This document shows, in pieces, positions 1-64,000 of a stretch of 64,000 nucleotides of DNA (position 1 is the stretch's first letter; every line of letters starts with the position of its first letter). This stretch comes from Acetobacteraceae bacterium. GTDB lineage: Bacteria > Pseudomonadota > Alphaproteobacteria > Acetobacterales > Acetobacteraceae. The notes under the pieces are model-generated. The model was not told the DNA's origin. It saw only the letters and a list, made by a program, of their open reading frames with translations, and did not search any database. The stretch covers positions 677 through 64,676 of the forward strand of contig JBEKNT010000001.1 in NCBI GenBank assembly GCA_049522565.1, given 5' to 3'. The position numbers and the translations under genes were made by a program.

Positions 1-2242
1 TGGCGATATGCGTGCCGCGCAGAAAGCAGATGATCGGCGCGGTGACCGGCAGGCCGACATCCTGCAACATGGCGAGATCGACCGAGGAGATGTCGCGCAC
101 CTGACCCTCGCCGATGCCGATGCCGCTCATCAGGTCCTGGGCCAGCGGATCGGTGCTGAGGTTTGCAACATGGGCGAAGTTCTCGCCGTTGTTGAGCAGG
201 GTCAGCGGGACCGGCGTGGGAGAGTTGGTGCCCAGGAAGGCGCCGTAGGCCGCCTCGGCATTGGGGCCGACGAAATTTGCTGCCGTGATCGTGTTGCCGT
301 TGACGACGGTGTCCTGAATGTACGCGTCGAACAAGGTCGCGTCGGGTCCGAGCCCGCCATCCTGCGTGGTGAGGCCGCCGAACCCCAGTCCGTGTGCCAA
401 CTCATGGCGGAATACGCTGAGCAAATCGAATTCGTTGCTGGGTACGGGATCGTCGGGGGCCAGCGGATCGGGATCCACGAAAAGCCCGCCGGCGCTGTCC
501 AGCTCGCCGGTGGAGAGCGGCAAATTCACCACGACGTCAGCCGTCGACCCGGCGACATAGTTGCCGGTGGTCAGAGCATAGATGCTTGATGGGATGACGA
601 TCGTCTCGCCGTTGATCGTCTCGCCGGAGTCGATCGAGCTGGCGAAACCGCCGCTCGCCAGCTCCGAACCGTGCGCGCCGCTGGTGATGTTGAGCTGGAT
701 GCGCAACGGCGCATGGCCGGTGACATATTGCGCCCAGTCGAGTGCGGCGGCACTGAGGTCGTTGACGATGGCGTCTTCCTGCCCGGTCGTCAGGCCGGCG
801 GTGTCGCTCAGCGATATGGTGAACGGCATGTCGTCGCGCGGCGGCGCGCCGGCGATGTTGGTGATGACTGCGGTGGCGCCGACTGTGCCGGCGGTGAATG
901 TCGCACCGGTGTAGTCACCGGACAGCGCCAGCGTGTCGACCGTGGCGCCGTGGGCGATCACTGCCAGCGTGTCGCCGTTCACCACCGTGGCGGCATCGGC
1001 GCTCAGGCCGTTCAACACCAGCGTGTCGTCCGGACCGAAGCCGACCAGAGTGCCACTATAGAGCAATGGCGTTTCGAGCACGACCTTGGCGTTGTCGCCG
1101 GAGAACACGATGGTCTCCGAGGTTGGCGCATTCAGCTCCAGCGTGCCGCCGCTTTGCACCACCAGCGTGCCACTGCCGGTGAGTGCGTTGATGTCGAGCA
1201 GCCCGGCGGTGTCGAAGACGAGGCCGTTATTGGCGACGGTTGACGGATCGGCGCCGGCCAGGCTCAGCGAACTGCCGGGGCCTATTGTCAGCGACCCGGT
1301 GCCGCCGATCGCACCTGGAATGTACAGCGCGCCACCATTGGCAATGATACCCCCGTCGTCGGACACGCTGCCGGAGACGACGCCGAATCCTTCGAACAGG
1401 CCAGTATTGCCGATCGTCAGGCCGCCGGTGGCGAGCGAGCCGCCTTGCAGGTTGAGCAAGCCGTCGTCGGTCAGGGCATTGGTCGTTTGGTAGCCGCGGC
1501 CGCTCAGGAGCTGGAGGGAACCGGTGTTGCTGATGGTTTCGAGCTGCGTCTCCAGCGGCTGGAAGCCGCCATTGTACACCTGGATTTCCGTCGCGGCGCC
1601 GTCGAGCACGATGTTCGCCGCATCGGTGACGATATCGGTGCCGGGGCCGCTGCCCGGGTTGATGTCGAACCCGATCTCGTTGTCGGTGCCTGCGGTCGGT
1701 CCCTGCACGATATAGCTGCCGCCGGTGAGGGTCGTGCCGGACAGGTTGCTGAAGCTCGGCCCTTCGACCCACAAGCCGCCGCTGTTCGCCAGCAGTGTGC
1801 CGTTGTTGGTGAATGCGCTCAGCACGAACAGACCGGTCGTGCTGCCGGCGTTTGCGATCAGCGTGCCGTTGTTGGTGAAGTTGAAGAAGGGACCGGGGAG
1901 ATATGCAGCGCCCAGCCCGCCGGCACCGTCGACCACGCCGGAATTGTCGACCAGCAGCGCGCCTTGCAGGAAGGCGCTCGTCGCATCGCTTCCGGCGAGC
2001 TGCAACGTGCCGGCGATTTCGAGCGTCGGTGTTGCGGCCTGGTCTCCGCCAATGAAGTCATTGCCGATGGTGAATTGATTGACGATCTCGCTTTCGCCGG
2101 CCGCGATGGTGACCGTGTAGCCGGCACCAGGCGCACCGATCACTGCCGCCGCATCGTTCGCGTCGGGGATCCCCGTTGGGGTCCAGTTGGCCGACGTTGC
2201 CCAGTCCCCGCCGGTTCCGGTCGTCCATGTATAGGTCGTCAC
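1..2242 (-). CDS. Large secreted repeat protein, 3' end cut by the window edge: Gly/Thr/Asn-rich repeats, HExxH zincin-like motif, start of a Hint (Hedgehog/intein) domain
   Basis: Absent from the ORF track because it has no stop inside the window. My translation of the reverse strand starts at GTG 2242, with purine-rich GGGGGAAG 4 nt upstream. An in-frame TAG lies at 2305-2303 and no other start codon lies between. It gives MTTYTWTTGTGGDWATSANWTPTGIPDANDAAAVIG...FTNNGTLIANAG...FTNNGTLLANSGG. No ORF in this frame is listed in the track, consistent with a frame open to nt 1. VFRHELAHGLGFGG is encoded around 392-406. The last residues in the window are ...DVGLPVTAPIICFLRGTHIA, which look like the Cys-initiated start of a Hint domain. 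Confidence 0.7.
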   Translation of the reverse strand, partial: MTTYTWTTGTGGDWATSANWTPTGIPDANDAAAVIGAPGAGYTVTIAAGESEIVNQFTIGNDFIGGDQAATPTLEIAGTLQLAGSDATSAFLQGALLVDNSGVVDGAGGLGAAYLPGPFFNFTNNGTLIANAGSTTGLFVLSAFTNNGTLLANSGGLWVEGPSFSNLSGTTLTGGSYIVQGPTAGTDNEIGFDINPGSGPGTDIVTDAANIVLDGAATEIQVYNGGFQPLETQLETISNTGSLQLLSGRGYQTTNALTDDGLLNLQGGSLATGGLTIGNTGLFEGFGVVSGSVSDDGGIIANGGALYIPGAIGGTGSLTIGPGSSLSLAGADPSTVANNGLVFDTAGLLDINALTGSGTLVVQSGGTLELNAPTSETIVFSGDNAKVVLETPLLYSGTLVGFGPDDTLVLNGLSADAATVVNGDTLAVIAHGATVDTLALSGDYTGATFTAGTVGATAVITNIAGAPPRDDMPFTISLSDTAGLTTGQEDAIVNDLSAAALDWAQYVTGHAPLRIQLNITSGAHGSELASGGFASSIDSGETINGETIVIPSSIYALTTGNYVAGSTADVVVNLPLSTGELDSAGGLFVDPDPLAPDDPVPSNEFDLLSVFRHELAHGLGFGGLTTQDGGLGPDATLFDAYIQDTVVNGNTITAANFVGPNAEAAYGAFLGTNSPTPVPLTLLNNGENFAHVANLSTDPLAQDLMSGIGIGEGQVRDISSVDLAMLQDVGLPVTAPIICFLRGTHIA

Positions 2243-2336
2243 CGCGCTTCCCCCGCACGTCGCGTAAGGACAACTTTTTCCGGCTCTCGGATCGGGAGCA
2301 AGCTATTTTTTCGGCATTGGCAATACTGCCTGCCGG

Positions 2337-4199
<1,863 letters not shown>

Positions 4200-4426
4200 G
4201 GCGGGGAGGGTGATCGGGCGAGTTGGGGGTGGGGGTCAAGTGTGCGACGGGTCTGCTGGGCGGGCATTGGTGTTTCCGCCCCCGCGCCACAGCCGTCATG
4301 CGGTGGAGCGGTCGCTGCCGGCGCGCGGACGCTCGGGGTGCCCTCAAAGCTGACAGTCACATCGCCCGCCGGCGCCCTGCGGCGGCTCCATGGGAATGTC
4401 TTGCGTGCAACGGCAATCGCAGCGAT

Positions 4427-5170
4427 TCAACCCGCTTGCCTGCTGCCTCCGACCGCGGCCCTTCCCCGTCGCGGCTTCGCCAGCGGGGGTTCGCCACCAT
4501 CGAGCAACTTTAGCAATTGGTCCACCATCGGTTTGGTAGCCTTGCTCAGATTTTCCGGCCTGCGATAGAGCAACCAGGTGATGATCATGTGGGTGATGCT
4601 CCCCATCAGGATCGTGGCGGTACGGTAGGGATCGAGTGCCGCGTCCCATTCTCGCCGCCGGCTGCCGGCACGGATCATCGCCACGACAATCCTGCCAAAG
4701 TCATCGACGGCCCGCCGGACTCGCGCCTCTTCGATCAGGACACTCGGCCAGATTTCGAGGTACAGTAAGCGCGCCCAGTCCGGATTGCGCCGCGCATAAT
4801 CGGTCGCCATGGACAGGTACAGGTGCAAGCGTTCCCGCATGGTACTCAGCGCCGGAGCCTGCGCGAGAAACTCGGCATAGAACTGCGCCAGGCGACGGAT
4901 CGGGATCTCGTACGCCAGGTCCTCCTTGCTCGGGTAGTAGTCGTAGATCGACGACACGGAGATGCCGGCCTCCGCGGCGATGTCCGCCATCTTTGCCTTG
5001 GCGATTCCGTCTCGCGCGAAGATTCTCGTGGCCGCCTCGAGCAGATCCTGTTGCCGGCGCCGGCTCCGGTCCTGCTTGGGGTCGCGCGAGCCGGCAAGAT
5101 AGCCGTTGGCCGCTTGCTCAAGGATCTCGAGCCATTGCTCCTTCGCCGGTGTCTTTGTCCCATCCGGCAT
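4427..5170 (-). CDS. TetR/AcrR family transcriptional regulator
   Basis: 247-aa ORF. N-terminal HTH LLEAATRIFARDGIAKAKMADIAAEAGISVSSIYDYYPSKEDL. Divergently oriented from the ligase operon. Confidence 0.9.
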   Translation of the reverse strand: MPDGTKTPAKEQWLEILEQAANGYLAGSRDPKQDRSRRRQQDLLEAATRIFARDGIAKAKMADIAAEAGISVSSIYDYYPSKEDLAYEIPIRRLAQFYAEFLAQAPALSTMRERLHLYLSMATDYARRNPDWARLLYLEIWPSVLIEEARVRRAVDDFGRIVVAMIRAGSRRREWDAALDPYRTATILMGSITHMIITWLLYRRPENLSKATKPMVDQLLKLLDGGEPPLAKPRRGRAAVGGSRQAG

Positions 5171-5347
5171 CGTCTGCCCTGGTTCCTCGCAAAAAGTCCG
5201 GCGCCGATTCGGCCGGACACAAGCCTATTTTCCCTGGATAGATCGGGATGGTGCCGCCCGGCAAACAACGCCGGTTCCCGCGATATCAGCGCCACGTCTG
5301 TCGAAGGCTCGCCGGCTTGACAGCCTGACATAATCGACCGTAAAAGG

Positions 5348-5362
5348 CGAATAATATTCGGA
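5348..5362. promoter_or_regulatory. Candidate operator: AT-rich palindrome CGAATAATATTCG(GA) in the TetR/ligase divergent intergenic region
   Basis: Perfect 6+1+6 inverted repeat CGAATA-A-TATTCG at 5348-5360. The 15-nt string CGAATAATATTCGGA is identical to 16097-16111. It is strongly AT-rich in a GC-rich background. Confidence 0.5.
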
Positions 5363-5476
5363 AACAACCCTTCGCCTGGACGGGTCGCCGCCGGCCGGCA
5401 GCGACCGGCGTACTCGTCGTGTCGCGGACTGGACCGACCGCATGCAGACACCGTTGCCTGGGACGACCTGGGAGCC

Positions 5477-7063
5477 ATGAAAGCGCCCTACAGCCGGACA
5501 CTGGCCGATCTCGTTTTCGAGCAAGCCGAGCGCCACGAGGCGCGGCCTGCTGTGATCTGCGGCGATCGCGTTGTCTCCTACGCGAAACTCGCGCAGCGTG
5601 CAGCCGGGGTTGCCGCCGCACTGCGCGATCGCGGCATCGCTCGTGGCGAGCGTGTCGGGCTCCTGGTGAACAACCGACTGGAGTGGCTTGAAGCATTCTT
5701 CGGGACGGTGATTGCCGGGGGGGTGGTGGTCGCATTCAGCACCTGGTCCACGCGTGACGAGCTTGACTGGCTGCTGCGGGACTCCGCCGTCCGCATGCTG
5801 ATCACGCTCGATCGGTTTGGCGACAACGACTTCGCCGCCGCGTTGCGTGGATTGCTGCCGGAGATCGCGGCGGAGACGGGGCTGCGAGACGTGGTGGTGC
5901 TGGGCGAAGCGGCTGCCGGATTTCCGCGGTTCGAGGCGTTGCAGTCGGCTTCGCCCGCACCACGTCTGCCGCCGGGCGAGGGACCCAGTGCCGCGGACGA
6001 TGCCATCGTTATCTACACATCGGGCTCCAGCAGCCGGCCGAAATCCGTGCCGCTGTCGCATCTCGGGATCATCGAGAACGGCTTCAATATCGGTGAACGC
6101 CAGGGCTACCGGCCGAGCGATCGCGTTTTGCTCGCGCCACCGTTGTTCTGGTCGTATGGCAGTGCCAACGCGATGTCGGCGACGCTGACCCACGGCGCCG
6201 CGCTTGTTCTGCAACGCCGGTTCGAGCCCGGAGAAGCGATCGACCTGATCGAGCGGCATCGCTGCACCGCACTCTATACCCTGCCGGCGATCACCAGCGC
6301 GATCATCTCGCATCGGGATTTCCGGCGGGAGCGGACAGGCAGCTTGCGCACCGGCCTGACCATCGGCGCGCCGCAGGACATCCTTACCGCGGCGCAGGTG
6401 CTTGGCGCCTCGGAGATCTGCAACGTCTATGGCCAGACCGAAAGCTACGGCAATTGCTGCGTCACGCCGCATGACTGGCCGTTGGAACGTCGCGCCGCGT
6501 GTCAGGGACCGCCGCTGCCTGGCGTCGAAATCCGCATCGTCGATGCCGTTAGCGGCGCCGAGCAGCCACGCGGCGAGGAAGGGCTGATCGAGGTGCGTGG
6601 CTACGTCATGCGCGGCTATATCGGCAGCAGCGCGGCGCAGACGGCAACGGCGCTCAGCGCGGACGGGTTCTTCCGCACCGGCGACATGGGGCGCCTGCTG
6701 CCCGATGGCGCGATCTCGTTCAGCGGCCGCGTCAGCGAAATGATCAAGAAGAGCGGCATCAACATCTCGCCGGCGGAGGTGGAGGATGTGTTGATGCGGC
6801 ATGCGATGGTTGCGCTTGCCGGCGTGGTCGGCGTACCCGATTCCACACAGGGCGAATTGCTCGCTGCCTTCGTCGTGCCGAAGCCCGGGATCACCCTGCG
6901 TCCGGATGAGCTCGCGGCCCATTGCCGTGCATTGGCCTCACGCTACAAAGTGCCCGACTTCATCGAAGTATGCGAGTCGCTGCCGGTGACCGTGACCGGC
7001 AAGCTGATGCGCCGGGAGTTGAAGCAGATCGCCGCATCCTTGAGCCGGGACGTCGCACCGTGA
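5477..7063 (+). CDS. Acyl-CoA synthetase / AMP-dependent ligase (class I adenylate-forming enzyme)
   Basis: 528-aa ORF with IYTSGSSSRPKSV, YGQTESYG, FRTGDMG, KKSGINISPAEVE and C-terminal GKLMRREL. Confidence 0.9.
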   Translation: MKAPYSRTLADLVFEQAERHEARPAVICGDRVVSYAKLAQRAAGVAAALRDRGIARGERVGLLVNNRLEWLEAFFGTVIAGGVVVAFSTWSTRDELDWLLRDSAVRMLITLDRFGDNDFAAALRGLLPEIAAETGLRDVVVLGEAAAGFPRFEALQSASPAPRLPPGEGPSAADDAIVIYTSGSSSRPKSVPLSHLGIIENGFNIGERQGYRPSDRVLLAPPLFWSYGSANAMSATLTHGAALVLQRRFEPGEAIDLIERHRCTALYTLPAITSAIISHRDFRRERTGSLRTGLTIGAPQDILTAAQVLGASEICNVYGQTESYGNCCVTPHDWPLERRAACQGPPLPGVEIRIVDAVSGAEQPRGEEGLIEVRGYVMRGYIGSSAAQTATALSADGFFRTGDMGRLLPDGAISFSGRVSEMIKKSGINISPAEVEDVLMRHAMVALAGVVGVPDSTQGELLAAFVVPKPGITLRPDELAAHCRALASRYKVPDFIEVCESLPVTVTGKLMRRELKQIAASLSRDVAP

Positions 7064-7935
7064 CGCGCGAGGCATGGCACCGCTGGGGTGACGAGGACGA
7101 GCGCGGTGCGTTGAACCACATCGATGGGTCGCAGGTACGGGACGCCGCGGCGCTGGTGCGGTCCGGGCAAGTTCTCTCGCTGGCACAGCCCCTATCCCCA
7201 CAAACCCCGGTGCCGCAGCACCGGGCCGGCGTGCAGCACTTCATGGGACGCGACGGCGGCGATTATGCCGCAGGCGCGCGCCGGCCCGGCGGTTTCCAGT
7301 TCGCCGAGGATACGGTCGTCCTGCCGCTGCATATCGGCACGCATATCGATGCGCTGTGCCACGCATGGTACGACGACGCGCTGTACAACGGTTTTCCGGG
7401 CAGTGGCACGCGCAGCACCAGCGGGGCGACGCGTTGCGGCATCGACAAGATGGGGCCGATCGTCGGCCGCGGCGTATTGCTCGATATCGCGGGATTGCAT
7501 GGTGGCCCGTTGCCGGATGGCGCCGCGATCGGTCGGGCGGAGCTTCAGCGTGCGGCAACCAACGCGGGCGTCGACCCCGGCAAGGGCGATATCGTGCTGA
7601 TCCGCACCGGTTGGGCGGAAAGCCAGGGCCGCGCGGAAGCCGTCTCGTTCAATGGCGAACCCGGACTCGACATCGAGGCTGCGCTGTGGCTTGCCGAACG
7701 CGAAATCGCCGTGTTGGGTGCCGACAATTTCGCTATCGAGGTCATTCCATTCGTCCGGGGCACGGTCTTTCCGGTGCATCAGCGGCTGATCCGCGATTTT
7801 GGCATTGCGCTGCTGGAAGGCCTCGTGCTCCAGCAACTCGCAGCAACCGGGCGTCATGAGTTCCTGTTCGCGGCCAGTCCACTGCCCGTGCTGGGCGGTA
7901 CCGGCAGCCCGATCAGCCCGATCGCTGTGCTGTAG
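7060..7935 (+). CDS. Cyclase family protein (kynurenine-formamidase-like fold)
   Basis: HIGTHIDALCH motif, GVLLDIAG, IVLIRTGW. I moved the start from track 6922 to GTG 7060, which overlaps the ligase stop 7061-7063 as GTGA, because 6922-7059 overlaps the ligase gene. Confidence 0.8.
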   Translation: MTREAWHRWGDEDERGALNHIDGSQVRDAAALVRSGQVLSLAQPLSPQTPVPQHRAGVQHFMGRDGGDYAAGARRPGGFQFAEDTVVLPLHIGTHIDALCHAWYDDALYNGFPGSGTRSTSGATRCGIDKMGPIVGRGVLLDIAGLHGGPLPDGAAIGRAELQRAATNAGVDPGKGDIVLIRTGWAESQGRAEAVSFNGEPGLDIEAALWLAEREIAVLGADNFAIEVIPFVRGTVFPVHQRLIRDFGIALLEGLVLQQLAATGRHEFLFAASPLPVLGGTGSPISPIAVL

Positions 7936-7939
7936 CGCG

Positions 7940-8986
7940 ATGCGTGCCATGGTGCTTCGCGAGCCTGGTCCCGGTCCCAGCGCACTCGGTTGCGAAACCG
8001 TGCCGGACCCGGCTCCTGGCCCACGCCAGGTCGTCATTCAGGTAGCATTCTGCGGCATCTGCTCGCACGACGTCGCGGTTTGCGCCGGTATCCTGCGTGC
8101 CGGCATCGTACTGCCTTGCATCCCCGGGCACGAGATTGCCGGAACCATCGTCGCCGTCGGCGGTGCGGTGAGCGAGTTTGCCGTCGGCGACCGCGTCGCC
8201 ACCACGCAGCGCGAGCATGTCTGCGGCCAGTGCCGGTTTTGCCGCGGCGGCCGCGAACCGCTGTGCGCCGAACAGGTCTTCCTCGGCGATACGCGGCTGA
8301 ACGGCGGATACGCCGAGTTCGTTGCGGTCGACACGGACAATGTGGTGCGGCTGCCTGACGACGTGCCACTGGATGCGGCCGCGATCGCGGCCTGTGCGAT
8401 CGGCACCATGCTGCACGCGGTGCGTGCCGTCGGCCGCATCGCGCCCGGCGATACCGTGCTGGTGACGGGTGCCGGCGGCGGGCTCGGCATGCACGGCGTG
8501 CAGTTGGCCAAGCGTGCCGGCGGCTGGGTGATCGCGCAGACAACTTCGCCGGACAAAGCTGCCACACTGCGCGAACTGGGTGCCGACGCGGTGGTGCTCG
8601 CCGCGCGTGGGGGCGATTTCTCCGCCGAGGTGAAGGCACTGACCGACGGCGAAGGCGTTGACTGCATGCTCGACACCGTCGGCACGCCAGTGTTCACGCC
8701 GGCACGACGCGCCCTGGCGCGGGGCGGACGCTGGGTGCTGATCGGCCAACTGACCGGCGATTTCGTGCGCTTCAATCCGGCGCAGCTTTTTCTTAAAGGC
8801 ATTTCGATGCTCAGCGCCACCAGCACCACGCGCGAGGAGCTGCGGCTCAGCCTGCGCCTGCTGCGTCCGGGCGGCATCCGCGCCATGCTTGGCCCGCGCT
8901 TCGGGTTGGCGCAGGCGGTTGAAGCCCTGGCGCTGGTGCGGTCCGGTGCGGCGGCCGGACGCGTGCTGATCGCACCGGGAGCCTGA
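7940..8986 (+). CDS. Zinc-binding alcohol dehydrogenase family (MDR) oxidoreductase
   Basis: I place the start at internal ATG 7940, 4 nt after the cyclase stop TAG 7933-7935. MRAMVLREPG..., GHEIAGTIVAVG, Cys cluster CGQCRFCRGGREPLC, Rossmann VLVTGAGGGLGMHGVQLAK. Confidence 0.85.
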   Translation: MRAMVLREPGPGPSALGCETVPDPAPGPRQVVIQVAFCGICSHDVAVCAGILRAGIVLPCIPGHEIAGTIVAVGGAVSEFAVGDRVATTQREHVCGQCRFCRGGREPLCAEQVFLGDTRLNGGYAEFVAVDTDNVVRLPDDVPLDAAAIAACAIGTMLHAVRAVGRIAPGDTVLVTGAGGGLGMHGVQLAKRAGGWVIAQTTSPDKAATLRELGADAVVLAARGGDFSAEVKALTDGEGVDCMLDTVGTPVFTPARRALARGGRWVLIGQLTGDFVRFNPAQLFLKGISMLSATSTTREELRLSLRLLRPGGIRAMLGPRFGLAQAVEALALVRSGAAAGRVLIAPGA

Positions 8987-9027
8987 TGCATGGCACGGCC
9001 ACTCTTCACCGAAGCAGGAGCAATGCG

Positions 9028-10167
9028 ATGGGATTGCGAGTCCAGCCCGGAGTGATCGGCTGCGCGATCAGGCCAGTGATCGCAGCACGCAACCGGTCGC
9101 TGGAGGAGATCATCTACGATACGGCGCAGCTTGCGTTGGCTGATGCCGGCATCGGGATCGACGACATCGACGGCATCGTGGTCGCTTCCAATGACCAGTT
9201 CGACGGCCGTTCGATCTCCGTCATGATGGCGTCGGGCCCCGTCGGTGGCGTCGATCGCGACATCATGTCCACGCCGTCGGCGTCCGAACACGCGTTCATC
9301 CTGGGCGCGTTGCGCGTCGGCTCCGGCCAGTTCCGCACGCAACTGATCGTGTCCTGGAGTCCGACCGAGGTCTCGTCGATGTCGGAGGCACAGCGGCTTG
9401 GCGCCGATCCGTATTTCCATCGCGCCTTGCCGCTTGACGAATTGTCGGCGCACGCATTGCAGGCCTCGGCACTGGAGAATGCGCAGCCGGCGGCGCGTGC
9501 CGCGGCCGAGGCGATTGCCGAGAAGAACCGCGCGCATGGCCGCGTCGCCTGGCCCGATCCGCCCTTGCATCCGGCGCCCGGTCCGATGCGCTGGCCGATC
9601 ACGCCGACGATGACGAGCGCGCCGGTTACCGGCAGCGTCGCTCTGGTGCTGGCGGCGCCCGACTTCATCGCCGAACGCGGCCTGCGCGATGTCGCCTGGC
9701 TGCGCGGCATGGGCTGGGCGACGGAACCGAGTTTCCTCGGGGATCGCGATCTGAGCGTCGCGCCGGCACTCGCTGCCGCCGCGCGACAGGCCTATGCCGC
9801 GGCCGGCATCACCGATCCAACCACGGCTTTCGACGTCGCGGAAATGACGGACGCAACGCCCTATTCGGAGCTGCTGGCGTATGAGGCGTTATCGCTGTGC
9901 CCGCCCCAGGATTGGGCGGCACGCACGGCTGACGGCAGCTTCAGCCGTGGCGGTCGCTTGCCGGTGAACCTCTCGGGCGGCGTGCTGACCTGGAATCCGG
10001 TGTTCTGCACTGGCCTGATCCGCATCGCGGAGATCGCCAACCAGGTGCGCGGCCGGGCCGGGCCGCATCAGGTGCCGAACGCGCGCTGCGGCCTGGCGCA
10101 CGCCGGCAGCGGGTTCGCGATGCAATACCAGGCGGCAGTCGTGCTCGCGCAGGAGGCTCGCCCATGA
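9028..10167 (+). CDS. Thiolase-like protein (SCP-x / DUF35-partner type), apparently lacking canonical catalytic residues
   Basis: Thiolase-like N- and C-terminal halves (DDIDGIVVASND..., NLSGGVLTWNPVFCTGLIRIAEIANQVRG). ATG 9028 is preceded by AGGAG with 7-nt spacing. The track start 8986 (TGATG overlap with the ADH stop) is an alternative. Confidence 0.75.
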   Translation: MGLRVQPGVIGCAIRPVIAARNRSLEEIIYDTAQLALADAGIGIDDIDGIVVASNDQFDGRSISVMMASGPVGGVDRDIMSTPSASEHAFILGALRVGSGQFRTQLIVSWSPTEVSSMSEAQRLGADPYFHRALPLDELSAHALQASALENAQPAARAAAEAIAEKNRAHGRVAWPDPPLHPAPGPMRWPITPTMTSAPVTGSVALVLAAPDFIAERGLRDVAWLRGMGWATEPSFLGDRDLSVAPALAAAARQAYAAAGITDPTTAFDVAEMTDATPYSELLAYEALSLCPPQDWAARTADGSFSRGGRLPVNLSGGVLTWNPVFCTGLIRIAEIANQVRGRAGPHQVPNARCGLAHAGSGFAMQYQAAVVLAQEARP

Positions 10168-11345
10168 GCACCGATCGTGTCGGCATCATCGGGATTGGCC
10201 AGTCGGAGTTTCGGTCCCGCCGCGATGATGCCAGTTATCCGGAGCTGGTGCGGGAAGGCGTCCTGCGGGCGATGCTCGACGCCGGGCTCGATTTCGATGC
10301 GATCGAGGCCGTCGTGTATTCGCTCTCGCCCGATGCGATGGTGGGCATCGGCAATGCCGAACGGCTGGGCGTGGATGCCGTGGGCGGGCGCAACAAGCCG
10401 TTTCTGCGCATCAACAATGGCGGGGCGACCGGCATTTCCGCGGTCGCCGCGGCGTATTACCACGTGGCATCCGGCATGTTCGACGTCGTGCTGACCGCGG
10501 GCGCCGACAAGATCGGCGAGTGCGGCGATTCGCAGACCGTGCTGAACAAGATCTGGGATCCCAGCTACGAACGTCCGCTGCCGCTCGGCACCATCAACAT
10601 GCTGGCGATGTCGGCGGTGCGCTACATGCAGCGCTACGGCATGACTGAGCAAGACATGGCGCGCGTCACGGTCAAGAACCGCCGCCAGGCGGCGCTGAAT
10701 CCCAAGGCACATCTGCGCAAGATCGTGACGATCGACGATGTGATGGCGTCGCGCACCATCTCCTGGCCGATCAAACTGCTGGATTGCTGTCCGCAATCGT
10801 CCGGCGGCGCGGCGATGGTGCTGGCGTCCGAGCGTTTCATCCGCGATAACCGCCTGGATGCGGTGTGGATCACCGGCGTCGGCCATTCGGCGGAGACCTA
10901 TTGGATGGGCGATCGCATGGGGAACAACCCGACGGCAGAGCATGCCAACGCCTATGCCCTCGGCCGTTCGTTCGAGAAATCCTACCGAATGGCCGGCATC
11001 ACCGACCCGGCGCGGCAGGTGCACGTGGCCGAGTTGTACGCGCCGTTCAGCAATACCGAATTCCACGCCATCGATGCTGCGCAACTGGTGGCTCGGCCAG
11101 GCGAATCGATTGCGCGGCTGCGCGACGGCGAGTTTGAGCTCGGCGGACGCATCCCGGTGAATCCGTCCGGCGGCACGCTCTGCACCAATGCGATCGCGGT
11201 CACCGCCATGGCGCGGGTTGCCGAGGTGGCCCTGCAAGTCTGGGGGCGCGCGGGCGACCATCAGGTGACGGGTGCCCGGCTGGGCATCGCCAGCGGCAAC
11301 GGCGGCGACCACCAGATCTTCGGTACCATGGTGATCGAGGCGTAG
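10164..11345 (+). CDS. Thiolase-like protein (SCP-x type), Cys-less variant (NNGGATG)
   Basis: 393-aa ORF overlapping the upstream stop by 4 nt. MSTDRVGIIGIGQSEF..., FLRINNGGATGISAVAAAYYHVASGMFDVVLTAGADK, LLDCCPQSSGGAAMVLASERF, VNPSGGTLCTNAIAVTAMARVAEVALQVWGRAG. Confidence 0.88.
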   Translation: MSTDRVGIIGIGQSEFRSRRDDASYPELVREGVLRAMLDAGLDFDAIEAVVYSLSPDAMVGIGNAERLGVDAVGGRNKPFLRINNGGATGISAVAAAYYHVASGMFDVVLTAGADKIGECGDSQTVLNKIWDPSYERPLPLGTINMLAMSAVRYMQRYGMTEQDMARVTVKNRRQAALNPKAHLRKIVTIDDVMASRTISWPIKLLDCCPQSSGGAAMVLASERFIRDNRLDAVWITGVGHSAETYWMGDRMGNNPTAEHANAYALGRSFEKSYRMAGITDPARQVHVAELYAPFSNTEFHAIDAAQLVARPGESIARLRDGEFELGGRIPVNPSGGTLCTNAIAVTAMARVAEVALQVWGRAGDHQVTGARLGIASGNGGDHQIFGTMVIEA

Positions 11346-11359
11346 CCGAAGAGTTTTCA

Positions 11360-11833
11360 ATGAACGGGGTGCAGATCATGGAACTGCTGGGACGTCAGGA
11401 AGTCTGGAATATCACCTACGATCACGCGATCGGCGAAACCGCGAGCTGGTTCTATACGCGCATCCGCGACGAGGCGGCGATCTATGGGCGGCGCTGCGCC
11501 AAGACCGGCCGTGTGCTGGTGCCGCCGCGGTCGTTCTCGGATGAGACGCTGTTGCCGACCACCGAATGGGTGAAGGTCGGCCCCGGCGGGCGCATCGAGG
11601 CGTTCACCATGGTGTATGAGCGCTTCAACAACCTGCCGGAGCCGCCGTACGCGTTCGGCTATGTCCTGCTGGACGGTGCCGACACTGCGTTGGGCGGCTT
11701 CTTCAAGGGCATCGACCTGACCGATCCGCACGCGGCGGCAGAAAAACTGCAAATCGGGACGCGGGTGACGACGACGTTTGCCGCCGAACGCAAAGGCGAA
11801 ATGCTCGATTTCTGGTTCGAGATCGCCGGGTAG
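11360..11833 (+). CDS. Zn-ribbon/OB-fold protein (DUF35 family), partner of thiolase-like proteins
   Basis: 157-aa ORF, 14 nt after the thiolase-like gene. ...FYTRIRDEAAIYGRRCAKTGRVLVPPRSF...WVKVGPGGRIEAFTMVY... is typical of DUF35 OB-fold proteins. Confidence 0.8.
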   Translation: MNGVQIMELLGRQEVWNITYDHAIGETASWFYTRIRDEAAIYGRRCAKTGRVLVPPRSFSDETLLPTTEWVKVGPGGRIEAFTMVYERFNNLPEPPYAFGYVLLDGADTALGGFFKGIDLTDPHAAAEKLQIGTRVTTTFAAERKGEMLDFWFEIAG

Positions 11834-11835
11834 AA

Positions 11836-13056
11836 TTACGCCGGCACGAGCGGGCAGCCGAGCAATGCCGGTGGCGGAAAGGCCTCCGGGCTCGGAATGG
11901 TGGCGAGCCGATCGAACAGGTCCCACTTCTGCTTGCTCTGGGACGGCGTCTTTACCTGCCACAAATACATTGTGTGCGGCACGCAGCCGTTTGCCTGGAT
12001 CCGCACGTTCTTGTTGTAGAAGTCGTTCAGCGGCGTTGCGTGCATCTTTGCCGCCACGGCGTCGGCGTCCAGGGTATTCGCCGCCTTCACCGCCTTCAGC
12101 CAGTGCAGCACGCCGGCATAGCAGCCGGCGTTATATTCGTTTGGCGGCGCCTGCATCTTCGCCGCATAGCGCTCGGTCCAGGCTCGGGTTTCCGGCGACA
12201 GGTCCCAATAGAATGAGTTGGTCAGCACCAGGCCCTGGCAGACGTCCTGGCCCAGCGACAGCACGTCCCCGACGATCATCAGCAGGGTGGCCAGGCGTTG
12301 ACTGCTCTTGGCGATGCCGAACTCCGCAGCCTGCTTGATGCAGTTCTGTAGATCGGTGCCGGCGTTGGCCAGTCCGATGACCTTCGCACCCGATGCCTTC
12401 GCCTGCACCAGATAGCTGGAGAAGTCCGCGGTGCCGAGCGGCGCGCGTGTGCTGCCCAGCACCTTGCCGCCGGCGGCCTTCACGAACTCCTCGGTATTGG
12501 CTTGCAGCGAAGCGCCGAACTCATAGTCGGCGGTGATGAAGAACCAGGTGTCGCCGCCGGCCCTGGACAAGGCGCCGCCGACGCCTTTGGCCAGCGCGTA
12601 GGTATCCGCGGCGAACTGGAAGCCATACGGCGAGCATTGCTTGCCGATGAAGACCGTTGCGGTCGGCGTGCTCATCAGGAAGATGCGCTTCTTGTCCCGG
12701 GCAACCTGCTGGATGGCGAGCCCGGCCGAGGTGGCCGCGCCATCGGCCAGCACATCCACCCCCTTGTCGTCGATCCATTCACGCGCCAGGGCGCCCGCGA
12801 CATCCGCCTTGTTCTGATCGTCGCCCTGCATCACCTCGATCGGCCGGCCGAGCACTGAGCCGCCGAAATCTGCCACCGCCATCTCGGCGGTCACCCGGCT
12901 ACCGGGGCCACCGACATTTCGATAGGGTCCCCCGACGTCGCTGAGCAATCCGATCTTTACCGAGACGGATGAACTCTGAGCGCGCAGCAAGCCGGGACGT
13001 GCAAGCGGCGCGGCGGCGAGCGCGCCGAGTGCGGCGCGGCGTGTGATCCTGGTCAT
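11836..13056 (-). CDS. ABC-transporter periplasmic substrate-binding protein (LivK/branched-chain amino-acid-binding type), orphan in this cluster
   Basis: 406-aa ORF. Signal MTRITRRAALGALAAAPLARPGLLRAQS, periplasmic binding protein type I features (KIGLLSDVGGPY..., ADYEFG). No permease or ATPase gene lies adjacent. Confidence 0.88.
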   Translation of the reverse strand: MTRITRRAALGALAAAPLARPGLLRAQSSSVSVKIGLLSDVGGPYRNVGGPGSRVTAEMAVADFGGSVLGRPIEVMQGDDQNKADVAGALAREWIDDKGVDVLADGAATSAGLAIQQVARDKKRIFLMSTPTATVFIGKQCSPYGFQFAADTYALAKGVGGALSRAGGDTWFFITADYEFGASLQANTEEFVKAAGGKVLGSTRAPLGTADFSSYLVQAKASGAKVIGLANAGTDLQNCIKQAAEFGIAKSSQRLATLLMIVGDVLSLGQDVCQGLVLTNSFYWDLSPETRAWTERYAAKMQAPPNEYNAGCYAGVLHWLKAVKAANTLDADAVAAKMHATPLNDFYNKNVRIQANGCVPHTMYLWQVKTPSQSKQKWDLFDRLATIPSPEAFPPPALLGCPLVPA

Positions 13057-13079
13057 GTCTCCCCCTTGATGCGATCCGG

Positions 13080-14114
13080 TCAGACCGTGATGCGGTAGAA
13101 TCGCGCCGCCGTGTCATGGAACAACGCGCGGCGCTCGTCGGCAGAGGCACCGGCGGCCAGGCGTTTGAACGCATTCCACAGCACCGGATAGCTGCACATC
13201 GCCTTGTCCACCGGGAAGTTGCTCTCGAACATGCAGCGGTCGGCGCCGAACGCCTCGATGCAGGCGTGCATCCAAGGCTGCCAGGCCGACGCGAGTTCCC
13301 CGGACGATGGCGGCAGCACCTGGTGGTGAAAATCGAACCCGTTGACTGCCATGGCGAGACCGCCGAGCTTGACGTGGACATTCGGGCATGTGGCGAGCCA
13401 TCGCATGCTGTCATGCCACGCGGCAAAGACTTCGTGGCGCGTGCCGCGATACGGGCCGACGCCGAGCGGACCGCCGACATGATTGATGACGATCGGTGTT
13501 GCAGGATAGGCGCGCGCCAGGTCCAGCAGTTCGCCAAGCTGTGTGTGATACAGCCACGCATCGAAACTCAGGCCGTATTTCCCAAGGCGGGCGAACCCGG
13601 CCCGAAACGCCGGATCGCCCATCAAGCCCAGCGGCGGCGGCGTCGAAATGCTGGCCAGGAAGTCGGGGTGGCGCGCGGTCACCTGGCGGATGCCGCGAAA
13701 GCGACCGCCGGCCGCAGCGACATGCGCCTCGAGCACCGCGTCGACCTGCGCGCCGGCACGGAAATCGACATGCCCGACGATAGCGGCGCAGACCCGCGTG
13801 CGAGTCGCGCGTCGTTCGGCCTCCGCGGCGACCGACGCGACGAACTCCGTCTCGCCAACCGGACGCATCTCCTCCGGTCCGTCGGGGCGATAGGCCCAGA
13901 AGCATTGCAGGAACACCGTCGCGACGATGTTGTGGCCGGCGTTCAGATCGGTCAGCAGCTCGTCCAGGTAGTACTTGCTGCCCGGGCGGTCCCACAGGTG
14001 ATGGTGCGGATCGACGATCGGCAGGTCGGGATGCAGAATGTCCTCGTGCAACTTCGCAAGCCACGCCGGATTTGGATTCGGATGCTCCACGACGGATGGC
14101 TGCATTGGCGGCAT
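13080..14114 (-). CDS. Amidohydrolase-2 family metal-dependent hydrolase/decarboxylase
   Basis: PIVDPHHHLWDRPG motif. I place the start at ATG 14114 (GAGGAG 9 nt upstream), 13 nt after the TauD stop at 14128-14130. The track start 14189 would overlap TauD. Confidence 0.82.
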   Translation of the reverse strand: MPPMQPSVVEHPNPNPAWLAKLHEDILHPDLPIVDPHHHLWDRPGSKYYLDELLTDLNAGHNIVATVFLQCFWAYRPDGPEEMRPVGETEFVASVAAEAERRATRTRVCAAIVGHVDFRAGAQVDAVLEAHVAAAGGRFRGIRQVTARHPDFLASISTPPPLGLMGDPAFRAGFARLGKYGLSFDAWLYHTQLGELLDLARAYPATPIVINHVGGPLGVGPYRGTRHEVFAAWHDSMRWLATCPNVHVKLGGLAMAVNGFDFHHQVLPPSSGELASAWQPWMHACIEAFGADRCMFESNFPVDKAMCSYPVLWNAFKRLAAGASADERRALFHDTAARFYRITV

Positions 14115-14127
14115 GACCTGTGGCTCC

Positions 14128-15024
14128 TCAGGCGGCCAGAACGGGCTGCGTTCCGACGATGGTGGTGCGGTGCATGACCCGCCGCTCACGCGGGTCGTGC
14201 GGTGTTACCTGGTGCATCGTGCAGCGGTTGTCCCACATCACGACATCGTCCGGTTGCCAGTGATGGCGATAGACGAAGCGGGGCTGCGCGGCGAAGGCGG
14301 TCAGCGCGTCGATGAGACTCTTGCCGTCTTGCGCGCTCATGCCCTCGATCTCGTCGTTGTAGATCGGGCTGATGTACAGCGACTCCCGGCCGGTCACCGG
14401 ATGCCGGCGCACCATCGGCTGCCAGACCGGCGGCATGGCGGCCTTTTCTTCCTCGGTCAGCGGCTTCAGCGAGGCCAGCGTGTGCAGATGGCCGAAATTG
14501 TGCCGCGCCTTGCGTCCCTGCACCTGGCGCTTGAGCGAGTCCGGCAGGGCCTCGTAAACGGCGTACATATTGGTGAACTGCGTTTCGCCGCCGGTGCGGC
14601 TGACTTCCACGCCGTGCAGCAGCGCACCGGTGCACGGGATGGCGCGGTAGCTGCTGTCGGTGTGCCAGAACTGCGCCAGCGCGACCTGCTGCACCGTCGG
14701 GTGCTCCGGCGGCATCAGATTGCCGTCGTCGTCCACGTTGGAGACGCGGAATATCTCCGGCACGCGGCTGGAGCGGATGATCTTCTGATGAAACAGCTCC
14801 GGCTCGCCGAAGCTTCGCGTGAACGCCACATGCTCCGCGTCGGTGATGTGCTGCGCGGGGAACACCAGCACCAGATGCTGCATCCAGGCGTCATGCACGG
14901 CCTTGAAGCTGTCCGGACCCAGCGGCGCACGCATGTCGACGCCGCGCACCTCCGCGCCAAGCGCGGGATGCAGCGGGCGAACCGTCAGCCGGTCCGCAAC
15001 GGTTTTTCCCCCCGAGGATGCCAT
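14128..15024 (-). CDS. TauD/TfdA family Fe(II)/2-oxoglutarate-dependent dioxygenase
   Basis: 298-aa ORF. LTVRPLHPALGAEVRGVDM, FWHTDSSY (HxD), RRVMHRTTI. Confidence 0.9.
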   Translation of the reverse strand: MASSGGKTVADRLTVRPLHPALGAEVRGVDMRAPLGPDSFKAVHDAWMQHLVLVFPAQHITDAEHVAFTRSFGEPELFHQKIIRSSRVPEIFRVSNVDDDGNLMPPEHPTVQQVALAQFWHTDSSYRAIPCTGALLHGVEVSRTGGETQFTNMYAVYEALPDSLKRQVQGRKARHNFGHLHTLASLKPLTEEEKAAMPPVWQPMVRRHPVTGRESLYISPIYNDEIEGMSAQDGKSLIDALTAFAAQPRFVYRHHWQPDDVVMWDNRCTMHQVTPHDPRERRVMHRTTIVGTQPVLAA

Positions 15025-15058
15025 GGCCGGTCCCTTCTTGCGGATAGAAGCTGCGGTG

Positions 15059-16015
15059 CTAGCCGGGGTGTTCGGCGAACTCGAACCCCATTGCCCGCGT
15101 GTGATAGTAGATGCCGCCGTCCTGCACGATCAGGAAAAGCGCCTGCGCATTGCCGCCATTGTGGTGCGAGTGCACGGACACCGGCGGGGTGATCGTCGTG
15201 GCCCAGGGCGCCCAGTCCTTGCGTTTGCCGTCGATCACCGAAAAGCAGCGATCGCCCTCGATGATCAGCGACACCGCGACCGAATTATGCCGGTGCGGTC
15301 GTTGCACGACCCCGCCCGGCAGAGAGTTCATCGCCACCGTCAGGGTCGGCAGGATATTGCGCGTCGCCTCCTGGCGTTCCGCGGAAAAGATCAATGCCGA
15401 TCCGGCGATTTCCTCGTTGCGGCCGACCTCATAGAGTTGCGCGATCTGCCGCGCGATCTCCGCCGCCCGATAGTGCACGAGTTCGGTCGGCGCGCGTCCT
15501 TGCGCCGGCGCGCGCAGATTTTCGAACGCAAGCTGCGGCTCGTTGGTGACCAGCCACAGCACGGCGTCCCCATCGCCGGCCACATAGGTCGCCGGCTCCC
15601 CGCCGGGCAGGATGAACAGATCGCCCGCACCCCATGCGATGTCCTCGCCGGCGCACTGTGTCGTGCCGCGGCCCTGGATCACATAGGCCATCACCCCGCT
15701 GGCGACAAAATCGGTCGTCAGGCTTTCGCCGGCACGGATCCTGGCATAGCGCGCCAGCACCAGCGGCGTCGTCGCCGGGAACCCGCACGCCAACTCCGCC
15801 GAAATGTCGCAGGAGATGAGTCCGGTCGGCGTCGCCGGGTCGAGCGCCCTGGCCGGCTCCGCGGCGAAGATCCGATCCGGCACCGGCGGCAACTGTATGT
15901 TGAATGCGTTGCCGGTGTTGAAGAACCTGCCGCGCGCCTCTGCCCGGCTGGTTGGCGCCGAGGGACGTTGCGCGGGCATTTCCGCAATGCTGCGTGGCCG
16001 CAGGTCATCGGGCAT
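15059..16015 (-). CDS. Bicupin protein (gentisate-dioxygenase-like cupin fold; substrate unknown)
   Basis: Two cupin-like halves (GVMAYVIQGRGTT...GDLFILPGG; QRPHRHNSVAVSLIIEGD...VSVHSHHN). I place the start at ATG 16015, preceded by GGGAGGGAG 6 nt upstream. The track start 16138 runs through the palindrome. Confidence 0.72.
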   Translation of the reverse strand: MPDDLRPRSIAEMPAQRPSAPTSRAEARGRFFNTGNAFNIQLPPVPDRIFAAEPARALDPATPTGLISCDISAELACGFPATTPLVLARYARIRAGESLTTDFVASGVMAYVIQGRGTTQCAGEDIAWGAGDLFILPGGEPATYVAGDGDAVLWLVTNEPQLAFENLRAPAQGRAPTELVHYRAAEIARQIAQLYEVGRNEEIAGSALIFSAERQEATRNILPTLTVAMNSLPGGVVQRPHRHNSVAVSLIIEGDRCFSVIDGKRKDWAPWATTITPPVSVHSHHNGGNAQALFLIVQDGGIYYHTRAMGFEFAEHPG

Positions 16016-16095
16016 TGGGCACTCCCTCCCGGGTGCCTGGTCCCCGGCACCCGCCCGGGGAGGATCGGCGCCCAGGGGATCGCTGTCAAGACAAT

Positions 16096-16111
16096 CCGAA
16101 TAATATTCGGA
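16096..16111. promoter_or_regulatory. Candidate operator: palindrome CCGAATAATATTCGG upstream of the bicupin-TauD-amidohydrolase-SBP operon
   Basis: 7+1+7 perfect inverted repeat at 16096-16110. It shares the 15-nt core CGAATAATATTCGGA with 5348-5362 and lies between the SDR stop (16151) and the bicupin start (16015). Confidence 0.5.
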
Positions 16112-16150
16112 TAATCGGTAGCCCGGTGCCTGCCGCATCCCGGCCCGGGC

Positions 16151-17056
16151 TCAGACCGGATCCCAGGGAAACGCCTGCTCGGAGGTATCGAGCGGCATGA
16201 AGGCCGCCCGCAACGCCGGCGCCGCGTGTTCGGCGATCGTCTCCGGCGTCCAGCCCTCGGCACGGTGCACGATGCGGATCGGACGCGGCGAACTGAACAG
16301 GTAGATCTCGTTCATGCGCGTGCCGAACACCTGGCCGGTGACGTCTTTCGCGGCATCCGAGGCAAGAAACACGGCCAGCGGCGCATTCTTGTCCGGCGTC
16401 ATGCGCTGTAGCTTCTCCACCGCCGCCTGTTGCTCCGGCGTGGCGGCCGGAATGGAACTGGTCATGCGGCTCCATGCCCAGGGCGACAGACAGTTCGAGC
16501 GGACGTTGTAGCGCTGCATGTCGAGCGCGATCGATTTCGACAGCGCCGTGATGCCGAGCTTGGCTGCCGCGTAATTCGCCTGGCCCACATTGCCGATCAG
16601 CCCGGACGTGCTGGTGATGTGGACGAAAGCCCCGCTCTCCTGCTTGCGGAAATGCTCGGCTGCGGCGCGGCTGACGAAGAAGCTGCCGTTCAGGTGCACG
16701 GCAATCACGGCCAGCCAGTCATCCGCGCTCATCCGATGGAAGATGCCGTCGCGCAGGATCCCCGCATTGTTCACCACCGCGTCGATACGCCCGAAATGAT
16801 CGAGCGCCGCCTGGATGATCCGTTGCGCGGACCCCCATTCGGCAACGGACTCCGTGCTGATTTCCGCGGCACCACCGCCCTGCCGGATGATGTCCCTGGT
16901 CTGCTGCGCCGGCGTCACCGAACCGCCGCCACCGGTCAGGGAGGCGCCGATATCGGCGACGATCACCTTGGCCCCGGCCGCCGCCATCATGATCGCAATC
17001 TCCCGGCCGATGCCACCGCCGGCGCCGGTGACCACGACAACCTTGCCTTCCATCAT
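16151..17056 (-). CDS. SDR family NAD(P)-dependent oxidoreductase
   Basis: MMEGKVVVVTGAGGGIGREIA (TGxxxGxG), NNAGI, YAAAKLGITALSKS (YxxxK). I place the start at ATG 17056 or 17053. The track start 17143 adds 29 non-conserved-looking residues. Confidence 0.85.
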   Translation of the reverse strand: MMEGKVVVVTGAGGGIGREIAIMMAAAGAKVIVADIGASLTGGGGSVTPAQQTRDIIRQGGGAAEISTESVAEWGSAQRIIQAALDHFGRIDAVVNNAGILRDGIFHRMSADDWLAVIAVHLNGSFFVSRAAAEHFRKQESGAFVHITSTSGLIGNVGQANYAAAKLGITALSKSIALDMQRYNVRSNCLSPWAWSRMTSSIPAATPEQQAAVEKLQRMTPDKNAPLAVFLASDAAKDVTGQVFGTRMNEIYLFSSPRPIRIVHRAEGWTPETIAEHAAPALRAAFMPLDTSEQAFPWDPV

Positions 17057-17193
17057 GCCTGCCACGCGCACATCTCCCCACATCCAGGTCGCGGGGTCAG
17101 ATTGACAGGCGATACCGGCTCTCGCAACGTCAGTCCTGAACAAAATTCGGGTTTTGCGCCTGGACCGACCAAGGGAGGGACGGGATTCCGACC

Positions 17194-18816
17194 ATGTTGG
17201 GACTCAACCTCGACTATCCGCTGCTGCTGTCCACGGTGATCGAGCATGCCGCCACGACGTTCGCCGCGACGCCGATCGTGTCGTGCAGCCGTGGCGAAAC
17301 AGTGCGCAGCGATTATCGCACCGCCGCCGCGCGTGCCCGGCGGCTTGCGTCGTCGTTGCAACGTGTCGGGCTGGAGACCGGCGGGTTCGTCGGTTCGCTG
17401 GCCTGGAACACGCACCGGCATTTTGAACTATTCTATGGTGTCAGCGGGATCGGCGGCGTTTTGCATACCGCCAATCCTCGTCTGCCGCTGGAGCAAATCC
17501 TCTATACGATCAACTTTACCGGCTACCGCACGCTGTTCATCGACGCCGATACGGTCGCGCTGGCAGAGCAATTGGCGCCGCGCCTGGAAGCGGTGGACCG
17601 GTTCATCGTGATGGCCGCGCGGCCGGACATGCCGGCGACCGACCTGCCGAACGTGCAGTGCTACGAGGACCTGATCGACGCTGGTGACGAGACGTTCGTG
17701 TGGCCCGCGCTGGACGAACGTGCCGCCTGCGCGCTTTGCTTTACCTCCGGCACGACAGGCCAGCCGAAGGGCGCACTCTACTCCCATCGCGGGACCGTGC
17801 TCTCGGCAATGTCTACCGGCGGTGGCAACGGATGGGCGCTGTCGGCCAACGACTGCATCCTTGCCATTCCCGGCTTCTTCCACTGCAACGGCTGGGCGGT
17901 GCCGTTCCTCGGGCCGATGTACGGCGCGAAGCTCGTCATGCCCGGCCGCCGCGCCGATAGCGCCTGGCTCCACAGCCTGATCGTGCAGGAGGATGTCACG
18001 GTCGCTGCCGCCGTGCCGACGATCTGGTTGGGCATGCTGGATTATTGTCGGGCGACCGGCCAGGCACTTGGCCGGCTCAATCGCATATTCTCCGGTGGTA
18101 CTGCTCCTCCGGCGAGCATGATCGAGACGTATCTGCGTGATTACCGCGTTCGCACGTCGCATGGCTGGGGCATGACCGAGACGACGCATGGTGCGACCAT
18201 CTCCTGCGCACCGCATGACCAGCCCGTTGATGCCGCGGTGGCAGCGATGCGGACCCAGGGCAAGCCGCTGTACGGCAACGAGATCCGCATTGTTGACGAG
18301 ACCGGAAAACCGCTGCCGCGCGATGGCGCGACGCCAGGACATCTGCAATGCCGGGGGCATTGGATCGCCGGCGCCTATTTTCGCCGGCCCGATCTGACGC
18401 TGCGGACCGCGGATGGCTGGATGCCGACCGGCGATGTCGCGGTGATCGATCCCGACAACACACTGCATATCGTCGATCGCGCCAAGGATGTCATCAAGTC
18501 AGGCGGCGAATGGATCAGCTCCCAGGCCCTGGAGGAAGCTGCGATGCGGCATCCGGCGGTGCAAGAGGCTGCGGTGATCGCCATCTCGCATCCACGCTGG
18601 CAGGAGCGGCCGTTGCTGATCGTAGTGATGCAGCCGGACGCCGAAGGCTCTGCCGGGGAATTGCGCGCGCACTTGCTTGGATGCGTGCCGAAATGGTGGC
18701 TGCCGGAGTCGATTGCGTTCGTAGAGGACTTGCCGCACGGCCCGACCGGGAAGTTGCAGAAGGAGGAACTCCGTCGTCGGGTTGCCGATGGAACGATTGC
18801 CCCGGTGCCATTCTGA
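17194..18816 (+). CDS. Fatty-acid/acyl-CoA ligase (AMP-binding family)
   Basis: 540-aa ORF. CFTSGTTGQPKGALYSHRG, WGMTET, WMPTGDVAVID, IKSGGEWISSQALE, PTGKLQKEELRRR. Confidence 0.9.
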   Translation: MLGLNLDYPLLLSTVIEHAATTFAATPIVSCSRGETVRSDYRTAAARARRLASSLQRVGLETGGFVGSLAWNTHRHFELFYGVSGIGGVLHTANPRLPLEQILYTINFTGYRTLFIDADTVALAEQLAPRLEAVDRFIVMAARPDMPATDLPNVQCYEDLIDAGDETFVWPALDERAACALCFTSGTTGQPKGALYSHRGTVLSAMSTGGGNGWALSANDCILAIPGFFHCNGWAVPFLGPMYGAKLVMPGRRADSAWLHSLIVQEDVTVAAAVPTIWLGMLDYCRATGQALGRLNRIFSGGTAPPASMIETYLRDYRVRTSHGWGMTETTHGATISCAPHDQPVDAAVAAMRTQGKPLYGNEIRIVDETGKPLPRDGATPGHLQCRGHWIAGAYFRRPDLTLRTADGWMPTGDVAVIDPDNTLHIVDRAKDVIKSGGEWISSQALEEAAMRHPAVQEAAVIAISHPRWQERPLLIVVMQPDAEGSAGELRAHLLGCVPKWWLPESIAFVEDLPHGPTGKLQKEELRRRVADGTIAPVPF

Positions 18817-18907
18817 TGCGGAACCGGACCGAAAATCCCGGGCCGTTACACTAGTGTTGTGATCCTGACGTTTCGATCCCGGGGGACTGGCCACGAGCGC
18901 CGCAGCC

Positions 18908-19020
18908 CGTCATGCCGACCACCGGGTCAAGCGCCCGGCGGCAGGCTCCGGTCGGCATCCACGACTTTCCCCCGCGCGGGCGGCACAGCCGTGAATGGCG
19001 GGCCTTCGCCCGCCATGACG
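18908..19020. repeat. Intergenic palindromic repeat, family A (CGTCATGCC...GGGTCAAGCGCC...GGCAGGCTCCGGTCGGCATCCACGACTTTCC + ...ATGGCGGGCCTTCGCCCGCCATGACG)
   Basis: Left module is near-identical to the reverse complement of 63368-63428 and 28676-28740. Right module is near-identical to 23770-23797. Confidence 0.75.
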
Positions 19021-19228
19021 ATCGTGGCGGTCGGTGGGATCGATCCGTCAGCATCAGAACACCAGGTGCGTCCCGGCGAACCCATGGCGTCCTGCCTCGT
19101 CCAAGCCCGGAAGGGCCTGGGCACTTCCGACAGTTCCTTTCCGAATCCGCGTGCGGTAGGATCGTTTACCGCACGACGCGTCAAAGCGGGGCGGCGTGTG
19201 CGCGCCACCTCCTGTTGCCATCGGGCGA

Positions 19229-20365
19229 ATGGAGCGGGATGTGGGCAAACTGGTATCCGCCGCGATGATCGTGAAGAATGAAGAGCGCTTCCTCGCCGGC
19301 TGCCTGGACAGCCTCGCCGGCCTGATTGACGAGATCGTCGTCGTCGATACCGGATCCACCGATCGCAGCCGCGAGATCGCCGCCGCGCATGGCGCGCGCG
19401 TCCACCACCACGCATGGCGCGAGGATTTCTCGGCGGCGCGCAATGAGGCGCTGGACCAAGCCGTCGGCGACTGGATTCTTTATATCGATGCCGACGAACG
19501 GGTGCGTCCCTATGACCGCGCCCGGCTGGAACAGGACCTCGCCGATCCCGCCCTGTGCGCCATCACGGTACGCTTCCATCCGCGCACCGGCTACACCGCC
19601 TATCCCGAGTACCGGCTGTTCCGGCGCGATCCGCGCATCCGTTTCCGTGGCGCGATCCACGAGACAATGCTGCCCGATATCCACCGGATGGTTGCGACCG
19701 GGGAAGGACGCTGCGGATCGAGCAGGCTGACCATCGATCATCTCGGCTACGATGGCGATCAGTCGCACAAGCTGCCGCGGAACCTGGCATTGCTGGAGAA
19801 GGAGGTGCGCGTCAATCCCGAGCGGATGTATCTCTGGTGGCACCTTGGCACCGTCTATCGCGATCTCGGCCGGATCGAGGAGGCCGAAACCGCCTGGCAA
19901 ACCGGCGTCGCGATCGCCCGGCGCGCGCAACCGTGCCCGCCCGAAGCGTCGCTGTGTTTCGTCGAACTCATCCGGCGGCGTCTCGACGTCGGGCAGGACG
20001 CGCTGCCCCTGCTGCACGAGGCGATCGCCTTGCAGCCGGAAGACCCGTTCCTGCACTGGCTCATGACGCAGGCGCTGATGGCGGTCGGGCGGTATGAGGA
20101 TGCCGTGGCGGTTTTCGAACGCCTCGCCGCCATCGATCCGGAGACATTGGTGACGTATTTCGCCTACGACCGACGGGTTCTCGGTGCAGGCGCGCTGGCG
20201 GAAGCCGGCCAGTGCGCCTTCCGCATGGGCCGTTGGCGGGAGAGCGAGGCGTTCTTCCGCCGCGCCGAGTGGCGCTGCCCGGACAACCTCGAATTCCGCG
20301 TCAAACGTCAACTCGCCGCCGCGCGCGCCGCCGCCGCCGCCGCGTCGGAGGGCGCGCCGGCTTGA
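19229..20365 (+). CDS. Family 2 glycosyltransferase with C-terminal TPR-like repeats
   Basis: SAAMIVKNEERFLAGCLDSLAGLIDEIVVVDTGSTDRS...ILYIDADERV (GT2 DxD). The C-terminal half has TPR-like helices (LGTVYRDLGRIEEAETAWQTG...). Start is uncertain: ATG 19229, GTG 19241 with GGAG 6 nt upstream, or track 19196. Confidence 0.8.
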   Translation: MERDVGKLVSAAMIVKNEERFLAGCLDSLAGLIDEIVVVDTGSTDRSREIAAAHGARVHHHAWREDFSAARNEALDQAVGDWILYIDADERVRPYDRARLEQDLADPALCAITVRFHPRTGYTAYPEYRLFRRDPRIRFRGAIHETMLPDIHRMVATGEGRCGSSRLTIDHLGYDGDQSHKLPRNLALLEKEVRVNPERMYLWWHLGTVYRDLGRIEEAETAWQTGVAIARRAQPCPPEASLCFVELIRRRLDVGQDALPLLHEAIALQPEDPFLHWLMTQALMAVGRYEDAVAVFERLAAIDPETLVTYFAYDRRVLGAGALAEAGQCAFRMGRWRESEAFFRRAEWRCPDNLEFRVKRQLAAARAAAAAASEGAPA

Positions 20366-20392
20366 GCATGGTGAGCATGGCGGCTGCGCGGG

Positions 20393-21904
20393 GTGGACGT
20401 GTCTGACTGGCAGCAGCTCAAAGTCGGGTTTGCGCAGGCGGCCGACGCCGACGCGCCATTCCCGGTGGACCGCTTCGCCGGCCGGGGCGTCGTCATCTGC
20501 GCCGGTGGCGCACGCATGTTCACCTGTGCCTGGATCACCATCGCGCTGCTGCGCCGGCACCTCGGCTGCACCCTGCCCATCGAGGTCTGGCATATGGGAC
20601 CGCAGGAGATGGGTCCGCCGATGCGCGGCTTTCTCGAGGAGCTGGGGGCGGCGGTGGTGGACGCCCACGAAGTGGCCAAGCGCCATCCGGTCGAGCGCCT
20701 CGGCGGCTGGGAGCTGAAGGCCTATGCCGTGCTGCATTCGCGTTTCGCCGAGGTGCTGCTGCTCGATGCCGACAATCTTCCGGTGCGCGATCCTGCCTTC
20801 CTGTTCGAGCGGCCGGAGTATCAGGAATCCGGCGCGCTGTTCTGGCCGGACATCGTTCGTCTGGCCCGATCGAACGAGGTCTGGAGCGTCGGCGACATCG
20901 CGTACCGCGACATGCCGTCGTTCGAATCCGGCCAGATGGTGCTGGACAAGGCGCGCTGCTGGCGCGCGCTGTGCCTGACTCACTGGATCAACCAGCATTC
21001 CGACCAGTTCTACCGCTTCCTGCACGGCGACAAGGATACCTTCCTGCTGGCCTGGCTGCGGCTGCGACAACCGTTTCACCTGATACGGCATCCACCGAAG
21101 ACGCTGTACGGCACGCTGTGCCAGCGCGACACCGACGGCGCCGTGCTGTTCCAGCACCGCAATTGGGCCAAATGGATTCTGCATGGCGACAATCCGCGCA
21201 TCGCCGGGTTCCGCCTGGAAGACGAGTGCCGCGCCCTGCTGGAAGAGCTGAAGCTGGCGTGGGACGGCCGCGTGTTCAATCCGCCGCCCCGCTCCGACGC
21301 AGCCAGGTCTATCGAAAACCTGCTCGCGCGGACGCGGGATTTCACGCTCACCCGGGTGTCCTCGGACGAGCGGCGGGTCGCCTTGCTGCCGGATCACCGC
21401 GTCGGTGGGGGCGTCAGTTTCGAGCGCTATTGGTATGTCGCCGACGGCCATCCCGACCCAGAGCTGAGGATCGAAGGCGAGGGCGTGCCGGTCCACACCC
21501 TGCGTCAGGATGGCGACGGGGTGTGGCGCGGCCGGATGCTGCAACCGCCCGGCATGCCGGTAGAGCTTGCGCCGTTTGCGTCGCCGGTAACCCACCCCGT
21601 ATCCGATGCGATGTCGGAGGTGTTGTTGGCACTTCTCGACGGTGTGCTCGACATCGGCGCGGCAATGCCGACCGACCGCGAGGTCGCTCGCGATGTGCTC
21701 GGCGCACTGCGTCTTTTCTCGGCCATCGACCCCGTCGTGGCCGAGCGTCTGGCGCAGGACGACGAGGCCTGGGTGACCACGCCGGCGCGGGCGCGCCTGA
21801 TCCGGTCGGTGCGCGCGGCCCTCGCCGCGAGCGGCGATATAGCGCCGGGACGCAATTGGCTGGGCCGGGGCTTCGCGCTCACCACCGGCTATGAGCGCCT
21901 GTGA
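20393..21904 (+). CDS. GT71-like glycosyltransferase (Mnn1/Mnn2/Mnn5 alpha-mannosyltransferase-type, Mannosyl_trans3-like)
   Basis: 503-aa ORF with GTG start. GVVICAGGARMFTCAWITIALLRRHLGCTLPIEVW, FAEVLLLDADNLPVRDPAFLFE, SGALFWPD, FESGQMVLDK and HGDKDTFLLAW closely match my recollection of the fungal Mnn2/Mnn5 family signature. Confidence 0.75.
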   Translation: MDVSDWQQLKVGFAQAADADAPFPVDRFAGRGVVICAGGARMFTCAWITIALLRRHLGCTLPIEVWHMGPQEMGPPMRGFLEELGAAVVDAHEVAKRHPVERLGGWELKAYAVLHSRFAEVLLLDADNLPVRDPAFLFERPEYQESGALFWPDIVRLARSNEVWSVGDIAYRDMPSFESGQMVLDKARCWRALCLTHWINQHSDQFYRFLHGDKDTFLLAWLRLRQPFHLIRHPPKTLYGTLCQRDTDGAVLFQHRNWAKWILHGDNPRIAGFRLEDECRALLEELKLAWDGRVFNPPPRSDAARSIENLLARTRDFTLTRVSSDERRVALLPDHRVGGGVSFERYWYVADGHPDPELRIEGEGVPVHTLRQDGDGVWRGRMLQPPGMPVELAPFASPVTHPVSDAMSEVLLALLDGVLDIGAAMPTDREVARDVLGALRLFSAIDPVVAERLAQDDEAWVTTPARARLIRSVRAALAASGDIAPGRNWLGRGFALTTGYERL

Positions 21905-23643
21905 TGCCGGAACCACAAGCCGGCGTGCCGGAAACGGTGTTGATTCTCACGCCAGTGAAGAACGCGGCCCGCTTTGCGGACAGCTATTTTGCCGCCCTGG
22001 CCAGGCTCACCTACCCGGCGGAGCAAATCTCGCTGGGCCTGCTGGAGAGCGACAGCGAGGACGACAGCTTCGCCTGCTTCGCGGCCCGGCTTGCCGGTCT
22101 ATCGCCGCCCTATGCCAGCGCCAGGATCTGGCGCAAGGATTTCGGCTACCGCATTCCTCCTGCTCTGCCCCGCTGGGCCCACGCGATCCAACTGCCACGC
22201 CGCAAGGTGCTGGCGAAGGCCCGCAACCATCTGCTGTTCCGCGCGCTCGACGACCACGATTGGGTGCTTTGGCTCGACGCCGACGTCATCGACTATCCGC
22301 CGGACCTGATCCAGCGGCTGCTCGCCACCGGGCGCGACATCGTTCATCCGCACTGCGTGCAGCAGCCGGGCGGCCCGACCTTCGATCGCAACGGATGGCG
22401 GGAGCATGGGCGCGTCCTGCTGGAGGATCTGCGGGACGGCCCCGACCTGGTGCGACTCGATTCGGTCGGCGGCACGGTGCTTCTGGTACGCGCCGACCTG
22501 CATCGCGACGGCCTGATCTTTCCCAGCTTTCCTTATGGCGCGGCAAACCGGGCCGTGCGCTACCCCCACCCGCTTGGGGTCAATGGCGAGTTGGAGACCG
22601 AGGGCCTGGGGATCATGGCGCTCGACATGGGGCATCAGTGCTGGGGCATGCCGAAGCTGGAAGTGCTGCACGCGCCCGACCCGCCGTCGGCCGCTGACCA
22701 GCCGGCAACGGCGCCGACCGCCAGCGCGCCGCCGGAGTCCGCTGACAACCGCTGGCGCCGCCAGATCCGCCTGCTGTCCTGCATGTTCGAGATCGAGACC
22801 GATTCGCCGGCGGTGCGGGATGCGCTCGACTTCTACGCGGTAACGGCGGAACAGCAGGTGCCGATCGACTATCGCGAGGATCTCACCCTGACCTGGACCG
22901 GCGATGCTTTCCGGCTCGCGAGCGGCGGGGCCGCGGAGGATTTCGAGATCGACCTCAACACCATTCTCGAGTCGCTGCATCAGCGTATCCAGGACCGCGC
23001 GGTATCGGCACTTGGCGACCATGGCTTCATCGCTGCTGCGTGCGGATGGCACGGCGCTGAGCATTTCCTGCTGCTCGGTGCCGCGGGTGCCGGCAAAACG
23101 AGCCTCGCCACGCGGCTGATGCTGGATGGCTTCGACCTCTCCGGCGACGCATGGGTGTTATTGCGCGACGGTCAGGCCACCGCGTGGCCGCGGCAGTTCC
23201 AGATTACCGAGGAATCCGTTGCCCTGCTGCCGCACCTGGCGAAGATCGAGCAACTTCGTGCCATCGCAGCGCAACCGCGTGCCGGCTACCGGGTGCGGCT
23301 CGATCCGCAGCATTTGGGGAGGCCGTGGCGGATTCGCCCCGCCCCGGTCTGCGCGATCTTCGACCTCGAACCCAATTTCGGCGCTCGCAGCACCATCCGG
23401 CCCTGCGGCAAGGTCGACATGGTGCGCCGCGTCATGGCGCGGTCGCTGGCGCCGGCCGTGCAGCACGACACCTGGCTCGCCGGTCTCTGTGCCGTCGTGG
23501 AGCGGGCGGCCACCTATGTCGTTGAACTCGGCGATCTCGATAGCGCCGCGGCGGCGATCGCGGACCGGCTGTCCCGCGCTGGCGCTTCCCAGGTCACGGC
23601 CGGGCTCGAATCGGCCACCTGTGCAGAAGCGGTGCCGCGATAG
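21901..23643 (+). CDS. Fusion protein: N-terminal GT62-like (Anp1/Mnn9/Van1-type) glycosyltransferase, C-terminal HprK-like P-loop domain
   Basis: 580-aa ORF overlapping the upstream stop (GTGATG). N-terminal half: TVLILTPVKNAARF...LTYPAEQISLGLLESDSED, LAKARNHLLFRAL..WVLWLDADVIDYPPDLIQRL, GGTVLLVRADLHRDGLIFPSFPYG, ETEGLGIMALDMG. C-terminal half (about nt 22768 onward): AACGWHGAEHFLLLGAAGAGKTSLATRLMLDGFDLSGDAWVLL, like HPr-kinase-related P-loop proteins. Confidence 0.72.
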   Translation: MMPEPQAGVPETVLILTPVKNAARFADSYFAALARLTYPAEQISLGLLESDSEDDSFACFAARLAGLSPPYASARIWRKDFGYRIPPALPRWAHAIQLPRRKVLAKARNHLLFRALDDHDWVLWLDADVIDYPPDLIQRLLATGRDIVHPHCVQQPGGPTFDRNGWREHGRVLLEDLRDGPDLVRLDSVGGTVLLVRADLHRDGLIFPSFPYGAANRAVRYPHPLGVNGELETEGLGIMALDMGHQCWGMPKLEVLHAPDPPSAADQPATAPTASAPPESADNRWRRQIRLLSCMFEIETDSPAVRDALDFYAVTAEQQVPIDYREDLTLTWTGDAFRLASGGAAEDFEIDLNTILESLHQRIQDRAVSALGDHGFIAAACGWHGAEHFLLLGAAGAGKTSLATRLMLDGFDLSGDAWVLLRDGQATAWPRQFQITEESVALLPHLAKIEQLRAIAAQPRAGYRVRLDPQHLGRPWRIRPAPVCAIFDLEPNFGARSTIRPCGKVDMVRRVMARSLAPAVQHDTWLAGLCAVVERAATYVVELGDLDSAAAAIADRLSRAGASQVTAGLESATCAEAVPR

Positions 23644-23646
23644 ATG

Positions 23647-23876
23647 GCCGGGTCAAGCCCCGTAGGCGTCAGGATTAAGCCCAAGGTGAGAGGACCGTAT
23701 TGCCCACATCGTCATGGCGGGCGAAGGTCCGCCATCCACGACTGTGCCGCTCGCACGGAGGAAAGGCGGGGATGGCGGGCCTTCGCCCGCCATGACGATG
23801 AACGGATGGCCCGCGGCTCGGAGAGGATTCTTCCGTCGTCCGGCCTCAACCTGACGCCTATGGGGCTTGGCCGGCC
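23647..23876. repeat. Composite nested palindromic repeat (family A-related) filling the GT62/GT4 intergenic space
   Basis: Outer arms are GGCCGGGTCAAGCCCCGTAGGCGTCAGG (23647-23674) and CCTGACGCCTATGGGGCTTGGCCGGCC (23850-23876). Inner palindrome is CGTCATGGCGGGCGAAGGTCCGCCATCC...GGATGGCGGGCCTTCGCCCGCCATGACG (23710-23797). Confidence 0.75.
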
Positions 23877-25196
23877 ATGACGACCGGGGCCGGGTCGGGG
23901 GACGGTGCTCCCGATCGCGGCCGGGGAAGCACGCCGATACCCCGGCCGAGCCTGGTTTATGTCACGCCGCTGATGCCGCGGACCACCGGCAACGGCCTGG
24001 CGATGCGCGCGGCGGCGATCCTGGAGGCCCTGGCACAGTGCTTCGAAGTCCACCTGTTCGTGGTGCCGGTCGCCGGCGAGGCCGGGCCGCCATGCGATTT
24101 CGTCCGCCGTTATGCGGCGCGTAGCGTCGTGCTGGATCTGGCGCAGACGCTAGATCCGCTGTTCGCGCTGATTACCAGCATCCGCGATCCGGTGGAACGC
24201 GCGCAGGCCGCGTTGGCCTATCCGAAGCCGTTCCTGAGCCGCGCCTGCACCAGCGAGAGCGGGCGTCACCTCGTCGCGTGGAGCCGCGACATCCGGCCGC
24301 GGGCGGTTCACGTCATGCGGCTGTACCTCGCGCCCGTCATCGATCCCTTCCTGCGCATGCGGCAGCCGGACCGCCCGTTCCGCGTGCTCGATCTCGACGA
24401 TGACGAGGTCGTCTCGCATGAACGTCTCGCCGCGTTGTACGACGCCGCGGGTGATGCGAGCACGGCGCGGGCCATGCGTGCGGAGGCGCGGAAGTATCGC
24501 AGCTTCGCCGCCCGCTACCTGCCCGTGTTCGACCGGGTGGGCGTGTGCTCTGCGCTGGACGCGCGCCGTCTGGCCGATTGCTTCCCTGGCGCGCGGTTTG
24601 CTGTCCTGCCCAACAGCATCGGCGCGCGCCCCCGTGCGCCGCGGCCGATGGCCCGTCAGGCACTGCGGCTGTTGTTCGTCGGGACGCTCGGGTATTTTCC
24701 GAATACCGATGCGGCACTGTTCCTCTGCGGCGAGGTGCTCCAAGTCTTGCGCCGGCTGACCGATCGCGTGATTGTGATAGACGTGGCCGGGGCGGGCGAT
24801 ACCAGCGCCTTGCGAGACCTTGCCCGAAACCCGGAGGTGACGCTGCACGGATACCTGGAGGACCTGGCGCCGCTTTACACCGCAGCCGACATGGCGGTGG
24901 TCCCGCTGCGCTCCGGCGGCGGCACGCGGATCAAAATCCTTGAAGCCTTTGCGTATGGTGTGCCGGTGGTGGCCACCCGCCTCGCGGCCGAGGGCATCGC
25001 GGTGACGGATGGCGACCATCTGCTGCTCGCCGACGATGCCGAAAGCTTCGCGCGCGCTTGCCTCGCGACTGCACAACGGCCTGATCTTGCCGCCGCGCGC
25101 GCCGAACGCGCCGCGCGCCTGGTCACGACGCAGCACAGCCCCAAGCGGTTGCAGGACGCCGTTGCGGCGCTTTACGCCGGCGCGGATTTCACCTGA
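23877..25196 (+). CDS. Family 4 (GT-B) glycosyltransferase
   Basis: 439-aa ORF. LLFVGTLGYFPNTDA..., LHGYLEDLAPLYTAADMAVVPLRSGGGTRIKILEAFAYGVPVVATRLAAEGI (EX7E-type C-terminal region). The ATG abuts the right arm of the repeat, so the exact start is uncertain. Confidence 0.82.
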   Translation: MTTGAGSGDGAPDRGRGSTPIPRPSLVYVTPLMPRTTGNGLAMRAAAILEALAQCFEVHLFVVPVAGEAGPPCDFVRRYAARSVVLDLAQTLDPLFALITSIRDPVERAQAALAYPKPFLSRACTSESGRHLVAWSRDIRPRAVHVMRLYLAPVIDPFLRMRQPDRPFRVLDLDDDEVVSHERLAALYDAAGDASTARAMRAEARKYRSFAARYLPVFDRVGVCSALDARRLADCFPGARFAVLPNSIGARPRAPRPMARQALRLLFVGTLGYFPNTDAALFLCGEVLQVLRRLTDRVIVIDVAGAGDTSALRDLARNPEVTLHGYLEDLAPLYTAADMAVVPLRSGGGTRIKILEAFAYGVPVVATRLAAEGIAVTDGDHLLLADDAESFARACLATAQRPDLAAARAERAARLVTTQHSPKRLQDAVAALYAGADFT

Positions 25197-25207
25197 GAGT
25201 GCCGGGC

Positions 25208-25477
25208 ATGACCGAAACGACAACCGATCGGCCCGACAAGACGGTGGGCCTCGAAATCAATCCGGTGACCGACGGCTATATCATCTACCAAGCCGACCGT
25301 GACCGCGTGCACTACCTCAACCAGACCGCGGCGATCGTGTTCGAGTTGTGCAATGGTCACAATGCAATAGACGATCTGGCGCGAATGGTGCAGCAGGCCT
25401 GGCAGTTGACGTCGCCGCCGACCGAGGACGTGATGGAGTGCCTCGATGCGCTGCGGCAGGAGGGACTGATCCGCTGA
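25208..25477 (+). CDS. PqqD-family protein (RiPP-recognition-element-like peptide chaperone)
   Basis: About 90 aa. INPVTDGYIIYQADRDRVHYLNQTAAIVFELCNGHNAIDDLARMVQQAW...DVMECLDALRQEGLI matches the PqqD-family pattern. Alternative GTG start at 25199, 3 nt after the GT4 stop. Confidence 0.78.
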   Translation: MTETTTDRPDKTVGLEINPVTDGYIIYQADRDRVHYLNQTAAIVFELCNGHNAIDDLARMVQQAWQLTSPPTEDVMECLDALRQEGLIR

Positions 25478-25569
25478 GCGGCCCGCAGCGCTGTGCCGGT
25501 ATGCACTATTGAATTCCTTGCGTGAGGTTTGGCCGCCCCCTACCATTGCGGTAACGGAGGGGAGCCACG

Positions 25570-26448
25570 ATGGACCAGGACGAGGTTCCGGAAGTCCTGC
25601 TGGCTTGCGTGGATCAGAGCAGGCGCACTTTCGTTCGCAAGTTGATCATCGGTAGCGGGTTCGTCAGCCCGATGGTGTCGTCGTTTGCCATGGGGGGGCT
25701 GGCCCTCGCGCAAACTGTTCCGCTCGGGTCGAACCTCACCAGCCCCGCACCATCGCCGTCTCCCTCCGGTCCGATCGGGTCGAACCTTACCGGCCCGTCT
25801 CCCGCTCCTGGGCGCTCTCCGACCGGCAGCCCGGCGCCAGCGCCGTCTCCCTCCGGTCCGATCGGGTCGAACCTCACCGGGCCGTCTCCCGCTCCTGGGC
25901 GCTCTCCGACCGGCAGCCCGGCACCATCGCCGTCTCCCTCCGGCCCGATCGGGTCGAATCTTGGCGGCCCGATCGGGTCGAATCTTGGCGGTCCGATCGG
26001 GTCGAATATCCGCGGCCCGATCGGGTCGAACCTTGGCGGTCCGATCGGGTCGAACCTCGGCGGTCCGATCGGGTCGAACCTCGGCGGTCCGATTGGGTCG
26101 CACATCCGCGGCCCGATCGGGTCGAACCTCGGCGGTCCGATCGGGTCGAACCTCGGCGGCCCGATCGGGTCCCACATCCGCGGTCCGATCGGGTCGAACC
26201 TCGGAGGTCCGGCGCCATCGCCGTCTCCCGGCGGCCCGATCGTCAGCCCGGCACCAGCGCCGTCGCCCTCTGGTTCGACGCCTTCGGGATCGCCCGCCCC
26301 CGGACCGGCCAGCGCGGTGCCTGAGCCGGCCAGCGCACTGCTGCTCGGCAGCGCTGTCGCCCTGACCGGTGGTGGCCTGCTGGCGCGTCGCGTGCGCGAG
26401 CGTGTGCGCCAACTGTTGGAGAAATGGGCCGAGGGGGAGGACCGATAG
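25570..26448 (+). CDS. Tat-signal, PEP-CTERM-anchored repeat protein (Ser/Pro-rich blocks + 11 tandem GPIGS(N/H)(L/I)(G/R) octads)
   Basis: ATG preceded by GGAGGGGAG. Twin-arginine motif SRRTFVRKL (25618-) followed by a hydrophobic stretch ending ALA-Q. Two 29-aa units SPAP(S/A)PSPSGPIGSNLTGPSPAPGRSPTG. 11 consecutive octads. C-terminus AVPEPASALLLGSAVALTGGGLLARRVRERVR (PEP at 26320-26328) is a PEP-CTERM-type sorting signal, with an unusually long 11-aa tail after the basic cluster. Confidence 0.8.
   Translation: MDQDEVPEVLLACVDQSRRTFVRKLIIGSGFVSPMVSSFAMGGLALAQTVPLGSNLTSPAPSPSPSGPIGSNLTGPSPAPGRSPTGSPAPAPSPSGPIGSNLTGPSPAPGRSPTGSPAPSPSPSGPIGSNLGGPIGSNLGGPIGSNIRGPIGSNLGGPIGSNLGGPIGSNLGGPIGSHIRGPIGSNLGGPIGSNLGGPIGSHIRGPIGSNLGGPAPSPSPGGPIVSPAPAPSPSGSTPSGSPAPGPASAVPEPASALLLGSAVALTGGGLLARRVRERVRQLLEKWAEGEDR
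25741..25914 (+). repeat. 2 x 87-bp in-frame tandem repeat (a third partial copy runs to 25941)
   Basis: Near-identical DNA units encoding SPAP(S/A)PSPSGPIGSNLTGPSPAPGRSPTG. Confidence 0.85.
25942..26205 (+). repeat. 11 x 24-bp in-frame tandem repeat (GGCGGTCCGATCGGGTCGAACCTC consensus)
   Basis: Contiguous units with only synonymous or near-synonymous variation. Units 3, 7 and 10 encode the NIR/HIR variants. Confidence 0.9.
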
Positions 26449-27755
26449 CCCGTCGATCGATCAGGATCGTGCTGGCAGCGGCCGGGATAGCCGCCCTCGC
26501 GGCCGGCAGTATCGCGTTGCGGCCGTGGTTTGCGACTCCGCGCTCGGTCGGCGAAATCCGGCGACTGGTCGCAGCGCACGACAGCGACGCGGCACTTCGC
26601 GTCGCAGCCGATCTTCTGGCGCGCGACCCCGCCGATCCGCGGCTGCTTGAGATCCTGGACACGCTGTTTGCCGGGCTGTGCGACGCGGCGACCGGCGAGC
26701 CGGCGGCGCCCCGTTCCGGCGCCGCGGTACGGCGCATCACCATCACCCTGCGGAATGCCCTGCGCAACGGTCCGGAAAGTCCTGTCGCCGACGAGGTTTT
26801 CGGGAAGTTCGCCGTTGCCGGCGGTTATAACGAACTGGCTGCCGCCGCCCTGCGGCGCGCCGAGACCCTGGGCGTGCCCGCGGATCGCGTGGACGCGCCG
26901 CTGGCCCTGGCACTGCTGCGGGCTGGCCGGTATCAGGATGTGCTTCAGATGACCCAGCCCGAGGCAGCGTCTTCGCCCCGGCATCGCGCCGTGTTGCTGA
27001 CGTTGCAGGCACGTGCCTATCTCGGGCTTGCGCAGGATGCCGAGGCCCGCAACGGCTTCGCGGCGGCGCTCGCGTCCGATCCCGGTGACACCGATGCGCT
27101 CTCCCGCCTCGGCATGCTGGCGCTGTGGCACGACCGCGACGCATCCGCGGCCGCCGCCCTGCTGGCACGTGCCCGGGCGGCGGCGCCTGACGGGTTGCCG
27201 ACGCTGCGCCTGGCCGGCGAATACGACTATGCCACCGGCGACTATCGCGGCAGCGCGGCGGCCTATGGCGCTCTGGTGCGGCGCGGCACCCCCGAGACGT
27301 TCGACCCGATTCCTCCCAGCCTGGGAGCAGCCCGCGCTTTGACGTACGCGGGCGATCTGGCAGCGGCGCAGGCGGCGCTGGATGCCTCGCCGTTGCCCGC
27401 CGGCGATCCCGCATTGCGTTACTATCGCGCCTTGCTGGCCTATCGCGCCGGGGATTTCGAGCGCGCCGCCGACCTGGCGCAATCCCTTGCTGCCGCCTGG
27501 CCCAATTACCCGCCGCTGGAGTTGCTGCTTGGCGGCGCCTTGCTGGCCAGCGATCTTCCCGCGATGGCCGCGGCACGCCTGGCGCATTATGTTGCCGAGG
27601 TTCCGGGCGACGGCGCGGCACGCGACCTGCTGCAAAAGGCGCAGCGCGGCATGACCGATCCGATGGCCGCTATCGTGTCGCCGCAGGAATTGCTGGTGGC
27701 CCTCGGATTTCCGCTGTCCACTGGGGCAGGCTCTGCCGGGAAGGATGGTTTCTGA
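26424..27755 (+). CDS. TPR-repeat protein with N-terminal membrane anchor
   Basis: 443-aa ORF. RSIRIVLAAAGIAALAAGSIAL looks like a TM segment, followed by Ala/Leu/Arg-rich TPR-like helices (ARAYLGLAQDAEARNGFAAALASDPGDTDALSRLGMLAL...). The ATG overlaps the end of the upstream gene by 25 nt. Confidence 0.7.
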   Translation: MGRGGGPIARRSIRIVLAAAGIAALAAGSIALRPWFATPRSVGEIRRLVAAHDSDAALRVAADLLARDPADPRLLEILDTLFAGLCDAATGEPAAPRSGAAVRRITITLRNALRNGPESPVADEVFGKFAVAGGYNELAAAALRRAETLGVPADRVDAPLALALLRAGRYQDVLQMTQPEAASSPRHRAVLLTLQARAYLGLAQDAEARNGFAAALASDPGDTDALSRLGMLALWHDRDASAAAALLARARAAAPDGLPTLRLAGEYDYATGDYRGSAAAYGALVRRGTPETFDPIPPSLGAARALTYAGDLAAAQAALDASPLPAGDPALRYYRALLAYRAGDFERAADLAQSLAAAWPNYPPLELLLGGALLASDLPAMAAARLAHYVAEVPGDGAARDLLQKAQRGMTDPMAAIVSPQELLVALGFPLSTGAGSAGKDGF

Positions 27756-28544
27756 ATGCAGGAAGCGACTTTGCCGCCGCCGGCGCAGCAGCGGCTGGCA
27801 GCCCTGATGGACCGCGCCGTGGACACGCTGGAGGCATTGCTGGATGACCCTGGCCTGCCGGCAGAGCGGCGGGCCGACCTGGCGCTGCGCATGCTGGACC
27901 TCGTGCTGGCAGGCGAGACGGATGCGCCGCCGGCCACGCCCGTCAGCGGGCTGCTGCCGGCCCGGTGCTTCGCCATCCCGGATTTCCTGTCGCCCGACCT
28001 ACACGCGGCGGCGGTGGCGACGGCGCTCCAGTTGCGCGACCGCTTCGTTGCATCCTCGGTGACCAGCGCCGAGCCCGGCTACCGGCGCTCGCGCGTGCTG
28101 TACGAGGACTCCCTTCCGACGCTTTACCCCGCGATGCGGCAGGAGATCATGGCCGTGTTGCCGGCGGTATGCACGGCCCTGGTGCTGCCGGTCTTTGCCC
28201 CGAGTCATCTGGAACTGCATATGACGGTGCATGGCGACGGAGACTTCTTCAAGGTGCACACCGATACAGCGGCACCGGAGATCGCGCGGCGCACGATCAG
28301 CTTCGCCTATTACTTCATAGTACGGCAGCCGTGCGGTTTCAGCGGCGGGACTTTGCGCCTGTACGAAACGATCGACGCGGAGCCGCCGCGGCACGAGCCG
28401 GCGCGGTTCCAGGACGTGACGCCGGCGGACAACATGATCGTGTTCTTCGAAAGCCGCTTGCTGCATGAGGTGCTGCCGCTGCACGTTCCGTCAGGCACCT
28501 TCGAGGACGGCCGCTTCACCCTGAACGGCTGGCTGCAACGCTGA
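27756..28544 (+). CDS. 2OG-Fe(II) oxygenase, prolyl-4-hydroxylase-like
   Basis: 262-aa ORF starting directly after the TPR stop (TGAATG). FFKVHTDTA (HxD), ISFAYYF, FSGGTLRLYE, IVFFESRLLHEVLPL (distal His), GRFTLNGWL (Arg). Confidence 0.78.
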   Translation: MQEATLPPPAQQRLAALMDRAVDTLEALLDDPGLPAERRADLALRMLDLVLAGETDAPPATPVSGLLPARCFAIPDFLSPDLHAAAVATALQLRDRFVASSVTSAEPGYRRSRVLYEDSLPTLYPAMRQEIMAVLPAVCTALVLPVFAPSHLELHMTVHGDGDFFKVHTDTAAPEIARRTISFAYYFIVRQPCGFSGGTLRLYETIDAEPPRHEPARFQDVTPADNMIVFFESRLLHEVLPLHVPSGTFEDGRFTLNGWLQR

Positions 28545-28675
28545 AGCGTGCGCGGGGCGTGCATCAGCCGCCGCCGCGCACCGAAGTCGGTAAAGGCCTG
28601 CCGCGAAAACTCTCCGCTGACGCCTGCCCGTGACGCCGGTACAAGCGGCGTCCGCGACTTTGCTGCACCCACATA

Positions 28676-28740
28676 GGAAAGGCGTGGATGCCGACCGGAC
28701 CCTGCCCCCCCGGCGCTTTGACCCGGGCGTCGGCATGACG
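28676..28740. repeat. Intergenic repeat, family A (single module)
   Basis: GGAAAGGCGTGGATGCCGACCGGACCCTGCCCCCCCGGCGCTTTGACCCGGGCGTCGGCATGACG is near-identical to 63368-63428 and to the reverse complement of 18908-18970. Confidence 0.75.
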
Positions 28741-29009
28741 GGTTGGCACGGCCGTCGGACGCTGCTGCGGGATGCGTTGCCGTGCTCGGTAGCCCAGGCG
28801 TGTTGCGGCGGCTGCGCCGGGCCGGCGCGTCACGGCGGATTCACGGAATGCTGCCGGGAAGCCTGACGATTGCGCGGAACGCGACGTGATGGTGCACGCA
28901 CCTGGAAGCGCCGGCCGATCGAGGTACGCAAAAACCCCCGCCCGGAGTGGATGAGTCGCGTCCCCCTCTGGGAGCGACACGCCGAACCATAAACGGGGGA
29001 ACCAAGCAC

Positions 29010-29759
29010 ATGAGCCTCGCCGCTGACGCCAAGGGCTTGCCACTGTTCTACCGCCAGGTCCGCATGCTCAACACGCTGCGCGACCAGGACCTGCGCCTGA
29101 TGCCGCCGTCCGATTATGGATTCGCGGCCGGCAGCAATTCCATTCCGCTGGTGGCCGAGGAGTTCTTCGCCGCCCAGGCGCACTATCCCATCGTTTTCGC
29201 CGGCACCGAACACCCATCGCCGGTCGCGATCGTCGGACTGCGCGACAACGAGAACCTGTTCGTCGATGCCGACGGTACCTGGCGCGCCGACAGCTATCTG
29301 CCGCTGTATGTCCGCCGGCATCCCTTCATCTTCATCAAGGGCAATGACGGCACGTTGCACCTTGGTATTGACGCCGCCTCGCCGCGGCTGTCCGCGGATC
29401 GCGGGGAGCGGCTGTTCGATGCCAACCAGCCGACCGCGCTGACCAACGGCCTGCTCAAATTCTGCTCCGCGTTCAGCCGCCAGCACGACATCGCGGCGGC
29501 GCTCGGCGCGGCGTTGCATGCCCATGCGCTGCTGACGGAGTACCGTTTCGACGTCACCGCGGCCGGCCAGGCGCATCGGGTCGGCGGCTGCCGTGTGGTG
29601 GCGGAGGACCGGCTCGCCGCCCTGCCGGATGACGTCTTCCTCGAATGGCGCCGTGCCGGCTGGCTGCCGATGATCACCGCGCATCTGCTCTCGCTGCGGC
29701 AATGGGAAGCGCTCGGCCGGCTGGCCATGGAGCGCCCCGTTGCTTCGCTCGCCGCCTGA
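29010..29759 (+). CDS. SapC family protein (function unknown)
   Basis: I place the start at ATG 29010 (GGGGGA 9 nt upstream). IPLVAEEFFAAQAHYPIVFAG...PVAIVGLRDNENLFVDADGTWRADSYLPLYVRRHPFIF matches my recollection of the SapC-family N-terminal signature. Confidence 0.72.
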   Translation: MSLAADAKGLPLFYRQVRMLNTLRDQDLRLMPPSDYGFAAGSNSIPLVAEEFFAAQAHYPIVFAGTEHPSPVAIVGLRDNENLFVDADGTWRADSYLPLYVRRHPFIFIKGNDGTLHLGIDAASPRLSADRGERLFDANQPTALTNGLLKFCSAFSRQHDIAAALGAALHAHALLTEYRFDVTAAGQAHRVGGCRVVAEDRLAALPDDVFLEWRRAGWLPMITAHLLSLRQWEALGRLAMERPVASLAA

Positions 29760-29820
29760 GCCGCCGCCCGTGTAAGCCCGCTCCTACCCGCCGACTGAGC
29801 CAAAAAAAGGCAACAAAACC

Positions 29821-32800
29821 ATGGCGTTCCCTTTCCTGATGGCGGCACTGCGCGCGCATGGCGAGCGCCGGCAGCGGCGGTTGGCCGCGAATCGTCGGCA
29901 GGCCGAGGGCCGGCTGGTATTCGAGGCCCTGGAACCGCGAGTATTGCTCAGTGCCGACGCGCTGACCGTCGCCCTGAGCGGCGACGCGGCGCATCCCATG
30001 GCGCACGACGTGGTGGTCGAGGCCGTGTCGCAGGCATTGCCCAATATCGAGAGCGCCACGGTGCAAATGGTCCAGGTGGTGGACCTTGCGGCCAACGACC
30101 AGGTGCTCGCCAGCGCGCCGCTCGGCAGCGTCAGCGGGATCAAGATCACCTCCGGCACCGGCGACACCAGCCTGACCGTCGCTACCGCGTCCTTCGGCAC
30201 AGCCAATGTGCCGGCCATCACCTTCGCCGGCGGCAACGGCAACAACACGCTGGCCGTCACCGGCAGCAAGACCACCGACTGGAACATCACCGGCAACGAT
30301 GCGGGCACCGTCACCGGCAGTGCCGCGATCACCTTCACCGGTGTCGCCAACCTGAGCGGCGGCGCGGAGAACACCAACGTCTTTACGGTCACCCAGGACG
30401 GCGCCCTGACCGGCACGCTGAGCGGCACGCCGGACGGCAGCGCCGGCGGCAACGATTCGCTGGTTTTCAAGAGCGACACCGTCACCAATGCGGCTTTCAC
30501 CGCGGCAGGCCCGCATTCCGGCACGATCGACATGGACGGCTCGGTGTTCACCTATGCCGGGCTGACGCCGATCATTTTTTCCGGCAACGCCAGCAACATC
30601 ACCATCACCGGCACCGCCAACACCGACGACCTCACCCTCGCCGACACCAACGTTGCCGGCCAGCTCGAGGTCGCCAGCCTGAACAATTCGCTGGAGAGCG
30701 TCACCTTCGCCCGCCCCAGCGTCTCGCTGACGGTCGATTTCGGGACGGGCAGTAACGACAGCCTGCAGATCGGCACCGTGCAGCTTGCGGGTGCCAGCCT
30801 GACCGTCGCCGGCGGCAACGGCACCGACAGCATCTCGGTGGATGCCAATGCCTATGTCAGCACGCGGGACACCACCGGGAACGCACTGACCGCCCCCTCG
30901 GTCGGCAATTCCGGCGACCTGAGCCTGAGTGCCGAGACCATCACGGTCAACACCGGCGCCAAGCTCTACGCCAACGCCAATAGCGGGTTCACCTCGGGCG
31001 ACGTCACATTGGACGCCGGCTCCCAGGGCGGCGCCGGCCAGACCGCCGCCGCATCGATCGCCGTGCATGGCGCGCAGATCGTCGGCGGCGATGTCGATCT
31101 CGACTCCGCAGCCGGCGCGACCGCCACGATCACCCAGCAGACCCTGGCAACCCTTTCCCTCGATGCGACGGCGCAGACCGCGATCGACGGTGCCAGCGGC
31201 ATCCTCGCCACGGTCGGCGACGTGCAGATCGACGCCAATGTTGACGTCACCGGCCAGGTGACCGCGAACGCCGCGCCGCTCGGTTCGCTCAACGCCGATG
31301 CCGCGCTCGCGTTGTCGGACGTCACCGCCGATGGCGCCGCGACGGTGAGCGGCACCACCGTGCTCGGCGCAGCGGGCGCCGTGGATGTTCACAGCGGCAA
31401 CACCACCAGCGTCACGACGCTGGCGGACGGCAGCACGGGCGGCGCCACGGCCGTCGGCGGCGCGATCGCCCTCGCCGACGTCTCGACCGGCAGCACGGCG
31501 CAACTCGGCACCGGCGTGAAGGTCGCCGCGACCACGGTCGCGGTCGAGGCCGATTCCGCCGACGTGGTTGGCACCACCGCGAATGCCACTGCCGGGGGCG
31601 CAACCGCCAACGGTGCCGCCGCACAGGCCGCCCTGGCCGGCGCGACAACACCCGACGGCAGCGTGACCGTCGCCGCCGCACTCGCCGCCACCACGCTCAA
31701 GGACACCAACACCGCCACCTCGGACGCCACCACGGTCACGACCACCGGGGGCTTCGACGTAATCGCCGACACCAGCCGGCTGGTGGACACCGGCGCGATA
31801 GCAATCGGCGTCCAGGGCGGTCCCGGCGTCGGCGCCGCCGTCGCATTGAACGCGATCTCGGTCAGCAGCAGCGCGACGCTGGGCGACACATCGACCATCT
31901 ACGGCAACGCCGACGTGGATGTCGGCACGCTGCGCACCGGCGACATCTTCGGCGCCGTCGCGCTGTCGGGCGCCGGCAGCACCGATGTGGGCGTTGCCGG
32001 CGCGCTGGCGGTCAACGCCGTCTCCGACGACGCTTTTGCCGGCATCGCCGCCGCGGCGCAGGTCAGCCTGCCGACCGGCAGCCTGACGGTCGGCGTCGGC
32101 CAGGACGGCGACGCCATCACCGACGCCCTCGCGTTCCTCAACGGCGCGTCGCCGGATCCCGGCGTCGGCGCGTCGGTGGCGATCGCGCCGGTGCATTTCA
32201 GCGCCGAGGCCGGCGTCCAGGCCGGCGCGCAGCTTTCCGTCGGTACCGCGTCATCCGCGACCGAGAGCGACGCCAGCTTCTCGGTGGACGCCCAACGGAC
32301 GATCACCACCGTCGCCGACGGCGGCGTTGCGGACGGCACCGCCACCGCCGCCGCGCTGGCGCTGACCGTGGCCCAGGATGGCGCCTCCGCCGAACTCGAT
32401 GCCGGTGCGGTCGTGACCGTCCAAGGCAACCTCACCCTGACCGCGACCCAGACCAGCGACGTGCACACCTCCGGGTCCGCTGAGGCTGGCGCGACGGCCA
32501 CGGTGGCCGCCTTCGGCATCGTGCTCGACAACACCGATGCGACGACCGCCGCCACGGTGGTCGCGCAGGATGCGGTTTCGCTGACCGCCACGGGGCAGAC
32601 TGCCAGCACCACGCTGGCGACCGCGGGCCCGGTCGGCGCGCAGGACGGCGGACCCAACGCCGCGGCGCTGATCGCGGCGGAACTTGGCTTCATCGGCAAT
32701 CCGCCCGGCGTCACGCTGCCCACACCCGCCACCGCGGATGGCGCCTTCGGCGTCGCCGCCGCGATGGCGCTCGGCGTCGCGATCGGCCGCGTCTCCGCCA

Positions 32801-35800
32801 CCGTGCTGCCGGAGACCGCGTCGAAGGAGGCGATCTCCGCGCAGCAGATCTCGCTCGAGGCGGCCGGTGAGGTCACCGCGACAACGCGTGCGGACGCCTC
32901 ACCGATCGACCTGACCTCCGGCCGAGTCGATGTCGGCGCCGCGCTGGCGCTGCAAACCGGCCAGGCGATCATCGTCGCCGAGGTGGACAGCCCAATTTCC
33001 GCACCGGACATCGCCCTGTTGGCAGAAGCCGCGCCGGGCACCGGCATCACGCCAAACACCGTGGCGGGGCTGTTCACCGTGCAGGCCATCGCCGGGGCCG
33101 GCGAATCCGATGTCGGCGTGGCCGGCGCCATGGCAATCGCCGGCGACGGCATCACCGTCCAGGCATTGCTCGACAGCGCGGCGACATCGACCTCGAGCGG
33201 CGTGGTCGTCCTGGCCGCGGTCGGCGACAGTACGTCCAACGTGGACGCCACCGCTCTGTCGGCGGCCGACGGCGTTGGCGCCGGCGCGTCCTTCTCGCTC
33301 AACGTGTCCGACGCCACCGTCACCGCCGAGATCGAGGACGGCGGCTCCGTCACCGGCACCCCCGGCCTGTTGCTGGGCGCCAATGGCGGGCAGAACGCGA
33401 CCACCACCGCGGAGGGCGGGACGGACGCCGGCACCGCGACCGGCGCGGCCTTCGCTCTTGCGGTGGTCACCGACGAGATCACGGCGGGACTGACGACCAG
33501 GGCAACGGCGGCCGCCGGCACCGCCATCCTGCGGGCAACTGGCGACACCACCGCGACAACCACGACGACCGGCGCCGCCGACGGCCAGTATGCGGCGATC
33601 GGCGCCAGCCTGGCGCTCGGCATCCTGGTGGACGACGTGTCGGCCGACGTGGCCGGCAGGCTGATTGCGACCGGCCCGGTCACCATGACCGCCACCGGCA
33701 CGAACACCCAGACGACAACGGCCGATGCCGGATCGCTCGGCGCCGAGGACGGCAGCCTCAGCGCCGGTGCATTGCTCGCCAACCAGCTTGCCCTGCTCAA
33801 CGACCCGAACGGCATCATCGTGCCCGCGCTGACGACCGGTGCCGGCACCGTGGGCGTCGCGGCGGCGCTCTCCTTCGGCGTCGATGACGCCACGGTTGAG
33901 ACCGACATCTCCGGCAGGGTGTTGACCGAAGGCGATCTGACGATGACCGCCACCGGCGGTACCACCGCGAAGAGCGAAGCGAGCGGCGCGACGGTAGATC
34001 CGAGCCTGGATGGCACCGGCGTTGCCGCCGCGGTGGCCGTGATGGTCGCAACCCCCAAGGTGAGCGCGCGCATCGACGGCGACGCGCTCGCCGCCGATGC
34101 GACGCTGACCGCCAACATGGCGACACCTACCGGGCACGACATCGAGTCCAACGCGGAATCCGGCGCGGGCGATCCCAACACAGGCGTCGCCGGTTCCTTC
34201 GCGTTGACCGTTGCAGCACCTGTCACCGAGGCGGTGATCGGCGGCAGCGGCATCCTCGAAACCCTCCCGGGCGGCAATGTGACGCTGTCCGCCACGGGTG
34301 CCTCGCAGATCGCCGCGGACGCCCGGGCGGAGATCCTTGGGCCGGGCAGGTCCGGCCTGGGAGCCAGCGTCGCGCTCGACATCGCGCTCGACGACACCCA
34401 CGCGATGCTGGACCAGGGCGCCCAGGTGCTGGACGCCAACAACCTCACGCTGACCGCCAAGGGCACTTACGGTTCCGCTGCCCACGCCGAGGCGGGCGAC
34501 CAATCGGGCGGCGCTGCCGGCGCGATTGCGATCAACGTCGCCCCACAGGACACCGAGGCGGAGGCCAATCCGGGGCCCTCGCTGACCCTCACCGGCACCT
34601 TGATGCTGCAAGCGGAGCAGAACCAGGGCAGCATCGCCGATGCGAACGGCGGCTCCAGCGACCGCGGCGGCGGGTTCGGCGCCGCGCTCGCGGTCAACGC
34701 ACCGGTCGCCAGCACCACCGCCCTGCTGGATCGCGGCGCCAATGTTGCCAATGCCATCAACGTTATCGCCGATTCGACCGCCAGCGCCGAGGCGGAGGCC
34801 ACCGCCGGCATTAAAGGCGGCTCCGACGACGGCACCGCGGATGGACTGAGCGCGCAATGGCTCGGCGTGGCCGGAACCGACGGCTCCACGACACCGCCCA
34901 CCATCCCCAGCATCTCGGCGGCGCTGGCCAACGGCGCACAGCAGCTTGGACTGACGCTGCCGGAAGTGGATGCCGCCGCCGCGCTGTCGGTGGACGCCGC
35001 GTTCGGCACGACCAGCGCCAGCATCGCCGGCGGCGACCCGATCATCGCCGGCGGCAACGTCCTGGTGCTGGCGACTGGCGGCAGCACGGCGGACAGCCAG
35101 GCCGATGCCAGCGCCATCACTACCGCCGATGCCGGCGCGGTCGGCTTCGGCTTTGCGGTGGATTTCGACGACCAGGCGCTCGACGCCTCGATCGGCGCAG
35201 GCACCCCGGTCAGCGCGCAGTCGATCACGGTCCAGGCGACGGTGCCGCGCGAGCAAGCGCAGCAGGCCTCGGCGGAGGCGATGTCGGGGGCCGGCGCGTC
35301 CGACGGGATTGCCGGCGCCCTCGCGCTCAGCCTGGTGGATAACAGCACCGAGGCGCAGATTCTGAGTACCGCGCCGATCACCGCCCCGGGTTTCATTGTC
35401 GTCGAGGCGACCGGGGACACCTCCTCGGCGGCGACCGCGGGCGAGGATGTCAACGGCACAGTCGCCGGGACGGGCATCTCGCTCGCCGGGAACCTCATGG
35501 TCGATCACACCGCCGCGAACGTTATCGCGGGGGCCGACCTCAACAGCCTGGGCCAGATCCGCATCGAGGCCGACGGCACGCAGTCGCTGCAAAGCGAGTC
35601 CGCCGGCACGGCAACGGCCGGACTGGGTGCGGTGCCGGCCAGCCTGACGGCGGACGTATTGCTCGCGACGACCGCCGCATCGGTGGGCGACGGCGCCAAG
35701 ATCGATACGGGCATCACCGGCGGTACGGCAACACAGAATTTACTGGTGCTGGCGGATGACTCCACAAGTCTGAACGCGACCGCCGGCAGCCTCGGCGCCG

Positions 35801-38800
35801 GTGCGCTGGCAGGGGCCGGCGCGGCCGCGCAGTTCTCCGATCTGCTGAAGCAGACCACCGCCGATATGGACGGCACCGTGCAGGTCGCGGGCAGCGTGGA
35901 GGTGGAGGCACAGTCGAAGGAGGCCGGCTTCACGGCGGCCGATGCCGGCGCGATGGCCGCGGGCGTGTCGGTCGCCGGCGGCGCCGGCGTGCAGATGGGC
36001 GACCTGCTGACCCATGCCGCGATCGACGGCGACGCGCACGTGCGCGCGGTGGGCGACGTGGTGGTGACCGCGCTCGACACCACGCAGATGGATGTCTTTG
36101 CCGGTGCGGTGAATGCCGCGGTTGCCGCATCCGCCGGCGCCGGCATCGGCGCGATCGGCCTGATGAAGACGACCGAGGCGCTGATCGAAAACAACGCGGT
36201 GGTCGATGCCGAGGGCGAAGGCGCCGGCACCCAGGTCGCGAACGGCTTCACCATCAGCTTCGTACCCGGGAGTTCGATCCCTGGCGAGGTCGCCAAGCCG
36301 TTCCTGCCAAGCGCGCTGACCGACATTTTCGGCATCCTGCTGAACAACCCGCTGCACAACCTGATCTCGCCGGTCGGCTCGATCCCGAGCGACGACTTCT
36401 CGTCTCAGGACCGAGTCGCGACACCGACCTTCACGACCGTCCACGGTGTTGCGGTGACCGCGCTATCGCACGACGACCTGGCGCTCCAGGCCACCGGGCT
36501 TGGCGCCTCCGATGTCGCAGGGCTGGAGCTGTCGGCGTCCGGCGTGGTCGATAACGCGACCACGCGTGCGGAAATCGGCGCTGGCGCGCTGGTCGACCAG
36601 AGCGGCCTGCCCAGCAGCACCTCGCAGTCCGTGCTGGTCTTTGCCGATGGCGACACCCAGGCGATGGTGATCGCCGGAACGGATTCGATCAGCGGCTTGC
36701 TGGCTGTTGGTCCCGCCGCTGCACTGCTGGCGATCGACCCCGATACGATTGCGTTCATCGGCGCTGGCGCAAAGGTGTCGGCGATCGACGACCTCACGGT
36801 CCAGGCCGTCGGTACCGACGATCTGCTGACCGACGCGACGGACGTCGTCGCCAGCGACCTCAGCGTCGCCGGATCGGTGGACGCGCTGGTGCTCGGCGGT
36901 GAGACCTATGCCTACGTGGACGCCAACGCGACGGTGATCGCGGGCGGCTCGGTCAGCATTGTGGCGAACGAAACCAGCCAGAGCGAAAACGTCGCGGGCG
37001 CGCTGTCCGACGGCACCAGCGGTCCGGTCGCCGTCGGCGCCTCGGCCGGGATCAGCCTGGTCGCCACCGACACCGAAGCCTGGATCGCCTCCGACGCGCA
37101 TGTCACGGCGCTCGGCCTAGAGACCGACCAGGTTCCCGGGATTGAAACCGACCCGACCTCGGCGACGGATTTCACGGTGATCGAGGGCGTGTCGGTGCTG
37201 GCCACCACCAACGACCTGGTGATGGACCTGGTGGCGAACGGCAGCGCGGGCGGCTTCGCGGCGTTCATCGGCAGCGGCGCCGGCGTCGTCATCGGCAACA
37301 CCACCGCCGCCTATATCGGCACCGGCGCCGTGGTGCATGCCGGCGCGTTCGGCCTCAACGGGTTGCCGCTGGCCAACGCCACGCCGGCGACCGTCTCGGT
37401 CGGCGCGGTGGACAACACGCACAGCTTCGACGGCATCGCCAGCGTGGTCGATGGCGACCTGGCGATATCCGGCGCGGCCGATGCCGGCGTTATGCGCGAC
37501 GCCACCAGCGCGACCATCGATGCCGGCGCGACGATCAAGGCCAGCGGCGACGTCGATGTCGCGGCGTGGTCCACCGAGGTGGTGGACAGCTTCGTCGGCG
37601 GCCTGGGCCTGACCAGCGGCGGGATCGAGCTGAATGTCTCGGCCTCCGTCTACTCCATCGGTGCCGTCGCCGGCAGCGATCTGCTTGATCCGCTGTCCGT
37701 GGTCGGCGGCCCGGGCAGCCTGGAAAGCTACCTCGACGGGCTGCTGCAAGGCATGGTGGCGCAGGCCGGCCAGGGCATCGTCGGCATATTGAATCAATAC
37801 GCCGCCGGGGTCGGCGGGCAGCAGGCGGCGGCGACCCAGCTTGCCGCGCTGACGCCGAACGACCCGGTAACCGGCGCGCTGACCGCCAGCAATCTCGGCA
37901 AGATCGGCACGCTGGCAAATATCGACGACGCCAAGGTGACCGCCTATGGCAATGTCGGGGTGACCGCGGTCGATGCGGTGACGCCGGACCTCGATACCAG
38001 CTTCACCTTCTCCTATTCGTTCGGCAGCAACGACCAGAACCTGAACCTGTCGCTGGATGGCGGGCTGCTCGCCGGCCGGGCCAACGCGACCGCGTCGATC
38101 ACCGGCGGCAGCGACGTGACCGCCACGGACAACGTCGCCGTGCAGTCGCAGGCCAGCACCACGCAGACCGTCAACTCGACCTACGCGTTCAACAGCAGCA
38201 GCGACAATTCCTCGGCCCTGGTGGACGATTCGCGGCTGACCGCCGGCGGCGACGTCACGGTCAATGCGCAGATGAACGGCTACAACAAGTATTCCGGCAT
38301 CCTGCCCGGCATCAACGGACTGAAGATCCGTACCTCCTACAACAATGAACAGAACACCACGATCGCCTCGGTGACCGGCCATTCGGTCATCGATGCCGAC
38401 GGGACCGTCACGGTCAACGCCTTCTCCACCTCCGAAGACCACACCATCGCCGACGGCGCCACCTTGCTCGACCAGGGTTTCGAAGGGTCGTTTACGCTCG
38501 GTGTGGCGCTGGCCTGGAACCAGATCGGCGACACCACCTCCGCCACCATCACCGACAGCAACGCGTTGGCGGCGAGCGTCGCCGTAACGGCGACCGCCGA
38601 CACCGAGGATTTCACCGTCGCCCTGGGGATCGGGGACGGCGACAACAACTCGGTGTCGCTGGGCGGGTCCGGCGCGGAAAACCTCATGAACGACATCGTT
38701 TCGGCGAGCATCGAGGGCGCAACCGTCCTCGCACCGGGCGGCGTCTCGGTGCTTTCGACCGACGACGAGAGCCTGACCGCGATCACCGGCGCAGCGGTCG

Positions 38801-41800
38801 CGCGAACCAATTACGGGATCAGCGCCGCGGTGTCGCTCAACACGAGCGAAGACGTCGTGTCAGCCGAGATCGGCGACAGCACGGTCACCACGGACAGCGG
38901 CGGCATCCAGGTCGTCGCGGTGGGCACCGGGAACATGAGCTCGCTGGCGGCCGGCGTCGCGCAGGGGAAGAACCTCGCCGGCGGCGTGGGTGCGCCCGTG
39001 GACACGCTCGGCATGCTCATCCTGGCGGACGTGACCAAAGGCAGCGTGTTGACCACCGGTGCGGGCGTTACCGTGACCGCGACCGGCAACGGCACGATCA
39101 TGACGCTGGCGGGTGGGGTCGCGATCGCCCTGAACCAGGTCGGCGTCGGCGCAGCGGTGTCGATCAACAACGCCTCGGACTCGGTCACCGCACAGATCGT
39201 CGGCAGCCAGGTCACCGCCGGCGGGGCGGTGGATGTCGAAGCGCTGTCGGATCCGACGATCGAAGCGCTTGCGTTCGGCTTCGCCTACGCCCCGACCATC
39301 GCGGTCGGCGGGTCGGTTGCGTACAGCTACATCGATGACACGACGACCGCCGAGGTGGACAACAGCGGCAAGACCGGCAGCAAGATCTACGCCGGGGACG
39401 GCGCCATCACGGTGATGGCGACCGATGCGCCGTATATCGAGGTGCTGACCGGCGCCATCGCCGCGAGCAGTGGCGAGGTGGCGGTCGCGGCCTCGGTTTC
39501 GATCAACAATGTGAACGATACGGTGACCGTCGGCGTCAATGACGCCACGCTGACCGCGCCGGTCGGGCCCATCATCGTCCAGGGTGTGGCCAGCCCGAAC
39601 ATCCTGTCCATCGCGGTCGGCGGCAGCGGCGACGAGACCTTCGCCGGTGTCGGCGCGGTGGCGGACGACAATGTCGGCAGCACGATGACGGTGACGGTGG
39701 GCACGGCGACGGCCGTGCTGACGGCGCCGGTGGTGACGGTTGACGGTGCGGACAACTCCAACATCGGATCGGCGGCGTATGGCGTCGCCGGCTCCGGTAC
39801 GGTGTCGATCGCCGGCGCGGTCGCGACCAACACCATCACCGGCGGCATGGTGGTGTCGCTCGACAGCGACGGCGTGATCGACGCGCAGGTGGCCGACGTG
39901 GAAGCGACCAATGCCGCCACCATCGAGGTGATGACGGGCGCCGCCGACGGTGCCGGCACCGCGTCGGGCGGCGCCGCGACCTCGGTCAACGCCATCACCG
40001 ACGACGCCACCAGCCAGGTGGTGGGCGGCAAGATCAACGCCGCGGATACCAGCGTGACCGCCAGCCAGACCGGCACGATCGAGGCGCTGGCGACGATCGG
40101 CAGCGGCGCGGGCACGGCGGACCTCGTCGCGTCGGTTACCACCAACAACATCTACGATGCGGCGACCGCCACCATCAGCAGTGGTGCGGTGATCAATACC
40201 GGCAGCGGCGGGTCTTTGACGCTGTCGTCCACCAATGGCGGCGACATCGAAAGCCTGTCCGGTGCGATCAACGGTGCCGGCGCGGCGGCGATCAACGGCG
40301 CGGTGGCGAACAACAACATCAGCCTGCTGACCAGCACCCCTGGCGGCGCGAACACCACGCTGGAGAATTCCACCGTCACTGGCGGCAGCGCGAATGTCGA
40401 TGCGACCGACAGTGCGACGATCCTGAGCGTCGCCATCTCCGGCGGCGGCGCCAGCACGGCGGCGGTCGGCGGGTCCGTCACCAAGGCGAACGGCAACATC
40501 ACCGCCACGGTCGCGGTCACCAACAACAAGGAGACTCTGACCGGTGCGTTGGACATTGCCGCCAGCGACAGCGGCGACATTACCACCGCGGCGGGCAACG
40601 CCGAGGGCGCCGGCACCTTTGCGGGCGGTGCGGCGATCGCCATCAACACGCTGAACAACAACGTCACCGCCACGCTCACCGGCGGCAACGCCAATGTCGG
40701 TTCGCTGTCGGTGACGGCGACCGCCAATGGCAGCCTGGGCGCGGTCGGCGCGATCGGCGGCGGCGCCGGGACCGTGGCGCTCGACGTGTCCGACACCGAG
40801 AACACCATCACCGGCAGCCTGGCTGCCGCGATCACCGGCGGAGCGGTGGTGACGGCGAATGGCGCCGTGACGGTGGGCGCGACCGATCAGAGCCAGATCG
40901 AATCGCTGTCCGGCGCGGCGGACGGTGCCGGCACGGTCGGCGGCGGCGCCGCCCGCGCGCATAACCGCATCGGCGCGGTCGCCAGCGATCCCATTGCCAG
41001 CGATCCGGGCGACGCCGACCCGGATGAACCGAGCGACGCCACGCCATCGCAGGCTGCCACCACGGCGACGATCGACGACGGATCATTTGTCGAGGGCGAG
41101 AGCGTTGCCGTGACGGCGGCGTTCACCGGCAGCATCGAGACTGCGGCGATTGCCGGCTCCGGCGCCGGGACGGCGGCGATCGCCGGTGCGCTGACCGACA
41201 ACCTGATCGGCGACCAGGTCACCAGCTCGATCTCGGGCGCCAACACCACCGTCTTCGCCGCCGGTGTCGGCCAAGGCCAGATCACGGTCAGCGCGACCGA
41301 TGGCGCGACCATCAAATCGCTCGCCGGCAGCGCGACCGGCGCCGGCGTTGTGGCGGTCGGCGTATCGGCCGCCGTCAACAAGCTGCGCAATGCGGCGGAT
41401 GCGTCGATCGACGCCGCCAATGTCTGGAGCCTGAGCGGCAGCGTCGCGGTGATCGCCAGCGAAAACGGCCTGATCGAATCCATCTCGGTGGCCGGCAGCG
41501 GCGGCGGCGACGTCGCGCTCGACGCCGCGGTCTCGTTGAACGACATCGCCGACGACATCGGCGCGACGGTGGACGACAGCGCGCTGGTGCGTGCGGCGCA
41601 GGACATCACGCTGCACGCCAGTGACGGCGGGACGATCGAATCCAGCGCCGATGGGCTCGCCATCAGCGGCGGGTTCTCCGGCGCCGGCGCGGTCGCGACC
41701 AACGAAATCGGCGACCAGATCACCGCCGGCGTCACCGATGCGACGCTGCGTGCGATCGACGATTCCGTCTTTATCCTCACCGACGACTCAGCCGGGATCG

Positions 41801-44800
41801 AGAATTTCTCGTTCGCCGCCGGCGCCGGCAGCATCGGGCTGACCGCGACGGTCTCGGTGAACGAGATCGACAACGTGCTGATGGCGGAGATCGACGCCAG
41901 CACGGTGACCGCCGGCAACGACGTCGCCCTCGATTCGACCGATAACAGCAGCATCGGCTCGATCGCGAGCCAGTTCTCCTTTGGCGTGCTGGTCGGCGCG
42001 GGCGGTGCCGCCGCCTACAACCAGATCGAGAACAGTGTCGGCGCGACGATCGACGACGGCTCGGTGGTCACCGCTTCGAGTGGCGACGTGCTGGTGGAGG
42101 CACAGGAACAGGCGACCATCCAGACGCTGGCGGCGGGCGCCGCCGGCGGTACCGTCGGCATCGGCGGTTCCGTTTCGGTCAGCATCATTGCCAACACGGT
42201 GGACGCCACGATCGCGAATGCGACCGTCACCGCCGCCGGCAATGTGGGGATCATCGCCGACGACCAGGATACCATCGACGCCTATGGCGGCGAATTGGCC
42301 GGCGGCTTTGTCGGCGCCGCCGGGTCGGTCGCCGTGGTGACGCTGGAGAGCCAGATCACCGCGTCCGTCGAGAACGCCACCGTCGCGGCCCGGGGCATCA
42401 CGCCGGCGCTGATCATGCCCGACATCGACCAGACCACGGGCGCGGCGGTGAACGGCAGCGCCGGTGGCGTCGTTGTCGCGGCGCGCGATCTGGAGAACGC
42501 CAAGGTCATTGCCGTGACCGGGGCGGGCGGTCTGGGTGCCATCGCCGGGACGGTCAGCGACGTGCACACCGCCACGGTGACGGATGCGCATATCACCGGC
42601 TCGCAGATCAACAGCGCGAGCAAGCCGGGCAGCGGCGTGACCGTACACGCCTCGCAGGCGACGATCGTCACCACGACACTGGGGGCGATTGCCGGCGGCT
42701 TCGTCGCGGTGGGTGGCGCGGTTCAGGTCACCACCATCGACAACCGCACCCAGGCCTATATCGCCGACCAGGTTACCGGCCGCGAGACTCCCGGCACCGC
42801 CACCGCGGTCTATGCCAACACGATCAACGTCTCGACCGCCACCTACGAAAATGTCAGCCCGACCACGGTCGGCGTCACGGTCGGGGCCGTCGCGATCAGC
42901 GGCTCGGTTGCCTACACCAATATCGCCAGCAGCAGCGACGCCTTCGTGCGCGACGCGCTGTTGCAGGCGAAGAACGGCGCCGCCAGCATTACGGTCGCGG
43001 CCGAAGACAACGCGTCGATCGGCACTTTCGCCGGCGACGTCTCGGCGGGCTTCGTCGGCGCCGGCGCGGCGGTCGCGGTCAGCGAGATTGGCGACACGAC
43101 GCTCGCCACGCTCGAGGGCGCACGGCTCGACGCCAACGGGGCGATCACGGTCAGCGCCAGTTCGACCGGCAACATCACCGATGTCGCGGCCGGTGCCGCG
43201 GGCGGGGCGGTCGGCATCGCCGGCGCGGTGCTGGTGGACAGCATCAGCACGGAAACCGAGGCAGCCACGGAGTCTTACGGCGGCGCGGCGACCCTGATCA
43301 ACCAGGACCCGGGCTTTGCCGGCACTCCGGGCCGCGATGGCGGCAGCTTGCAATCCGTCACCATCGAGGCGACCGGCAACGAGACGCTCGACGGGACGGC
43401 GGGCGCGGCGGCGATTGGCCTCGGTGCGGCCGGGGCCGGCATCCAGGTCGGCTCTATCGCCGACCTTGTGGCCGCCAATGTCGAGGGCGGTACCGTGATC
43501 ACCGCGGCCGGGAACGTCTCGGTCACCGCCAAGGACCAGCGCAATGCGAGCAGTGACGCGATTGCGGTTGCCGGCGGGCTGCTGGCGCTGAGCGGGGCAT
43601 TCTCGATCATCACCATCGGCGGCGCGTTCGATCCGAGCTCGGTTGCGCAGGTCAATGCCGGCGACACCGGCAGCGGCCCGACCAATGACCAGCAGCTCGT
43701 GTCGAACGCGAACAGCAGCATCGACGAGGAGCCGGCCGCCAGCGGGATCAGCACGAACCAGCAGACCACGGCCGAGGGGCCGTCGGCCACGGTCGCGCAG
43801 AACGCGGTGGGCAAGCTCAACCAGCCGGCGCCGACGGTGGGCGACAACTTGTTCGCCACGCCGACCAACGTGTCGGGCACCTTCGCGACGGTGGATTCGA
43901 CCGGCAGCGGCGGCGCGCCCCGCATCACCGCGGGCGGCAACATCGCGATCTCGGCCAGCGACGGCTTCTCCCTGAACGTCAGCGACGGATCGGGCGGCGG
44001 CGGCTTGGTCAGCCTGGGCCTGAGCGTCGGGCTGGCGACGGTCACCGACACCACCACGGCATCGGCGACCGGCGGCGCAGTACTGGCGGCGGGCGGCGAT
44101 ATCACGGTGGATGCCAACGATGCCTCGTCGTCGCTCAGCGGCGTGGGCGTGACGACCGGCAGCGTCGGCGCGATCGCGGTCGGCGGTGCCGTCGGGGATG
44201 CCACGCTGAACCTGGATGTAACGGCGGAGCTGGGGCCGGACGTGACGGTGACACGCGCCGCCGGCGTGGACATCAACACCACCCAGACCGCGAACCTGGC
44301 GGCGAACGGCTTCGACATCGCCGGCGGCCTCGCCGCGCTCGGCGATGTCACCACCAGCACCACGATCGGCGGCACGGTGGTAGCGGAAGTCGGCCAGGGC
44401 AGCGATCTGGGCAGCGCGGCGACACCGATCGGCACGCTGACCATCGCCGCCAGCGGCAGCGATATCGGCACGGCCAGCACCACGGCGGGATCGGGCGGTG
44501 TGGTCGCGGGCGAGAGCAACAGCGCGGATGCCACGGTCAACCCGGATTTCTCTGCGGTGCTGGACAGTGACACCACGAGCGATGTCGCCGGTTCGGTCGC
44601 CATCGTCGTGCAGACCAGTGGCGTGGCGACCACCTCGGCCGAGGGCGTCACCATCGGCGCCGGGGCGATCGGTTTGTCCGATGCGGAGGCGACGCTGGCG
44701 ATCGGCGACTCGGCGAGGATCGGCGACGACGCGATGCTGACCGCCGGCGGCAACGTGACCATCAGCGCGGAGCATACGACGACGGCAGACCCGTTGGGGC

Positions 44801-47800
44801 AGCCGAACGGGAGCGGCGTGACCGCGACCGCGGATTCCTCCGGTGGCGGGGCGATCTCGGGGAACGGTGCGACGGCGGGAGCCTACGACAACAGCACGGT
44901 GGCCGCGCGGGTCGGCGAGGGCTCGACCGTGGATGCCGGCGGCACGCTGGCCATTCTGGCCACCGTATCGAACAGCGCGCAGGCGAATACCAACACGCTG
45001 TCGATTGGGGTGGTCGCGATCGGCGGACAGACCGCGACGGCGAATACCGAGGGTCAGGCGACGGCGGCGCTGGGCAACGGCACCACCGTGCGCGCCTTCG
45101 GACTGGAGGTGGAAGGCGCGGCCAACGACGCCTCGGATGCGACCAGCATCGCGGCGGCGGGCGGCATCTTCGGTACTACGGTCGGTGCCGAGGCCGATAC
45201 CGACGCCTCGCCCAAGGTGACGGCGAGCATCGGCTCCAACGCCAATGTCGCTGTGCTGAGCACGGTCGATGTCCTGGCGATCGCCGAGCCGTTCACCAAT
45301 GGCCTGGCGCAGGGCTCCACCGTTTCGGGCTTCTATGCAGGCGGCTCAAGCAACGCCAACAGCTCCGGCACGCCGGACGTGGAGGCCGAGATCGAGCAAG
45401 ACAGCGTCGTCAAGGCCGGCGGGGGCGTGCAGATCCTGGCGGAGGTGCCGACGATCGGCGAGATTTCCAACGGCACGTTCGACGCGTCCAACGGGACGGT
45501 CGTCAGCCTGGCCAACAACGAGTTCTACCTCGTCTCGCCGACGCTGCTGCAAACCGGCGACCAGGTGGTTTACGAGACCGATGGCGGGAAGCCGATCGGC
45601 GGCCTGACCGACGGCCGCACCTACAGCGTGATCAACGACGGCAACGGCATCAGCCTGGGGCAGACCTTCACCGGCGCGCAGGTGAATGCGGCGACCGGCA
45701 CCATCCAGTTCGCCGCGCCGGACGGGTTCATGACCGGCGACAAGGTGGTTTACAGCGCGAACGGCGGCACGCCGATCGGCGGCCTGGTCAGCGGCGAGAC
45801 CTACTATGTGCGGGTCATCAACCCCACCACCATCAAGCTGGCGACCAGCCTGGCGGAGGCGGAACAGGTCGGTGAAAGCTTCAACCCCACGCTGATCACC
45901 GGCGGCAACCTGATCACCCTGGCCAATAACGGCTTCACCAATGGCGAGGCGGTGACCTATCGCAGCACCGGCGCTGGGGTCGCCGGGCTGGTCAACGGCG
46001 ACACCTATTTCGTGCAGCGGGTGAACGCGAACCAGTTCCGGCTGTCGGCGCTGCCCAATGGTCCGGCGCTGTCGATCAGCCCGGGCTTCTTCACCGGTGG
46101 CCAGACGCTGGGCGCCGAGGGTGTGGCGATCGACGGCGCCGGCATCACCTCGCCGCAGAGCCTGACCTTCGACCTCACCTCGCTCGGCACCGGCGTCCAG
46201 CGACTGGCGGGCGTCGGCGGTGCGGCGGCGCTGCTGCCGTTCACGCCGAACGATACCTATGATGCCACCGCCAATGCATCGGGCGGCGCACTGGTCGGCA
46301 ATGTCGGCAGCCAGACGGATACCACGATCAACGGCACGACCACGGCGGTGATCGGCTCGAACACCACGGTGCAGAGCGGCGGCGAACTCACGATCAGCGT
46401 CACGGCGCAACGCCCCAGCACTGCGGTGGCGTCCGGGATTGGCGCCGGGCTTGTGGGCCTAGGCTCCGGCAGCGTGACGACCAACGACACCGAGAACACC
46501 AGCATCACGGTGGGGGACGGCTCCAGCCTCGTTGCCGGCCAGGATGTGATGATCGACGTCGATGGCGGTGTGGACGCCAACGCCTCCTCGCAATCGAATG
46601 GCGGGGGCGCGGTCAAAGTCGCCACCTCGAACACGACGGTCACTGTCGATCCGACGACCGGTATCTTCGTCGGTCAGGGTGCGCGCATCACTGCGGCGTT
46701 CCAGGTGACGCTGGGCGCACAAGGCGAAGTCGGCGGCCTGGACCAGGCAAGTTCCGGCGGTTTCGGTTTCTTCGCCTCCGACTCCGATTCCTACACCACG
46801 GTGACGATCGGTGCGCCAGTCAATGACGGGACCGATCCGGCGGTGCTGAGCGTCCAGATCGGGGACGGCGCCAACCTGTCCGGCGGCAACATCCTGCTGA
46901 TTGCCAGCTACGACGGGCTGAACCCGCAAGTCGACACGTACGCCGACGCCACCGGCGGCACGGTGTACCCGACCGCCATATCCAGCCTGAACATGGCAAC
47001 CAACGCGCTGGTCGATGTCGGCGCCGGCGCCATCCTGAGCGCGGCCAACCAGGTAACCTTGCTGACGAACTATGGCGCCGGCGGAACGTATACCCTGAGC
47101 GCGGTAACCGACCGGACGGCCGTGGTCGGCCACCAGGATGCCGGCGTGGGCGACTTCCAGCAGCTTGCCTCCAACATCGACGTCGAGGATGGCGCCGTCA
47201 TCACGGCGCATAATCTCCAGGCCTCTGCCACGATCGGCGCGTCGGAACCGAACATCGAGGCGCTGGAGGGCGGCTACAACGGTGACGAGCAGCCAGATAA
47301 CATCCAGCAGAGCGCTACGGAAATCCGCAACATCGTGTTCGATGGCGAGGCGGTGCTGACGGCCGGGCCGAGTCCCGTGCTGGTGGTGAACGAGTTCGGC
47401 CAGATCGCCTACGAGTACGGGGTCACGGCGTCGGTCTCGGGCGGCAATATCGTGGTCAACCCGATCACCGACACCAGCCCTGGCGTCGCCACCTTCAGCT
47501 CCGATGAGGGCTCGCAGTGGATGGCCAGCGGGAACGGCGTCGAGGGCATGCAGGAAGGCTCCGTCATCAGCGGCACGGAGGGCAGCATCACCTTCGTGGA
47601 TACCTTCCCGTCGGTGACGCTGGACAACGGCTCGGCGCTGAACATGGTGGTGAACGGCATCGATCCGGTGCTGCGCACGCCGGGTGCCGCGGTCAACGTC
47701 CAGCTCGACGATACCTCGCTGTTCAGTTTCACCCTGGCCAACGTGTTCCGGCCGACCACGATCACCGTCGCCAATACCGCGCCCACGGGCATCGGCAATC

Positions 47801-49029
47801 TGACGCTGACCGGCGATATCGAGGATCCGATCGGTGCGATCAGCCTGAGCGCCGCCGGCGGCAACATCGTGGCGTCGGGCAACGCGGAGCTGGTGCGGGG
47901 CGCGTCGGTTACCCTGGATGCCGGCGGCAACATCGGCACAGCGGCGCAACGGCTGACCGTGGATGTGGTGGACAGTCCGCAGGCCGGGATCACGCTGAAC
48001 GCCAGTGCCGGCGGCGACCTGAACCTCGCGGTGCAAGCGCGGCTGCGCGATCCGTCGGCCTTCATCTTCACGCCGACGCTGGGCGACCTTGTCGCGGGCG
48101 GCAGCATCAACCTCGATCTGTTGCAGCCGGTGCGCGACAACACGGTTGTGGGGCCGGAATACAAGGTCACGGTCTACGACCAGTCGCCGACCTACGGACT
48201 TTTGACGACCACGCACAACGAGAACGCCTGGCCGAACGACGTTGGCGGGCCGCAGCCGCTGCCGCCCGGCGTCTTCGCCACCGGGAGCACGCCGTACGCC
48301 GCGACCTACTCGATCGGCCTGCTGGAAGCGGGTGGCAGCATCAGCGTGATCGACCCGGGCTCGACCCCCATCGGGCTGGCCGCGAAGGTCGAGTTGTTCA
48401 CCGCGGGCGGCAGCATCAGCGCGACGATGAGCGGCGACATCACGCTGACCGAGACCACCGGCAACCTGCGCGTCGGCAAGATCGACTCGACGGGCGGCAG
48501 TGTGACGCTGACCGCGCTGGCCGGCAGCATCGTCGGCCCGGCACCCGGGGGCGCCGGGCAGCCGGCAAGTGTGATCGGCGACAATATCGCACTGACGGCG
48601 GCACAGGGCAGCATCGGCAGCCTGAACGACGCGCTGAATATCCAGTTGCTCGGGGGCAAGCTGGACGCGCTCGCGCGGAACGGCATCAACATCTACGACG
48701 TCTCGGGCGCCTTGCCGATCGACTCAGTCGCGGCCGGCGGCGCGGTACTGATTGGGACTGCGGGGGGGAACATCCTGGTGGCGCCCGGCGCCGCCGGCCC
48801 GGAGGTGGTGGGCCAGACGGTCGCGCTGACCGCCAAGGGTGGCATCGGCATCACGGGGAACCCGCTGGTCGTGCAGTCCGCCGCCCCGAACGGGGTCACG
48901 AGCAACGCAACCGGCCGCACCTACATCGACGAGGTCGAGGGCGTGGTGCTGCACGAGGCCGGGTTGACCTGGACGCTGGGTGACGGCGGCACCAGCGCCG
49001 GCAGAGTGAATTGGGCGAGCCTGCTTTGA
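29821..49029 (+). CDS. Giant (6402 aa) extracellular repeat protein with N-terminal LEPR-XLL-type motif; LktA-like filamentous-adhesin-type Ala/Gly/Thr/Val repeats
   Basis: Single uninterrupted 19,209-nt ORF. N-terminus is MAFPFLMAALRAHGERRQRRLAANRRQAEGRLVFEALEPRVLLSAD, with LEPRVLLSAD at 29929-29958. Recurring units of about 45-50 aa, e.g. AAGAAGGTVGIGGSVSVSIIANTVDATIANATVTAAGNVGIIADDQDTIDAYGG. Codon usage and GC3 are consistent with neighbouring genes. Confidence 0.93.
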   Translation: MAFPFLMAALRAHGERRQRRLAANRRQAEGRLVFEALEPRVLLSADALTVALSGDAAHPMAHDVVVEAVSQALPNIESATVQMVQVVDLAANDQVLASAPLGSVSGIKITSGTGDTSLTVATASFGTANVPAITFAGGNGNNTLAVTGSKTTDWNITGNDAGTVTGSAAITFTGVANLSGGAENTNVFTVTQDGALTGTLSGTPDGSAGGNDSLVFKSDTVTNAAFTAAGPHSGTIDMDGSVFTYAGLTPIIFSGNASNITITGTANTDDLTLADTNVAGQLEVASLNNSLESVTFARPSVSLTVDFGTGSNDSLQIGTVQLAGASLTVAGGNGTDSISVDANAYVSTRDTTGNALTAPSVGNSGDLSLSAETITVNTGAKLYANANSGFTSGDVTLDAGSQGGAGQTAAASIAVHGAQIVGGDVDLDSAAGATATITQQTLATLSLDATAQTAIDGASGILATVGDVQIDANVDVTGQVTANAAPLGSLNADAALALSDVTADGAATVSGTTVLGAAGAVDVHSGNTTSVTTLADGSTGGATAVGGAIALADVSTGSTAQLGTGVKVAATTVAVEADSADVVGTTANATAGGATANGAAAQAALAGATTPDGSVTVAAALAATTLKDTNTATSDATTVTTTGGFDVIADTSRLVDTGAIAIGVQGGPGVGAAVALNAISVSSSATLGDTSTIYGNADVDVGTLRTGDIFGAVALSGAGSTDVGVAGALAVNAVSDDAFAGIAAAAQVSLPTGSLTVGVGQDGDAITDALAFLNGASPDPGVGASVAIAPVHFSAEAGVQAGAQLSVGTASSATESDASFSVDAQRTITTVADGGVADGTATAAALALTVAQDGASAELDAGAVVTVQGNLTLTATQTSDVHTSGSAEAGATATVAAFGIVLDNTDATTAATVVAQDAVSLTATGQTASTTLATAGPVGAQDGGPNAAALIAAELGFIGNPPGVTLPTPATADGAFGVAAAMALGVAIGRVSATVLPETASKEAISAQQISLEAAGEVTATTRADASPIDLTSGRVDVGAALALQTGQAIIVAEVDSPISAPDIALLAEAAPGTGITPNTVAGLFTVQAIAGAGESDVGVAGAMAIAGDGITVQALLDSAATSTSSGVVVLAAVGDSTSNVDATALSAADGVGAGASFSLNVSDATVTAEIEDGGSVTGTPGLLLGANGGQNATTTAEGGTDAGTATGAAFALAVVTDEITAGLTTRATAAAGTAILRATGDTTATTTTTGAADGQYAAIGASLALGILVDDVSADVAGRLIATGPVTMTATGTNTQTTTADAGSLGAEDGSLSAGALLANQLALLNDPNGIIVPALTTGAGTVGVAAALSFGVDDATVETDISGRVLTEGDLTMTATGGTTAKSEASGATVDPSLDGTGVAAAVAVMVATPKVSARIDGDALAADATLTANMATPTGHDIESNAESGAGDPNTGVAGSFALTVAAPVTEAVIGGSGILETLPGGNVTLSATGASQIAADARAEILGPGRSGLGASVALDIALDDTHAMLDQGAQVLDANNLTLTAKGTYGSAAHAEAGDQSGGAAGAIAINVAPQDTEAEANPGPSLTLTGTLMLQAEQNQGSIADANGGSSDRGGGFGAALAVNAPVASTTALLDRGANVANAINVIADSTASAEAEATAGIKGGSDDGTADGLSAQWLGVAGTDGSTTPPTIPSISAALANGAQQLGLTLPEVDAAAALSVDAAFGTTSASIAGGDPIIAGGNVLVLATGGSTADSQADASAITTADAGAVGFGFAVDFDDQALDASIGAGTPVSAQSITVQATVPREQAQQASAEAMSGAGASDGIAGALALSLVDNSTEAQILSTAPITAPGFIVVEATGDTSSAATAGEDVNGTVAGTGISLAGNLMVDHTAANVIAGADLNSLGQIRIEADGTQSLQSESAGTATAGLGAVPASLTADVLLATTAASVGDGAKIDTGITGGTATQNLLVLADDSTSLNATAGSLGAGALAGAGAAAQFSDLLKQTTADMDGTVQVAGSVEVEAQSKEAGFTAADAGAMAAGVSVAGGAGVQMGDLLTHAAIDGDAHVRAVGDVVVTALDTTQMDVFAGAVNAAVAASAGAGIGAIGLMKTTEALIENNAVVDAEGEGAGTQVANGFTISFVPGSSIPGEVAKPFLPSALTDIFGILLNNPLHNLISPVGSIPSDDFSSQDRVATPTFTTVHGVAVTALSHDDLALQATGLGASDVAGLELSASGVVDNATTRAEIGAGALVDQSGLPSSTSQSVLVFADGDTQAMVIAGTDSISGLLAVGPAAALLAIDPDTIAFIGAGAKVSAIDDLTVQAVGTDDLLTDATDVVASDLSVAGSVDALVLGGETYAYVDANATVIAGGSVSIVANETSQSENVAGALSDGTSGPVAVGASAGISLVATDTEAWIASDAHVTALGLETDQVPGIETDPTSATDFTVIEGVSVLATTNDLVMDLVANGSAGGFAAFIGSGAGVVIGNTTAAYIGTGAVVHAGAFGLNGLPLANATPATVSVGAVDNTHSFDGIASVVDGDLAISGAADAGVMRDATSATIDAGATIKASGDVDVAAWSTEVVDSFVGGLGLTSGGIELNVSASVYSIGAVAGSDLLDPLSVVGGPGSLESYLDGLLQGMVAQAGQGIVGILNQYAAGVGGQQAAATQLAALTPNDPVTGALTASNLGKIGTLANIDDAKVTAYGNVGVTAVDAVTPDLDTSFTFSYSFGSNDQNLNLSLDGGLLAGRANATASITGGSDVTATDNVAVQSQASTTQTVNSTYAFNSSSDNSSALVDDSRLTAGGDVTVNAQMNGYNKYSGILPGINGLKIRTSYNNEQNTTIASVTGHSVIDADGTVTVNAFSTSEDHTIADGATLLDQGFEGSFTLGVALAWNQIGDTTSATITDSNALAASVAVTATADTEDFTVALGIGDGDNNSVSLGGSGAENLMNDIVSASIEGATVLAPGGVSVLSTDDESLTAITGAAVARTNYGISAAVSLNTSEDVVSAEIGDSTVTTDSGGIQVVAVGTGNMSSLAAGVAQGKNLAGGVGAPVDTLGMLILADVTKGSVLTTGAGVTVTATGNGTIMTLAGGVAIALNQVGVGAAVSINNASDSVTAQIVGSQVTAGGAVDVEALSDPTIEALAFGFAYAPTIAVGGSVAYSYIDDTTTAEVDNSGKTGSKIYAGDGAITVMATDAPYIEVLTGAIAASSGEVAVAASVSINNVNDTVTVGVNDATLTAPVGPIIVQGVASPNILSIAVGGSGDETFAGVGAVADDNVGSTMTVTVGTATAVLTAPVVTVDGADNSNIGSAAYGVAGSGTVSIAGAVATNTITGGMVVSLDSDGVIDAQVADVEATNAATIEVMTGAADGAGTASGGAATSVNAITDDATSQVVGGKINAADTSVTASQTGTIEALATIGSGAGTADLVASVTTNNIYDAATATISSGAVINTGSGGSLTLSSTNGGDIESLSGAINGAGAAAINGAVANNNISLLTSTPGGANTTLENSTVTGGSANVDATDSATILSVAISGGGASTAAVGGSVTKANGNITATVAVTNNKETLTGALDIAASDSGDITTAAGNAEGAGTFAGGAAIAINTLNNNVTATLTGGNANVGSLSVTATANGSLGAVGAIGGGAGTVALDVSDTENTITGSLAAAITGGAVVTANGAVTVGATDQSQIESLSGAADGAGTVGGGAARAHNRIGAVASDPIASDPGDADPDEPSDATPSQAATTATIDDGSFVEGESVAVTAAFTGSIETAAIAGSGAGTAAIAGALTDNLIGDQVTSSISGANTTVFAAGVGQGQITVSATDGATIKSLAGSATGAGVVAVGVSAAVNKLRNAADASIDAANVWSLSGSVAVIASENGLIESISVAGSGGGDVALDAAVSLNDIADDIGATVDDSALVRAAQDITLHASDGGTIESSADGLAISGGFSGAGAVATNEIGDQITAGVTDATLRAIDDSVFILTDDSAGIENFSFAAGAGSIGLTATVSVNEIDNVLMAEIDASTVTAGNDVALDSTDNSSIGSIASQFSFGVLVGAGGAAAYNQIENSVGATIDDGSVVTASSGDVLVEAQEQATIQTLAAGAAGGTVGIGGSVSVSIIANTVDATIANATVTAAGNVGIIADDQDTIDAYGGELAGGFVGAAGSVAVVTLESQITASVENATVAARGITPALIMPDIDQTTGAAVNGSAGGVVVAARDLENAKVIAVTGAGGLGAIAGTVSDVHTATVTDAHITGSQINSASKPGSGVTVHASQATIVTTTLGAIAGGFVAVGGAVQVTTIDNRTQAYIADQVTGRETPGTATAVYANTINVSTATYENVSPTTVGVTVGAVAISGSVAYTNIASSSDAFVRDALLQAKNGAASITVAAEDNASIGTFAGDVSAGFVGAGAAVAVSEIGDTTLATLEGARLDANGAITVSASSTGNITDVAAGAAGGAVGIAGAVLVDSISTETEAATESYGGAATLINQDPGFAGTPGRDGGSLQSVTIEATGNETLDGTAGAAAIGLGAAGAGIQVGSIADLVAANVEGGTVITAAGNVSVTAKDQRNASSDAIAVAGGLLALSGAFSIITIGGAFDPSSVAQVNAGDTGSGPTNDQQLVSNANSSIDEEPAASGISTNQQTTAEGPSATVAQNAVGKLNQPAPTVGDNLFATPTNVSGTFATVDSTGSGGAPRITAGGNIAISASDGFSLNVSDGSGGGGLVSLGLSVGLATVTDTTTASATGGAVLAAGGDITVDANDASSSLSGVGVTTGSVGAIAVGGAVGDATLNLDVTAELGPDVTVTRAAGVDINTTQTANLAANGFDIAGGLAALGDVTTSTTIGGTVVAEVGQGSDLGSAATPIGTLTIAASGSDIGTASTTAGSGGVVAGESNSADATVNPDFSAVLDSDTTSDVAGSVAIVVQTSGVATTSAEGVTIGAGAIGLSDAEATLAIGDSARIGDDAMLTAGGNVTISAEHTTTADPLGQPNGSGVTATADSSGGGAISGNGATAGAYDNSTVAARVGEGSTVDAGGTLAILATVSNSAQANTNTLSIGVVAIGGQTATANTEGQATAALGNGTTVRAFGLEVEGAANDASDATSIAAAGGIFGTTVGAEADTDASPKVTASIGSNANVAVLSTVDVLAIAEPFTNGLAQGSTVSGFYAGGSSNANSSGTPDVEAEIEQDSVVKAGGGVQILAEVPTIGEISNGTFDASNGTVVSLANNEFYLVSPTLLQTGDQVVYETDGGKPIGGLTDGRTYSVINDGNGISLGQTFTGAQVNAATGTIQFAAPDGFMTGDKVVYSANGGTPIGGLVSGETYYVRVINPTTIKLATSLAEAEQVGESFNPTLITGGNLITLANNGFTNGEAVTYRSTGAGVAGLVNGDTYFVQRVNANQFRLSALPNGPALSISPGFFTGGQTLGAEGVAIDGAGITSPQSLTFDLTSLGTGVQRLAGVGGAAALLPFTPNDTYDATANASGGALVGNVGSQTDTTINGTTTAVIGSNTTVQSGGELTISVTAQRPSTAVASGIGAGLVGLGSGSVTTNDTENTSITVGDGSSLVAGQDVMIDVDGGVDANASSQSNGGGAVKVATSNTTVTVDPTTGIFVGQGARITAAFQVTLGAQGEVGGLDQASSGGFGFFASDSDSYTTVTIGAPVNDGTDPAVLSVQIGDGANLSGGNILLIASYDGLNPQVDTYADATGGTVYPTAISSLNMATNALVDVGAGAILSAANQVTLLTNYGAGGTYTLSAVTDRTAVVGHQDAGVGDFQQLASNIDVEDGAVITAHNLQASATIGASEPNIEALEGGYNGDEQPDNIQQSATEIRNIVFDGEAVLTAGPSPVLVVNEFGQIAYEYGVTASVSGGNIVVNPITDTSPGVATFSSDEGSQWMASGNGVEGMQEGSVISGTEGSITFVDTFPSVTLDNGSALNMVVNGIDPVLRTPGAAVNVQLDDTSLFSFTLANVFRPTTITVANTAPTGIGNLTLTGDIEDPIGAISLSAAGGNIVASGNAELVRGASVTLDAGGNIGTAAQRLTVDVVDSPQAGITLNASAGGDLNLAVQARLRDPSAFIFTPTLGDLVAGGSINLDLLQPVRDNTVVGPEYKVTVYDQSPTYGLLTTTHNENAWPNDVGGPQPLPPGVFATGSTPYAATYSIGLLEAGGSISVIDPGSTPIGLAAKVELFTAGGSISATMSGDITLTETTGNLRVGKIDSTGGSVTLTALAGSIVGPAPGGAGQPASVIGDNIALTAAQGSIGSLNDALNIQLLGGKLDALARNGINIYDVSGALPIDSVAAGGAVLIGTAGGNILVAPGAAGPEVVGQTVALTAKGGIGITGNPLVVQSAAPNGVTSNATGRTYIDEVEGVVLHEAGLTWTLGDGGTSAGRVNWASLL

Positions 49030-49043
49030 GCCCGCGCGAGAAT

Positions 49044-49098
49044 CCTCCCCCTCGGCTTGACCCGCGTCGCGGCGCAAGCCCGCAAAGCGAGGGGGAGA
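49044..49098. repeat. Intergenic palindromic repeat, family C (CTCCCCCTCG...CTTGACCCGCGTCGCGGCGCAAGCCC...CGAGGGGGAG)
   Basis: About 80% identical by eye to 51016-51078. Terminal inverted arms CTCCCCCTCG / CGAGGGGGAG. Confidence 0.7.
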
Positions 49099-49133
49099 AT
49101 GCTTCAGCCCGCACACAAGCGGGCGATGTCACC

Positions 49134-51002
49134 ATGCTGGAACCGGCGCTGTGGCGTCAGCTTGCGGACGCGGCCGAGCCGGCGGCGCGGGCCGCGTCCT
49201 GGGCGGCACTGGTAACCAGGCTGATCCCGGGAGCGTATCAGGCGACGGTGGTCCTGGCCGGACCCGAGGGCTTTGCCCCCATCGCGCTCTGGCCGGCGGG
49301 CCAGCCGCCGGGGAACCTGCTGATGGCGGCGGTCGAGGCGGCGCTGGAACAGCGTGCGGGTGCCGTGCGCCTGGGACGCGCCGCCGGCGCAGGGCGGGAC
49401 GCGGCGGCCGGGGAGGGTGCGGCGCGCAACGGCGGAGACCGGGAGGGCGCAGTCGCCCTGCCCCTGCTCGCCGGCACCGCGTTGCTGGGTGCCGCGGCGG
49501 TAGCCCTCACCGGCACCGATGACGCCCGGATCCGTGCCGCCATGCGGCACCTGCAATGGGGCGCCGGCTGGCTGCGCGGCAGCGCCGGCGCGACGGACAA
49601 CGATGCGAGCCCGGGTCCGGAGTCGCACCAGGTCCTCGGCCCGCACCAGATCCTGGAATTGCTCGCCGCGGTGGTCGAGGAGACCAGCTTCCGTGCCGCG
49701 GCCCAGCGCGTGGTGACCGAGACCGCGATCCGCTTCGGTTGCGACCGGGTCAGCCTTGGGCTGTTGCGCGGCACCACGATGAAGGTCGATGCCATCTCGC
49801 ACAGCGCTGTGGTGGAAGCCCGCAGCGGCACCACGCGCTTGCTGGCGGACGCCATGGCCGAGGCGGTGGACCAGCGGGCACTGCTGCGCTTTCCGCCCAC
49901 CACCGAGGACGCGCTCGAGCCGTTGGCGCGGCACGCCCAGGAGCAGCTCGCCGCCCCGAGCGGCGCGGCCATTCTGACCATCCCGCTGTTGCAGCAGGAC
50001 CGGGCGATCGGCGCGCTGCTGTTGGAACGGCCGGGCGCGCATCCTCTGGCGGCGGTGGACATCGCGCGGCTGGATGCGCTGGCCGCCTTGGTCGGGCCGG
50101 TGCTGGCGGAGAAGTGGCGCGACGACCGCTGGGTGGCGACCAAGGTCGGCGAGAGCCTGGCGCGCCAGACCCGGCTGCTGTTGGGTCCGACCCACGTCGC
50201 ACGCAAGCTCACGATGCTTGCGATGGTGCTGTTCGCCGTGCTCGCCGGCACCTGGCACGGCGAATACCACATCATCGCCGAGGCCCGCCTGGAGGGCACC
50301 GTCCGCCGCAGCATCGTGTCCGGCCTCGATGGCTTCCTGCGGGAGGCGCCGGTGCGCGCCGGCGACCGGGTGCATGCCGGCGACCTGCTGGCAGCGCTCG
50401 ACGACCGGGACCTGACGCTGGAACGGTTGCGCTGGACGACCGAGCGTCAGCAACGGCAGTTCGAACTGGAACGCGCCATCGGCGACCGCCGGCGCGCCGA
50501 GACCAACATCCTCCAGGCGCAGCTCGCCCAAGCGAACGCCCAGGTCGAGCTGGCGGATGCCCAGCTCGCCCGTACCCGGTTCGTGGCCCCGTTCGATGCG
50601 CTGGTGGTGGCCGGCGACCACAGCCAGTCGATCGGCGGCGCGGTCCGCCGGGGCGACGTGTTGTTCGAACTGGCCCCGCTGGAGGACTGGCGTGTCCTGC
50701 TGGAGGTCGAGGAGTCGCAGGTCGCGGATGTGCGGCCGGGCCAGCACGGCAGGCTGGTGATCGCCGCGATGCCGTATCAGGGCCTGGACTTCACCGTCAC
50801 CCGCGTCACGCCGGTCGCCGAGGTCAACGACGGCCGTTCCGTGTTCCGGGTGGAGGCGGCGCTGGCCGAGGCATCGCCCCGGCTGCGGCCGGGCATGCAG
50901 GGCGTTGGGCGGATCGAGGCCGGGCAGCGGCTGGTGTCCTGGATCTGGACCCGCCGCATCGCGGAACAGGTGCGGCTGCTGTTCTGGCAGGTGTTCCCGT
51001 GA
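49134..51002 (+). CDS. Tandem GAF-like domains + TM segment + HlyD-type membrane-fusion (periplasmic adaptor) protein
   Basis: I place the start at ATG 49134; track start 49011 overlaps the giant gene and the repeat. GAF-like region: VVTETAIRFGCDRVSLGLLRG...ILTIPLLQQDRAIGALLLERPG...LDALAALVGPVLAEK. TM segment: LTMLAMVLFAVLAGTW. HlyD-like region: VRAGDRVHAGDLLAALDD, coiled coil, RFVAPFDALVV, GRSVFRVEAAL. Confidence 0.8.
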   Translation: MLEPALWRQLADAAEPAARAASWAALVTRLIPGAYQATVVLAGPEGFAPIALWPAGQPPGNLLMAAVEAALEQRAGAVRLGRAAGAGRDAAAGEGAARNGGDREGAVALPLLAGTALLGAAAVALTGTDDARIRAAMRHLQWGAGWLRGSAGATDNDASPGPESHQVLGPHQILELLAAVVEETSFRAAAQRVVTETAIRFGCDRVSLGLLRGTTMKVDAISHSAVVEARSGTTRLLADAMAEAVDQRALLRFPPTTEDALEPLARHAQEQLAAPSGAAILTIPLLQQDRAIGALLLERPGAHPLAAVDIARLDALAALVGPVLAEKWRDDRWVATKVGESLARQTRLLLGPTHVARKLTMLAMVLFAVLAGTWHGEYHIIAEARLEGTVRRSIVSGLDGFLREAPVRAGDRVHAGDLLAALDDRDLTLERLRWTTERQQRQFELERAIGDRRRAETNILQAQLAQANAQVELADAQLARTRFVAPFDALVVAGDHSQSIGGAVRRGDVLFELAPLEDWRVLLEVEESQVADVRPGQHGRLVIAAMPYQGLDFTVTRVTPVAEVNDGRSVFRVEAALAEASPRLRPGMQGVGRIEAGQRLVSWIWTRRIAEQVRLLFWQVFP

Positions 51003-51015
51003 CGGTAGGGAAGAT

Positions 51016-51078
51016 TTCTCCCCCTCCCCCCAACCTTGATCCGCTTCGCGGCTCAAGCCCACAAGGGGAGGGGGAGAA
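51016..51078. repeat. Intergenic palindromic repeat, family C
   Basis: Perfect 14-nt terminal inverted arms TTCTCCCCCTCCCC (51016-51029) and GGGGAGGGGGAGAA (51065-51078). Core CTTGATCCGCTTCGCGGCTCAAGCCC. Confidence 0.75.
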
Positions 51079-51114
51079 GACTTGCCTTTCTGCCCCGATG
51101 CCGGGCTCCCTCTG

Positions 51115-53346
51115 ATGTCAGCATCGTTGTTCAGCCCCGACTGGTATCGCGTTGCCGATCTTCGCCCACGGCTGCGGCCGCGCGCGGCGCTGCACCGGCG
51201 CGAAATGCGCGGCCGGCTATGGCATCTCGCGCAGGATCACCAGAGCGGCCGGTTCTACCGGCTGTCGCCCGCGGCGTATCTGATGGTCTGCCTGCTGGAC
51301 GGCCGGCGGACGCTGCGGGAGGCGTGGGAGATGGTCGGCCGCCGGCATGGCGCCGCCCAGCCGAGCCAGGAGGAAACCATCCTGTTGCTGGCCCAGCTCC
51401 ACCGCGCCGACCTCCTGCTGGGTGAGCTGCCGCCCGATATCGCCGAGATCGCGCGGCGCGGCGAGCGGATGCAGCGCCACGCCTTGCTGATGCGGCTGCG
51501 CAACCCGCTCGCCTTGCGGCTGCCGCTGTTCAACCCGGACCGCTTCCTGGACCACACCATGAAGCTGGTGCGCCCGATCTTCTCGCTCCCGGGCTTGCTG
51601 CTCTGGCTGGCGCTGGTCGGCACCGGCATCGTGCTGGCTGTGGTGCACCGCGCGGAGCTCACCGCGGATGTGCTGGACCGTGCCCTGACGCTGCACGGCA
51701 TCACCCTGGTGCTGCTGGCCTATCCGCTGGTGAAGGCGGCGCACGAATTCGGCCATGCCTATGCCTGCAAGCGCTGGGGTGGCGCGGTGCACGAGATGGG
51801 CGTGATGTTGCTGGTGCTGTTTCCGGTGCCGTACGTCGATGCCAGCTCGGCCACGGCGTTCCCCCGCATCTGGCAACGCGCCCTGGTCGGCGCCGCCGGC
51901 ATCATGGTGGAGCTGGCACTGGCCGCGGTCGCGATGATGGTGTGGGTCGAGGCCAGCACAGGCGCGGTGCGCGCCACGGCCTTCAACGTCATGCTGATCG
52001 GCGGTGTCTCCACCCTGTTGTTCAACGGCAATCCGCTGCTGCGGTTCGACGGCTACTACGTGCTGTGCGATTTGATCGGCCTGCCGAACCTGGCGCAACG
52101 CGGCAGCCGCTACATGCTCTACCTGGTGCAGCGCTACGGCTTCGGTCAGGCGACGCTGCACAGTCCGGCCGAGACCGCGGGCGAGAAACGCTGGCTGGTC
52201 GGCTACACGCTGGCCTCCGTCTCCTACCGCATCGTGCTGACCCTGGGCATCGCCTTGCTGCTGGCCTCCCGGTTCCTGCTGGTGGGTGCATTGCTCGGCT
52301 GCTGGAGCGTGGGCTCGCTGGTGGTCTGGCCGGTGTTGAAGGGCGTGCTGCATGTCGCGCGTGCGCCCCGGCTGGCGGGGCGGCGGCCGCGAGCGCTGCT
52401 GGTCGCGGGGTTGCTGGCCGGGGTGCCGGCGCTGCTACTGTTCGGCCTGCCGGTCCCGTACGGCACGCTCGCGCAGGGCGTGGTGCAGGTGCCGGAAGGC
52501 GCGATGCTGCGGGCCCCCACCGAAGGCGTGGTGCGGCGGGTTCTCGCGACTCCCGGAAGCCGGCTGCACCAGGGCGATCCCATTCTGGAGCTGGAGGAAC
52601 CGGCCCTGCCTGCTGCGTTGGCGGTGGTGGAAGCGCAGCGCGATGAGCTGCGGCTGCGGCTGGACGCCGTGCTGCTGACCGACCGGGTCTCGGCCGAACT
52701 GCTGCGCGAGCAGGTGCGGCGCGCCGAGGCGACGGTCGCGCTCGGCCGCGCAAGGCTGGCGGAGCTGATCGTCCGCGCCCCACGCGATGGCGTGCTGGTG
52801 CTGCCGGAGGCGAGCGATCTGCCGGGCCGCTTGCTGCATCGCGGCGACGTGCTGGGCGACGTGCTGGAAGCCGGCGACGTCAGCATCCGCGTCGTGGTGC
52901 CGCAGGACCGGATCGACCTGGTGCGTGGCCGCACCAAGGGGGTGGAGGTGCGGCCGGCCTATGCGGTGTTCCGGCCGATGGCAGCGACGATTTCGCGCGA
53001 ATTGCCGGGTGCGGTACGGGAGATGCCCAGCGCGGTGCTCGGGCTTGCCGCCGGCGGCGAGATCGCCACCGACCCCACCGATGCATCCGGTCGCCGCGCG
53101 TTCGAGCAAACCTTCCTGGTCGATGTGGTGCCGGTCGGGGCGGCGGCGAGCATGGCGCTGGCCGGTGTGACGGACCATGCCGCATCGCCCGGCGGCATGG
53201 ACAGCACAACGCCCCCTGGCGTGGCGGATAGTGGCGTCTGGATCGGCGGGCGTGCCTATGTCCGCTTCGACCATGGGGAGGAACCGTTGGGATGGCGCCT
53301 GCTGCGCGGGCTGCGCCAATTGTTCCTGCATCGCCTCGATGTTTGA
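51115..53346 (+). CDS. Fusion protein: PqqD-like N-terminal region + polytopic M50 (site-2 protease) metalloprotease + C-terminal HlyD-type adaptor domain
   Basis: I place the start at ATG 51115 (MSASLFSPDWYRVADLRPRLR); the track uses TTG 51082. HEFGH at 51742-51756 and FNGNPLLRFDGYY are S2P/M50 signatures, with multiple hydrophobic TM stretches. N-terminal FYRLSPAAYLMVCLLDGRRTLREAW...LLLAQLHRADLL is PqqD-like. C-terminal LRAPTEGVVRRVLATPGSRLHQGDPILELE, a coiled coil and IVRAPRDGVLVL are HlyD-like. Confidence 0.8.
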   Translation: MSASLFSPDWYRVADLRPRLRPRAALHRREMRGRLWHLAQDHQSGRFYRLSPAAYLMVCLLDGRRTLREAWEMVGRRHGAAQPSQEETILLLAQLHRADLLLGELPPDIAEIARRGERMQRHALLMRLRNPLALRLPLFNPDRFLDHTMKLVRPIFSLPGLLLWLALVGTGIVLAVVHRAELTADVLDRALTLHGITLVLLAYPLVKAAHEFGHAYACKRWGGAVHEMGVMLLVLFPVPYVDASSATAFPRIWQRALVGAAGIMVELALAAVAMMVWVEASTGAVRATAFNVMLIGGVSTLLFNGNPLLRFDGYYVLCDLIGLPNLAQRGSRYMLYLVQRYGFGQATLHSPAETAGEKRWLVGYTLASVSYRIVLTLGIALLLASRFLLVGALLGCWSVGSLVVWPVLKGVLHVARAPRLAGRRPRALLVAGLLAGVPALLLFGLPVPYGTLAQGVVQVPEGAMLRAPTEGVVRRVLATPGSRLHQGDPILELEEPALPAALAVVEAQRDELRLRLDAVLLTDRVSAELLREQVRRAEATVALGRARLAELIVRAPRDGVLVLPEASDLPGRLLHRGDVLGDVLEAGDVSIRVVVPQDRIDLVRGRTKGVEVRPAYAVFRPMAATISRELPGAVREMPSAVLGLAAGGEIATDPTDASGRRAFEQTFLVDVVPVGAAASMALAGVTDHAASPGGMDSTTPPGVADSGVWIGGRAYVRFDHGEEPLGWRLLRGLRQLFLHRLDV

Positions 53347-55378
53347 CGCGGCCCCGCCATCCCGGGCGCTGCCCGCGCTCTGGCGCTACCCGGAGCGTGC
53401 CGACGCCGAACGCGCACCGCTCGACCGGTGGCTGCACCAACACGTGGGTGGCGCGATGCTGCGTTGTACCGGTGGATTGCGGCGGCGGCGCCTGGCCGGC
53501 TTCGCGCGCGCGGTGACCGTGACCGGGGCGGCGTCGGCCGCACTGGATGACGCGGCGCTGGCCGCGGCGGCGCGGGAGGCCGGCATCGCGCTGCGCCGCC
53601 GCGCCACGGATCGTGCCGCCCTGGTCTGGCTGTTCGCCCTGGTGCGGGAGGCCGCTTCCCGCAGCCTCGGCTTCCGGCCGTACGAGACCCAGGTGATGGG
53701 CGCCGCGGCGCTGTGGCGCGGCGCGGTGGCGGAGATGGCGACCGGCGAGGGCAAGACCGCCGCGGCCGGGCTGTGCGCGGCGGCGGCGGCGCTGGCCGGC
53801 CGTGCGGTCCACGTCATCACGGTGAACGATTACCTGGCCGGGCGTGATGCCGCGACCATGGCACCGCTGTTCCAGCGCCTGGGCCTGTCGGTGGCCGCGG
53901 TGACGGGGGGGATGTCGGCGGACGCCCGCCGCGCGGCCTATGCCGCCGCCATCTGCTACGGCACCAGCAAGGAGATCGTCTTCGACCATCTGCGCGACCG
54001 GCTGGCGCTGGGGCCGGAGCGTGGCGCGCTGCGGCTGCGGCTGGCCGGCTTTGCCGGGGCGCCGCCGAAGCTGCTGCTGCGCGGCCTGGACTTCGCGATC
54101 GTGGACGAGGCGGACAGCGTGCTGGTCGATGCGGCTCGCACGCCGCTGATCCTGTCCGGCGAACAGGAGTCGCAGGTCGATGAGGAGACCGCTGCCTTGG
54201 CGTTGGCGCTGGCCGACCGGCTGGAGGCCGGCCGCGACTGGCAGCGCCTGCCGGGTATGCTCAGCGCCCACCTGACCGAGGCGGGCGAGATCCGGCTGGC
54301 CGCGCTGGTCGAGGCCGAACCGGGATACGCCGGGTCCGGGCTCCGGGCATCCGGCCCTTGGGCATCCGGTCCTTGGGCGATACCGCGGCTGCGCGAGGAG
54401 CTGGTGCGCCACGCGCTGGCCGCCCGGCACCTGTTTCGCGCCGGCGAGCACTATCTGGTCCGCGACGCCCGCACCGTGATCATCGATGAATTCAGCGGCC
54501 GCCTGATGCCCGACCGGCAATGGGCGGACGGGCTGCACCAGATGATCGAGGCGAAGGAAGGTTGCGCGCTGACCCGTCGGCGGGTCACGCTGGCGCGGCT
54601 GACCTATCAGCGCTTCTTTCCGCGCTATCGGCACCTGTCCGGCATGACGGGAACCGCTGCCGAAGTCGCCGGCGAGCTTTGGGCGGTCTACGGGTTACCG
54701 GTTGCCCGGATTCCGACCCATCGGCCATCGCGCCGCGTGCGGGTGCCGGACCGCCTGCTGGCGGACGCCACCGCCAAGTGGGCTTCCGTCGCTGCCCATG
54801 CCGCCGCGTTGCGGGCAGCCGGCCGTCCCGTCCTGATCGGCACCCGCACGGTGGCGGCGGCGCAGCGGGCGAGCCTCGCGCTGACGGCGGCGGGACTGCC
54901 CCATGCGGTACTGAGCGCCGCGCAGGACGCTGCCGAGGCGGCCACCATCGCCGAGGCCGGCACGGTCGGCCGGATTACGGTTGCCACCAACATGGCCGGG
55001 CGCGGCACCGACATCAGGCTCGCACCCGAGGTCGCCGCTGCCGGCGGGTTGGCGGTCTTGCTCACCGAACGCCACGAGGCTGGGCGCATCGACCGCCAGC
55101 TTGCCGGCCGCGCGGCCCGCCAGGGCGACCCCGGGAGCGTGGCCGCGATCCTGGCGCTGGATGACCCGCTGCTGGAGGCGGCAGGGCTGCTGCCGCGCCT
55201 GCTGGCGCGCTGCGGCGGGTGGTTGCGCGGCTTCCGGGTGGGGGCGCGATTGGCTGGCTGGGCGTTACGCCGGGCGCAGAAGAGCCAGGAACGCGCCCAT
55301 GCGGCAGCCCGCCAGGCATTGCTGCGGCAGGACCGGATGCGCGCCGAGCGGTTAGGTTTCGCGGGAGTAGGGGAATGA
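53339..55378 (+). CDS. SecA-like ATPase paralogue (NBD1-PPXD-NBD2 motor), truncated soon after NBD2
   Basis: I place the start at ATG 53339, which overlaps the upstream stop (ATGTTTGA). RPYETQVMGAAAL..AEMATGEGKTAAAGL, VHVITVNDYLAGRDA, ICYGTSKEIVFDHLRD, FAIVDEADSVLVDAARTPLILSG, HYLVRDARTVIIDEFSGRLMPDRQWADGLHQMIEAKEG, LSGMTGTA, TNMAGRGTDIRL and TERHEAGRIDRQLAGRAARQGDPG align motif-by-motif with canonical SecA. Confidence 0.85.
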   Translation: MFDAAPPSRALPALWRYPERADAERAPLDRWLHQHVGGAMLRCTGGLRRRRLAGFARAVTVTGAASAALDDAALAAAAREAGIALRRRATDRAALVWLFALVREAASRSLGFRPYETQVMGAAALWRGAVAEMATGEGKTAAAGLCAAAAALAGRAVHVITVNDYLAGRDAATMAPLFQRLGLSVAAVTGGMSADARRAAYAAAICYGTSKEIVFDHLRDRLALGPERGALRLRLAGFAGAPPKLLLRGLDFAIVDEADSVLVDAARTPLILSGEQESQVDEETAALALALADRLEAGRDWQRLPGMLSAHLTEAGEIRLAALVEAEPGYAGSGLRASGPWASGPWAIPRLREELVRHALAARHLFRAGEHYLVRDARTVIIDEFSGRLMPDRQWADGLHQMIEAKEGCALTRRRVTLARLTYQRFFPRYRHLSGMTGTAAEVAGELWAVYGLPVARIPTHRPSRRVRVPDRLLADATAKWASVAAHAAALRAAGRPVLIGTRTVAAAQRASLALTAAGLPHAVLSAAQDAAEAATIAEAGTVGRITVATNMAGRGTDIRLAPEVAAAGGLAVLLTERHEAGRIDRQLAGRAARQGDPGSVAAILALDDPLLEAAGLLPRLLARCGGWLRGFRVGARLAGWALRRAQKSQERAHAAARQALLRQDRMRAERLGFAGVGE

Positions 55379-56265
55379 GACGTCTGTTGTTGCCGGGCTC
55401 GCGGATCGCCGGCGTCGCTCGTGCCCGTCTGGTGCCACGCTGCGCCCGCCTTGTGGGCGCCATCCTCGTGTGCACCATGCTGGGGTCCGGCATCCGGGTC
55501 CCGGCTGCCCTGGCGGAGGGGAGTGACTTCGACTGCGTGATGGATCCGTCGCTTCGGGTGAATGTCGGCAGCGCGATCCCCGGCCTGCTGGAAGCGGTAC
55601 TGGTCCAGCGCGGCGACCGGGTGCATGCCGGCCAGGTCGTCGCCCGGCTGGTTTCGGACGTCGAGGCAGCGCAGGTCGCGCTCGACCGGCTGCGCGCTGC
55701 CAGCACGGCGGAGATCGAGGCGCGCGAGGCGCAGTTGACCCTGTCGCGCCGCCAGTTGGAGCGAACTCAGGAGCTGTACCAGCATCAGGTGGCGACCGCG
55801 GAGCGGCTGGACGAACTGCGTGCCCAAACCGAGATCAACGACCGCGAATTGCGGCTGGCACGCCAGGCGCAGGAAGTGACCCGGCTGGAGTTGCAGCGCT
55901 CCGAAGCCACATTGCGGCAGCGGGAAATTCGCAGCCCGATCGATGGGCTGGTGACCGAACGGCTGATGACCGGCGGCGAATATGTTCACCAGGAAGCGGT
56001 GATCCTGCGGCTGGCGCGGTTGGACCCGCTGTATGTGGAGACCTTCCTGCCGGTGCGACTCTACCCGCTGCTGCATATCGGCCTGGACGCGGTGATCGAG
56101 CCGGCGGCACCGATCGGCGGCAGGATCCCGGCCCGGGTTGCCGAGGTGGACCAGGTGTTCGACGCCGCCAGCGGCAGTTTCGGCGTCCGGCTGGAATTGT
56201 CGAACGCGGACGGGCGGCTGCCGGCGGGCCATCGCTGCAAGGTCAGCTTTCAGTTGGACGAATAG
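55375..56265 (+). CDS. HlyD/RND-type periplasmic adaptor (membrane-fusion) protein
   Basis: I place the start at ATG 55375, which overlaps the SecA-like stop (ATGA). N-terminal signal/anchor LVGAILVCTMLGSGIRVPAALA. VQRGDRVHAGQVVARL, coiled coil, IRSPIDGLVTE, GSFGVRLELSN. Confidence 0.82.
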   Translation: MRRLLLPGSRIAGVARARLVPRCARLVGAILVCTMLGSGIRVPAALAEGSDFDCVMDPSLRVNVGSAIPGLLEAVLVQRGDRVHAGQVVARLVSDVEAAQVALDRLRAASTAEIEAREAQLTLSRRQLERTQELYQHQVATAERLDELRAQTEINDRELRLARQAQEVTRLELQRSEATLRQREIRSPIDGLVTERLMTGGEYVHQEAVILRLARLDPLYVETFLPVRLYPLLHIGLDAVIEPAAPIGGRIPARVAEVDQVFDAASGSFGVRLELSNADGRLPAGHRCKVSFQLDE

Positions 56266-56697
56266 CCGGCCCGGGTTGGATTGCGGCTCGGTTCCAGGGT
56301 GAAGGTGGCCGGCAACGAAGTTCGGATCGCCGCTTTTGCCTGCGCGCTGCCAGGGGCGGTCCGGGGACGATTTTACGGTTGATGAACCCCGGATTCATGC
56401 GTCGATCACGCGCGGGCCTTCCCGAGAAACCTGCGGGCCGGCCAGTATCCTTGTCTGAACCGGCGGCCAAACAGCTTTTCCTACCGGCGCGGCACCGCGG
56501 GGACGTGGCAGCGATCACGCCGACGCCCGGCACGATGGAGACGGTGTTGCGGTCGTGGGGCGAGGTGACCGGGTTGCGGCGGAGCAAGGGCGCCGGTGGC
56601 CATGGCCTCGGCCAGGACGAAGCGGGGCTTCCTGCGCTGGAAGCACCGTTTGTAACAAACTGTTTCCGTCCGGCCGGTTGGCATGCCATCATCAGCC

Positions 56698-56949
56698 ATG
56701 TCTGATGTCCGACCGACCGAACCATTCTTCCTGGTTGTCGCCGACCACAGTCTTGGCGTCTTCTCCGTCGAAGGCCCGATGATGGACGACCTGCCTTGGC
56801 AGTCCGCCGCGCGCCGGGCTCGTGAAGGCGGGCGGCAGGTGGTGTGCGGGCCCAGTGGCCCGGATCGGAACGCGCTCGCCGCCGAATGCCGGCGGGAGTA
56901 CAACCTGGCCGGGGTCCCGCCGGGGAGCATCCTGAGACCAGGCCGTTGA
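56698..56949 (+). CDS. Small conserved-looking hypothetical protein
   Basis: MSDVRPTEPFFLVVADHSLGVFSVEGPMMDDLPWQSAARRAREGGRQVVCGPSGPDRNALAAECRREYNLAGVPPGSIL has balanced composition, unlike the neighbouring Arg-rich frames. Alternative ATG at 56683. I recognise no family. Confidence 0.45.
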   Translation: MSDVRPTEPFFLVVADHSLGVFSVEGPMMDDLPWQSAARRAREGGRQVVCGPSGPDRNALAAECRREYNLAGVPPGSILRPGR

Positions 56950-57297
56950 CCGGTGCGGCGAGCCGGCCGGAACGGCGGTGGACGTAGACCGGCGGGTCGT
57001 TCGGCTGGCTGCGGCCGACGATGTCTGGACCCACGGCGGACACCCTGTGGGGCGGTTCCGGGGCGACAGAGTTATGGCCCCGACGGCCGCTCTTTCGGCG
57101 AACTGATGGACGACAACCGGACTGCGTTGCGCAGCAAGCCGGCTGGCGGTCCTTGATCCGCCGCGCGGCAGCATTTCAGGTGCATCGCGGGTCCGGTGCG
57201 GGATATGAACCGCGGTTTGATGAGACAGTCTGAGATTTTCCTCGTAATCCCACGGACCCCCATGCCCCCCCCTGCCCCACCTCCCGGGACCCCAGCG

Positions 57298-58206
57298 ATG
57301 ACCGCACCCGCGCTACCGGCGCACCTGAAGGCCCTCGAGTCGGAGAGCATCCACATCCTGCGCGAAGTCGCCGCCCAGGCGGCCCACCCGGTATTGCTCT
57401 ACTCGATCGGCAAGGACTCCTCCGTCCTGCTGCATCTCGCCCGCAAGGCGTTCTTCCCCGCCCGCCCGCCCTTCCCGCTGCTGCACATCGACACGACCTG
57501 GAAGTTCCGCGCCATGATCCGCCACCGCGACAGCACGGTGCGCCGCTACGGCCTGGAACTGATCGTGCACACCAACCCCGACGGCCTGCGGCAGAACATC
57601 AACCCGTTCGACCACGGCAGCAGCTACACCCAGATCATGAAGACCGACGCCCTGAAGCAGGCGCTGACCGACGGCCGCTACGACTTCGCCATCGGCGGCG
57701 CGCGGCGCGACGAGGAACGCTCGCGCGCCAAGGAACGCGTCTTCTCGGTGCGCGGCCCCGGCCATACCTGGGAGCCGAAGCGCCAGCGCCCCGAACTCTG
57801 GCACCTCTACAACGGCAACCTCGCGCCCGGCGAGACGCTGCGCGTCTTCCCGTTGTCCAACTGGACCGAGCTCGACGTGTGGACCTACATCCTGGCCGAA
57901 CGGATCGACGTCGTGCCGCTGTATTTCGCCGCCCTCCGCCCCACCGTGATCCGCGACGGCGCGCTGATCGTGGTCGACGACGAGCGCATGCGCTTCGAGC
58001 CCGGCGAACAACCCGCCGACCGCCTGGTCCGCTTCCGCTCGCTCGGCTGCTACCCGCTCTCCGCCGCGGTCGAATCCGCCGCCGCCACGCTGGAGGAGAT
58101 CGTGCAGGAGATGCGCACCACGCGGGTCTCCGAACGCGCCGGACGGCTGATCGACCAGGACCAGGACGCCTCGATGGAAGCCAAGAAGCGCGAGGGATAC
58201 TTCTGA
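57298..58206 (+). CDS. cysD: Sulfate adenylyltransferase subunit 2
   Basis: I place the start at ATG 57298, giving 302 aa. [34 protein letters not shown] (PAPS-reductase-like PP-loop), TTWKF, C-terminal KKREGYF. Confidence 0.92.
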
Positions 58207-60047
58207 TGCCCGACTCCCTGTTGCGCGTGCTGGCCTGCGGCAGCGTGGACGACGGCAAGTCCACCCTGATCGGCCGCCTGCTGTTCGAGTGCGGCACCAT
58301 CCCCGACGACGTGATGGCGGTGCTGGAGCGCGACTCCCGCCGCTTCGGCACCACCGGGGGCAACATCGACTACGCGCTGCTGGTCGACGGCCTGGCCGCC
58401 GAGCGCGACCAGGGCATCACCATCGACGTCGCCTACCGCTATTTCGAGACGCCGCGCCGGCGCTTCATCCTGGCCGACGCGCCCGGCCACCAGCAATACA
58501 CCCGCAACATGGTGACCGGCGCGTCCAACGCCGACCTGGCGATCGTGCTGATCGACGCCCGCAAGGGGGTGCTGGACCAGACCCGCCGGCACGCCGCCAT
58601 CGCGTCGATGCTCGGCATCCGCGACGTGGTGCTGGCGGTCAACAAGATGGACCTGGTGGGCTTCGAGCAGGCGGTGTTCGAGCGCATCGTCGCCGACTTT
58701 CACGCCGTGCTCGGCCATCTGCACGCGCTGGCGGTGACCGCGATCCCGGTCTGCGCGCGCGACGGCGACAACGTCACGCGGTCGAGCACCCGCATGCCAT
58801 GGTACCAGGGCGCGACGTTGCTGGCCGCGCTGGAGAGCGCCGAGCCGGGGCATGACGGCGACGGGCGAGCCTTCCGCCTGCCGGTGCAGTTGGTCAGCCG
58901 GCCGGACCAGACGTTCCGCGGCTATGCCGGCACCATCGCGGCCGGCACGCTGCGCCCCGGCGATACCGTGGTGAACGCCGCCTCGCGCGTCGAGGCCCGC
59001 GTCGCGCGCATCGTCACCATGGACGGCGAGCTGGATGTGGCGCGGCACGGCGATCCGGTGACGCTGGTGCTGGACCGCGAGATCGACGCCTCGCGCGGCG
59101 ACGTGCTGGCCGCCGCGCCGCTGCCGGCGCTGGCCGAGCGGATCGACGCGCGGGTGGTGTGGATGGACGACACCTCGCTGTTCCGCGGCCGGGCGTACCA
59201 GGTGATGCTGGGGACGCAGAGCGTGGTGGGCACGGTGACCGACATCACGTCGCGGCTCGACATCGAGACGCTGGAGGAGACCCCGGCGCGCGAGCTGCAC
59301 ATGAACGAGATCGGCCGGGTGGCGCTGTCGCTGTCGCACGCGGTGGCGTGCGAGCCATACGCCAACAGCCGCGAGCTGGGCGGGTTCATCCTGGTGGACC
59401 GGCTGACGCGGAACACCGTGGGTGCGGGGATGGTGACCGCGCTGCAAGGGGCGCGGGAGAACGTGTATTGGCACCAGCTCGACGTGGACAAGGCGGCGCG
59501 GGCGCTGCTGAACGGGCAGAAGCCGTCGGTGCTGTGGTTCACCGGGCTGTCGGGGGCGGGCAAGTCGACCATCGCCAACCTGGTGGAGAAGCGGCTGCAC
59601 GCGGTGGGCCGCCACACCATGATCCTGGACGGCGACAATGTGCGGCACGGGCTGAACCGCGATCTGGGGTTCACCGAGGCGGACCGGGTGGAGAACATCC
59701 GCCGGGTGGCGGAGGTGGCGAAGCTGTTCGTCGATGCCGGGCTGATCGTGCTGGTGTCGTTTATTTCCCCCTACCGGGCGGAGCGGATGCTGGCGCGCGA
59801 GGCGGTGGAGGACGGGGAGTTCCTGGAGATCTTCGTCGATACGCCGGTGGATGAGTGCCGGCGGCGGGATCCGAAGGGGCTGTACCGGCGGGCGGATGCC
59901 GGGCAGTTGCGGAATTTCACCGGGGTGGATGCGCCGTACGAGGCGCCGCTGGATCCGGAGATCCGGCTGCGCACGCTGGAACTCTCGCCCGAGGCGCTGG
60001 CCGAACAGGTGGTGCAGGAGCTGCAGCGAAGGGGGATCGTGGGGTAG
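58206..60047 (+). CDS. cysNC: Bifunctional sulfate adenylyltransferase subunit 1 / adenylylsulfate (APS) kinase
   Basis: The ATG overlaps the cysD stop (TGATG). GTPase motifs GSVDDGKSTLIGRL, DAPGHQQY, NKMD. C-terminal APS-kinase P-loop WFTGLSGAGKSTIANLV, FISPYRAER. Confidence 0.92.
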   Translation: MPDSLLRVLACGSVDDGKSTLIGRLLFECGTIPDDVMAVLERDSRRFGTTGGNIDYALLVDGLAAERDQGITIDVAYRYFETPRRRFILADAPGHQQYTRNMVTGASNADLAIVLIDARKGVLDQTRRHAAIASMLGIRDVVLAVNKMDLVGFEQAVFERIVADFHAVLGHLHALAVTAIPVCARDGDNVTRSSTRMPWYQGATLLAALESAEPGHDGDGRAFRLPVQLVSRPDQTFRGYAGTIAAGTLRPGDTVVNAASRVEARVARIVTMDGELDVARHGDPVTLVLDREIDASRGDVLAAAPLPALAERIDARVVWMDDTSLFRGRAYQVMLGTQSVVGTVTDITSRLDIETLEETPARELHMNEIGRVALSLSHAVACEPYANSRELGGFILVDRLTRNTVGAGMVTALQGARENVYWHQLDVDKAARALLNGQKPSVLWFTGLSGAGKSTIANLVEKRLHAVGRHTMILDGDNVRHGLNRDLGFTEADRVENIRRVAEVAKLFVDAGLIVLVSFISPYRAERMLAREAVEDGEFLEIFVDTPVDECRRRDPKGLYRRADAGQLRNFTGVDAPYEAPLDPEIRLRTLELSPEALAEQVVQELQRRGIVG

Positions 60048-60056
60048 CGGGCGGCT

Positions 60057-60157
60057 GTCATTGCGAGGCGCGCAGCGCCGAAGCAATCTTCCGCCTGACG
60101 CGCAGTGGCGGCTCGCCAGGCAGGGGATTGCTTCGGCGCTGCGCGCCTCGCAATGAC
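60057..60157. repeat. Intergenic palindromic repeat, family B (GTCATTGCGAGGCGCGCAGCGCCGAAGCAATC arms)
   Basis: Perfect 32-nt inverted arms at 60057-60088 and 60126-60157, separated by 37 nt. A partial third arm CGCAATGAC lies near 60172-60181. It starts 10 nt after the cysNC stop, so it may also terminate transcription. Confidence 0.8.
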
Positions 60158-60352
60158 GGGTAGGGCGGGAATCGCAATGACACGGTAACGGGTGGCTGCA
60201 CGCGTTGCACCCTCACGTTCTTATACCGAATCGCCACCTCCGTCTCATGTCCGGTTTGCGCCGATCGTGGGTTGACGCCCCCGCCACCCGGTGGGCAGCT
60301 TGCCCCGCGTTTTGCATCCACTCGGGTGCCGCCTCCTGGGAGGGAAAACCAA

Positions 60353-61369
60353 ATGCCGTCGACTGTCTCGCGCCGTACATTGCTGTCCGGCGTCGGTGGT
60401 GGCCTCGCCGCCGCCGCGATCCTGCGCCGCCCGGCCCACGCCGCCGAATTCTCCTACAAGTTCGCCAGCGTGCTGCCGCCCGATCACCCGATGATGCTTC
60501 GCTGCACCGAGGCAATCGCGAAGATCAAAGAGCAGAGCGGCGGGCGGTTCGAAATCACGCTTTACCCGAACAGCGCACTGGGCGCCGATACGTCGATGCT
60601 CGCGCAATGCGTGTCCGGCGCGGTCGAGATGTACGCGCTGCAAGGCGACCTTCTGGCGCCGCGCGTGCCGGCCGCCGGCATCATCGGCGTCGGCTTTGCC
60701 TTCCCCAGCTATAAGGAGGTCTGGCCCGCGATCGACGGCGAACTGGGCGACTTCGTGCGCGCACAGGCGGAAAAATCCAACATGATCTGCCTGAAGCGCG
60801 CCTGGGATCACGGTTTCCGCGAGATCACCTCGCGCAACAAGCCGATCAACTCGCCCGCCGACCTGAAAGGCTTCAAGATCCGCCTGCCGGTCGCACCGAT
60901 ACCGATCTCGCTGTTCAAACACCTCGGCGCGGCGCCGACCGCGATCAATTTCAGCGAGGTGTACAGCGCGCTGCAAACCGGCGTGGTGGACGGCCAGGAA
61001 AACCCGCTGGTCATCATCGATGCGGCGAAACTGTACGAGGTGGAAAAATACTGTGCGCTGACCAACCACCAGTGGGCGTGCTACCATGTCGCCTTCAACA
61101 TGGATGCCTGGAAGCGCCTGCCGCCGGACCTGCGTGACATGGCCGAGACCGTGTTCGATGCCGCGGCGCTCCAGGAGCGGCAGGATTGGGTCACCTCGGC
61201 GCAAACCTTGCAGGCGACGCTGAAGAGCAAGGGGATGATTTTCACCCAGCCCGACATGGCGCCGTTCCGGGCTGAACTCAGCAAGACCGGCTTCTATCCC
61301 GAAATGAAGGCGAAGATGGGCGATCAGGCCTGGGCGCTGCTGGAAAAATACGTCGGCACGCTGGCGTGA
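60353..61369 (+). CDS. TRAP transporter substrate-binding protein (DctP family)
   Basis: I place the start at ATG 60353 (GGGAGGGA upstream). Twin-arginine-type signal SRRTLLSGVGGGLAAAAILRRPAHA. DctP-like body (YKFASVLPPDHP..., LYPNSALG, FKIRLP). Confidence 0.9.
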   Translation: MPSTVSRRTLLSGVGGGLAAAAILRRPAHAAEFSYKFASVLPPDHPMMLRCTEAIAKIKEQSGGRFEITLYPNSALGADTSMLAQCVSGAVEMYALQGDLLAPRVPAAGIIGVGFAFPSYKEVWPAIDGELGDFVRAQAEKSNMICLKRAWDHGFREITSRNKPINSPADLKGFKIRLPVAPIPISLFKHLGAAPTAINFSEVYSALQTGVVDGQENPLVIIDAAKLYEVEKYCALTNHQWACYHVAFNMDAWKRLPPDLRDMAETVFDAAALQERQDWVTSAQTLQATLKSKGMIFTQPDMAPFRAELSKTGFYPEMKAKMGDQAWALLEKYVGTLA

Positions 61370-63252
61370 GCCTGCCGCCCGATCGTCCCGGCGCAGTCCT
61401 GCTGACGCGTCCTCCGTCCGCAGGGCTGCGCCGCGTCGCCTTTCTGCTCGACCGCGTCATCGGCACAGCGGCCGAGGGGATCGGCGCCGCCCTGGTGCTC
61501 GCCGAGGTGGCCATCCTGTTCTGCGGCGTCGTCGCCCGCTACGTGTTCGATGCGCCACTGATCTGGTCTGACGAACTCGCGACCTTCCTGTTCCTGTGGT
61601 TGTGCATGCTGGGCGCGGTCGTCGCGCTGCGCCGCGGCGGGCATATGCGATTGACCACGCTGGTCGCCTGGGTGCCGCCCGCGGTGGCCGCCTGGTTCGA
61701 GTCCATCGGCGCGCTGGTCGTCGTCGCGTTCGTGCTGGAGATCCTGCTGCCCGCCACGCAGTACGTGGATCAGCAGGCCTATACCGAGCTCACCACGCTG
61801 AATATTTCCGACGCCTGGCGGGCCGCGGCGATCCTGGTCGGCGGCATCATGGCGGCGGTCATTGCGGTGCTGCGCCTGCTGGAGACCGCCGGCCCACGCG
61901 CGCTGTTGGCAGGGGTGCTGACCGTCGGCGCGGTTGCGCTGGTCTTGTGGCTGGCCGAGCCGGCGCTCGTCGCAATGGGACGCGGCAGCCTGGTGCTGTT
62001 CTTCATCGTCATCGTCGGCACCTGCGTGGCGATCGGCGTGCCCATCGCCTTCGCGTTCGGCATCTCCACCGTGTCGTATCTGGCGCTGACCTCCACCATG
62101 CCGATCAGCGTGGTGGTGAACCGCATGGACGACGGCATGTCGAACCTGCTGCTGCTGTCGGTGCCGATGTTCGTGTTCCTCGGCTTGCTCATGGAGATGA
62201 CCGGCATCGCGCGGGTGATGGTGAATTTCCTCGCCTCGCTGCTTGGCCATGTACGCGGCGGGCTGTCCTACGTGCTGCTGGGGGCGATGTATCTCGTCTC
62301 CGGCATTTCCGGCTCCAAGGCCGCCGACATGGCTGCCGTCGCGCCGGTGTTGTTCCCCGAAATGCGCCGCCGGGGCACGCATCCCGGCGAGCTCGCCTGT
62401 CTGCTGGCATCCTCCTCGGCGATGTCGGAGACGATCCCGCCCAGCCTGGTGCTGATCACCATCGGCTCGGTGACCAATGTCTCGATCGCGGCGCTGTTCA
62501 CCGGCGGCTTGTTGCCCGCCGCGGTCGCAGCGCTGGCGCTGGTGGCGGTGGCATGGTGGCGTTCGCGCAATGAGGACACCGGCGGGGCCAGGCGACCGCC
62601 CGCACGGTTCATCCTGCGCAGCTTCGTCATCGCCGTCCCCGGCCTGACGCTGCCCTTCGTCATCCGCTTCGCCGTGATGAACGGCGTGGCAACCGCGACC
62701 GAGGTGTCCACGGTCGGCGTGATCTACACGGCGTTGCTCGGCGTCTTCGTCTATCGCCAATTCGACCTGCGCCGCATCTACCCGATCCTGGTCGAGACCC
62801 TGTCGCTGACCGGCGCGGTGATGCTGATCATCGGCACGGCGACCGCGATGGCCTGGGCGCTGACGCAATCCGGCTTCTCGCAATGGCTGGTGCAGGTGAT
62901 GGCCACGGTGCCGGGCGGCAAGGGCGGCTTCCTGGCGATCAGCATGGTGGTGTTCATCGTGCTCGGCAGCGCCCTGGAGGGCATTCCCGCCATCGTGCTG
63001 TTCGGCCCGCTGCTGTTCCCGGTGGCGCGCGCGCTGGGGGTGAACGAGGTCCATTACGCGATCGTGGTGATCCTGGCGATGGGCATCGGCCTGTTCGCGC
63101 CGCCGTTCGGCGTGGGCTTCTTCAGCGCTTGCGCGATCGGCCGGGTGTCCCCGGACGATGCGGTGTGGCGCATCTGGCCCTATCTGGCCGCACTGGTGGT
63201 CGCGCTGGCGGTGGTGGCCGCGGTGCCCTGGCTGTCGGTGGGCTTCCTGTAA
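61366..63252 (+). CDS. TRAP transporter fused small/large permease (DctQ-DctM)
   Basis: 628-aa polytopic ORF. The GTG overlaps the SBP stop (GTGA). N-terminal DctQ-like part (WSDELATFLFLWLCMLGAVVALRRGGHMRL) is followed by a DctM-like part (MDDGMSNLLLLSVPMFVFLG...). Confidence 0.9.
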   Translation: MSLPPDRPGAVLLTRPPSAGLRRVAFLLDRVIGTAAEGIGAALVLAEVAILFCGVVARYVFDAPLIWSDELATFLFLWLCMLGAVVALRRGGHMRLTTLVAWVPPAVAAWFESIGALVVVAFVLEILLPATQYVDQQAYTELTTLNISDAWRAAAILVGGIMAAVIAVLRLLETAGPRALLAGVLTVGAVALVLWLAEPALVAMGRGSLVLFFIVIVGTCVAIGVPIAFAFGISTVSYLALTSTMPISVVVNRMDDGMSNLLLLSVPMFVFLGLLMEMTGIARVMVNFLASLLGHVRGGLSYVLLGAMYLVSGISGSKAADMAAVAPVLFPEMRRRGTHPGELACLLASSSAMSETIPPSLVLITIGSVTNVSIAALFTGGLLPAAVAALALVAVAWWRSRNEDTGGARRPPARFILRSFVIAVPGLTLPFVIRFAVMNGVATATEVSTVGVIYTALLGVFVYRQFDLRRIYPILVETLSLTGAVMLIIGTATAMAWALTQSGFSQWLVQVMATVPGGKGGFLAISMVVFIVLGSALEGIPAIVLFGPLLFPVARALGVNEVHYAIVVILAMGIGLFAPPFGVGFFSACAIGRVSPDDAVWRIWPYLAALVVALAVVAAVPWLSVGFL

Positions 63253-63314
63253 AATCAACCCCTCCCGCGCGTAATACCAGCCGGCGTAAAGGTTGACTCA
63301 CCGGCCGCGTTCCG

Positions 63315-63428
63315 CGTCATGGCAGGCTCCGGTCGGCATCCACGACTTTCCTTGTTGCGAGCAACAAGGAAAGTCGTGGATGGCGACCGGAGCCTGCCCC
63401 CGGCGCTTGACCCGGGGGCGGCATGACG
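63315..63428. repeat. Intergenic repeat, family A, folded as a 38-bp-stem hairpin (63321-63358 / 63361-63398) plus extension
   Basis: GGCAGGCTCCGGTCGGCATCCACGACTTTCCTTGTTGC ga GCAACAAGGAAAGTCGTGGATGGCGACCGGAGCCTGCC with one mismatch, flanked by CGTCATG...CATGACG. It lies 63 nt after the TRAP permease stop and could act as a terminator. Confidence 0.8.
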
Positions 63429-63487
63429 ATGTCAGCGCTGTCCGTGGGTCAATCTTTTCGCCGGTTGGTATAAGTGCGGGAGAGGTT

Positions 63488-63664
63488 TCACCATCCGCCC
63501 AACCACAACCCGATCCCGTGCACCACGCCGACCGGGAAGAACGCCGCATCCGCGATCAGTAACGGACGCGGCCCGTTGCTGGCGCAAAACACCAACGAGG
63601 TGAGCCACGCCGCGTACGCACCCAGCGTCGGAACCGCGAAGAACAGTGCGGTTTGCCAATCCAT
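63488..63664 (-). CDS. Possible small membrane protein
   Basis: From internal ATG 63664: MDWQTALFFAVPTLGAYAAWLTSLVFCASNGPRPLLIADAAFFPVGVVHGIGLWLGGW, with two hydrophobic stretches. I recognise no family. Weak call. Confidence 0.3.
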   Translation of the reverse strand: MDWQTALFFAVPTLGAYAAWLTSLVFCASNGPRPLLIADAAFFPVGVVHGIGLWLGGW

Positions 63665-63765
63665 CGGTCCATCCCTGCGAACCCGTGACGCTTTCCCCAT
63701 CGCCGTCCCCCGCGCTCCCCCAACCCAGTTATCCTGCCTCCACGAATTCATAGCATGCGGCGCGC

Positions 63766-64000
63766 CTAGCCGGGCCAGGATTCCTGGTCCTGCGCATGCA
63801 ACGTGAACCCCGCCGGCCGACCTTCGACGCGCGCCGCTTCGGCCGGCGGTCGCGATGCATCCCAGGCGTTGGCGTCGAACCGGTAGCCGTTCACCTTGTC
63901 GGCCGCCCGCGACACCACGAAGAGCAGCGGCGGGACCATCTCCTCCGGCTCGACCAGGCGGGAGACGGTACCCGCACGGCTGCGGTCGCGCATCTCCTGC
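63766..64000 (-). CDS. C-terminal part of an SDR-like oxidoreductase (5' end beyond the window)
   Basis: ...SRLVEPEEMVPPLLFVVSRAADKVNGYRFDANAW... resembles the C-terminal segment of short-chain dehydrogenases. The frame stays open to nt 64000. Confidence 0.45.
   Translation of the reverse strand, partial: QEMRDRSRAGTVSRLVEPEEMVPPLLFVVSRAADKVNGYRFDANAWDASRPPAEAARVEGRPAGFTLHAQDQESWPG

Follow-up and report, generated by a model that had tools for sequence, protein, structure and literature searches.

Organization of the locus

How proteins of 6,000 to >30,000 residues are exported without Sec or type-I C-terminal signals is an open question. Genes for such giants have been listed as oddities since 2008, and how their products are exported is still assigned by guesswork in recent preprints. 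The window studied here, a 64,000-nucleotide stretch of Acetobacteraceae DNA analysed as a whole, raises the question in concrete form: four tightly packed ORFs lie on the same strand directly behind a giant ORF, and we asked whether they export its product. We conclude that this four-gene module is probably a machine, not described before, by which giant surface proteins are exported, because it recurs in the same order beside LEPRxLL-tagged giants in hundreds of bacterial species. The genes concerned are as follows.

29821..49029, + strand: giant 6,402-aa repetitive protein, presumed cargo (ORF, GC3 0.89)
49134..51002, + strand: gene 1, adaptor 1, GAF region, transmembrane helix and HlyD/MFP (Pfam GAF, HlyD_3/HlyD_D23)
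51115..53346, + strand: gene 2, fusion of PqqD-like RRE, M50/S2P core and MFP (profile matches, AlphaFold2, Foldseek)
53339..55378, + strand: gene 3, SecA-like ATPase, 679 aa (SecA_DEAD 1e-89, SecA_PP_bind, P-loop_SecA)
55375..56265, + strand: gene 4, adaptor 3, 296-aa MFP with N-terminal signal/anchor and long alpha-hairpin (TIGR01730)

ORF calling confirmed the gene coordinates, and the packing behind the 19.2-kb gene, given in a first-pass annotation of this DNA. Both overlaps it had described were read in the sequence: gene 3 begins with the ATG at 53339 in ATGTTTGA, where the TGA of gene 2 ends at 53346, and genes 3 and 4 share an ATGA at 55375–55378. GC3 values of 0.81–0.88 in the four ORFs fit the codon-position GC pattern of real genes, and for all four chosen starts the orthologue alignments begin at residue 1. 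The same annotation had reported no ABC, RND or MFS pump, and indeed no ABC exporter, RND or MFS pump was found in the 64-kb window, in which a soluble ABC-F (2337–4199) is the sole ABC protein and a TRAP transporter lies downstream of the module. TolC was likewise not found in the 64-kb window by tblastn with the Methylosinus protein.

The giant protein and its leader motif

The giant protein is acidic, rich in A, G, T, V, S and D, and contains no cysteine. Neither a Sec signal peptide nor a hydrophobic signal segment was found in it, no Pfam family matched (HemolysinCabind included), and no RTX repeat family was detected, though NCBIfam LktA_tand_53 repeats were recognized (1e-65 and 9e-69). 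Judged by these sequence traits, an acidic, repetitive, cysteine-free chain with no hydrophobic signal segment and no RTX repeats, the protein looks secreted, yet by neither a Sec-type nor a T1SS-type route. Close to its N-terminus lies a short motif.

29914..29976, + strand: LEPR-XLL leader motif, presumed export/recognition tag (giant-protein residues 32–52, ...LVFEALEPRVLLSADALTV...)

The leader scored 31.3 bits against NCBIfam NF012209 (cut-off 17) and so meets the criterion for the LEPR-XLL family. Every visible giant N-terminus carries the consensus F/V-D/E-x-L/M-E-x-R-x-L-L-S/N-A at residues 34–70, without a Sec signal peptide; these are giant ORFs beside the module at loci L007, L010–L012, L044, L061, L081 and L085. 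A regular expression for the leader gave nine matches in 1.35 M ORF residues, eight of them at such giant N-termini, and none in the reversed control. One module-adjacent giant is named 'LEPR-XLL domain-containing protein' by PGAP. At ~35 loci, about half of the long ones, a giant same-strand ORF ends just upstream of the module, with products of 8,847 aa (L084), 9,289 aa (L088), 10,790 aa (L002), 12,918 aa (L086) and 14,100 aa (L003) among them. In some loci, such as that of Methylobacterium currus (L001), there was no giant gene within 10 kb. The association of tagged giants with the module is thus observed at about half of the long loci, with the leader at all visible N-termini, and it supports the earlier suggestion that the giant protein is the cargo; export itself is inferred.

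Architecture of the module proteins

Gene 1 encodes a cytoplasmic GAF region, one transmembrane helix at residues ~355–373 and a periplasmic HlyD/MFP part with a coiled-coil hairpin, with Pfam matches to GAF at residues 188–321 and to HlyD_3/HlyD_D23. It had been described as a tandem-GAF protein. One GAF domain is clear; the N-terminal 170 residues had no Pfam match here, and GAF-family matches were seen in this region in 4 of 19 orthologues, suggesting a divergent GAF-like domain.

For gene 2, the proposed fusion of a PqqD-like domain, an M50/S2P protease and an HlyD adaptor holds, with the reservation that two of the profile scores are sub-threshold: Pfam PqqD (PF05402) gave 17.8 bits (E 0.0044, cut-off 23.4) and Peptidase_M50 gave 25.6 bits, just below the 27.2 cut-off. 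HlyD_3 also matched, and PF05402 is precomputed for many homologues. The protein comprises a putative RRE (residues ~24–97), a seven-helix M50/S2P-type core and a periplasmic MFP (residues 446–740) with an alpha-hairpin at 497–549. A PqqD-like RRE was defined by Pfam PF05402 and an N-terminal winged helix, that is, a three-stranded sheet followed by three helices. The AlphaFold2 secondary structure (E24–31, E34–41, E46–50, H52–60, H67–81, H85–97) fits this fold, for which there are no binding data, and few parts of the fusion are as well conserved as this domain. The M50/S2P assignment required a polytopic core with HExxH in a transmembrane helix and a downstream NxxPxxxxDG third-ligand motif. 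HEFGH (residues 210–214, at nucleotides 51742–51756 as first annotated) and NPLLRFDG (residues 306–313) both fall in predicted transmembrane helices and satisfy this definition; H210, E211, H214, N306–L309 and D312 are invariant in 40 homologues. The closest curated family was NCBIfam daptide_HExxH, the intramembrane protease that processes daptide leaders (NF041824; 7.8e-46, 156.9 bits, below the cut-off of 300), while NF058609 gave 28.6 bits (cut-off 225). Foldseek matched the AlphaFold2 model (pLDDT 81.5) best to MexA, AcrA and MacA, which confirms the MFP fold, and the seven predicted transmembrane helices place the RRE inside and the MFP outside. The family comprises 4,172 50%-identity clusters at E ≤ 1e-30, and PGAP names the protein 'PqqD family peptide modification chaperone'.

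Gene 3 had been read as a SecA motor paralogue, and its SecA_DEAD match and intact motifs bear this out, the motor role itself being inferred. It meets the SecA criterion of a DEAD motor (Walker A, DEAD, Arg-finger) plus PPXD, with NBD1, PPXD, NBD2 and one long scaffold helix. No variation was seen in GEGKT, VDEADS, TGT, GRGTD or the Arg fingers across 32 homologues, and with all ATPase motifs kept the enzyme is predicted to be catalytically intact. Neither the alignment nor the AlphaFold2 model (pLDDT 86.5; last helix, 633–674, single) contains a helical wing domain, a two-helix finger or a C-terminal tail: the protein aligns only to residues 23–589 of Bacillus subtilis SecA (in the fold comparison, 36–37% identity across the aligned region), and, ending inside the scaffold helix, it lacks the wing domain and the finger that inserts into SecY. 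All 120 homologues among the matches listed are 623–690 aa long. Full-length family models were not satisfied, either for housekeeping SecA (NF009538, 496.7 bits against a cut-off of 814) or for SecA2 (TIGR04221, 398.8 against 725; TIGR03714, 409.6 against 930; TIGR04397, 432 against 1085). The best Foldseek superpositions were on SecY-bound SecA (5eul, 6itc and 3dl8; TM 0.74–0.75). The matches also included 5k9t, which we take to be the structure of truncated SecA N68; Escherichia coli SecA truncated at this similar point hydrolyses ATP and does not translocate. Databases name the motor 'prepilin peptidase' or 'preprotein translocase subunit SecA'.

The product of gene 4 scored 138.9 bits against RND_mfp (TIGR01730, cut-off 94.9), with Pfam matches to HlyD_D23 and Biotin_lipoyl_2, as expected of the third HlyD/RND-type adaptor that had been proposed.

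Conservation of the module across bacteria

Relatives of the protease-adaptor fusion occur in at least 458 species genomes from at least five phyla. Synteny was examined in 83 fetched loci from Alpha-, Beta- and Gammaproteobacteria, Desulfobacterota, Acidobacteriota, Omnitrophota and Nitrospirota. Gene order is near-invariant across them, running GAF-adaptor, RRE-M50-adaptor, SecA-like ATPase: gene 1 lies directly upstream of the fusion in 75 of 76 eligible loci, and the SecA-like gene adjoins it in 68 of 72. Order and adjacency were also kept around independently chosen SecA-like homologues. The gene 4 adaptor is the least constant part, present in 53 of 68 eligible loci and missing in some (e.g., L088). 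Among the outcomes that, according to the first-pass annotation, would refute it were a lack of synteny among the four families and an ABC/RND partner always encoded just outside the cluster. The families are syntenic in the 83 loci, ABC nucleotide-binding motifs appeared in only 2 of these, and no RND, MFS or ABC pump family was among the recurrent flanking gene clusters, so that no other energiser is in evidence.

Several further genes recur beside the module, one of them directly upstream of the giant gene in the window.

28947..29759, + strand: SapC family protein (Pfam SapC, 5.3e-61)

No hydrophobic segment was detected in this protein by our scan, nor a signal peptide, and it is therefore probably cytoplasmic. 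SapC recurs as an accessory component: in 14 of 46 full loci its gene is no more than 10 kb from the module, and in L033, L053, L054, L067, L081, L082 and L086 it is inserted between the genes for the M50 fusion and the SecA-like ATPase. DUF3467 is a partner in 49 of 74 loci and was not found at the window locus. On Methylosinus plasmid pMSC49a the gene immediately downstream of the last adaptor belongs to the TolC family, and TolC-like ORFs adjoin the module in two Omnitrophota loci (L039 and L044); such a duct is adjacent in only a few loci and absent from most. The earlier description of the cassette as self-contained does not fully hold: SapC and DUF3467 recur, and a TolC-type duct is rarely encoded alongside.

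Comparison with known systems and alternative explanations

The SecA and SecA2 systems (mycobacterial SecA2; SecA2/SecY2) share with the module an NBD1/NBD2 DEAD motor, a preprotein cross-linking domain and all ATPase motifs, and those for serine-rich adhesins also dedicate a SecA paralogue to very large adhesins, with glycosyltransferases nearby. The module motor differs in being truncated within the scaffold helix, in having no SecY2 or Asp partner, and in always occurring with MFPs and the M50 fusion. A two-step route is nevertheless conceivable, in which a SecA2-like accessory SecA feeds the giant to housekeeping SecYEG, the M50 fusion acts as a dedicated signal/leader peptidase, and the adaptors and TolC carry the giant out from the periplasm or membrane. 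In its favour, SecA2 systems are an established accessory route for very large glycosylated adhesins, the window carries four glycosyltransferase genes upstream, the SecA-like model superposes best on SecY-bound SecA, and no other inner-membrane channel is evident. We still consider this route unlikely: the two-helix finger, the wing domain and most of the SecY-contacting scaffold are absent, the leader lacks the hydrophobic core that Sec signal peptides need, the SecA2 models scored far below their cut-offs, and no secY2, asp-like or SecY-like gene was found among the conserved neighbours.

SecA DEAD/preprotein-binding domains without scaffold and wing have been described inside giant proteins of Omnitrophota and Actinobacteria, for which self-export was proposed (West-Roberts et al., bioRxiv 10.1101/2023.11.21.568195). 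The tie between such SecA domains and giants is shared with the module, which itself occurs in Omnitrophota (L039 and L044); there the domain is part of the giant polypeptide, whereas the module motor is a separate protein of 660–690 aa, and that work described neither M50-MFP and GAF-MFP partners nor a LEPR-XLL leader.

T1SS for giant adhesins and RTX proteins (HlyB-HlyD-TolC; LapB-LapC-LapE) resemble the module in their alpha-hairpin HlyD/MFP adaptors, in their TolC-family duct where the module has one alongside (in the operon in Methylosinus) and in their huge, repetitive, cysteine-free cargo, which lacks a Sec signal peptide and is encoded beside the transporter. Of the T1SS criteria, the window meets that for an HlyD-family MFP, with three proteins, but not those for an ABC transporter or a C-terminal/RTX signal. 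In place of the ABC transporter, the module has a SecA-family motor, three different adaptors (two fused to cytoplasmic domains) and a fused M50 protease and RRE. Its cargo carries an N-terminal LEPR-XLL tag in place of a C-terminal signal and RTX repeats, which implies that transport runs N-to-C and not C-first. Export by a distant canonical T1SS would leave the module to processing, anchoring or quality control, with the M50 fusion and adaptors cleaving, tethering or releasing the giant and the SecA-like protein serving as unfoldase or extractor. LapG/LapD control of LapA and regulated intramembrane proteolysis would be comparable, the classical roles of S2P-family proteases are in signalling or processing, and GAF is a typical sensory module. 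A Chlorochromatium preprint also credits type-1-like genes (sapC/tolC/hlyD) with exporting the LEPRxLL giants found there. This account is improbable in our view, given that the giants lack a C-terminal RTX/T1SS signal region, no ABC exporter is linked, and three MFPs with an in-operon TolC are hard to explain without a conduit.

Peptidase exporters (CvaA-CvaB-TolC, PCAT1) and M50 leader proteases (B. subtilis YydH, daptide MpaP-type) offer a possible analogy, in which a protease domain of a membrane export complex with an MFP partner recognises and cleaves an N-terminal leader. PqqD-type RREs are the standard leader-binding domain in RiPP pathways. Cargo in these systems is under 100 aa, against 6,000–14,000 aa here, and in peptidase exporters C39 is fused to an ABC transporter, whereas the module fuses a metalloprotease to an MFP and has a SecA-like energiser. 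That the module is a RiPP-type cassette for maturing and exporting small peptides (RRE, M50 leader protease, MFP), its giant neighbour being incidental, is very hard to credit despite the similarity to daptide and YydH/LiaK leader proteases, the PGAP name of the fusion and nearby radical SAM (13 of 46 loci) and methyltransferase (10 of 46) genes: the giants and their common leader recur across phyla, the daptide/YydH criteria are not met (scores below cut-offs, and neither a small precursor nor an ABC gene clustered with the fusion), apart from DUF3467 the loci yielded no conserved ORF for a small precursor, and RiPP exporters use ABC transporters, absent here.

A proposed export machine for giant proteins

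We return to the module as an exporter in its own right. It seems to us rather likely, in the absence of any experiment on any member, that this conserved module spans the envelope and is dedicated to secreting giants with an N-terminal LEPR-XLL leader. With somewhat less assurance, only a little better than even, we propose that it represents a previously unrecognised type of secretion system, widespread in diderms, in which a SecY-independent truncated SecA, an RRE-M50-adaptor and a GAF-adaptor export giants through an adaptor/TolC tunnel, the N-terminus leading, possibly while translation is still under way, and with the leader removed in transit. No description of the module was found in the searchable literature, subscription journals excluded, or among NCBIfam models, in keeping with the earlier remark that no such system is known, which cannot be proven.

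Gene content and order, conservation, intact motifs, predicted folds and the tie between tag and cargo rest on the sequence data; the mechanism that follows is inferred. In this scheme, the basic, non-hydrophobic leader (MAFPF...R-rich...FEALEPRVLLSAD) would be bound in the cytoplasm by the PqqD-type RRE of the fusion. The truncated SecA-type ATPase, a complete DEAD motor and preprotein-binding domain without the parts that couple SecA to SecY, would clamp the unfolded, possibly nascent chain and thread it N-to-C; both the motor role and the direction are inferred. The inner-membrane conduit, also an inference, might be an assembly of the polytopic M50 core and the adaptors' transmembrane anchors. 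No obvious protein-conducting channel was found in the module, which counts against this reading, and to our knowledge M50 proteases are not known as channels. The failure of SecA N68 to translocate also weighs against it, as do the lack of TolC in the window and near most modules, the loci without a nearby giant gene, the missing DUF3467, the inconstant gene 4 and the sub-threshold Pfam scores of the fusion. The leader could be clipped by the intramembrane HExxH/Asp site, predicted near the cytoplasmic face, in parallel with the C39 domains of bacteriocin ABC exporters and the YydH/daptide-type M50 proteases of peptide maturation; leader binding to the RRE and leader cleavage are pure inference. 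In the periplasm, the three alpha-hairpin adaptors, two of them tethered to GAF or RRE-M50, may form a mixed ring of inferred stoichiometry and dock a TolC-type outer-membrane duct; some genomes encode this in the operon, and that of the window presumably does so elsewhere. Chemically different MFPs in one periplasmic ring have a precedent in TriA-TriB-TriC-OpmH, which differs in having an RND pump as inner-membrane partner and a small molecule as substrate. SapC and DUF3467 would assist from the cytoplasm in some undefined way, perhaps as chaperones or in targeting.

If this scheme is true, it would provide a route to the surface for many of the largest known bacterial proteins, among them the LEPRxLL giants of Chlorochromatium, Salipiger, Neptuniibacter, Mesorhizobium and Omnitrophota. 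The module is a concrete, genetically tractable candidate with a defined N-terminal tag, in culturable Methylorubrum, Mesorhizobium, Rhizobium/Ensifer, Salipiger and Neptuniibacter. Confirmation would establish SecA-type proteins as a new class of energiser for tripartite envelope assemblies and as motors able to work without SecY, show that leaders can be recognised and cleaved in RiPP style on megadalton cargo too, and correct thousands of database entries for the motor and fusion.

Palindromic elements between the genes

The first-pass annotation had noted a palindromic repeat in the 112-nt gap at 51003–51114, where a strong compound hairpin is present. A second copy, overlooked there, lies between the giant gene and gene 1.

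49045..49097, + strand: palindromic intergenic element copy 1, hairpin without a T-run (dG -49.4 kcal/mol, z -3.15)
51018..51076, + strand: palindromic intergenic element copy 2, CTCCCCCTC...GAGGGGGAG (dG -57.6 kcal/mol, z -4.24)

The palindrome search yielded these two matches, against 0 expected.

A four-gene module directly follows the giant gene

Immediately behind a 19.2-kb ORF (29821-49029), the window, whose G+C content is ~70%, carries four genes with a coding signal in codon-position GC, which ruled out a gene-calling artifact from high-GC opposite-strand shadow ORFs.

Module genes, each supported by codon-position GC
49134-51002, + strand: gene 1, GAF-MFP (MFP, HlyD-type periplasmic adaptor)
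51115-53346, + strand: gene 2, M50 fusion
53339-55378, + strand: gene 3, SecA-like ATPase
55375-56265, + strand: gene 4, MFP

The two start/stop overlaps proposed in the first-pass annotation were confirmed letter by letter in the sequence, and its domain calls held overall, with small corrections for the first two genes. Gene 1, read there as carrying tandem GAF domains, has one clear GAF and an HlyD region, while its N-terminal 170 aa are only partly supported as a second GAF (GAF-family matches in only 4/19 orthologs). The PqqD-like (RRE), M50, and HlyD parts assigned to gene 2 were recovered, the first weakly and the second slightly below the Pfam threshold; the protein also matched NCBIfam daptide_HExxH at 7.8e-46, below that model's cut-off. 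Gene 3 is indeed a SecA paralog, with matches to SecA_DEAD, SecA_PP_bind, and P-loop_SecA, and gene 4 is an HlyD/RND-type adaptor whose RND_mfp match exceeds the cut-off. No ABC exporter, RND, or MFS pump is encoded in the window, in keeping with the initial reading, and no TolC homolog was found in it. A scan for promoters and terminators inside the cassette gave nothing above background. The cysD/cysNC-like and TRAP transporter genes downstream of the module are unrelated.

A palindrome previously noted in the 112-nt gap between genes 1 and 2 is present as a compound hairpin (51018-51076), and the gap that separates the giant gene from gene 1 has a second copy (49045-49097). This GC-rich element, CTCCCCCTC...GAGGGGGAG with an inner hairpin, matched twice in 64 kb against zero expected, both times in intergenic gaps of the module operon (fold z-scores of -4.2 for the 51018-51076 copy and -3.2 for the other). 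As a T-run is absent from both copies, these hairpins were not called terminators; the element might stabilize RNA, mark a processing site, or be REP-like.

The module is conserved without a recurrent pump

Homologs of the SecA-like protein number in the thousands and, among the matches listed, are 623-690 aa long and come from Acetobacteraceae, Methylobacterium, Bradyrhizobium, Aminobacter, Ideonella, Syntrophaceae, Methylomirabilis, and Planctomycetota. All three contexts chosen among these homologs showed DUF3467, GAF-MFP, M50 fusion, SecA-like, and MFP genes, with giants of 10,790 and 14,100 aa upstream in two of the three. An M50-fusion alignment scan using one genome per species yielded at least 458 confirmed matches, from which we retrieved 80 loci spanning Alpha-, Beta-, and Gammaproteobacteria, Desulfobacterota, Acidobacteriota, Omnitrophota, and Nitrospirota. 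Synteny was counted by tblastn, restricted to loci of sufficient length.

Synteny at related loci
GAF-MFP directly upstream of the M50 fusion: 75/76
SecA-like gene adjoining the M50 fusion downstream: 68/72
Fourth MFP present: 53/68
DUF3467 upstream: 49/74
SapC within 10 kb: 14/46

The order of the four families was largely kept in relatives, and the counts rule out chance juxtaposition. SapC lies between the M50 fusion and the SecA-like gene at loci L033, L053, L054, L067, L081, L082, and L086. At E≤1e-30, the M50 fusion family falls into 4,172 clusters of 50% identity; nearly all of the best 150 are ~715 aa, with a small number of shorter fragments.

The first-pass annotation would have been contradicted by an ABC or RND partner always encoded just outside such clusters, and none was recurrent. 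No pump family appeared among the clustered flanking ORFs of related loci, and ABC nucleotide-binding motifs, in a search calibrated with the window's ABC-F protein, occurred at 2/83 loci. What did recur in the flanks was DUF3467, together with a radical SAM protein, an O-methyltransferase, and two proteins of unknown family.

The last four form an accessory cassette upstream of DUF3467 in 13/46 full loci (L001, 21-5306; L002, 1315-5218; L089, 829-5224), the two unknown-family proteins being ~363 and ~385 aa; the Methylobacterium currus cassette (L001) additionally has a Trp-halogenase-like protein. The cassette may serve post-translational modification of cargo or leader. A 431-aa protein with an OmpA-like/autotransporter-like beta-barrel (L007, 6930-8225), whose cluster has five further loci from Mesorhizobium and relatives, lies between a divergently oriented SapC/giant gene and DUF3467 and could serve these genomes as an alternative outer-membrane component. 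At L088 (13129-22004), the module ends with SapC and lacks the fourth MFP, and the genes immediately after it form an extracellular contractile injection system cluster (sheath, tube, VgrG-like spike, PAAR, and baseplate).

Giant proteins with a visible N-terminus share a putative leader

The giant protein has no Pfam domain and zero cysteines, is rich in A/G/T/V/S/D, and contains LktA_tand_53 repeats in tandem. Its N-terminus (MAFPFLMAALRAHGERRQRRLAANRRQAEGRLVFEALEPRVLLSAD...) is basic and without a hydrophobic signal-peptide core, and aa 32-52 match NCBIfam NF012209 (LEPR-XLL) at 31.3 bits (cut-off 17). At ~35 loci, a same-strand ORF of >1,200 aa, open at the upstream sequence end, stops just before the DUF3467 or GAF-MFP gene. 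Two plasmids provided complete gene orders, and the Methylosinus giant has the N-terminus ...RRAKIIFDTLEPRVLLNADV.

Gene orders on two plasmids
Methylosinus pMSC49a: 26.5-kb gene, DUF3467, MFP, "PqqD family protein," "prepilin peptidase" (SecA-like), MFP, TolC family outer-membrane protein
Pseudosulfitobacter plasmid: 38.8-kb "LEPR-XLL domain-containing protein," HlyD, site-2 protease, SapC, SecA-like, MFP

Wherever the giant N-terminus lay within the retrieved sequence (four Mesorhizobium/Aquamicrobium loci, L061, L081, L044, and L085), the motif F/V-[DE]-x-[LM]-E-x-R-x-L-L-[SN]-A was found at residues 34-70. As a regular expression, it matched nine times in 1.35 million ORF residues, 8/9 at giant N-termini, and gave no match on the reversed control. 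A profile of nine leaders recovered only fragments of ≤175 aa from a 5.8-billion-protein set and was uninformative on cargo diversity.

The locus L044, from an Omnitrophota MAG (JAFGTC010000218.1, 6096-22910), reads TolC-like, MFP, DUF3467, GAF-MFP, M50-MFP, and a giant ORF whose leader is FEAMESRILLSAN. A preprint on Omnitrophota giant genes (10.1101/2023.11.21.568195) describes SecA domains that lack scaffold and wing within giant proteins. Because the 10 kb retrieved contained no separate SecA-like gene and C-terminal SecA domains are published for Omnitrophota giants, the locus suggests that the motor may be fused to the cargo.

Reading toward the window's giant gene from upstream, the same strand encodes, in this order, four glycosyltransferases, then small PqqD, PEP-CTERM, and PrsT-like TPR proteins, a 2OG-Fe(II) oxygenase, and finally SapC.

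Features upstream of the giant gene
19196-25477, + strand: glycosyltransferase run, namely GT2+TPR with weak SunS-like similarity; Mannosyl_trans3; Anp1 with an HprK-related-kinase-A-like C-terminal part; and GT1 resembling PEP-CTERM/XrtA stp1; then the stand-alone PqqD protein
25570-26448, + strand: PEP-CTERM protein, 292 aa, GPIGSNLG-type repeats, C-terminal PEP-CTERM sorting domain (TIGR02595, 19.6 bits, cut-off 16)
26424-27755, + strand: TPR protein resembling XrtA/PEP-CTERM system protein PrsT, below cut-off
28947-29759, same strand as module: SapC family protein

The glycosyltransferase families are eukaryote-like, and the proteins of this run might act on the giant protein as modifiers, though we have no modification data. 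The stand-alone 92-aa PqqD protein that follows them is a second RRE, upstream of the 2OG oxygenase, SapC, and giant genes. From sequence alone, the PEP-CTERM and PrsT-like pair suggests that an exosortase-linked locus adjoins the giant-gene locus.

A truncated SecA-like protein and an M50 fusion predicted to span the membrane

The SecA-like protein aligns with Bacillus subtilis SecA over residues 23-589 only, and its AlphaFold2 model (pLDDT 86.5, pTM 0.84) terminates in a single 42-residue helix (633-674). Top Foldseek matches were exclusively SecA and SecA2, the best TM scores (0.74-0.75) being to SecY-engaged, clamp-closed SecA, and GEGKT (Walker A), VDEADS, TGT, GRGTD, and the Arg fingers are invariant across 32 family members. 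On the strength of the alignment limit, model end, Foldseek matches, and invariant motifs, the protein is predicted to be a complete motor with preprotein clamp and scaffold-helix stub, lacking the wing domain, two-helix finger, and C-terminal tail. The two-helix finger is the part of SecA that inserts into SecY. The truncated protein comes close to the E. coli N68 fragment.

In the M50 fusion model (pLDDT 81.5), aa 24-97 form a beta3-alpha3 RRE-like domain, and aa 446-740 an MFP with an alpha-hairpin at 497-549 that matches MexA, AcrA, and MacA. Model and hydropathy scan together lead us to infer seven TM helices (158-177, 193-220, 252-279, 284-304, 355-386, 388-416, and 424-444), an odd number that would therefore leave the RRE on the cytoplasmic side and the MFP on the periplasmic side. 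Invariance among homologs extends to HExxH, NPLL, D312, and many RRE residues, including W10, Y11, R12, V13, R21, R28, R32, W36, and D41. Foldseek matches to the whole model were dominated by the MFP part and gave no fold comparison of the M50 core. GAF-MFP has one TM helix (~aa 355-373), and its GAF region is therefore cytoplasmic. DUF3467 and SapC had no significant match among PDB sequences; hhalign of DUF3467 against an approximate E. coli SecB sequence, a weak test that supports no conclusion, gave a probability of 0.4%.

A leader-dependent exporter is the best reading

The module is best read as a leader-dependent, type-I-like trans-envelope exporter. The RRE of the M50 fusion would bind the LEPR-XLL leader, the truncated SecA would drive N-to-C threading of the chain, and the M50 site would cut off the leader. 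Three adaptors, two of them linked to cytoplasmic domains, could build a periplasmic tunnel to a TolC-type duct, with SapC and DUF3467 as putative helpers in the cytoplasm. What we observed is limited to the composition of the module, its conservation, its intact motifs, its folds and topology, and the linkage between cargo and tag; export, threading direction, cleavage, stoichiometry, and conduit are inferences. The reading is weakest at the channel, which is missing, as no known protein-conducting pore is among the module parts. For this reason, two other explanations remain alive: that the SecA-like protein still uses SecYEG, which we consider unlikely, and that the module has a processing or anchoring role, to which we give still less credence.

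Relation to known systems and annotation

The closest functional analogy to the proposed exporter is a bacteriocin/RiPP exporter, with its leader, protease domain on the transporter, MFP, and TolC, although the module differs in its megadalton cargo and its motor. Family tests placed the adaptors among MFPs, the giant protein within LEPR-XLL, and the M50 fusion with proteins bearing M50 active-site motifs. Membership was not met for T1SS (no ABC transporter, no C-terminal signal), for SecA or SecA2 (truncated, under all curated cut-offs), or for daptide/YydH proteases (under cut-off). None of the four proteins has a model of its own in NCBIfam release 20.0, and we found no description of the module in the full-text literature, subscription journals being outside our scope. 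On these grounds, we rate the module as new as an assembly, while every part comes from known families and the logic resembles tripartite type-I and bacteriocin export. A Chlorochromatium preprint reports LEPRxLL with sapC and tolC and attributes export to type-1-like genes; nothing on the neighbors of Cag_1676 was found in the published supplement.

RefSeq/PGAP annotation of the SecA-like and M50 fusion proteins is inconsistent and partly wrong (for example, L084, 22222-24138; L086, 23074-25098; and homologs P0027, P0044, and P0060). The M50 fusion appears as "PqqD family peptide modification chaperone," "peptidase M50," "biotin/lipoyl-binding protein," or "HlyD family efflux transporter periplasmic adaptor subunit," and the truncated SecA-like protein bears the misnomer "prepilin peptidase."

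Follow-up and report, generated by a model that had tools for sequence, protein, structure and literature searches.

What is the role of a SecA homologue that ends after its ATPase motor and a single scaffold helix, and that is encoded among genes for periplasmic adaptor proteins? Such a protein, here called short SecA (sSecA), is encoded in the 64,000-nucleotide stretch of Acetobacteraceae DNA that we analysed (the window). From sequence comparison we put at roughly 60% the probability that sSecA serves as the cytoplasmic ATPase in a gene cassette that is conserved, moves horizontally and is dedicated to the adjacent giant LEPR-XLL protein, either in its export or in its maturation. The gene and its segments are:

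53339–55378, + strand: sSecA, 679 aa, whole gene including the stop codon
53339–53542, + strand: residues 1–68, family-specific N-terminal region (family alignment)
53543–54145, + strand: residues 69–269, NBD1 with Walker A (AEMATGEGKT) and DEAD box (alignments)
54146–54667, + strand: residues 270–443, full-size PPXD (PF01043; alignment with B. subtilis PPXD 221–377; AlphaFold2)
54668–55234, + strand: residues 444–632, end of NBD1 and NBD2 (MTGTA) (P-loop_SecA; invariant columns)
55235–55378, + strand: residues 633–679, single scaffold helix and C-terminal end (alignments, AlphaFold2)

Translation of the + strand reading frame confirmed the length of 679 aa given in the earlier note, and all motifs quoted there were present. 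It was also borne out that the product is homologous to SecA, that its ATPase motor is intact and that its preprotein-binding domain (PPXD) has the full size. Pfam matches were found to SecA_DEAD (residues 50–448, 1e-89), SecA_PP_bind (PF01043, residues 352–404, 1.6e-16) and P-loop_SecA (from residue 465). Pfam gave no match in sSecA to SecA_SW (PF07516), which covers the helical scaffold and the wing including the two-helix finger. Residues 69–667 aligned with residues 36–602 of B. subtilis SecA, and residues 99–665 with residues 68–649 of E. coli SecA (38% identity); the C-terminus of sSecA falls at approximately residue 663 of the E. coli protein. The segments kept are NBD1, PPXD (~270–443), NBD2 and almost the whole first long helix of the scaffold. 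Neither the wing domain nor IRA1/two-helix finger nor the C-terminal tail is present, and past the scaffold helix there is no sequence for a C-terminal linker or a zinc-binding tail. Mapping against SecA structures and HMMs thus agrees with the domain loss that the earlier note had read from the length: the protein stops after one scaffold helix, with no wing or two-helix finger. Two of its counts had to be corrected. About 80 rather than about 70 residues follow the last motif (GDPG), and these form the scaffold helix. The N-terminal extension, put at about 105 aa, amounts to a real surplus of about 31 aa over E. coli SecA, because the latter already has 81 aa before its equivalent RHFDVQ motif.

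The possibility that the Walker motifs are degenerate was checked in an alignment of 64 family members. Walker A and the DEAD, motif III, V and VI residues were invariant (in sSecA numbering GEGKT 136–140, DEAD 256–259, GT 438–439, RG.D 555–558 and R583...R594). The AlphaFold2 (AF2) model of sSecA had a pLDDT of 89.4 and a pTM of 0.88, with residues 1–25 of low confidence and a helical chain from residue 27. The terminal helix consists of 42 residues (633–674), equivalent to approximately residues 621–663 of E. coli SecA. All strong PDB matches of the model, as found by Foldseek, were SecA structures. The family alignment revealed a partly conserved YPER motif at residues 17–20, a family-specific 16-aa insertion in NBD1 at approximately 228–245, and a conserved LxFxGxxE end after the scaffold helix. 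A duplicated SGPWA SGPWA loop within PPXD (residues 338–347) is specific to the window copy.

The ATG of sSecA overlaps the stop codon of the preceding gene by 8 nt (ATGTTTGA). A longer reading frame starting from the ATG at 53177 (733 aa) was ruled out by the homologues and by this overlap: the start at 53339 was chosen because 55 related loci likewise show an overlap of 8 nt between the two genes. At the other end, the ATG of the following gene overlaps the stop codon of sSecA by 4 nt (ATGA).

With housekeeping SecA (E. coli 901 aa, B. subtilis 841 aa) sSecA has NBD1/NBD2, PPXD and the first scaffold helix in common (36–38% identity over ~570–600 residues). Besides the missing parts (wing, IRA1/two-helix finger, C-terminal linker, zinc tail), it differs by the NBD1 insertion, the N-terminus and the LxFxGxxE end, and by its genetic setting: sSecA is encoded with adaptor and M50 genes, whereas housekeeping SecA is a stand-alone essential gene. 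It scored below the cut-offs of the housekeeping models TIGR00963 (496.7 vs 814 bits) and PRK12904 (473.5 vs 800 bits), and also below those of the SecA2 models TIGR03714 (409.6 vs 930), TIGR04221 (398.8 vs 725), TIGR04397 (432 vs 1085) and NF012136 (341.9 vs 1100). The NCBIfam SecA and SecA2 models align to sSecA only up to about position 550 of 800. SecA2 proteins (Mycobacterium, Corynebacterium, Clostridioides, aSec of streptococci and lactobacilli) resemble sSecA as second, substrate-dedicated SecA paralogues. However, they keep the scaffold bundle and the two-helix finger and use SecYEG or SecY2, whereas the sSecA family has neither of the two elements, occurs in didermic phyla, is coupled to adaptors and branches apart from the SecA2 of Gordonia and Lactobacillus.

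SecA-N68, an engineered C-terminal truncation of E. coli SecA, reportedly has a deregulated ATPase of elevated activity owing to the loss of IRA1. Its domain content (motor and PPXD) is nearly identical to that of sSecA, and its structure (PDB 5k9t) was a Foldseek match. N68 is a laboratory fragment, whereas the natural sSecA family also has the scaffold helix and conserved termini of its own. SecA_DEAD and PPXD modules have also been described inside giant proteins of Omnitrophota and Actinobacteriota, and the authors propose that the modules help to export the giant of which they are part (West-Roberts et al., bioRxiv 10.1101/2023.11.21.568195). These modules, which lack scaffold and wing, resemble sSecA in combining the motor with the preprotein-binding domain and in being tied to giants. 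They are part of the giant and lie beside transmembrane segments and type II/IV-like secretion genes, whereas sSecA is a stand-alone protein of ~660 aa in an adaptor/M50 cassette. HlyD, M50 and GAF are unmentioned in that work.

The sSecA family is uniform, with proteins of ~660 aa in more than 150 clusters at 50% identity. The median length is 663 aa (269 members), and almost all of the best 150 representatives at 50% clustering have 594–692 aa. The family is spread over many phyla and includes plasmids of cultured strains. In a neighbour-joining tree 19 short SecAs, sampled from at least eight classes or phyla, were monophyletic against six full-length SecA/SecA2 sequences (SecA2 including those of Gordonia and L. 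crispatus) in 200 of 200 bootstraps, and the topology inside the clade did not follow taxonomy. The phylogenetic question raised by the first reading of the sequence is answered in that the short SecAs form a distinct clade with conserved neighbours. Two aberrant relatives were considered separately. P0122 (1240 aa, with SecA_SW) was rejected as an evolutionary intermediate: it is canonical-like from one exact motif, and no small adaptor gene follows it. It is more likely an assembly chimera of a metagenome-assembled genome or a recombinant. P0375, which has PqqD and SecA_DEAD in one protein, was rejected as a Rosetta-stone fusion; a deletion joins the two genes and the tail is frameshifted.

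The neighbours of sSecA in the window are:

28947–29759, + strand: SapC family protein (Pfam SapC, 5e-61), directly upstream of the giant gene
29821–49029, + strand: giant repetitive protein, 6402 aa, presumed cargo; no Pfam domains
29914–29976, + strand: LEPR-XLL motif (NF012209), residues 32–52 of the giant (...LVFEALEPRVLLSAD)
49134–51002, + strand: cytoplasmic GAF domain, one transmembrane segment and periplasmic membrane-fusion domain, 622 aa (GAF-adaptor)
51115–53346, + strand: putative PqqD-like domain, M50/S2P-like intramembrane metalloprotease and periplasmic membrane-fusion (HlyD/MexA-like) domain, 743 aa (M50-adaptor)
55375–56265, + strand: small membrane-fusion protein (RND_mfp-type), 296 aa (small adaptor)

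The order GAF-adaptor, M50-adaptor, short SecA, small adaptor was fixed in 87 loci. Among the 76 related loci with room for it, short SecA accompanied the M50-adaptor gene in 75 and directly followed it in 69. The GAF-adaptor gene lay directly upstream of the M50-adaptor gene in about 75 of 79 loci, and the small adaptor after sSecA in 49 of 72. The M50-adaptor partner was found in at least 458 GTDB species. PGAP labels the cassette families 'prepilin peptidase', 'DEAD/DEAH box helicase', 'PqqD family protein' or 'hypothetical protein'. In cultured Alphaproteobacteria the cassette was found on plasmids and chromids, the plasmids including ones from Methylosinus, Mesorhizobium and Roseobacter-group strains; its presence on plasmids suggests that sSecA is accessory and not the single SecA of its host cell.

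Some loci add SapC, DUF3467, TolC or radical-SAM genes to the cassette. SapC was present in 23 related loci, in some of them between the M50-adaptor and sSecA genes. DUF3467 was not detected in the window by tblastn, and there is no room for it between the giant and GAF-adaptor genes. A role of DUF3467 as a SecB-like chaperone was considered and found unsupported, its profile giving no match in PDB sequences. A TolC gene follows the cassette on the Methylosinus plasmid pMSC49a and TolC-like reading frames occur in three more loci (L040, L043, L066), which makes TolC adjacent in only 4 of ~90 loci; a TolC-type channel may be encoded elsewhere in the genome, as in many type I secretion systems (T1SS). 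The window reading frames that were scanned included no TolC, ABC exporter or secY. Within or beside the 87 cassettes no reading frame combined Walker A with LSGGQ, as an ABC exporter would, and the nearest ABC-type reading frame was more than 3 kb away and importer-sized. Neither secY nor secE was present in any cassette locus examined. About 20 loci (Methylobacterium, Methylorubrum and some Mesorhizobium) have no giant gene within 8–10 kb and carry a radical-SAM/methyltransferase/halogenase module in its place; the cargo could therefore differ in those genomes. In one locus (L089) the module lies inside the operon, directly before short SecA.

The cassette encodes three periplasmic membrane-fusion proteins (HlyD_3, HlyD_D23 and RND_mfp matches); Foldseek gave matches to MexA, AcrA and MacA, and phmmer to MacA, EmrA and LipC. 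The start of the GAF-adaptor was refined from TTG 49011 to ATG 49134. The M50-adaptor has the motifs HExxH (210–214) and NPLLRFDG (306–313), of which H210, E211, H214, N306, P307 and D312 were invariant in 58 sequences; in the AF2 model these zinc-site motifs (HExxH and NxxPxxxxDG) lie in predicted helices. The same model has a three-strand, three-helix PqqD topology, seven transmembrane helices and a MexA/AcrA-like periplasmic part. The Pfam score for PF02163 (25.6) was below the cut-off of 27.2. A PqqD-like leader-recognition function of the N-domain is putative, as the scores are weak (E 0.004–0.1): the Pfam PqqD match had E = 0.004, and a profile of the domain matched only PqqD among PDB entries (3g2b and 5sxy, E 0.08–0.11). 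PF05402 is precomputed in many M50-adaptor homologues. Residues 29–421 are homologous to the NF041824 model (8e-46) and include the N-terminal region and the HExxH protease, a likeness to the M50-type leader peptidases of RiPPs (daptide MpaP-type, NF041824; YydH/LiaK, NF058609), which extends to the PqqD-like N-domain. In contrast to these peptidases the M50-adaptor scored below both cut-offs (156.9 vs 300 and 28.5 vs 225), has a fused periplasmic adaptor domain, is paired with a SecA-like ATPase instead of an ABC transporter, and has a presumed substrate of thousands of residues.

The N-terminus of the window giant is basic and non-hydrophobic, beginning with MAFPF, and is followed by the LEPR-XLL motif, which scored 32.3 bits with NCBIfam NF012209 (cut-off 17). 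No RTX repeats were found in this 6402-aa protein by Pfam. LEPR-XLL was present in all eight cassette-adjacent giants with visible N-termini, none of which had a hydrophobic or classical signal peptide, and two plasmid giants are named 'LEPR-XLL domain-containing protein' by PGAP. In 37 of 65 loci a giant + strand reading frame lay directly upstream, ending a median of ~200 nt before the cassette; in other loci the giant was a few kb away or downstream. The reverse association, from LEPR-XLL to the cassette, was checked in plasmid records. A search with the N-terminal 330 aa of the giant yielded only seven close, partial relatives. Many giants share a loosely defined motif at the C-terminus ([VI][DN]W or acidic-W), and transport could therefore start from the N-terminus, or from the C-terminus as in T1SS. 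Giant LEPR-XLL proteins also include the symbiosis proteins of 'Chlorochromatium', which are transferred between species; according to the authors they lack known transport signals, and they too have sapC and tolC neighbours (bioRxiv 10.64898/2026.03.19.712371).

The arrangement resembles the T1SS of giant adhesins and S-layers (HlyBD-TolC, LapBCE, SiiCDF, Campylobacter fetus SapCDEF) in its membrane-fusion proteins, the occasional TolC gene and the adjacent giant repetitive cargo without a Sec signal peptide. SapC, which accompanies the cassette in some loci, also occurs in the sap operon of C. fetus. Unlike T1SS, the cassette has no ABC transporter at any locus. Where T1SS have a single adaptor it has three, all different, and two of the three carry fused cytoplasmic domains (GAF in one; PqqD-like and M50 in the other). 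The cargo bears a conserved N-terminal LEPR-XLL motif.

The suggestion of the earlier note that sSecA probably docks on another membrane partner, with the M50-adaptor as candidate, finds support to the extent that comparative genomics can give it. In the mechanism that we propose, the fusion of PqqD-like domain, seven-helix S2P-M50 protease and periplasmic adaptor would form a membrane platform together with the GAF-adaptor and the small adaptor, and SapC, DUF3467 and a TolC-type outer-membrane channel would be supplied from nearby or elsewhere. Short SecA would contribute the motor and the polypeptide clamp (NBD1, NBD2, PPXD, scaffold helix). It has presumably shed the regions that link SecA to SecYEG and keep its ATPase in check, and would dock on the M50-adaptor platform in place of SecYEG. 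The PqqD-like domain would bind the basic LEPR-XLL leader, the motor would thread the unfolded giant chain over the inner membrane into the adaptor/TolC conduit, and the M50 protease would remove or release the leader. Against this mechanism speak the lack of an obvious protein-conducting channel, given that S2P-type domains and adaptor anchors are not known to conduct polypeptides, the scarcity of adjacent TolC genes and the absence of one from the window, the ~20 loci without a nearby giant gene, and the weak PqqD scores.

A more far-reaching version, which we hold tentatively and at somewhat less than even odds, is that the cassette is a hitherto unrecognised secretion system of didermic bacteria, SecYEG-independent and envelope-spanning. 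In it a SecA-derived motor would replace the ABC, RND or MFS energiser, on a platform of an S2P-like protease-adaptor and two further adaptors reaching TolC. The LEPR-XLL segment would be the targeting leader of proteins of 6,000–14,000 aa, read by the PqqD-like domain and cut by M50 during or after export. Full-text literature searches found no description of the sSecA cassette, and M50 and SecA-like energisers are both absent from a review on tripartite systems published in 2021.

The AF2 model of sSecA is closest to SecY-bound SecA (6itc, TMq 0.77; 3din, 0.76), and use of SecYEG is therefore conceivable. Then sSecA would be a SecA2-like accessory motor delivering the giant through the housekeeping SecYEG; the three adaptors and TolC would act later, from the periplasm to the outside, like a MacAB-type pick-up, with M50 as leader or signal peptidase. 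In favour of this, sSecA still has elements with which SecA touches SecY, namely the motor, the PPXD clamp and the scaffold helix. Mycobacterial SecA2 still depends on SecYEG. This protein has a shortened wing and no C-terminal tail, reductions that are seen in some SecA2s, but the finger is kept in all known SecA2s (PMC7503281). In sSecA, however, nothing remains of the two-helix finger and the wing, the parts that insert into SecY or touch it. The LEPR-XLL N-termini lack a hydrophobic core that could open the SecY lateral gate, and the gene to which sSecA is translationally coupled across loci is that of the M50-adaptor, with no secY or secE in any locus. Export through SecYEG thus appears unlikely, about one chance in five being a fair estimate.

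Less likely still is a RiPP-like maturation machine that is not a translocon, with sSecA as an ATP-driven unfoldase or holdase feeding a leader-bearing substrate (the giant N-terminus or a small peptide) to M50 and, where present, to the radical-SAM/methyltransferase/halogenase enzymes, export taking another route. The resemblance of the PqqD-like and M50 domains to the daptide and YydH leader peptidases (NF041824, 8e-46) favours such a machine, as do the ~20 module-bearing loci, the module inside the L089 operon and the lack of an adjacent giant gene in some of these loci. On the other hand, the modification enzymes are absent from most loci, an envelope-spanning conduit is the only setting in which three periplasmic adaptors, with TolC at some loci, make sense, and polypeptide translocation is the only process from which SecA-type clamps are known. 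A secA copy that is truncated, decaying or mis-assembled and has no function of its own is already refuted: sSecA is shorter than any characterised SecA and P0122 and P0375 look damaged or chimeric, but the length is uniform over hundreds of clusters, the catalytic residues are invariant, the clade is monophyletic, synteny is kept across phyla and in finished plasmid sequences, and the AF2 model is of high confidence.

The preferred reading, a cassette dedicated to the giant with sSecA as its ATPase, bears on some of the largest bacterial proteins, the giant LEPR-XLL proteins, for which the cassette is a concrete candidate export machine. If true, it would add a new class of energiser to the tripartite secretion systems and would mean that a SecA motor is able to function in the absence of the domains that couple it to SecY. 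The cassette families that now bear the four PGAP labels given above would also receive functions.

The translation of the ORF at window positions 53339-55378 (+) is a 679-aa SecA homologue (short SecA), which contains all the SecA motifs listed for it in the earlier note. It was matched by the Pfam families SecA_DEAD (1e-89), SecA_PP_bind (second half) and P-loop_SecA; no Pfam match to the scaffold/wing family SecA_SW was found in the protein. The NCBIfam equivalog models of SecA and SecA2 aligned with it over their first ~550 positions only, yielding 342-497 bits against cut-offs of 725-1493. Residues 69-667 corresponded to B. subtilis SecA 36-602 (phmmer, PDB sequences, 1e-109) and residues 99-665 to E. 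coli SecA 68-649 (BLASTP, 38% identity), therefore short SecA ends at approximately E. coli residue 663. It retains NBD1, NBD2, a PPXD of full size (~270-443) and almost all of the first scaffold helix. As the earlier note had claimed, the C-terminal domains are absent: the alignments leave out the wing domain, IRA1/two-helix finger and C-terminal tail. The N-terminal extension, previously put at 105 aa, is in fact ~31 aa relative to E. coli SecA, because the latter already has 81 residues before the RPYETQ-equivalent motif.

An AlphaFold2 model built from 64 homologues was confident (pLDDT 89.4, pTM 0.88), with one helix (633-674) as its last element. Its strong PDB neighbours were SecA structures only, among them the engineered truncation SecA-N68, and the best superposition was obtained with SecY-bound forms (6itc, TMq 0.77). 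The PPXD contains a window-specific tandem duplication, SGPWA SGPWA (residues 338-347, window 54350-54379), in a loop that is missing in most family members and was modelled with low confidence (~56).

Protein search with short SecA found relatives of 623-690 aa (48-99% identity) in Acetobacteraceae, Methylobacterium, Bradyrhizobium, Ideonella, Methylomirabilis, Syntrophaceae and Planctomycetota. In an exhaustive search almost all of the best 150 of the 50%-identity representatives were 594-692 aa long, and the median of 269 family members is 663 aa. All ATPase residues, Walker A K139 among them, are invariant in the 64 members aligned. Three features are specific to it: a 16-aa insertion in NBD1, a partly conserved N-terminal YPER and a conserved C-terminal LxFxGxxE.

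A neighbour-joining tree was calculated from 565 ungapped columns with 200 bootstraps. It included 19 short SecAs (Alpha-, Beta- and Gammaproteobacteria, Desulfobacterota, Omnitrophota, Acidobacteriota, Nitrospirota) and six full-length proteins (E. coli, Sphingomonas, Variovorax, Alkaliphilus, Gordonia SecA2, L. crispatus aSec SecA2). The short SecAs formed one clade, apart from all full-length SecA/SecA2 proteins, in 200/200 bootstraps. Relationships within the clade do not follow taxonomy and so point to horizontal transfer. By tblastn the family was also detected in plasmid and chromid sequences from cultured strains of Methylosinus, Mesorhizobium, Rhizobium, Sinorhizobium/Ensifer, Pseudosulfitobacter, Pontibrevibacter and Alisedimentitalea, indicating an accessory gene and not the sole SecA of the cell. 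Carriers in culture include Methylosinus sp. C49 (pMSC49a), Mesorhizobium ciceri R30 (plasmid), Pseudosulfitobacter sp. DSM 107133, Neptuniibacter sp. PT1 and Methylobacterium currus. PGAP names for short SecA in the RefSeq plasmid records (L090-L096) vary between 'prepilin peptidase', 'DEAD/DEAH box helicase', 'preprotein translocase subunit SecA' and 'hypothetical protein'. Two relatives have unusual architecture. P0122 (locus L085, 3656-7378) is a 1240-aa hybrid, probably a MAG chimera or a recombinant, whose short-SecA-like N-terminal half gives way, from one motif onward, to canonical SecA with SecA_SW; in P0375 (676 aa) a deletion has fused M50-adaptor and short SecA, and the tail is frameshifted.

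In the window short SecA is encoded by the third of four tightly packed genes (the cassette), the other three of which encode periplasmic membrane-fusion proteins (adaptors).

Cassette genes and the two genes preceding them in the window
28947-29759, SapC family gene, directly before the giant gene
29821-49029 (+), giant gene, 6402 aa, ending 105 nt before the cassette
49134-51002, GAF + membrane-fusion protein (GAF-adaptor), first of four
51115-53346, PqqD-like + M50 + membrane-fusion protein (M50-adaptor), second of four
53339-55378 (+), short SecA, third of four
55375-56265, small membrane-fusion protein (small adaptor), fourth of four

The short SecA gene overlaps the M50-adaptor gene by 8 nt (ATGTTTGA) and the small adaptor gene by 4 nt (ATGA). 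Gene order is identical in three distant genomes, and an alignment scan of GTDB species genomes found M50-adaptor relatives in at least 458 species. In a census of 87 cassette loci short SecA was present in 75 of the 76 with room for it, as the immediate neighbour of the M50-adaptor in 69; non-adjacent pairs are separated by SapC or modification genes. The 8-nt overlap recurs in 55 loci; the gene order is fixed, with translational coupling. The GAF-adaptor lies directly upstream in ~75/79 loci, and the small adaptor directly next in 49/72. The GAF-adaptor and M50-adaptor genes are 112 nt apart, and this spacer (51003-51114) contains a perfect G/C-rich inverted repeat of 14-15 bp (TTCTCCCCCTCCCC ... 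GGGGAGGGGGAGAA; -57.6 kcal/mol as RNA, z = -4.2), with no T-run after it and with arms that do not recur in the window. The repeat may act within the operon as a stabiliser or attenuator.

The S2P zinc-site motifs of the M50-adaptor, HExxH (H210, E211) and NPLLRFDG, were invariant in 58 homologues. Homology to daptide-type RiPP intramembrane proteases extends over its first 420 residues (8e-46, under the family cut-off). The N-terminal 100 residues gave a weak Pfam PqqD match, and a 26-sequence profile of this domain matched, among 177,635 PDB sequences, PqqD only (3g2b, 5sxy), also with weak scores. In the AlphaFold2 model (pLDDT 81) a PqqD-type fold of three strands and three helices is followed by about seven TM helices and a periplasmic domain, the best PDB matches of which were MexA, AcrA and MacA. 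The M50-adaptor is annotated inconsistently in public records ('putative peptide zinc metalloprotease', 'PqqD family peptide modification chaperone', 'peptidase M50', 'HlyD family...').

The cassette is linked to giant proteins, the presumed cargo. The window giant has no Pfam domains; its residues 32-52 match the NCBIfam LEPR-XLL domain (NF012209). Of the 65 loci whose upstream sequence was long enough, 37 have a giant + strand ORF that stops, at the median, ~200 nt short of the cassette. In others the giant lies a few kb upstream or downstream, and ~20 loci, those of the Methylobacterium type among them, have no giant gene nearby. Called or annotated sizes are 8,148-14,100 aa. All eight readable N-termini (window, L043, L055 and five plasmids) contain the motif h-F/x-E-x-L-E-P-R-x-L-L-S/N-A-D 25-75 residues from the start, preceded by a basic, non-hydrophobic stretch; four open with M/V-[AS]-F-P-F, and a classical signal peptide is absent from all. 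PGAP labels two of the giants 'LEPR-XLL domain-containing protein'. The Alisedimentitalea giant (L093 1226-1378) has its annotated start 51 codons too far downstream, which hides the motif. Many cassette-adjacent giants carry [VI][DNS]W or an acidic-W motif 5-20 residues from the C-terminus (window 48990-49029, ...GRVNWASLL-stop; giant ORFs of L003, L006, L020, L033, L053, L060, L069 and L074), which might be a recognition or anchoring signal. In Chlorobium chlorochromatii, according to a 2026 preprint, two LEPRxLL giants reach the partner cell; its authors state that known transport signals are missing from them, and sapC and tolC are neighbouring genes there too, with the sapC-then-giant order (bioRxiv 10.64898/2026.03.19.712371).

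No ABC exporter was found in or beside any of the 87 cassettes, and the cassette itself contains no recognisable protein channel. A TolC gene directly follows it on the Methylosinus plasmid pMSC49a and TolC-like ORFs flank it in three further loci, such adjacency being rare. Among accessory genes, SapC has to our knowledge no known function, and sequence comparison gave no PDB relative for it. It was counted in 23 loci; its position varies, and some loci have it inside the cassette, either separating M50-adaptor from short SecA or following short SecA. DUF3467, a conserved ~100-aa protein which may be a cargo chaperone or adaptor, is encoded upstream in 52/78 loci, usually directly before the GAF-adaptor gene (e.g. 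L001 5603-5890); it is absent from the window, and its profile found no relative among PDB sequences. A module recurring in ~20 loci encodes a radical-SAM enzyme, an O-methyltransferase, a Trp-halogenase-like flavoprotein and three unknown proteins of ~210, 264 and 285 aa, which suggests that the cargo, or some other substrate, is modified in a RiPP-like manner.

Examples of accessory genes in other loci
L087 12061-12858, SapC family gene
L053 12340-13113, SapC family gene
L095 18860-19681, SapC family gene
L001 21-5306, modification module
L002 109-5218, modification module
L089 4310-10004, modification module, embedded between small adaptor and short SecA

In a 5-Mb genome (L087), where a 9,289-aa giant lies upstream, a complete gene cluster for an extracellular contractile injection system comes after the cassette (13129-22004: Pvc16_N, sheath, tube, VgrG-like, PAAR, gp25). 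Upstream of SapC and the giant, the window (19181-28544) encodes, among others, a mannosyltransferase-like and an Anp1/GT2-like protein, a GT1 glycosyltransferase, a TPR protein and a 2OG-Fe(II) oxygenase. Their products may glycosylate or hydroxylate the giant; none of these genes recurs among the other loci examined.

With a probability of about 0.6, short SecA is a dedicated motor physically tied to the adaptor platform and the LEPR-XLL giants. It would be the ATPase of an apparatus for export and maturation of the giant, having kept the parts that grip and move a polypeptide (motor, PPXD clamp, scaffold helix) and lost those for SecY coupling and ATPase restraint (finger/IRA1, wing, tail). 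The earlier note had proposed docking on the M50 fusion. Its observation is confirmed, and its interpretation is supported and extended: short SecA would dock on the cytoplasmic face of a platform formed by M50-adaptor and GAF-adaptor. The LEPR-XLL leader would be bound by the PqqD-like domain, the chain threaded over the inner membrane into a conduit of three adaptors and a TolC-type channel, and the leader cut or released by the M50 site. Transport could start from either end of the giant, many of which have a C-terminal [VI][DN]W or acidic-W motif. The specific version with a SecYEG-independent secretion system is more tentative. A SecA2-like motor still using SecYEG, with adaptors and TolC acting in a second step, is unlikely; the resemblance of the structural model to SecY-bound SecA speaks for it, the loss of the SecY-coupling parts against it. 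Rather less probable is an unfoldase for RiPP-like leader processing and modification with no translocase function, for which the protease homology and the modification module speak, and against which the adaptors do. A decayed or mis-assembled secA copy is refuted by the family data.

Judged from its sequence, short SecA probably works like a SecA motor, yet it falls outside the SecA/SecA2 equivalog families: it stays below their HMM cut-offs, the defining C-domain is missing and it forms its own clade. Cargo type and adaptors, and in a few loci a TolC gene, make the cassette resemble T1SS, whose defining ABC transporter it does not have. The nearest precedent is found inside giant Omnitrophota and Actinobacteriota proteins, which contain SecA_DEAD/PPXD modules lacking both scaffold and wing; it covers neither a stand-alone protein nor this cassette (bioRxiv 10.1101/2023.11.21.568195). 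Such an energiser is missing from a comprehensive review of tripartite systems. The cassette, of which a full-text literature search with most subscription journals outside its coverage found no description, may be a new kind of secretion system, with short SecA as an altered form of a known motor.

What the first reader, a model, noticed from the sequence alone, without database searches (positions are those of the whole stretch)
51115..53346. Three-part fusion: PqqD-like (leader-binding?) region, intact site-2 protease core, and HlyD adaptor in one polypeptide
Seen: the N-terminal ~100 aa resemble PqqD/RRE proteins (FYRLSPAAYLMVCLLDGRRTLREAWEMVG...ETILLLAQLHRADLLLGE). The centre has several TM stretches with HEFGH and NPLLRFDGYY. 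The C-terminal ~330 aa have HlyD hallmarks: barrel-sandwich LRAPTEGVVRRVLATPGSRLHQGDPILELE, a coiled coil, and IVRAPRDGVLVL. Established: HExxH plus NxxPxxxxDG are the two catalytic signatures of S2P/M50 intramembrane proteases, and PqqD-type RREs bind leader peptides of modified peptides. Inference: one protein could bind a leader, cleave it within the membrane, and connect to an outer-membrane duct. That role resembles the C39 peptidase domain of bacteriocin ABC exporters, built here on a different scaffold. The LEPR-XLL N-terminus of the upstream giant is a candidate substrate. A second, stand-alone PqqD gene sits in this window at 25208.
Basis: partly seen in the sequence, partly recalled or inferred. 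Interest (0 to 1): 0.7.

Follow-up and report, generated by a model that had tools for sequence, protein, structure and literature searches.

The report
Leader-reader, protease and duct adaptor fusion
This gene really encodes one membrane protein with a peptide-leader-binding domain, a membrane-embedded zinc protease and a periplasmic duct adaptor; it belongs to a widespread, already catalogued but never tested gene module, which here and in many other bacteria sits next to giant surface-type proteins that all share one N-terminal tag.

Summary
ORF 51115-53346 (743 aa) has three parts:
- a cytoplasmic PqqD/RRE-like domain, with beta-beta-beta-alpha-alpha-alpha topology and Foldseek top hits to the lasso-peptide RREs TbiB1 and TfuB1;
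- a 7-TM M50 core whose HExxH and NPxxxxDG residues are invariant in 115 homologues;
- a periplasmic MexA/AcrA/HlyD-type adaptor.

It is not unique. At least 3,305 50%-identity cluster representatives match its N-terminal half at E<=1e-30, and the best 150 are almost all about 715 aa.

It is the second gene of a conserved module: GAF-HlyD, RRE-M50-HlyD, a truncated SecA-like ATPase and a small HlyD, with DUF3467, SapC or TolC in some loci. Kamneva et al. (2015) described this module and called its role unknown.

What I add is a cargo link. In at least 21 loci a giant gene (2,000-13,000 aa) adjoins the module. All 12 giant N-termini that are visible or annotated carry the LEPR-XLL motif after a basic leader.

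The most likely function is the inner-membrane hub of an ABC-less, type-I-like export route. It would read and probably clip the LEPR-XLL leader and connect to TolC. Binding, cleavage and export are inferred, not shown.

The parts
28947..29759 (+). SapC-family gene directly upstream of the giant gene; a recurrent companion of the system
   Evidence: Pfam SapC 206 bits. SapC also lies next to the giant in L003 and inside the module in L051 and L050.
29821..49029 (+). Giant protein (6,402 aa), the putative cargo. It has no cysteine, no Pfam domain hit and no hydrophobic signal peptide.
29821..29976 (+). N-terminal leader of the giant: a basic stretch (MAFPF...RRQRRLAANRRQ) followed by the LEPR-XLL motif VFEALEPRVLLSAD (NF012209 match at residues 32-52)
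   Evidence: NF012209 32 bits against a cut-off of 17. The same layout is seen in 9 other giants next to the module.
49134..51002 (+). GAF-HlyD protein (cytoplasmic GAF domain, one TM, periplasmic adaptor), the first module gene. The ORF is open from 49011; the likely start is ATG 49134.
   Evidence: Pfam GAF 27.9 bits, HlyD_3 48 bits, HlyD_D23 45.8 bits. TM at residues 355-373 and start codon. It lies directly upstream of the fusion in every locus with upstream sequence.
51115..53346 (+). The finding: the RRE(PqqD-like)-M50-HlyD fusion protein, 743 aa
51166..51414 (+). PqqD/RRE-like domain (residues about 18-100: strands 24-31, 34-41, 46-50; helices 52-59, 67-81, 85-97), predicted cytoplasmic
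   Evidence: AF2 topology. Foldseek hits TbiB1 5v1u, TfuB1 6jx3 and CteB 5why. The two best sequence-profile hits in the PDB are PqqD 5sxy and TbiB1. PqqD Pfam hits in 66/68 homologues.
51535..52446 (+). M50-type membrane core (residues about 141-444): seven TM helices (158-177, 193-220, 252-279, 284-304, 355-386, 388-416, 424-444) plus a beta-hairpin at 224-244
   Evidence: AF2; hydropathy; daptide_HExxH NF041824 E 7.8e-46.
51742..51756 (+). HEFGH zinc-binding and catalytic motif (H210, E211, H214)
   Evidence: Invariant in 68 + 47 homologues.
52030..52053 (+). NPLLRFDG motif (N306, P307, D312 as third zinc ligand)
   Evidence: N306, P307 and D312 are invariant in 68 + 47 homologues.
52450..53346 (+). 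Periplasmic adaptor (HlyD/MFP) part, residues 446-743: lipoyl/barrel-sandwich, alpha-hairpin 497-549, beta-barrel. The insert at 681-706 is low-confidence.
   Evidence: Foldseek hits MexA, AcrA and MacA, E about 1e-11. HlyD_3 is above its cut-off. The profile also hits T1SS HlyD (8dck, 7sgr) and LipC.
53339..55378 (+). Truncated SecA-like ATPase (679 aa from ATG 53339, overlapping the fusion's stop by 8 nt). It has NBD1, PPXD and NBD2 with Walker A GEGKT and DEAD, but lacks the wing domain, two-helix finger and C-terminal tail.
   Evidence: Pfam SecA_DEAD 300.8 bits, SecA_PP_bind, P-loop_SecA. It aligns to B. subtilis SecA residues 36-602 only. Motifs. The same 8-nt overlap occurs in L001 and L003.
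55375..56265 (+). Small HlyD-type adaptor (296 aa from ATG 55375, ATGA overlap with the SecA-like gene), with an N-terminal signal-anchor
   Evidence: RND_mfp 138 bits, HlyD_D23 65.7 bits. Start codon and TM. Orthologues sit directly beside LEPR-XLL genes in L022, L030, L032, L042, L059 and L060.

Best explanation
The gene encodes the inner-membrane hub of a dedicated, type-I-like, ABC-less export apparatus for giant proteins that carry an N-terminal LEPR-XLL leader.

Shown here:
- the protein has a cytoplasmic RRE/PqqD-type peptide-binding domain, a 7-TM M50 zinc protease whose active site lies at the cytoplasmic face, and a periplasmic HlyD/MexA-type adaptor;
- it is always preceded by a GAF-HlyD protein, and usually followed by a translationally coupled, truncated SecA-like motor and a third small HlyD protein, with TolC encoded alongside in some genomes;
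- giant LEPR-XLL genes adjoin this module in many unrelated proteobacteria.

Inferred:
- the RRE domain captures the conserved h-h-F-E-x-L-E-P-R-h-L-L-S-A-D strand of the leader, as RREs capture RiPP leaders;
- the M50 site clips the leader at or before translocation, which is functionally analogous to the C39 domain of bacteriocin ABC exporters;
- the SecA-like motor, which keeps its preprotein-binding domain but lacks the parts that engage SecY, pushes the unfolded, cysteine-free polypeptide;
- the three adaptor proteins form the periplasmic tube to a TolC-type channel.

The identity of the inner-membrane pore is unknown.
For: Architecture and fold:
- Domain calls and fold are supported.
- H210/E211/H214 and N306/P307/D312 are invariant in 68 sequences at >=49% identity and in 47 sequences down to 33% identity.
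- Seven TM helices, a very basic 417-423 loop and an Arg-rich N-domain place the RRE and active site inside and the adaptor outside.
- The RRE's canonical ligand surface, beta3 (R46, R49, S51) and alpha3 (Q85, E87, I89, L91, L92, L95, H96), is the best-conserved part of that domain.

Module conservation:
- GAF-HlyD is always upstream. The SecA-like gene and small HlyD are downstream, in 43 genome loci plus plasmids.
- The 8-nt and 4-nt gene overlaps indicate co-translation.
- The SecA-like protein keeps NBD1, PPXD and NBD2, Walker A and DEAD, but ends at about residue 602 of B. subtilis SecA.
- TolC is encoded in the module in Methylosinus, Thalassospira and L062.

Cargo link:
- A giant ORF adjoins the module in at least 21 loci.
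- All 12 giants whose N-terminus is visible or annotated are LEPR-XLL: window, L003, L022, L030, L032, L042 (two), L047/L056, L048, L051, L053/L057 and L055.
- Starting instead from LEPR-XLL N-termini, 3 of 7 contexts show module genes immediately upstream. L062 has TolC, GAF-HlyD, the fusion and the SecA-like gene.
- The giant has no Sec-type signal and no cysteine.
Against: - No binding, cleavage or secretion data exist for any member. Kamneva et al. found most module genes barely expressed in M. extorquens AM1 in exponential phase.
- Some modules have no giant within 7-10 kb (L001, L025, L033, L035, L038, L039).
- Some LEPR-XLL genes have no module within 10 kb (L058; L060 has only the small HlyD). 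Linkage is therefore frequent, not obligatory, and genome-wide co-occurrence was not measured.
- Several gammaproteobacterial and Thalassospira modules lack the SecA-like gene, so the energy source is unclear there.
- No inner-membrane channel component is evident.
- The RRE fold matches have only modest E-values (0.02-0.1).
- This protein alone scores below the Pfam cut-offs for PqqD and M50.
- No solved S2P sequence is hit by the family profile.
Confidence: 0.55

Rival explanations
1. It is a RiPP maturation and export protein. The RRE binds the leader of a small ribosomal peptide, the M50 removes it, and the HlyD part exports the product. The giant neighbour would be incidental.
For: The closest named relatives of the N-terminal 410 aa are RiPP intramembrane metalloproteases: daptide NF041824 at E 7.8e-46 and YydH/LiaK NF058609. 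Databases name homologues 'PqqD family peptide modification chaperone' and 'putative peptide zinc metalloprotease'. EpeP/YydH is thought to both cleave and export its peptide. A radical-SAM, methyltransferase and halogenase-like operon lies beside the module in L001 and L003.
Against: No small precursor gene or modification enzyme is conserved with the module, and none is present in this window next to it. In L003 the rSAM/OMT genes are co-directional with the giant itself. The constant neighbours are two more adaptors and a SecA-like motor that keeps a preprotein-binding domain. Giants adjoin at least 21 loci and always carry the same leader motif. The score of 157 bits is far below the 300-bit equivalog cut-off.
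Confidence: 0.12
2. The module does export LEPR-XLL giants, but the M50 domain is not the leader peptidase. It would serve as the membrane pore or scaffold, as Kamneva et al. suggested, or as a quality-control or regulatory protease that clears stalled cargo or signals through the GAF partner. The leader would be retained or removed by something else.
For: No other polytopic membrane protein is encoded in the module, so the 7-TM domain is the only candidate conduit. Kamneva et al. proposed the pore role. The GAF domain suggests regulation.
Against: All six metal-binding and catalytic residues are invariant over wide divergence, which a pure scaffold would not need. The protease is fused to a leader-type peptide-binding domain on the same side of the membrane as the active site.
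Confidence: 0.2
3. The giant crosses the inner membrane by the general Sec pathway, or is not exported at all. The module would be a tripartite efflux or envelope-spanning device with an unrelated substrate, co-located with giant genes for regulatory reasons.
For: Some modules lack the SecA-like gene and some lack a nearby giant. HlyD-type adaptors usually serve small-molecule pumps.
Against: The giant's N-terminus has no hydrophobic Sec-type h-region. The module has no RND, ABC or MFS pump partner. The truncated SecA lacks the two-helix finger needed to engage SecY. The association with one specific leader motif spans three proteobacterial classes.
Confidence: 0.08

Closest known systems
Secondary SecA_DEAD locus of Kamneva, Poudel and Ward 2015 (PLoS One, PMC4452313): GAF, Peptidase_M50, SecA_DEAD and HlyD/Biotin_lipoyl genes, e.g. 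M. extorquens AM1 META1p2402-2399
   Same: The gene content and order are the same. This window's four genes (49134-56265) are an instance of it, and Methylobacterium and Mesorhizobium orthologues are 50% identical.
   Different: [quoted passage not shown] It saw M50 as a possible pore rather than a leader peptidase.
RRE-fused or stand-alone M50 intramembrane proteases of RiPP pathways: daptide protease family NF041824, YydH/EpeP/LiaK NF058609, TglG/TmoG
   Same: The PqqD-like plus HExxH membrane protease architecture matches end to end over residues 18-410. The logic of leader recognition and cleavage at the membrane is the same.
   Different: The score is below the equivalog cut-offs (157 vs 300; 28.6 vs 225). 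This protein carries an extra periplasmic adaptor domain, has SecA-like and HlyD partners, and its neighbouring candidate substrate is a 6,402-aa protein, not a peptide.
Peptidase-containing ABC transporters (C39 domain) and classical type I secretion (HlyB-HlyD-TolC)
   Same: Both have an inner-membrane unit that reads and removes a leader during export, joined by an HlyD-type adaptor to TolC. The profile hits T1SS HlyD (8dck, 7sgr) and LipC. TolC is encoded in some modules.
   Different: There is no ABC transporter in the module. The protease is a metallo-M50 rather than a cysteine C39. The ATPase is SecA-derived. There are three different adaptors. The signal is N-terminal rather than a C-terminal RTX-type signal.
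Site-2 proteases (RseP, SpoIVFB, M. jannaschii S2P)
   Same: HExxH and NxxPxxxxDG motifs lie in separate TM segments, with a beta-hairpin after the HExxH helix.
   Different: There are no PDZ or CBS domains and no anti-sigma context. The Pfam score is just under its cut-off. No solved S2P sequence is matched by the family profile. The M50 core is fused to RRE and adaptor domains.
SecA_DEAD domains embedded in giant proteins of Omnitrophota and Actinobacteria (bioRxiv 10.1101/2023.11.21.568195)
   Same: A truncated SecA motor lacking the scaffold and wing domains is associated with giant proteins and was proposed to help export them.
   Different: There the motor is part of the giant polypeptide. 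Here it is a separate 679-aa protein in an operon with adaptors and a protease.

Membership tests
Peptidase M50 / site-2 protease | HExxH motif within a TM helix | tested here: met
   HEFGH 210-214 lies in predicted helix 193-220. H210, E211 and H214 are invariant in 115 homologues.
Peptidase M50 / site-2 protease | Second motif NxxPxxxxDG supplying the third zinc ligand | tested here: met
   NPLLRFDG 306-313 follows helix 284-304. N306, P307 and D312 are invariant.
Peptidase M50 / site-2 protease | Pfam PF02163 score above the gathering cut-off | tested here: not met
   25.6 bits against a cut-off of 27.2 for this protein. The family does hit at E<=0.01 in 68/68 homologues, best 3.5e-8.
Peptidase M50 / site-2 protease | Similarity to a solved S2P structure | tested here: inconclusive
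   The family profile does not reach any solved S2P sequence at E<=1. In the fold search of the full model, adaptor proteins filled the 50 matches listed.
PqqD / RiPP recognition element (RRE) | Three-stranded sheet followed by three helices (winged-helix-like) | tested here: met
   Strands 24-31, 34-41, 46-50 and helices 52-59, 67-81, 85-97 appear in two independent AF2 models.
PqqD / RiPP recognition element (RRE) | Structural similarity to known leader-bound RREs | tested here: met
   Foldseek hits TbiB1 5v1u/5v1v, TfuB1 6jx3 and CteB 5why/5wgg among the top 15, with probability 0.85-1.0 and target-normalised TM-score 0.55-0.64 for TbiB1/TfuB1 (0.13 for the much longer CteB). E-values are only 0.02-0.16.
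PqqD / RiPP recognition element (RRE) | Pfam PF05402 above the gathering cut-off | tested here: not met
   17.8 bits against 23.4 for this protein. PF05402 hits 66/68 homologues at E<=0.01, best 2.5e-7. The two best profile hits in the PDB are PqqD 5sxy and TbiB1, at E about 0.1-0.2. hhalign to the window's own PqqD gives E 9e-5, probability 59%.
PqqD / RiPP recognition element (RRE) | Binds a leader peptide | not testable with these tools
   This needs a co-fold prediction or binding assays. The beta3/alpha3 surface is the most conserved part of the domain.
HlyD / membrane-fusion (periplasmic adaptor) proteins | Lipoyl/barrel-sandwich, alpha-hairpin and beta-barrel domains | tested here: met
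   HlyD_3 34.2 bits against 22.2. Foldseek hits MexA, AcrA and MacA at E about 1e-11 over about 300 columns. Hairpin helices at 497-519 and 524-549.
HlyD / membrane-fusion (periplasmic adaptor) proteins | Periplasmic location after a membrane anchor | tested here: met
   Prediction only: seven TM helices, a basic cytoplasmic loop at 417-423, then TM7 at 424-444 leading out.
Classical type I secretion system | ABC transporter as the inner-membrane energiser | tested here: not met
   No ABC exporter is in the module here or in the homologous loci. The only ABC gene in the window is an ABC-F-type protein at 2337-4199.
Classical type I secretion system | TolC-family outer-membrane partner | tested here: inconclusive
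   None is found in this window. TolC/OEP is encoded at the module in Methylosinus, Thalassospira and L062.
Secondary SecA_DEAD module (Kamneva 2015) | Co-directional GAF-HlyD, M50(-HlyD), SecA_DEAD and HlyD/Biotin_lipoyl genes | tested here: met
   Window genes 49134-51002, 51115-53346, 53339-55378 and 55375-56265. The same order occurs in L001 and L003 and many other loci.
RiPP biosynthetic gene cluster | Short precursor peptide gene plus modifying enzymes next to the RRE protein | tested here: not met
   None is conserved with the module and none adjoins it in the window.
daptide intramembrane metalloprotease NF041824 (equivalog) | Score above the 300-bit equivalog cut-off | tested here: not met
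   156.9 bits. It is a homologue with the same N-terminal architecture, not a member.

The most novel reading that the evidence does not exclude
This module is a distinct, so far unnamed protein-secretion pathway of Gram-negative bacteria. In it an RRE-type domain, known until now only from small-peptide natural-product biosynthesis, reads an N-terminal LEPR-XLL secretion leader on proteins of 2,000-13,000 residues. A fused M50 intramembrane protease removes the leader. A SecY-independent, SecA-derived motor and three HlyD-type adaptors then deliver the unfolded giant through TolC.
Probability: 0.4. Interest if true: 0.85.

Novelty: new member of a known kind. Interest (0 to 1): 0.6.

Why it matters
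Giant surface proteins are among the largest investments a bacterium makes, and for the LEPR-XLL class no export route is documented in the literature I could search. The 2015 description of the SecA_DEAD/HlyD/M50 module left its biological role open. Pairing the module with a specific, conserved N-terminal leader on adjacent giants turns that open question into a set of simple experiments: protease-dead mutant, leader-reporter fusions and N-terminal sequencing. It also suggests that a peptide-recognition domain from RiPP chemistry and a Sec-derived motor have been re-used to build a secretion system without an ABC transporter. If this is wrong, the protein is still a well-defined member of a very large family that databases name inconsistently (PqqD chaperone, peptidase M50, HlyD adaptor, biotin/lipoyl-binding protein), and its annotation could be unified.

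Tried and rejected
- **Literature.** 'LEPR-XLL' and 'DUF3467' gave only incidental mentions. Combinations of SecA, HlyD, M50 and PqqD gave nothing beyond Kamneva 2015 and a RiPP protease review.
- **DUF3467 against PDB sequences.** No meaningful hit, so a SecB-like chaperone role could not be tested.
- **Reverse search with the giant's first 250 aa.** It found only 8 close relatives.
- **Reverse search with a LEPR-XLL leader profile.** It returned only short N-terminal fragments of 105 aa or less. In the seven contexts examined, the giant itself mostly hides the downstream side. The reverse association is therefore only partly tested: 3 of 7 show module genes adjacent.
- **Family profile against PDB sequences.** It did not reach any solved site-2 protease. 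The full-length Foldseek list was filled by adaptor proteins.
- **Promoter and terminator scans** around the giant and the module were uninformative.
- **DUF3467 search.** An HMM found no copy in this window or in the beta- and gamma-type loci, so it is an accessory, not core, component.
- **The stand-alone PqqD (25199-25477) as a partner of this system.** Rejected. It sits with an HprK-related-kinase-A-like gene, a GT4 glycosyltransferase and PEP-CTERM-type genes, and no such gene accompanies the module elsewhere.
- **Co-fold of leader peptide with the RRE domain.** Not attempted.
Full report
**1. The observation**

The ATG at 51115 matches the start of the 100%-identical database entry P0001 ('MAG: hypothetical protein, Acetobacteraceae bacterium'). 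It also matches the consensus N-terminus M-x-x-S-L-F-S-x-S-W-Y-R-V of 68 homologues.

On this sequence alone:
- Pfam gives HlyD_3 above its cut-off (34.2 vs 22.2 bits).
- Peptidase_M50 is just below its cut-off (25.6 vs 27.2).
- PqqD is below its cut-off (17.8 vs 23.4).
- NCBIfam aligns residues 18-410 end to end with the 'daptide biosynthesis intramembrane metalloprotease' model (E 7.8e-46, profile positions 1-368 of 379). That is a family of PqqD-fused HExxH membrane proteases, but the score is far below its equivalog cut-off.

Scanning 68 homologues one by one gives M50 in 68, PqqD in 66 and HlyD_3 in 63. The three-part reading is therefore not a chance pattern.

**2. Structure and topology**

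An AlphaFold2 model built on 68 homologues (mean pLDDT 83.2) shows three parts:
- A beta-beta-beta-alpha-alpha-alpha domain at residues 24-97.
- Seven long helices (158-177, 193-220, 252-279, 284-304, 355-386, 388-416, 424-444), with a beta-hairpin at 224-244 straight after the HExxH helix.
- From residue 446, a lipoyl/hairpin/barrel adaptor.

Foldseek of the full model against the PDB returns MexA, AcrA, MacA, CusB and ZneB at E about 1e-11. The family profile also touches the T1SS adaptors HlyD (8dck, 7sgr) and LipC.

A separate model of residues 1-140 (pLDDT 72) finds several RRE-containing proteins among its top 15 hits:
- TbiB1 bound to its leader (5v1u, 5v1v).
- TfuB1 bound to its leader (6jx3).
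- The RRE-containing sactisynthase CteB (5why, 5wgg).

These hits have probabilities of 0.85-1.0 but modest E-values of 0.02-0.16. The two best sequence-profile hits in the PDB are PqqD (5sxy) and TbiB1.

I take the PqqD/RRE fold as supported, the adaptor fold as firmly supported, and the M50 assignment as supported by motifs and HMMs. No M50-only model could be made to compare with a solved S2P structure.

Topology is a prediction. Seven TM helices, an Arg-rich N-domain and a very basic 417-423 loop put the RRE in the cytoplasm and the adaptor in the periplasm. HExxH lies in the cytoplasmic half of TM2, and D312 lies just after TM4 on the cytoplasmic face. The protease would therefore meet its substrate on the same side as the RRE.

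**3. Conservation of the active site**

H210, E211, H214, N306, P307 and D312 are invariant in 68 database homologues at 49% identity or more. They are also invariant in 47 proteins extracted from genome loci down to 33% identity. In the RRE domain, the best-conserved positions lie on beta3 (R46, R49, S51) and alpha3 (Q85, E87, I89, L91, L92, L95, H96). From established knowledge of RREs, this is the groove where leader peptides bind.

**4. It is a large, already catalogued family**

A word-indexed search found over 6,800 hits. The best 120 are almost all 713-717 aa and come from Mesorhizobium, Methylobacterium, Bradyrhizobium, Roseibium and many MAGs. Their names vary: 'putative peptide zinc metalloprotease protein', 'PqqD family peptide modification chaperone', 'peptidase M50', 'site-2 protease family protein', 'HlyD family efflux transporter periplasmic adaptor subunit' and 'biotin/lipoyl-binding protein'.

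An exhaustive phmmer search with residues 1-455 against 1.84 billion cluster representatives gives 3,305 representatives at E<=1e-30. The top 150 are again nearly all about 715 aa. The fusion is thus a fixed, widespread architecture.

**5. The module**

In the window the gene sits in a tight co-directional block:
- GAF-HlyD, 49134-51002.
- The fusion.
- A SecA-like gene whose ATG at 53339 overlaps the fusion's stop by 8 nt, exactly as in Methylobacterium currus (L001) and Mesorhizobium neociceri (L003).
- A small HlyD gene whose ATG at 55375 overlaps the SecA-like stop (ATGA).

Across 43 genome loci from alpha-, beta- and gammaproteobacteria, GAF-HlyD directly precedes the fusion wherever upstream sequence exists. 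The SecA-like gene follows in most loci. It is absent in L030, L032, L034, L035, L037, L039 and Thalassospira. The small HlyD follows or lies nearby.

The SecA-like protein aligns with B. subtilis SecA residues 36-602 only. It has NBD1, the preprotein cross-linking domain and NBD2, with GEGKT and DEAD motifs. It lacks the wing domain, the two-helix finger and the C-terminal tail. From established knowledge of SecA-SecY complexes, it therefore cannot engage SecY in the canonical way.

This four-gene module was described by Kamneva, Poudel and Ward in 2015 (PMC4452313). [quoted passage not shown] That paper does not mention PqqD, cargo or giant proteins. I found no follow-up.

**6. The cargo link**

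The gene just upstream (29821-49029) encodes a 6,402-aa protein. It has no cysteine, no Pfam hit and no hydrophobic signal peptide. It has a basic N-terminus followed by VFEALEPRVLLSAD, which matches NF012209 LEPR-XLL.

This is a pattern, not a coincidence.
- In the genome loci, LEPR-XLL N-termini flank the module in L003 (a 10,068-aa protein that also begins MAFPF), L022, L030, L032 and L042 (one on each side).
- Giant ORFs run off the locus edge directly upstream in L007, L008, L010, L015, L019 and L040. L006 has a 2,291-aa ORF.
- On annotated plasmids the arrangement 'giant, (DUF3467), GAF-HlyD, fusion, SecA-like, HlyD, (TolC)' recurs as follows:
  - Methylosinus C49: 8,847 aa; labelled LamG-like, but its N-terminus reads IIFDTLEPRVLLNAD.
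  - Pontibrevibacter: LEPR-XLL, 10,603 aa.
  - Pseudosulfitobacter: LEPR-XLL, 12,918 aa, with SapC inside the module.
  - Mesorhizobium ciceri: 10,518 aa; labelled Ig-like, N-terminus VHFEALEPRLLLSAD.
  - Thalassospira marina: LEPR-XLL, 4,033 aa, TolC present, no SecA-like gene.
  - Unannotated giant ORFs lie upstream in three more plasmids.

In total, a giant adjoins the module in at least 21 loci. All 12 giants whose N-terminus I could see or that PGAP annotated are LEPR-XLL.

Aligning ten leaders shows 23-57 basic residues and then h-h-F-E-x-L-E-P-R-h-L-L-S-A-D. Similarity stops after the motif.

**7. Reverse test**

Starting from a LEPR-XLL leader profile, the database returned only short N-terminal fragments. 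Their sources include Deltaproteobacteria, Betaproteobacteria, Planctomycetota and Verrucomicrobiaceae. This range overlaps the one Kamneva et al. reported for the module.

Of seven contexts examined:
- L062 has OEP/TolC, GAF-HlyD, the fusion, the SecA-like gene and then LEPR-XLL.
- L059 and L060 have a small-HlyD orthologue immediately upstream.
- L058 has nothing within 10 kb.
- In L061, L063 and L064 the downstream side is hidden by the giant or by IS elements.

Linkage is therefore frequent but not obligatory. Whole-genome co-occurrence remains untested.

**8. Mechanism**

- Shown: the architecture, the conserved catalytic residues, the operon partners, and the adjacency to LEPR-XLL giants.
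- Predicted (AF2 model and hydropathy): the membrane topology.
- Inferred: the RRE binds the conserved leader strand. The M50 site, which faces the cytoplasm, clips it. The SecA-like motor, where present, drives the unfolded chain. The three adaptors connect to TolC.

The system also resembles RiPP M50 proteases such as EpeP, which is thought to both cleave and export its peptide.

Open points:
- There is no obvious inner-membrane pore.
- The energy source in SecA-less variants is unknown. In my small sample these variants accompany smaller cargo (2,183 and 4,033 aa, against 6,402-12,918 aa).
- The roles of GAF, DUF3467 and SapC are unknown.

**9. Rivals**

- A RiPP maturation role fits the database names and the nearest HMMs. 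However, no precursor or conserved tailoring genes accompany the module.
- A non-peptidase role for M50 (pore, scaffold or quality control) cannot be excluded. It sits poorly with six invariant catalytic residues fused to a leader-binding domain.
- A Sec-dependent or unrelated-substrate model is disfavoured by the leader's lack of a hydrophobic core, the truncated SecA and the absence of any pump partner.

**10. Verdict**

- The fusion itself is not new. It is a member of a large family inside a module published in 2015.
- What appears not to be in the searchable literature is the pairing of that module with LEPR-XLL giants and the recognition of an RRE-type reader in it.
- Interest is 0.6. 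It is ordinary as a sequence family and potentially important as an uncharacterised secretion route with an identified candidate signal.

Noticed in passing
window 21901-25477: The stand-alone PqqD-family gene (25199-25477; TIGR03859 32.9 bits, below cut-off) follows a GT4 glycosyltransferase (23877-25196, PEP-CTERM/XrtA-type stp1 102 bits). Nearby is an ORF with weak similarity to HprK-related kinase A (21901-23643, 26.8 bits). This looks like a separate cassette, not a partner of the fusion.
   Followed up: partly
window 25570-27755: A 292-aa Pro/Gly/Ser-rich repeat protein (GPIGSNLGGPIGSNL...) ends in ...VPEPASALLLGSAVALTGGGLLARRVR. By eye this resembles a PEP-CTERM sorting signal, but no HMM hit was obtained. 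It is followed by a PrsT-like TPR protein (TIGR02917, 104 bits).
   Followed up: no
window 27756-29759; L003 804-1586; L051 22260-23081: A SapC-family gene sits immediately before the giant here, preceded by a 2OG-Fe(II) oxygenase at 27756-28544. SapC also sits before the giant in Mesorhizobium neociceri and inside the module in Pseudosulfitobacter and Ensifer. SapC seems to be a recurrent accessory of the system.
   Followed up: partly
L001 7740-8027, L003 7746-8066, L047, L048, L053, L054, L055: A conserved ~100-aa DUF3467 protein lies between the giant gene and GAF-HlyD in many alphaproteobacterial modules. It is absent from this window and from beta- and gamma-type loci. It has no PDB sequence relative, so its role (chaperone?) is unknown.
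   Followed up: partly
L030, L032, L034, L035, L037, L039, L055: Some modules lack the SecA-like gene altogether. Where the cargo is visible it is smaller (2,183 and 4,033 aa) than in SecA-containing modules (6,402-12,918 aa). The sample is too small to call this a rule.
   Followed up: no
window 29821-29835 and L003 702-688 (- strand): The giants of this Acetobacteraceae MAG and of Mesorhizobium neociceri both begin MAFPF, although the rest of the basic leader differs. This is possibly a second short conserved element at the extreme N-terminus.
   Followed up: no
window 29821-49029: The 6,402-aa giant has no Pfam domain at E<=0.001 in any of four segments, contains no cysteine and is 43% Ala+Gly+Thr. 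Its fold and function are entirely open.
   Followed up: partly
L001 2158-7443, L003 1685-5953: A methyltransferase, halogenase-like, unknown and radical-SAM gene set lies next to the module in Methylobacterium and Mesorhizobium. In L003 it is co-directional with SapC and the giant, hinting at post-translational modification of the giant. It is not present in this window.
   Followed up: no
L060 19092-20222 and 3472-5307; L061 5937-8946: GGDEF/EAL proteins flank LEPR-XLL giants that carry DUF4347 after the leader. This recalls the c-di-GMP control of LapA-type giant adhesins.
   Followed up: no
window 53339-55378 vs annotations in L047, L051, L048, L053: Orthologues of the truncated SecA-like ATPase are annotated inconsistently in RefSeq, as 'prepilin peptidase', 'DEAD/DEAH box helicase', 'hypothetical protein' or 'preprotein translocase subunit SecA'. 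The fusion protein is likewise named in at least six different ways.
   Followed up: no
window 57196-60047: Sulfate-activation genes cysD (PAPS_reduct, 172 bits) and a fused cysN/cysC (GTP_EFTU + APS_kinase) follow the module. No link to it was seen in other loci.
   Followed up: no
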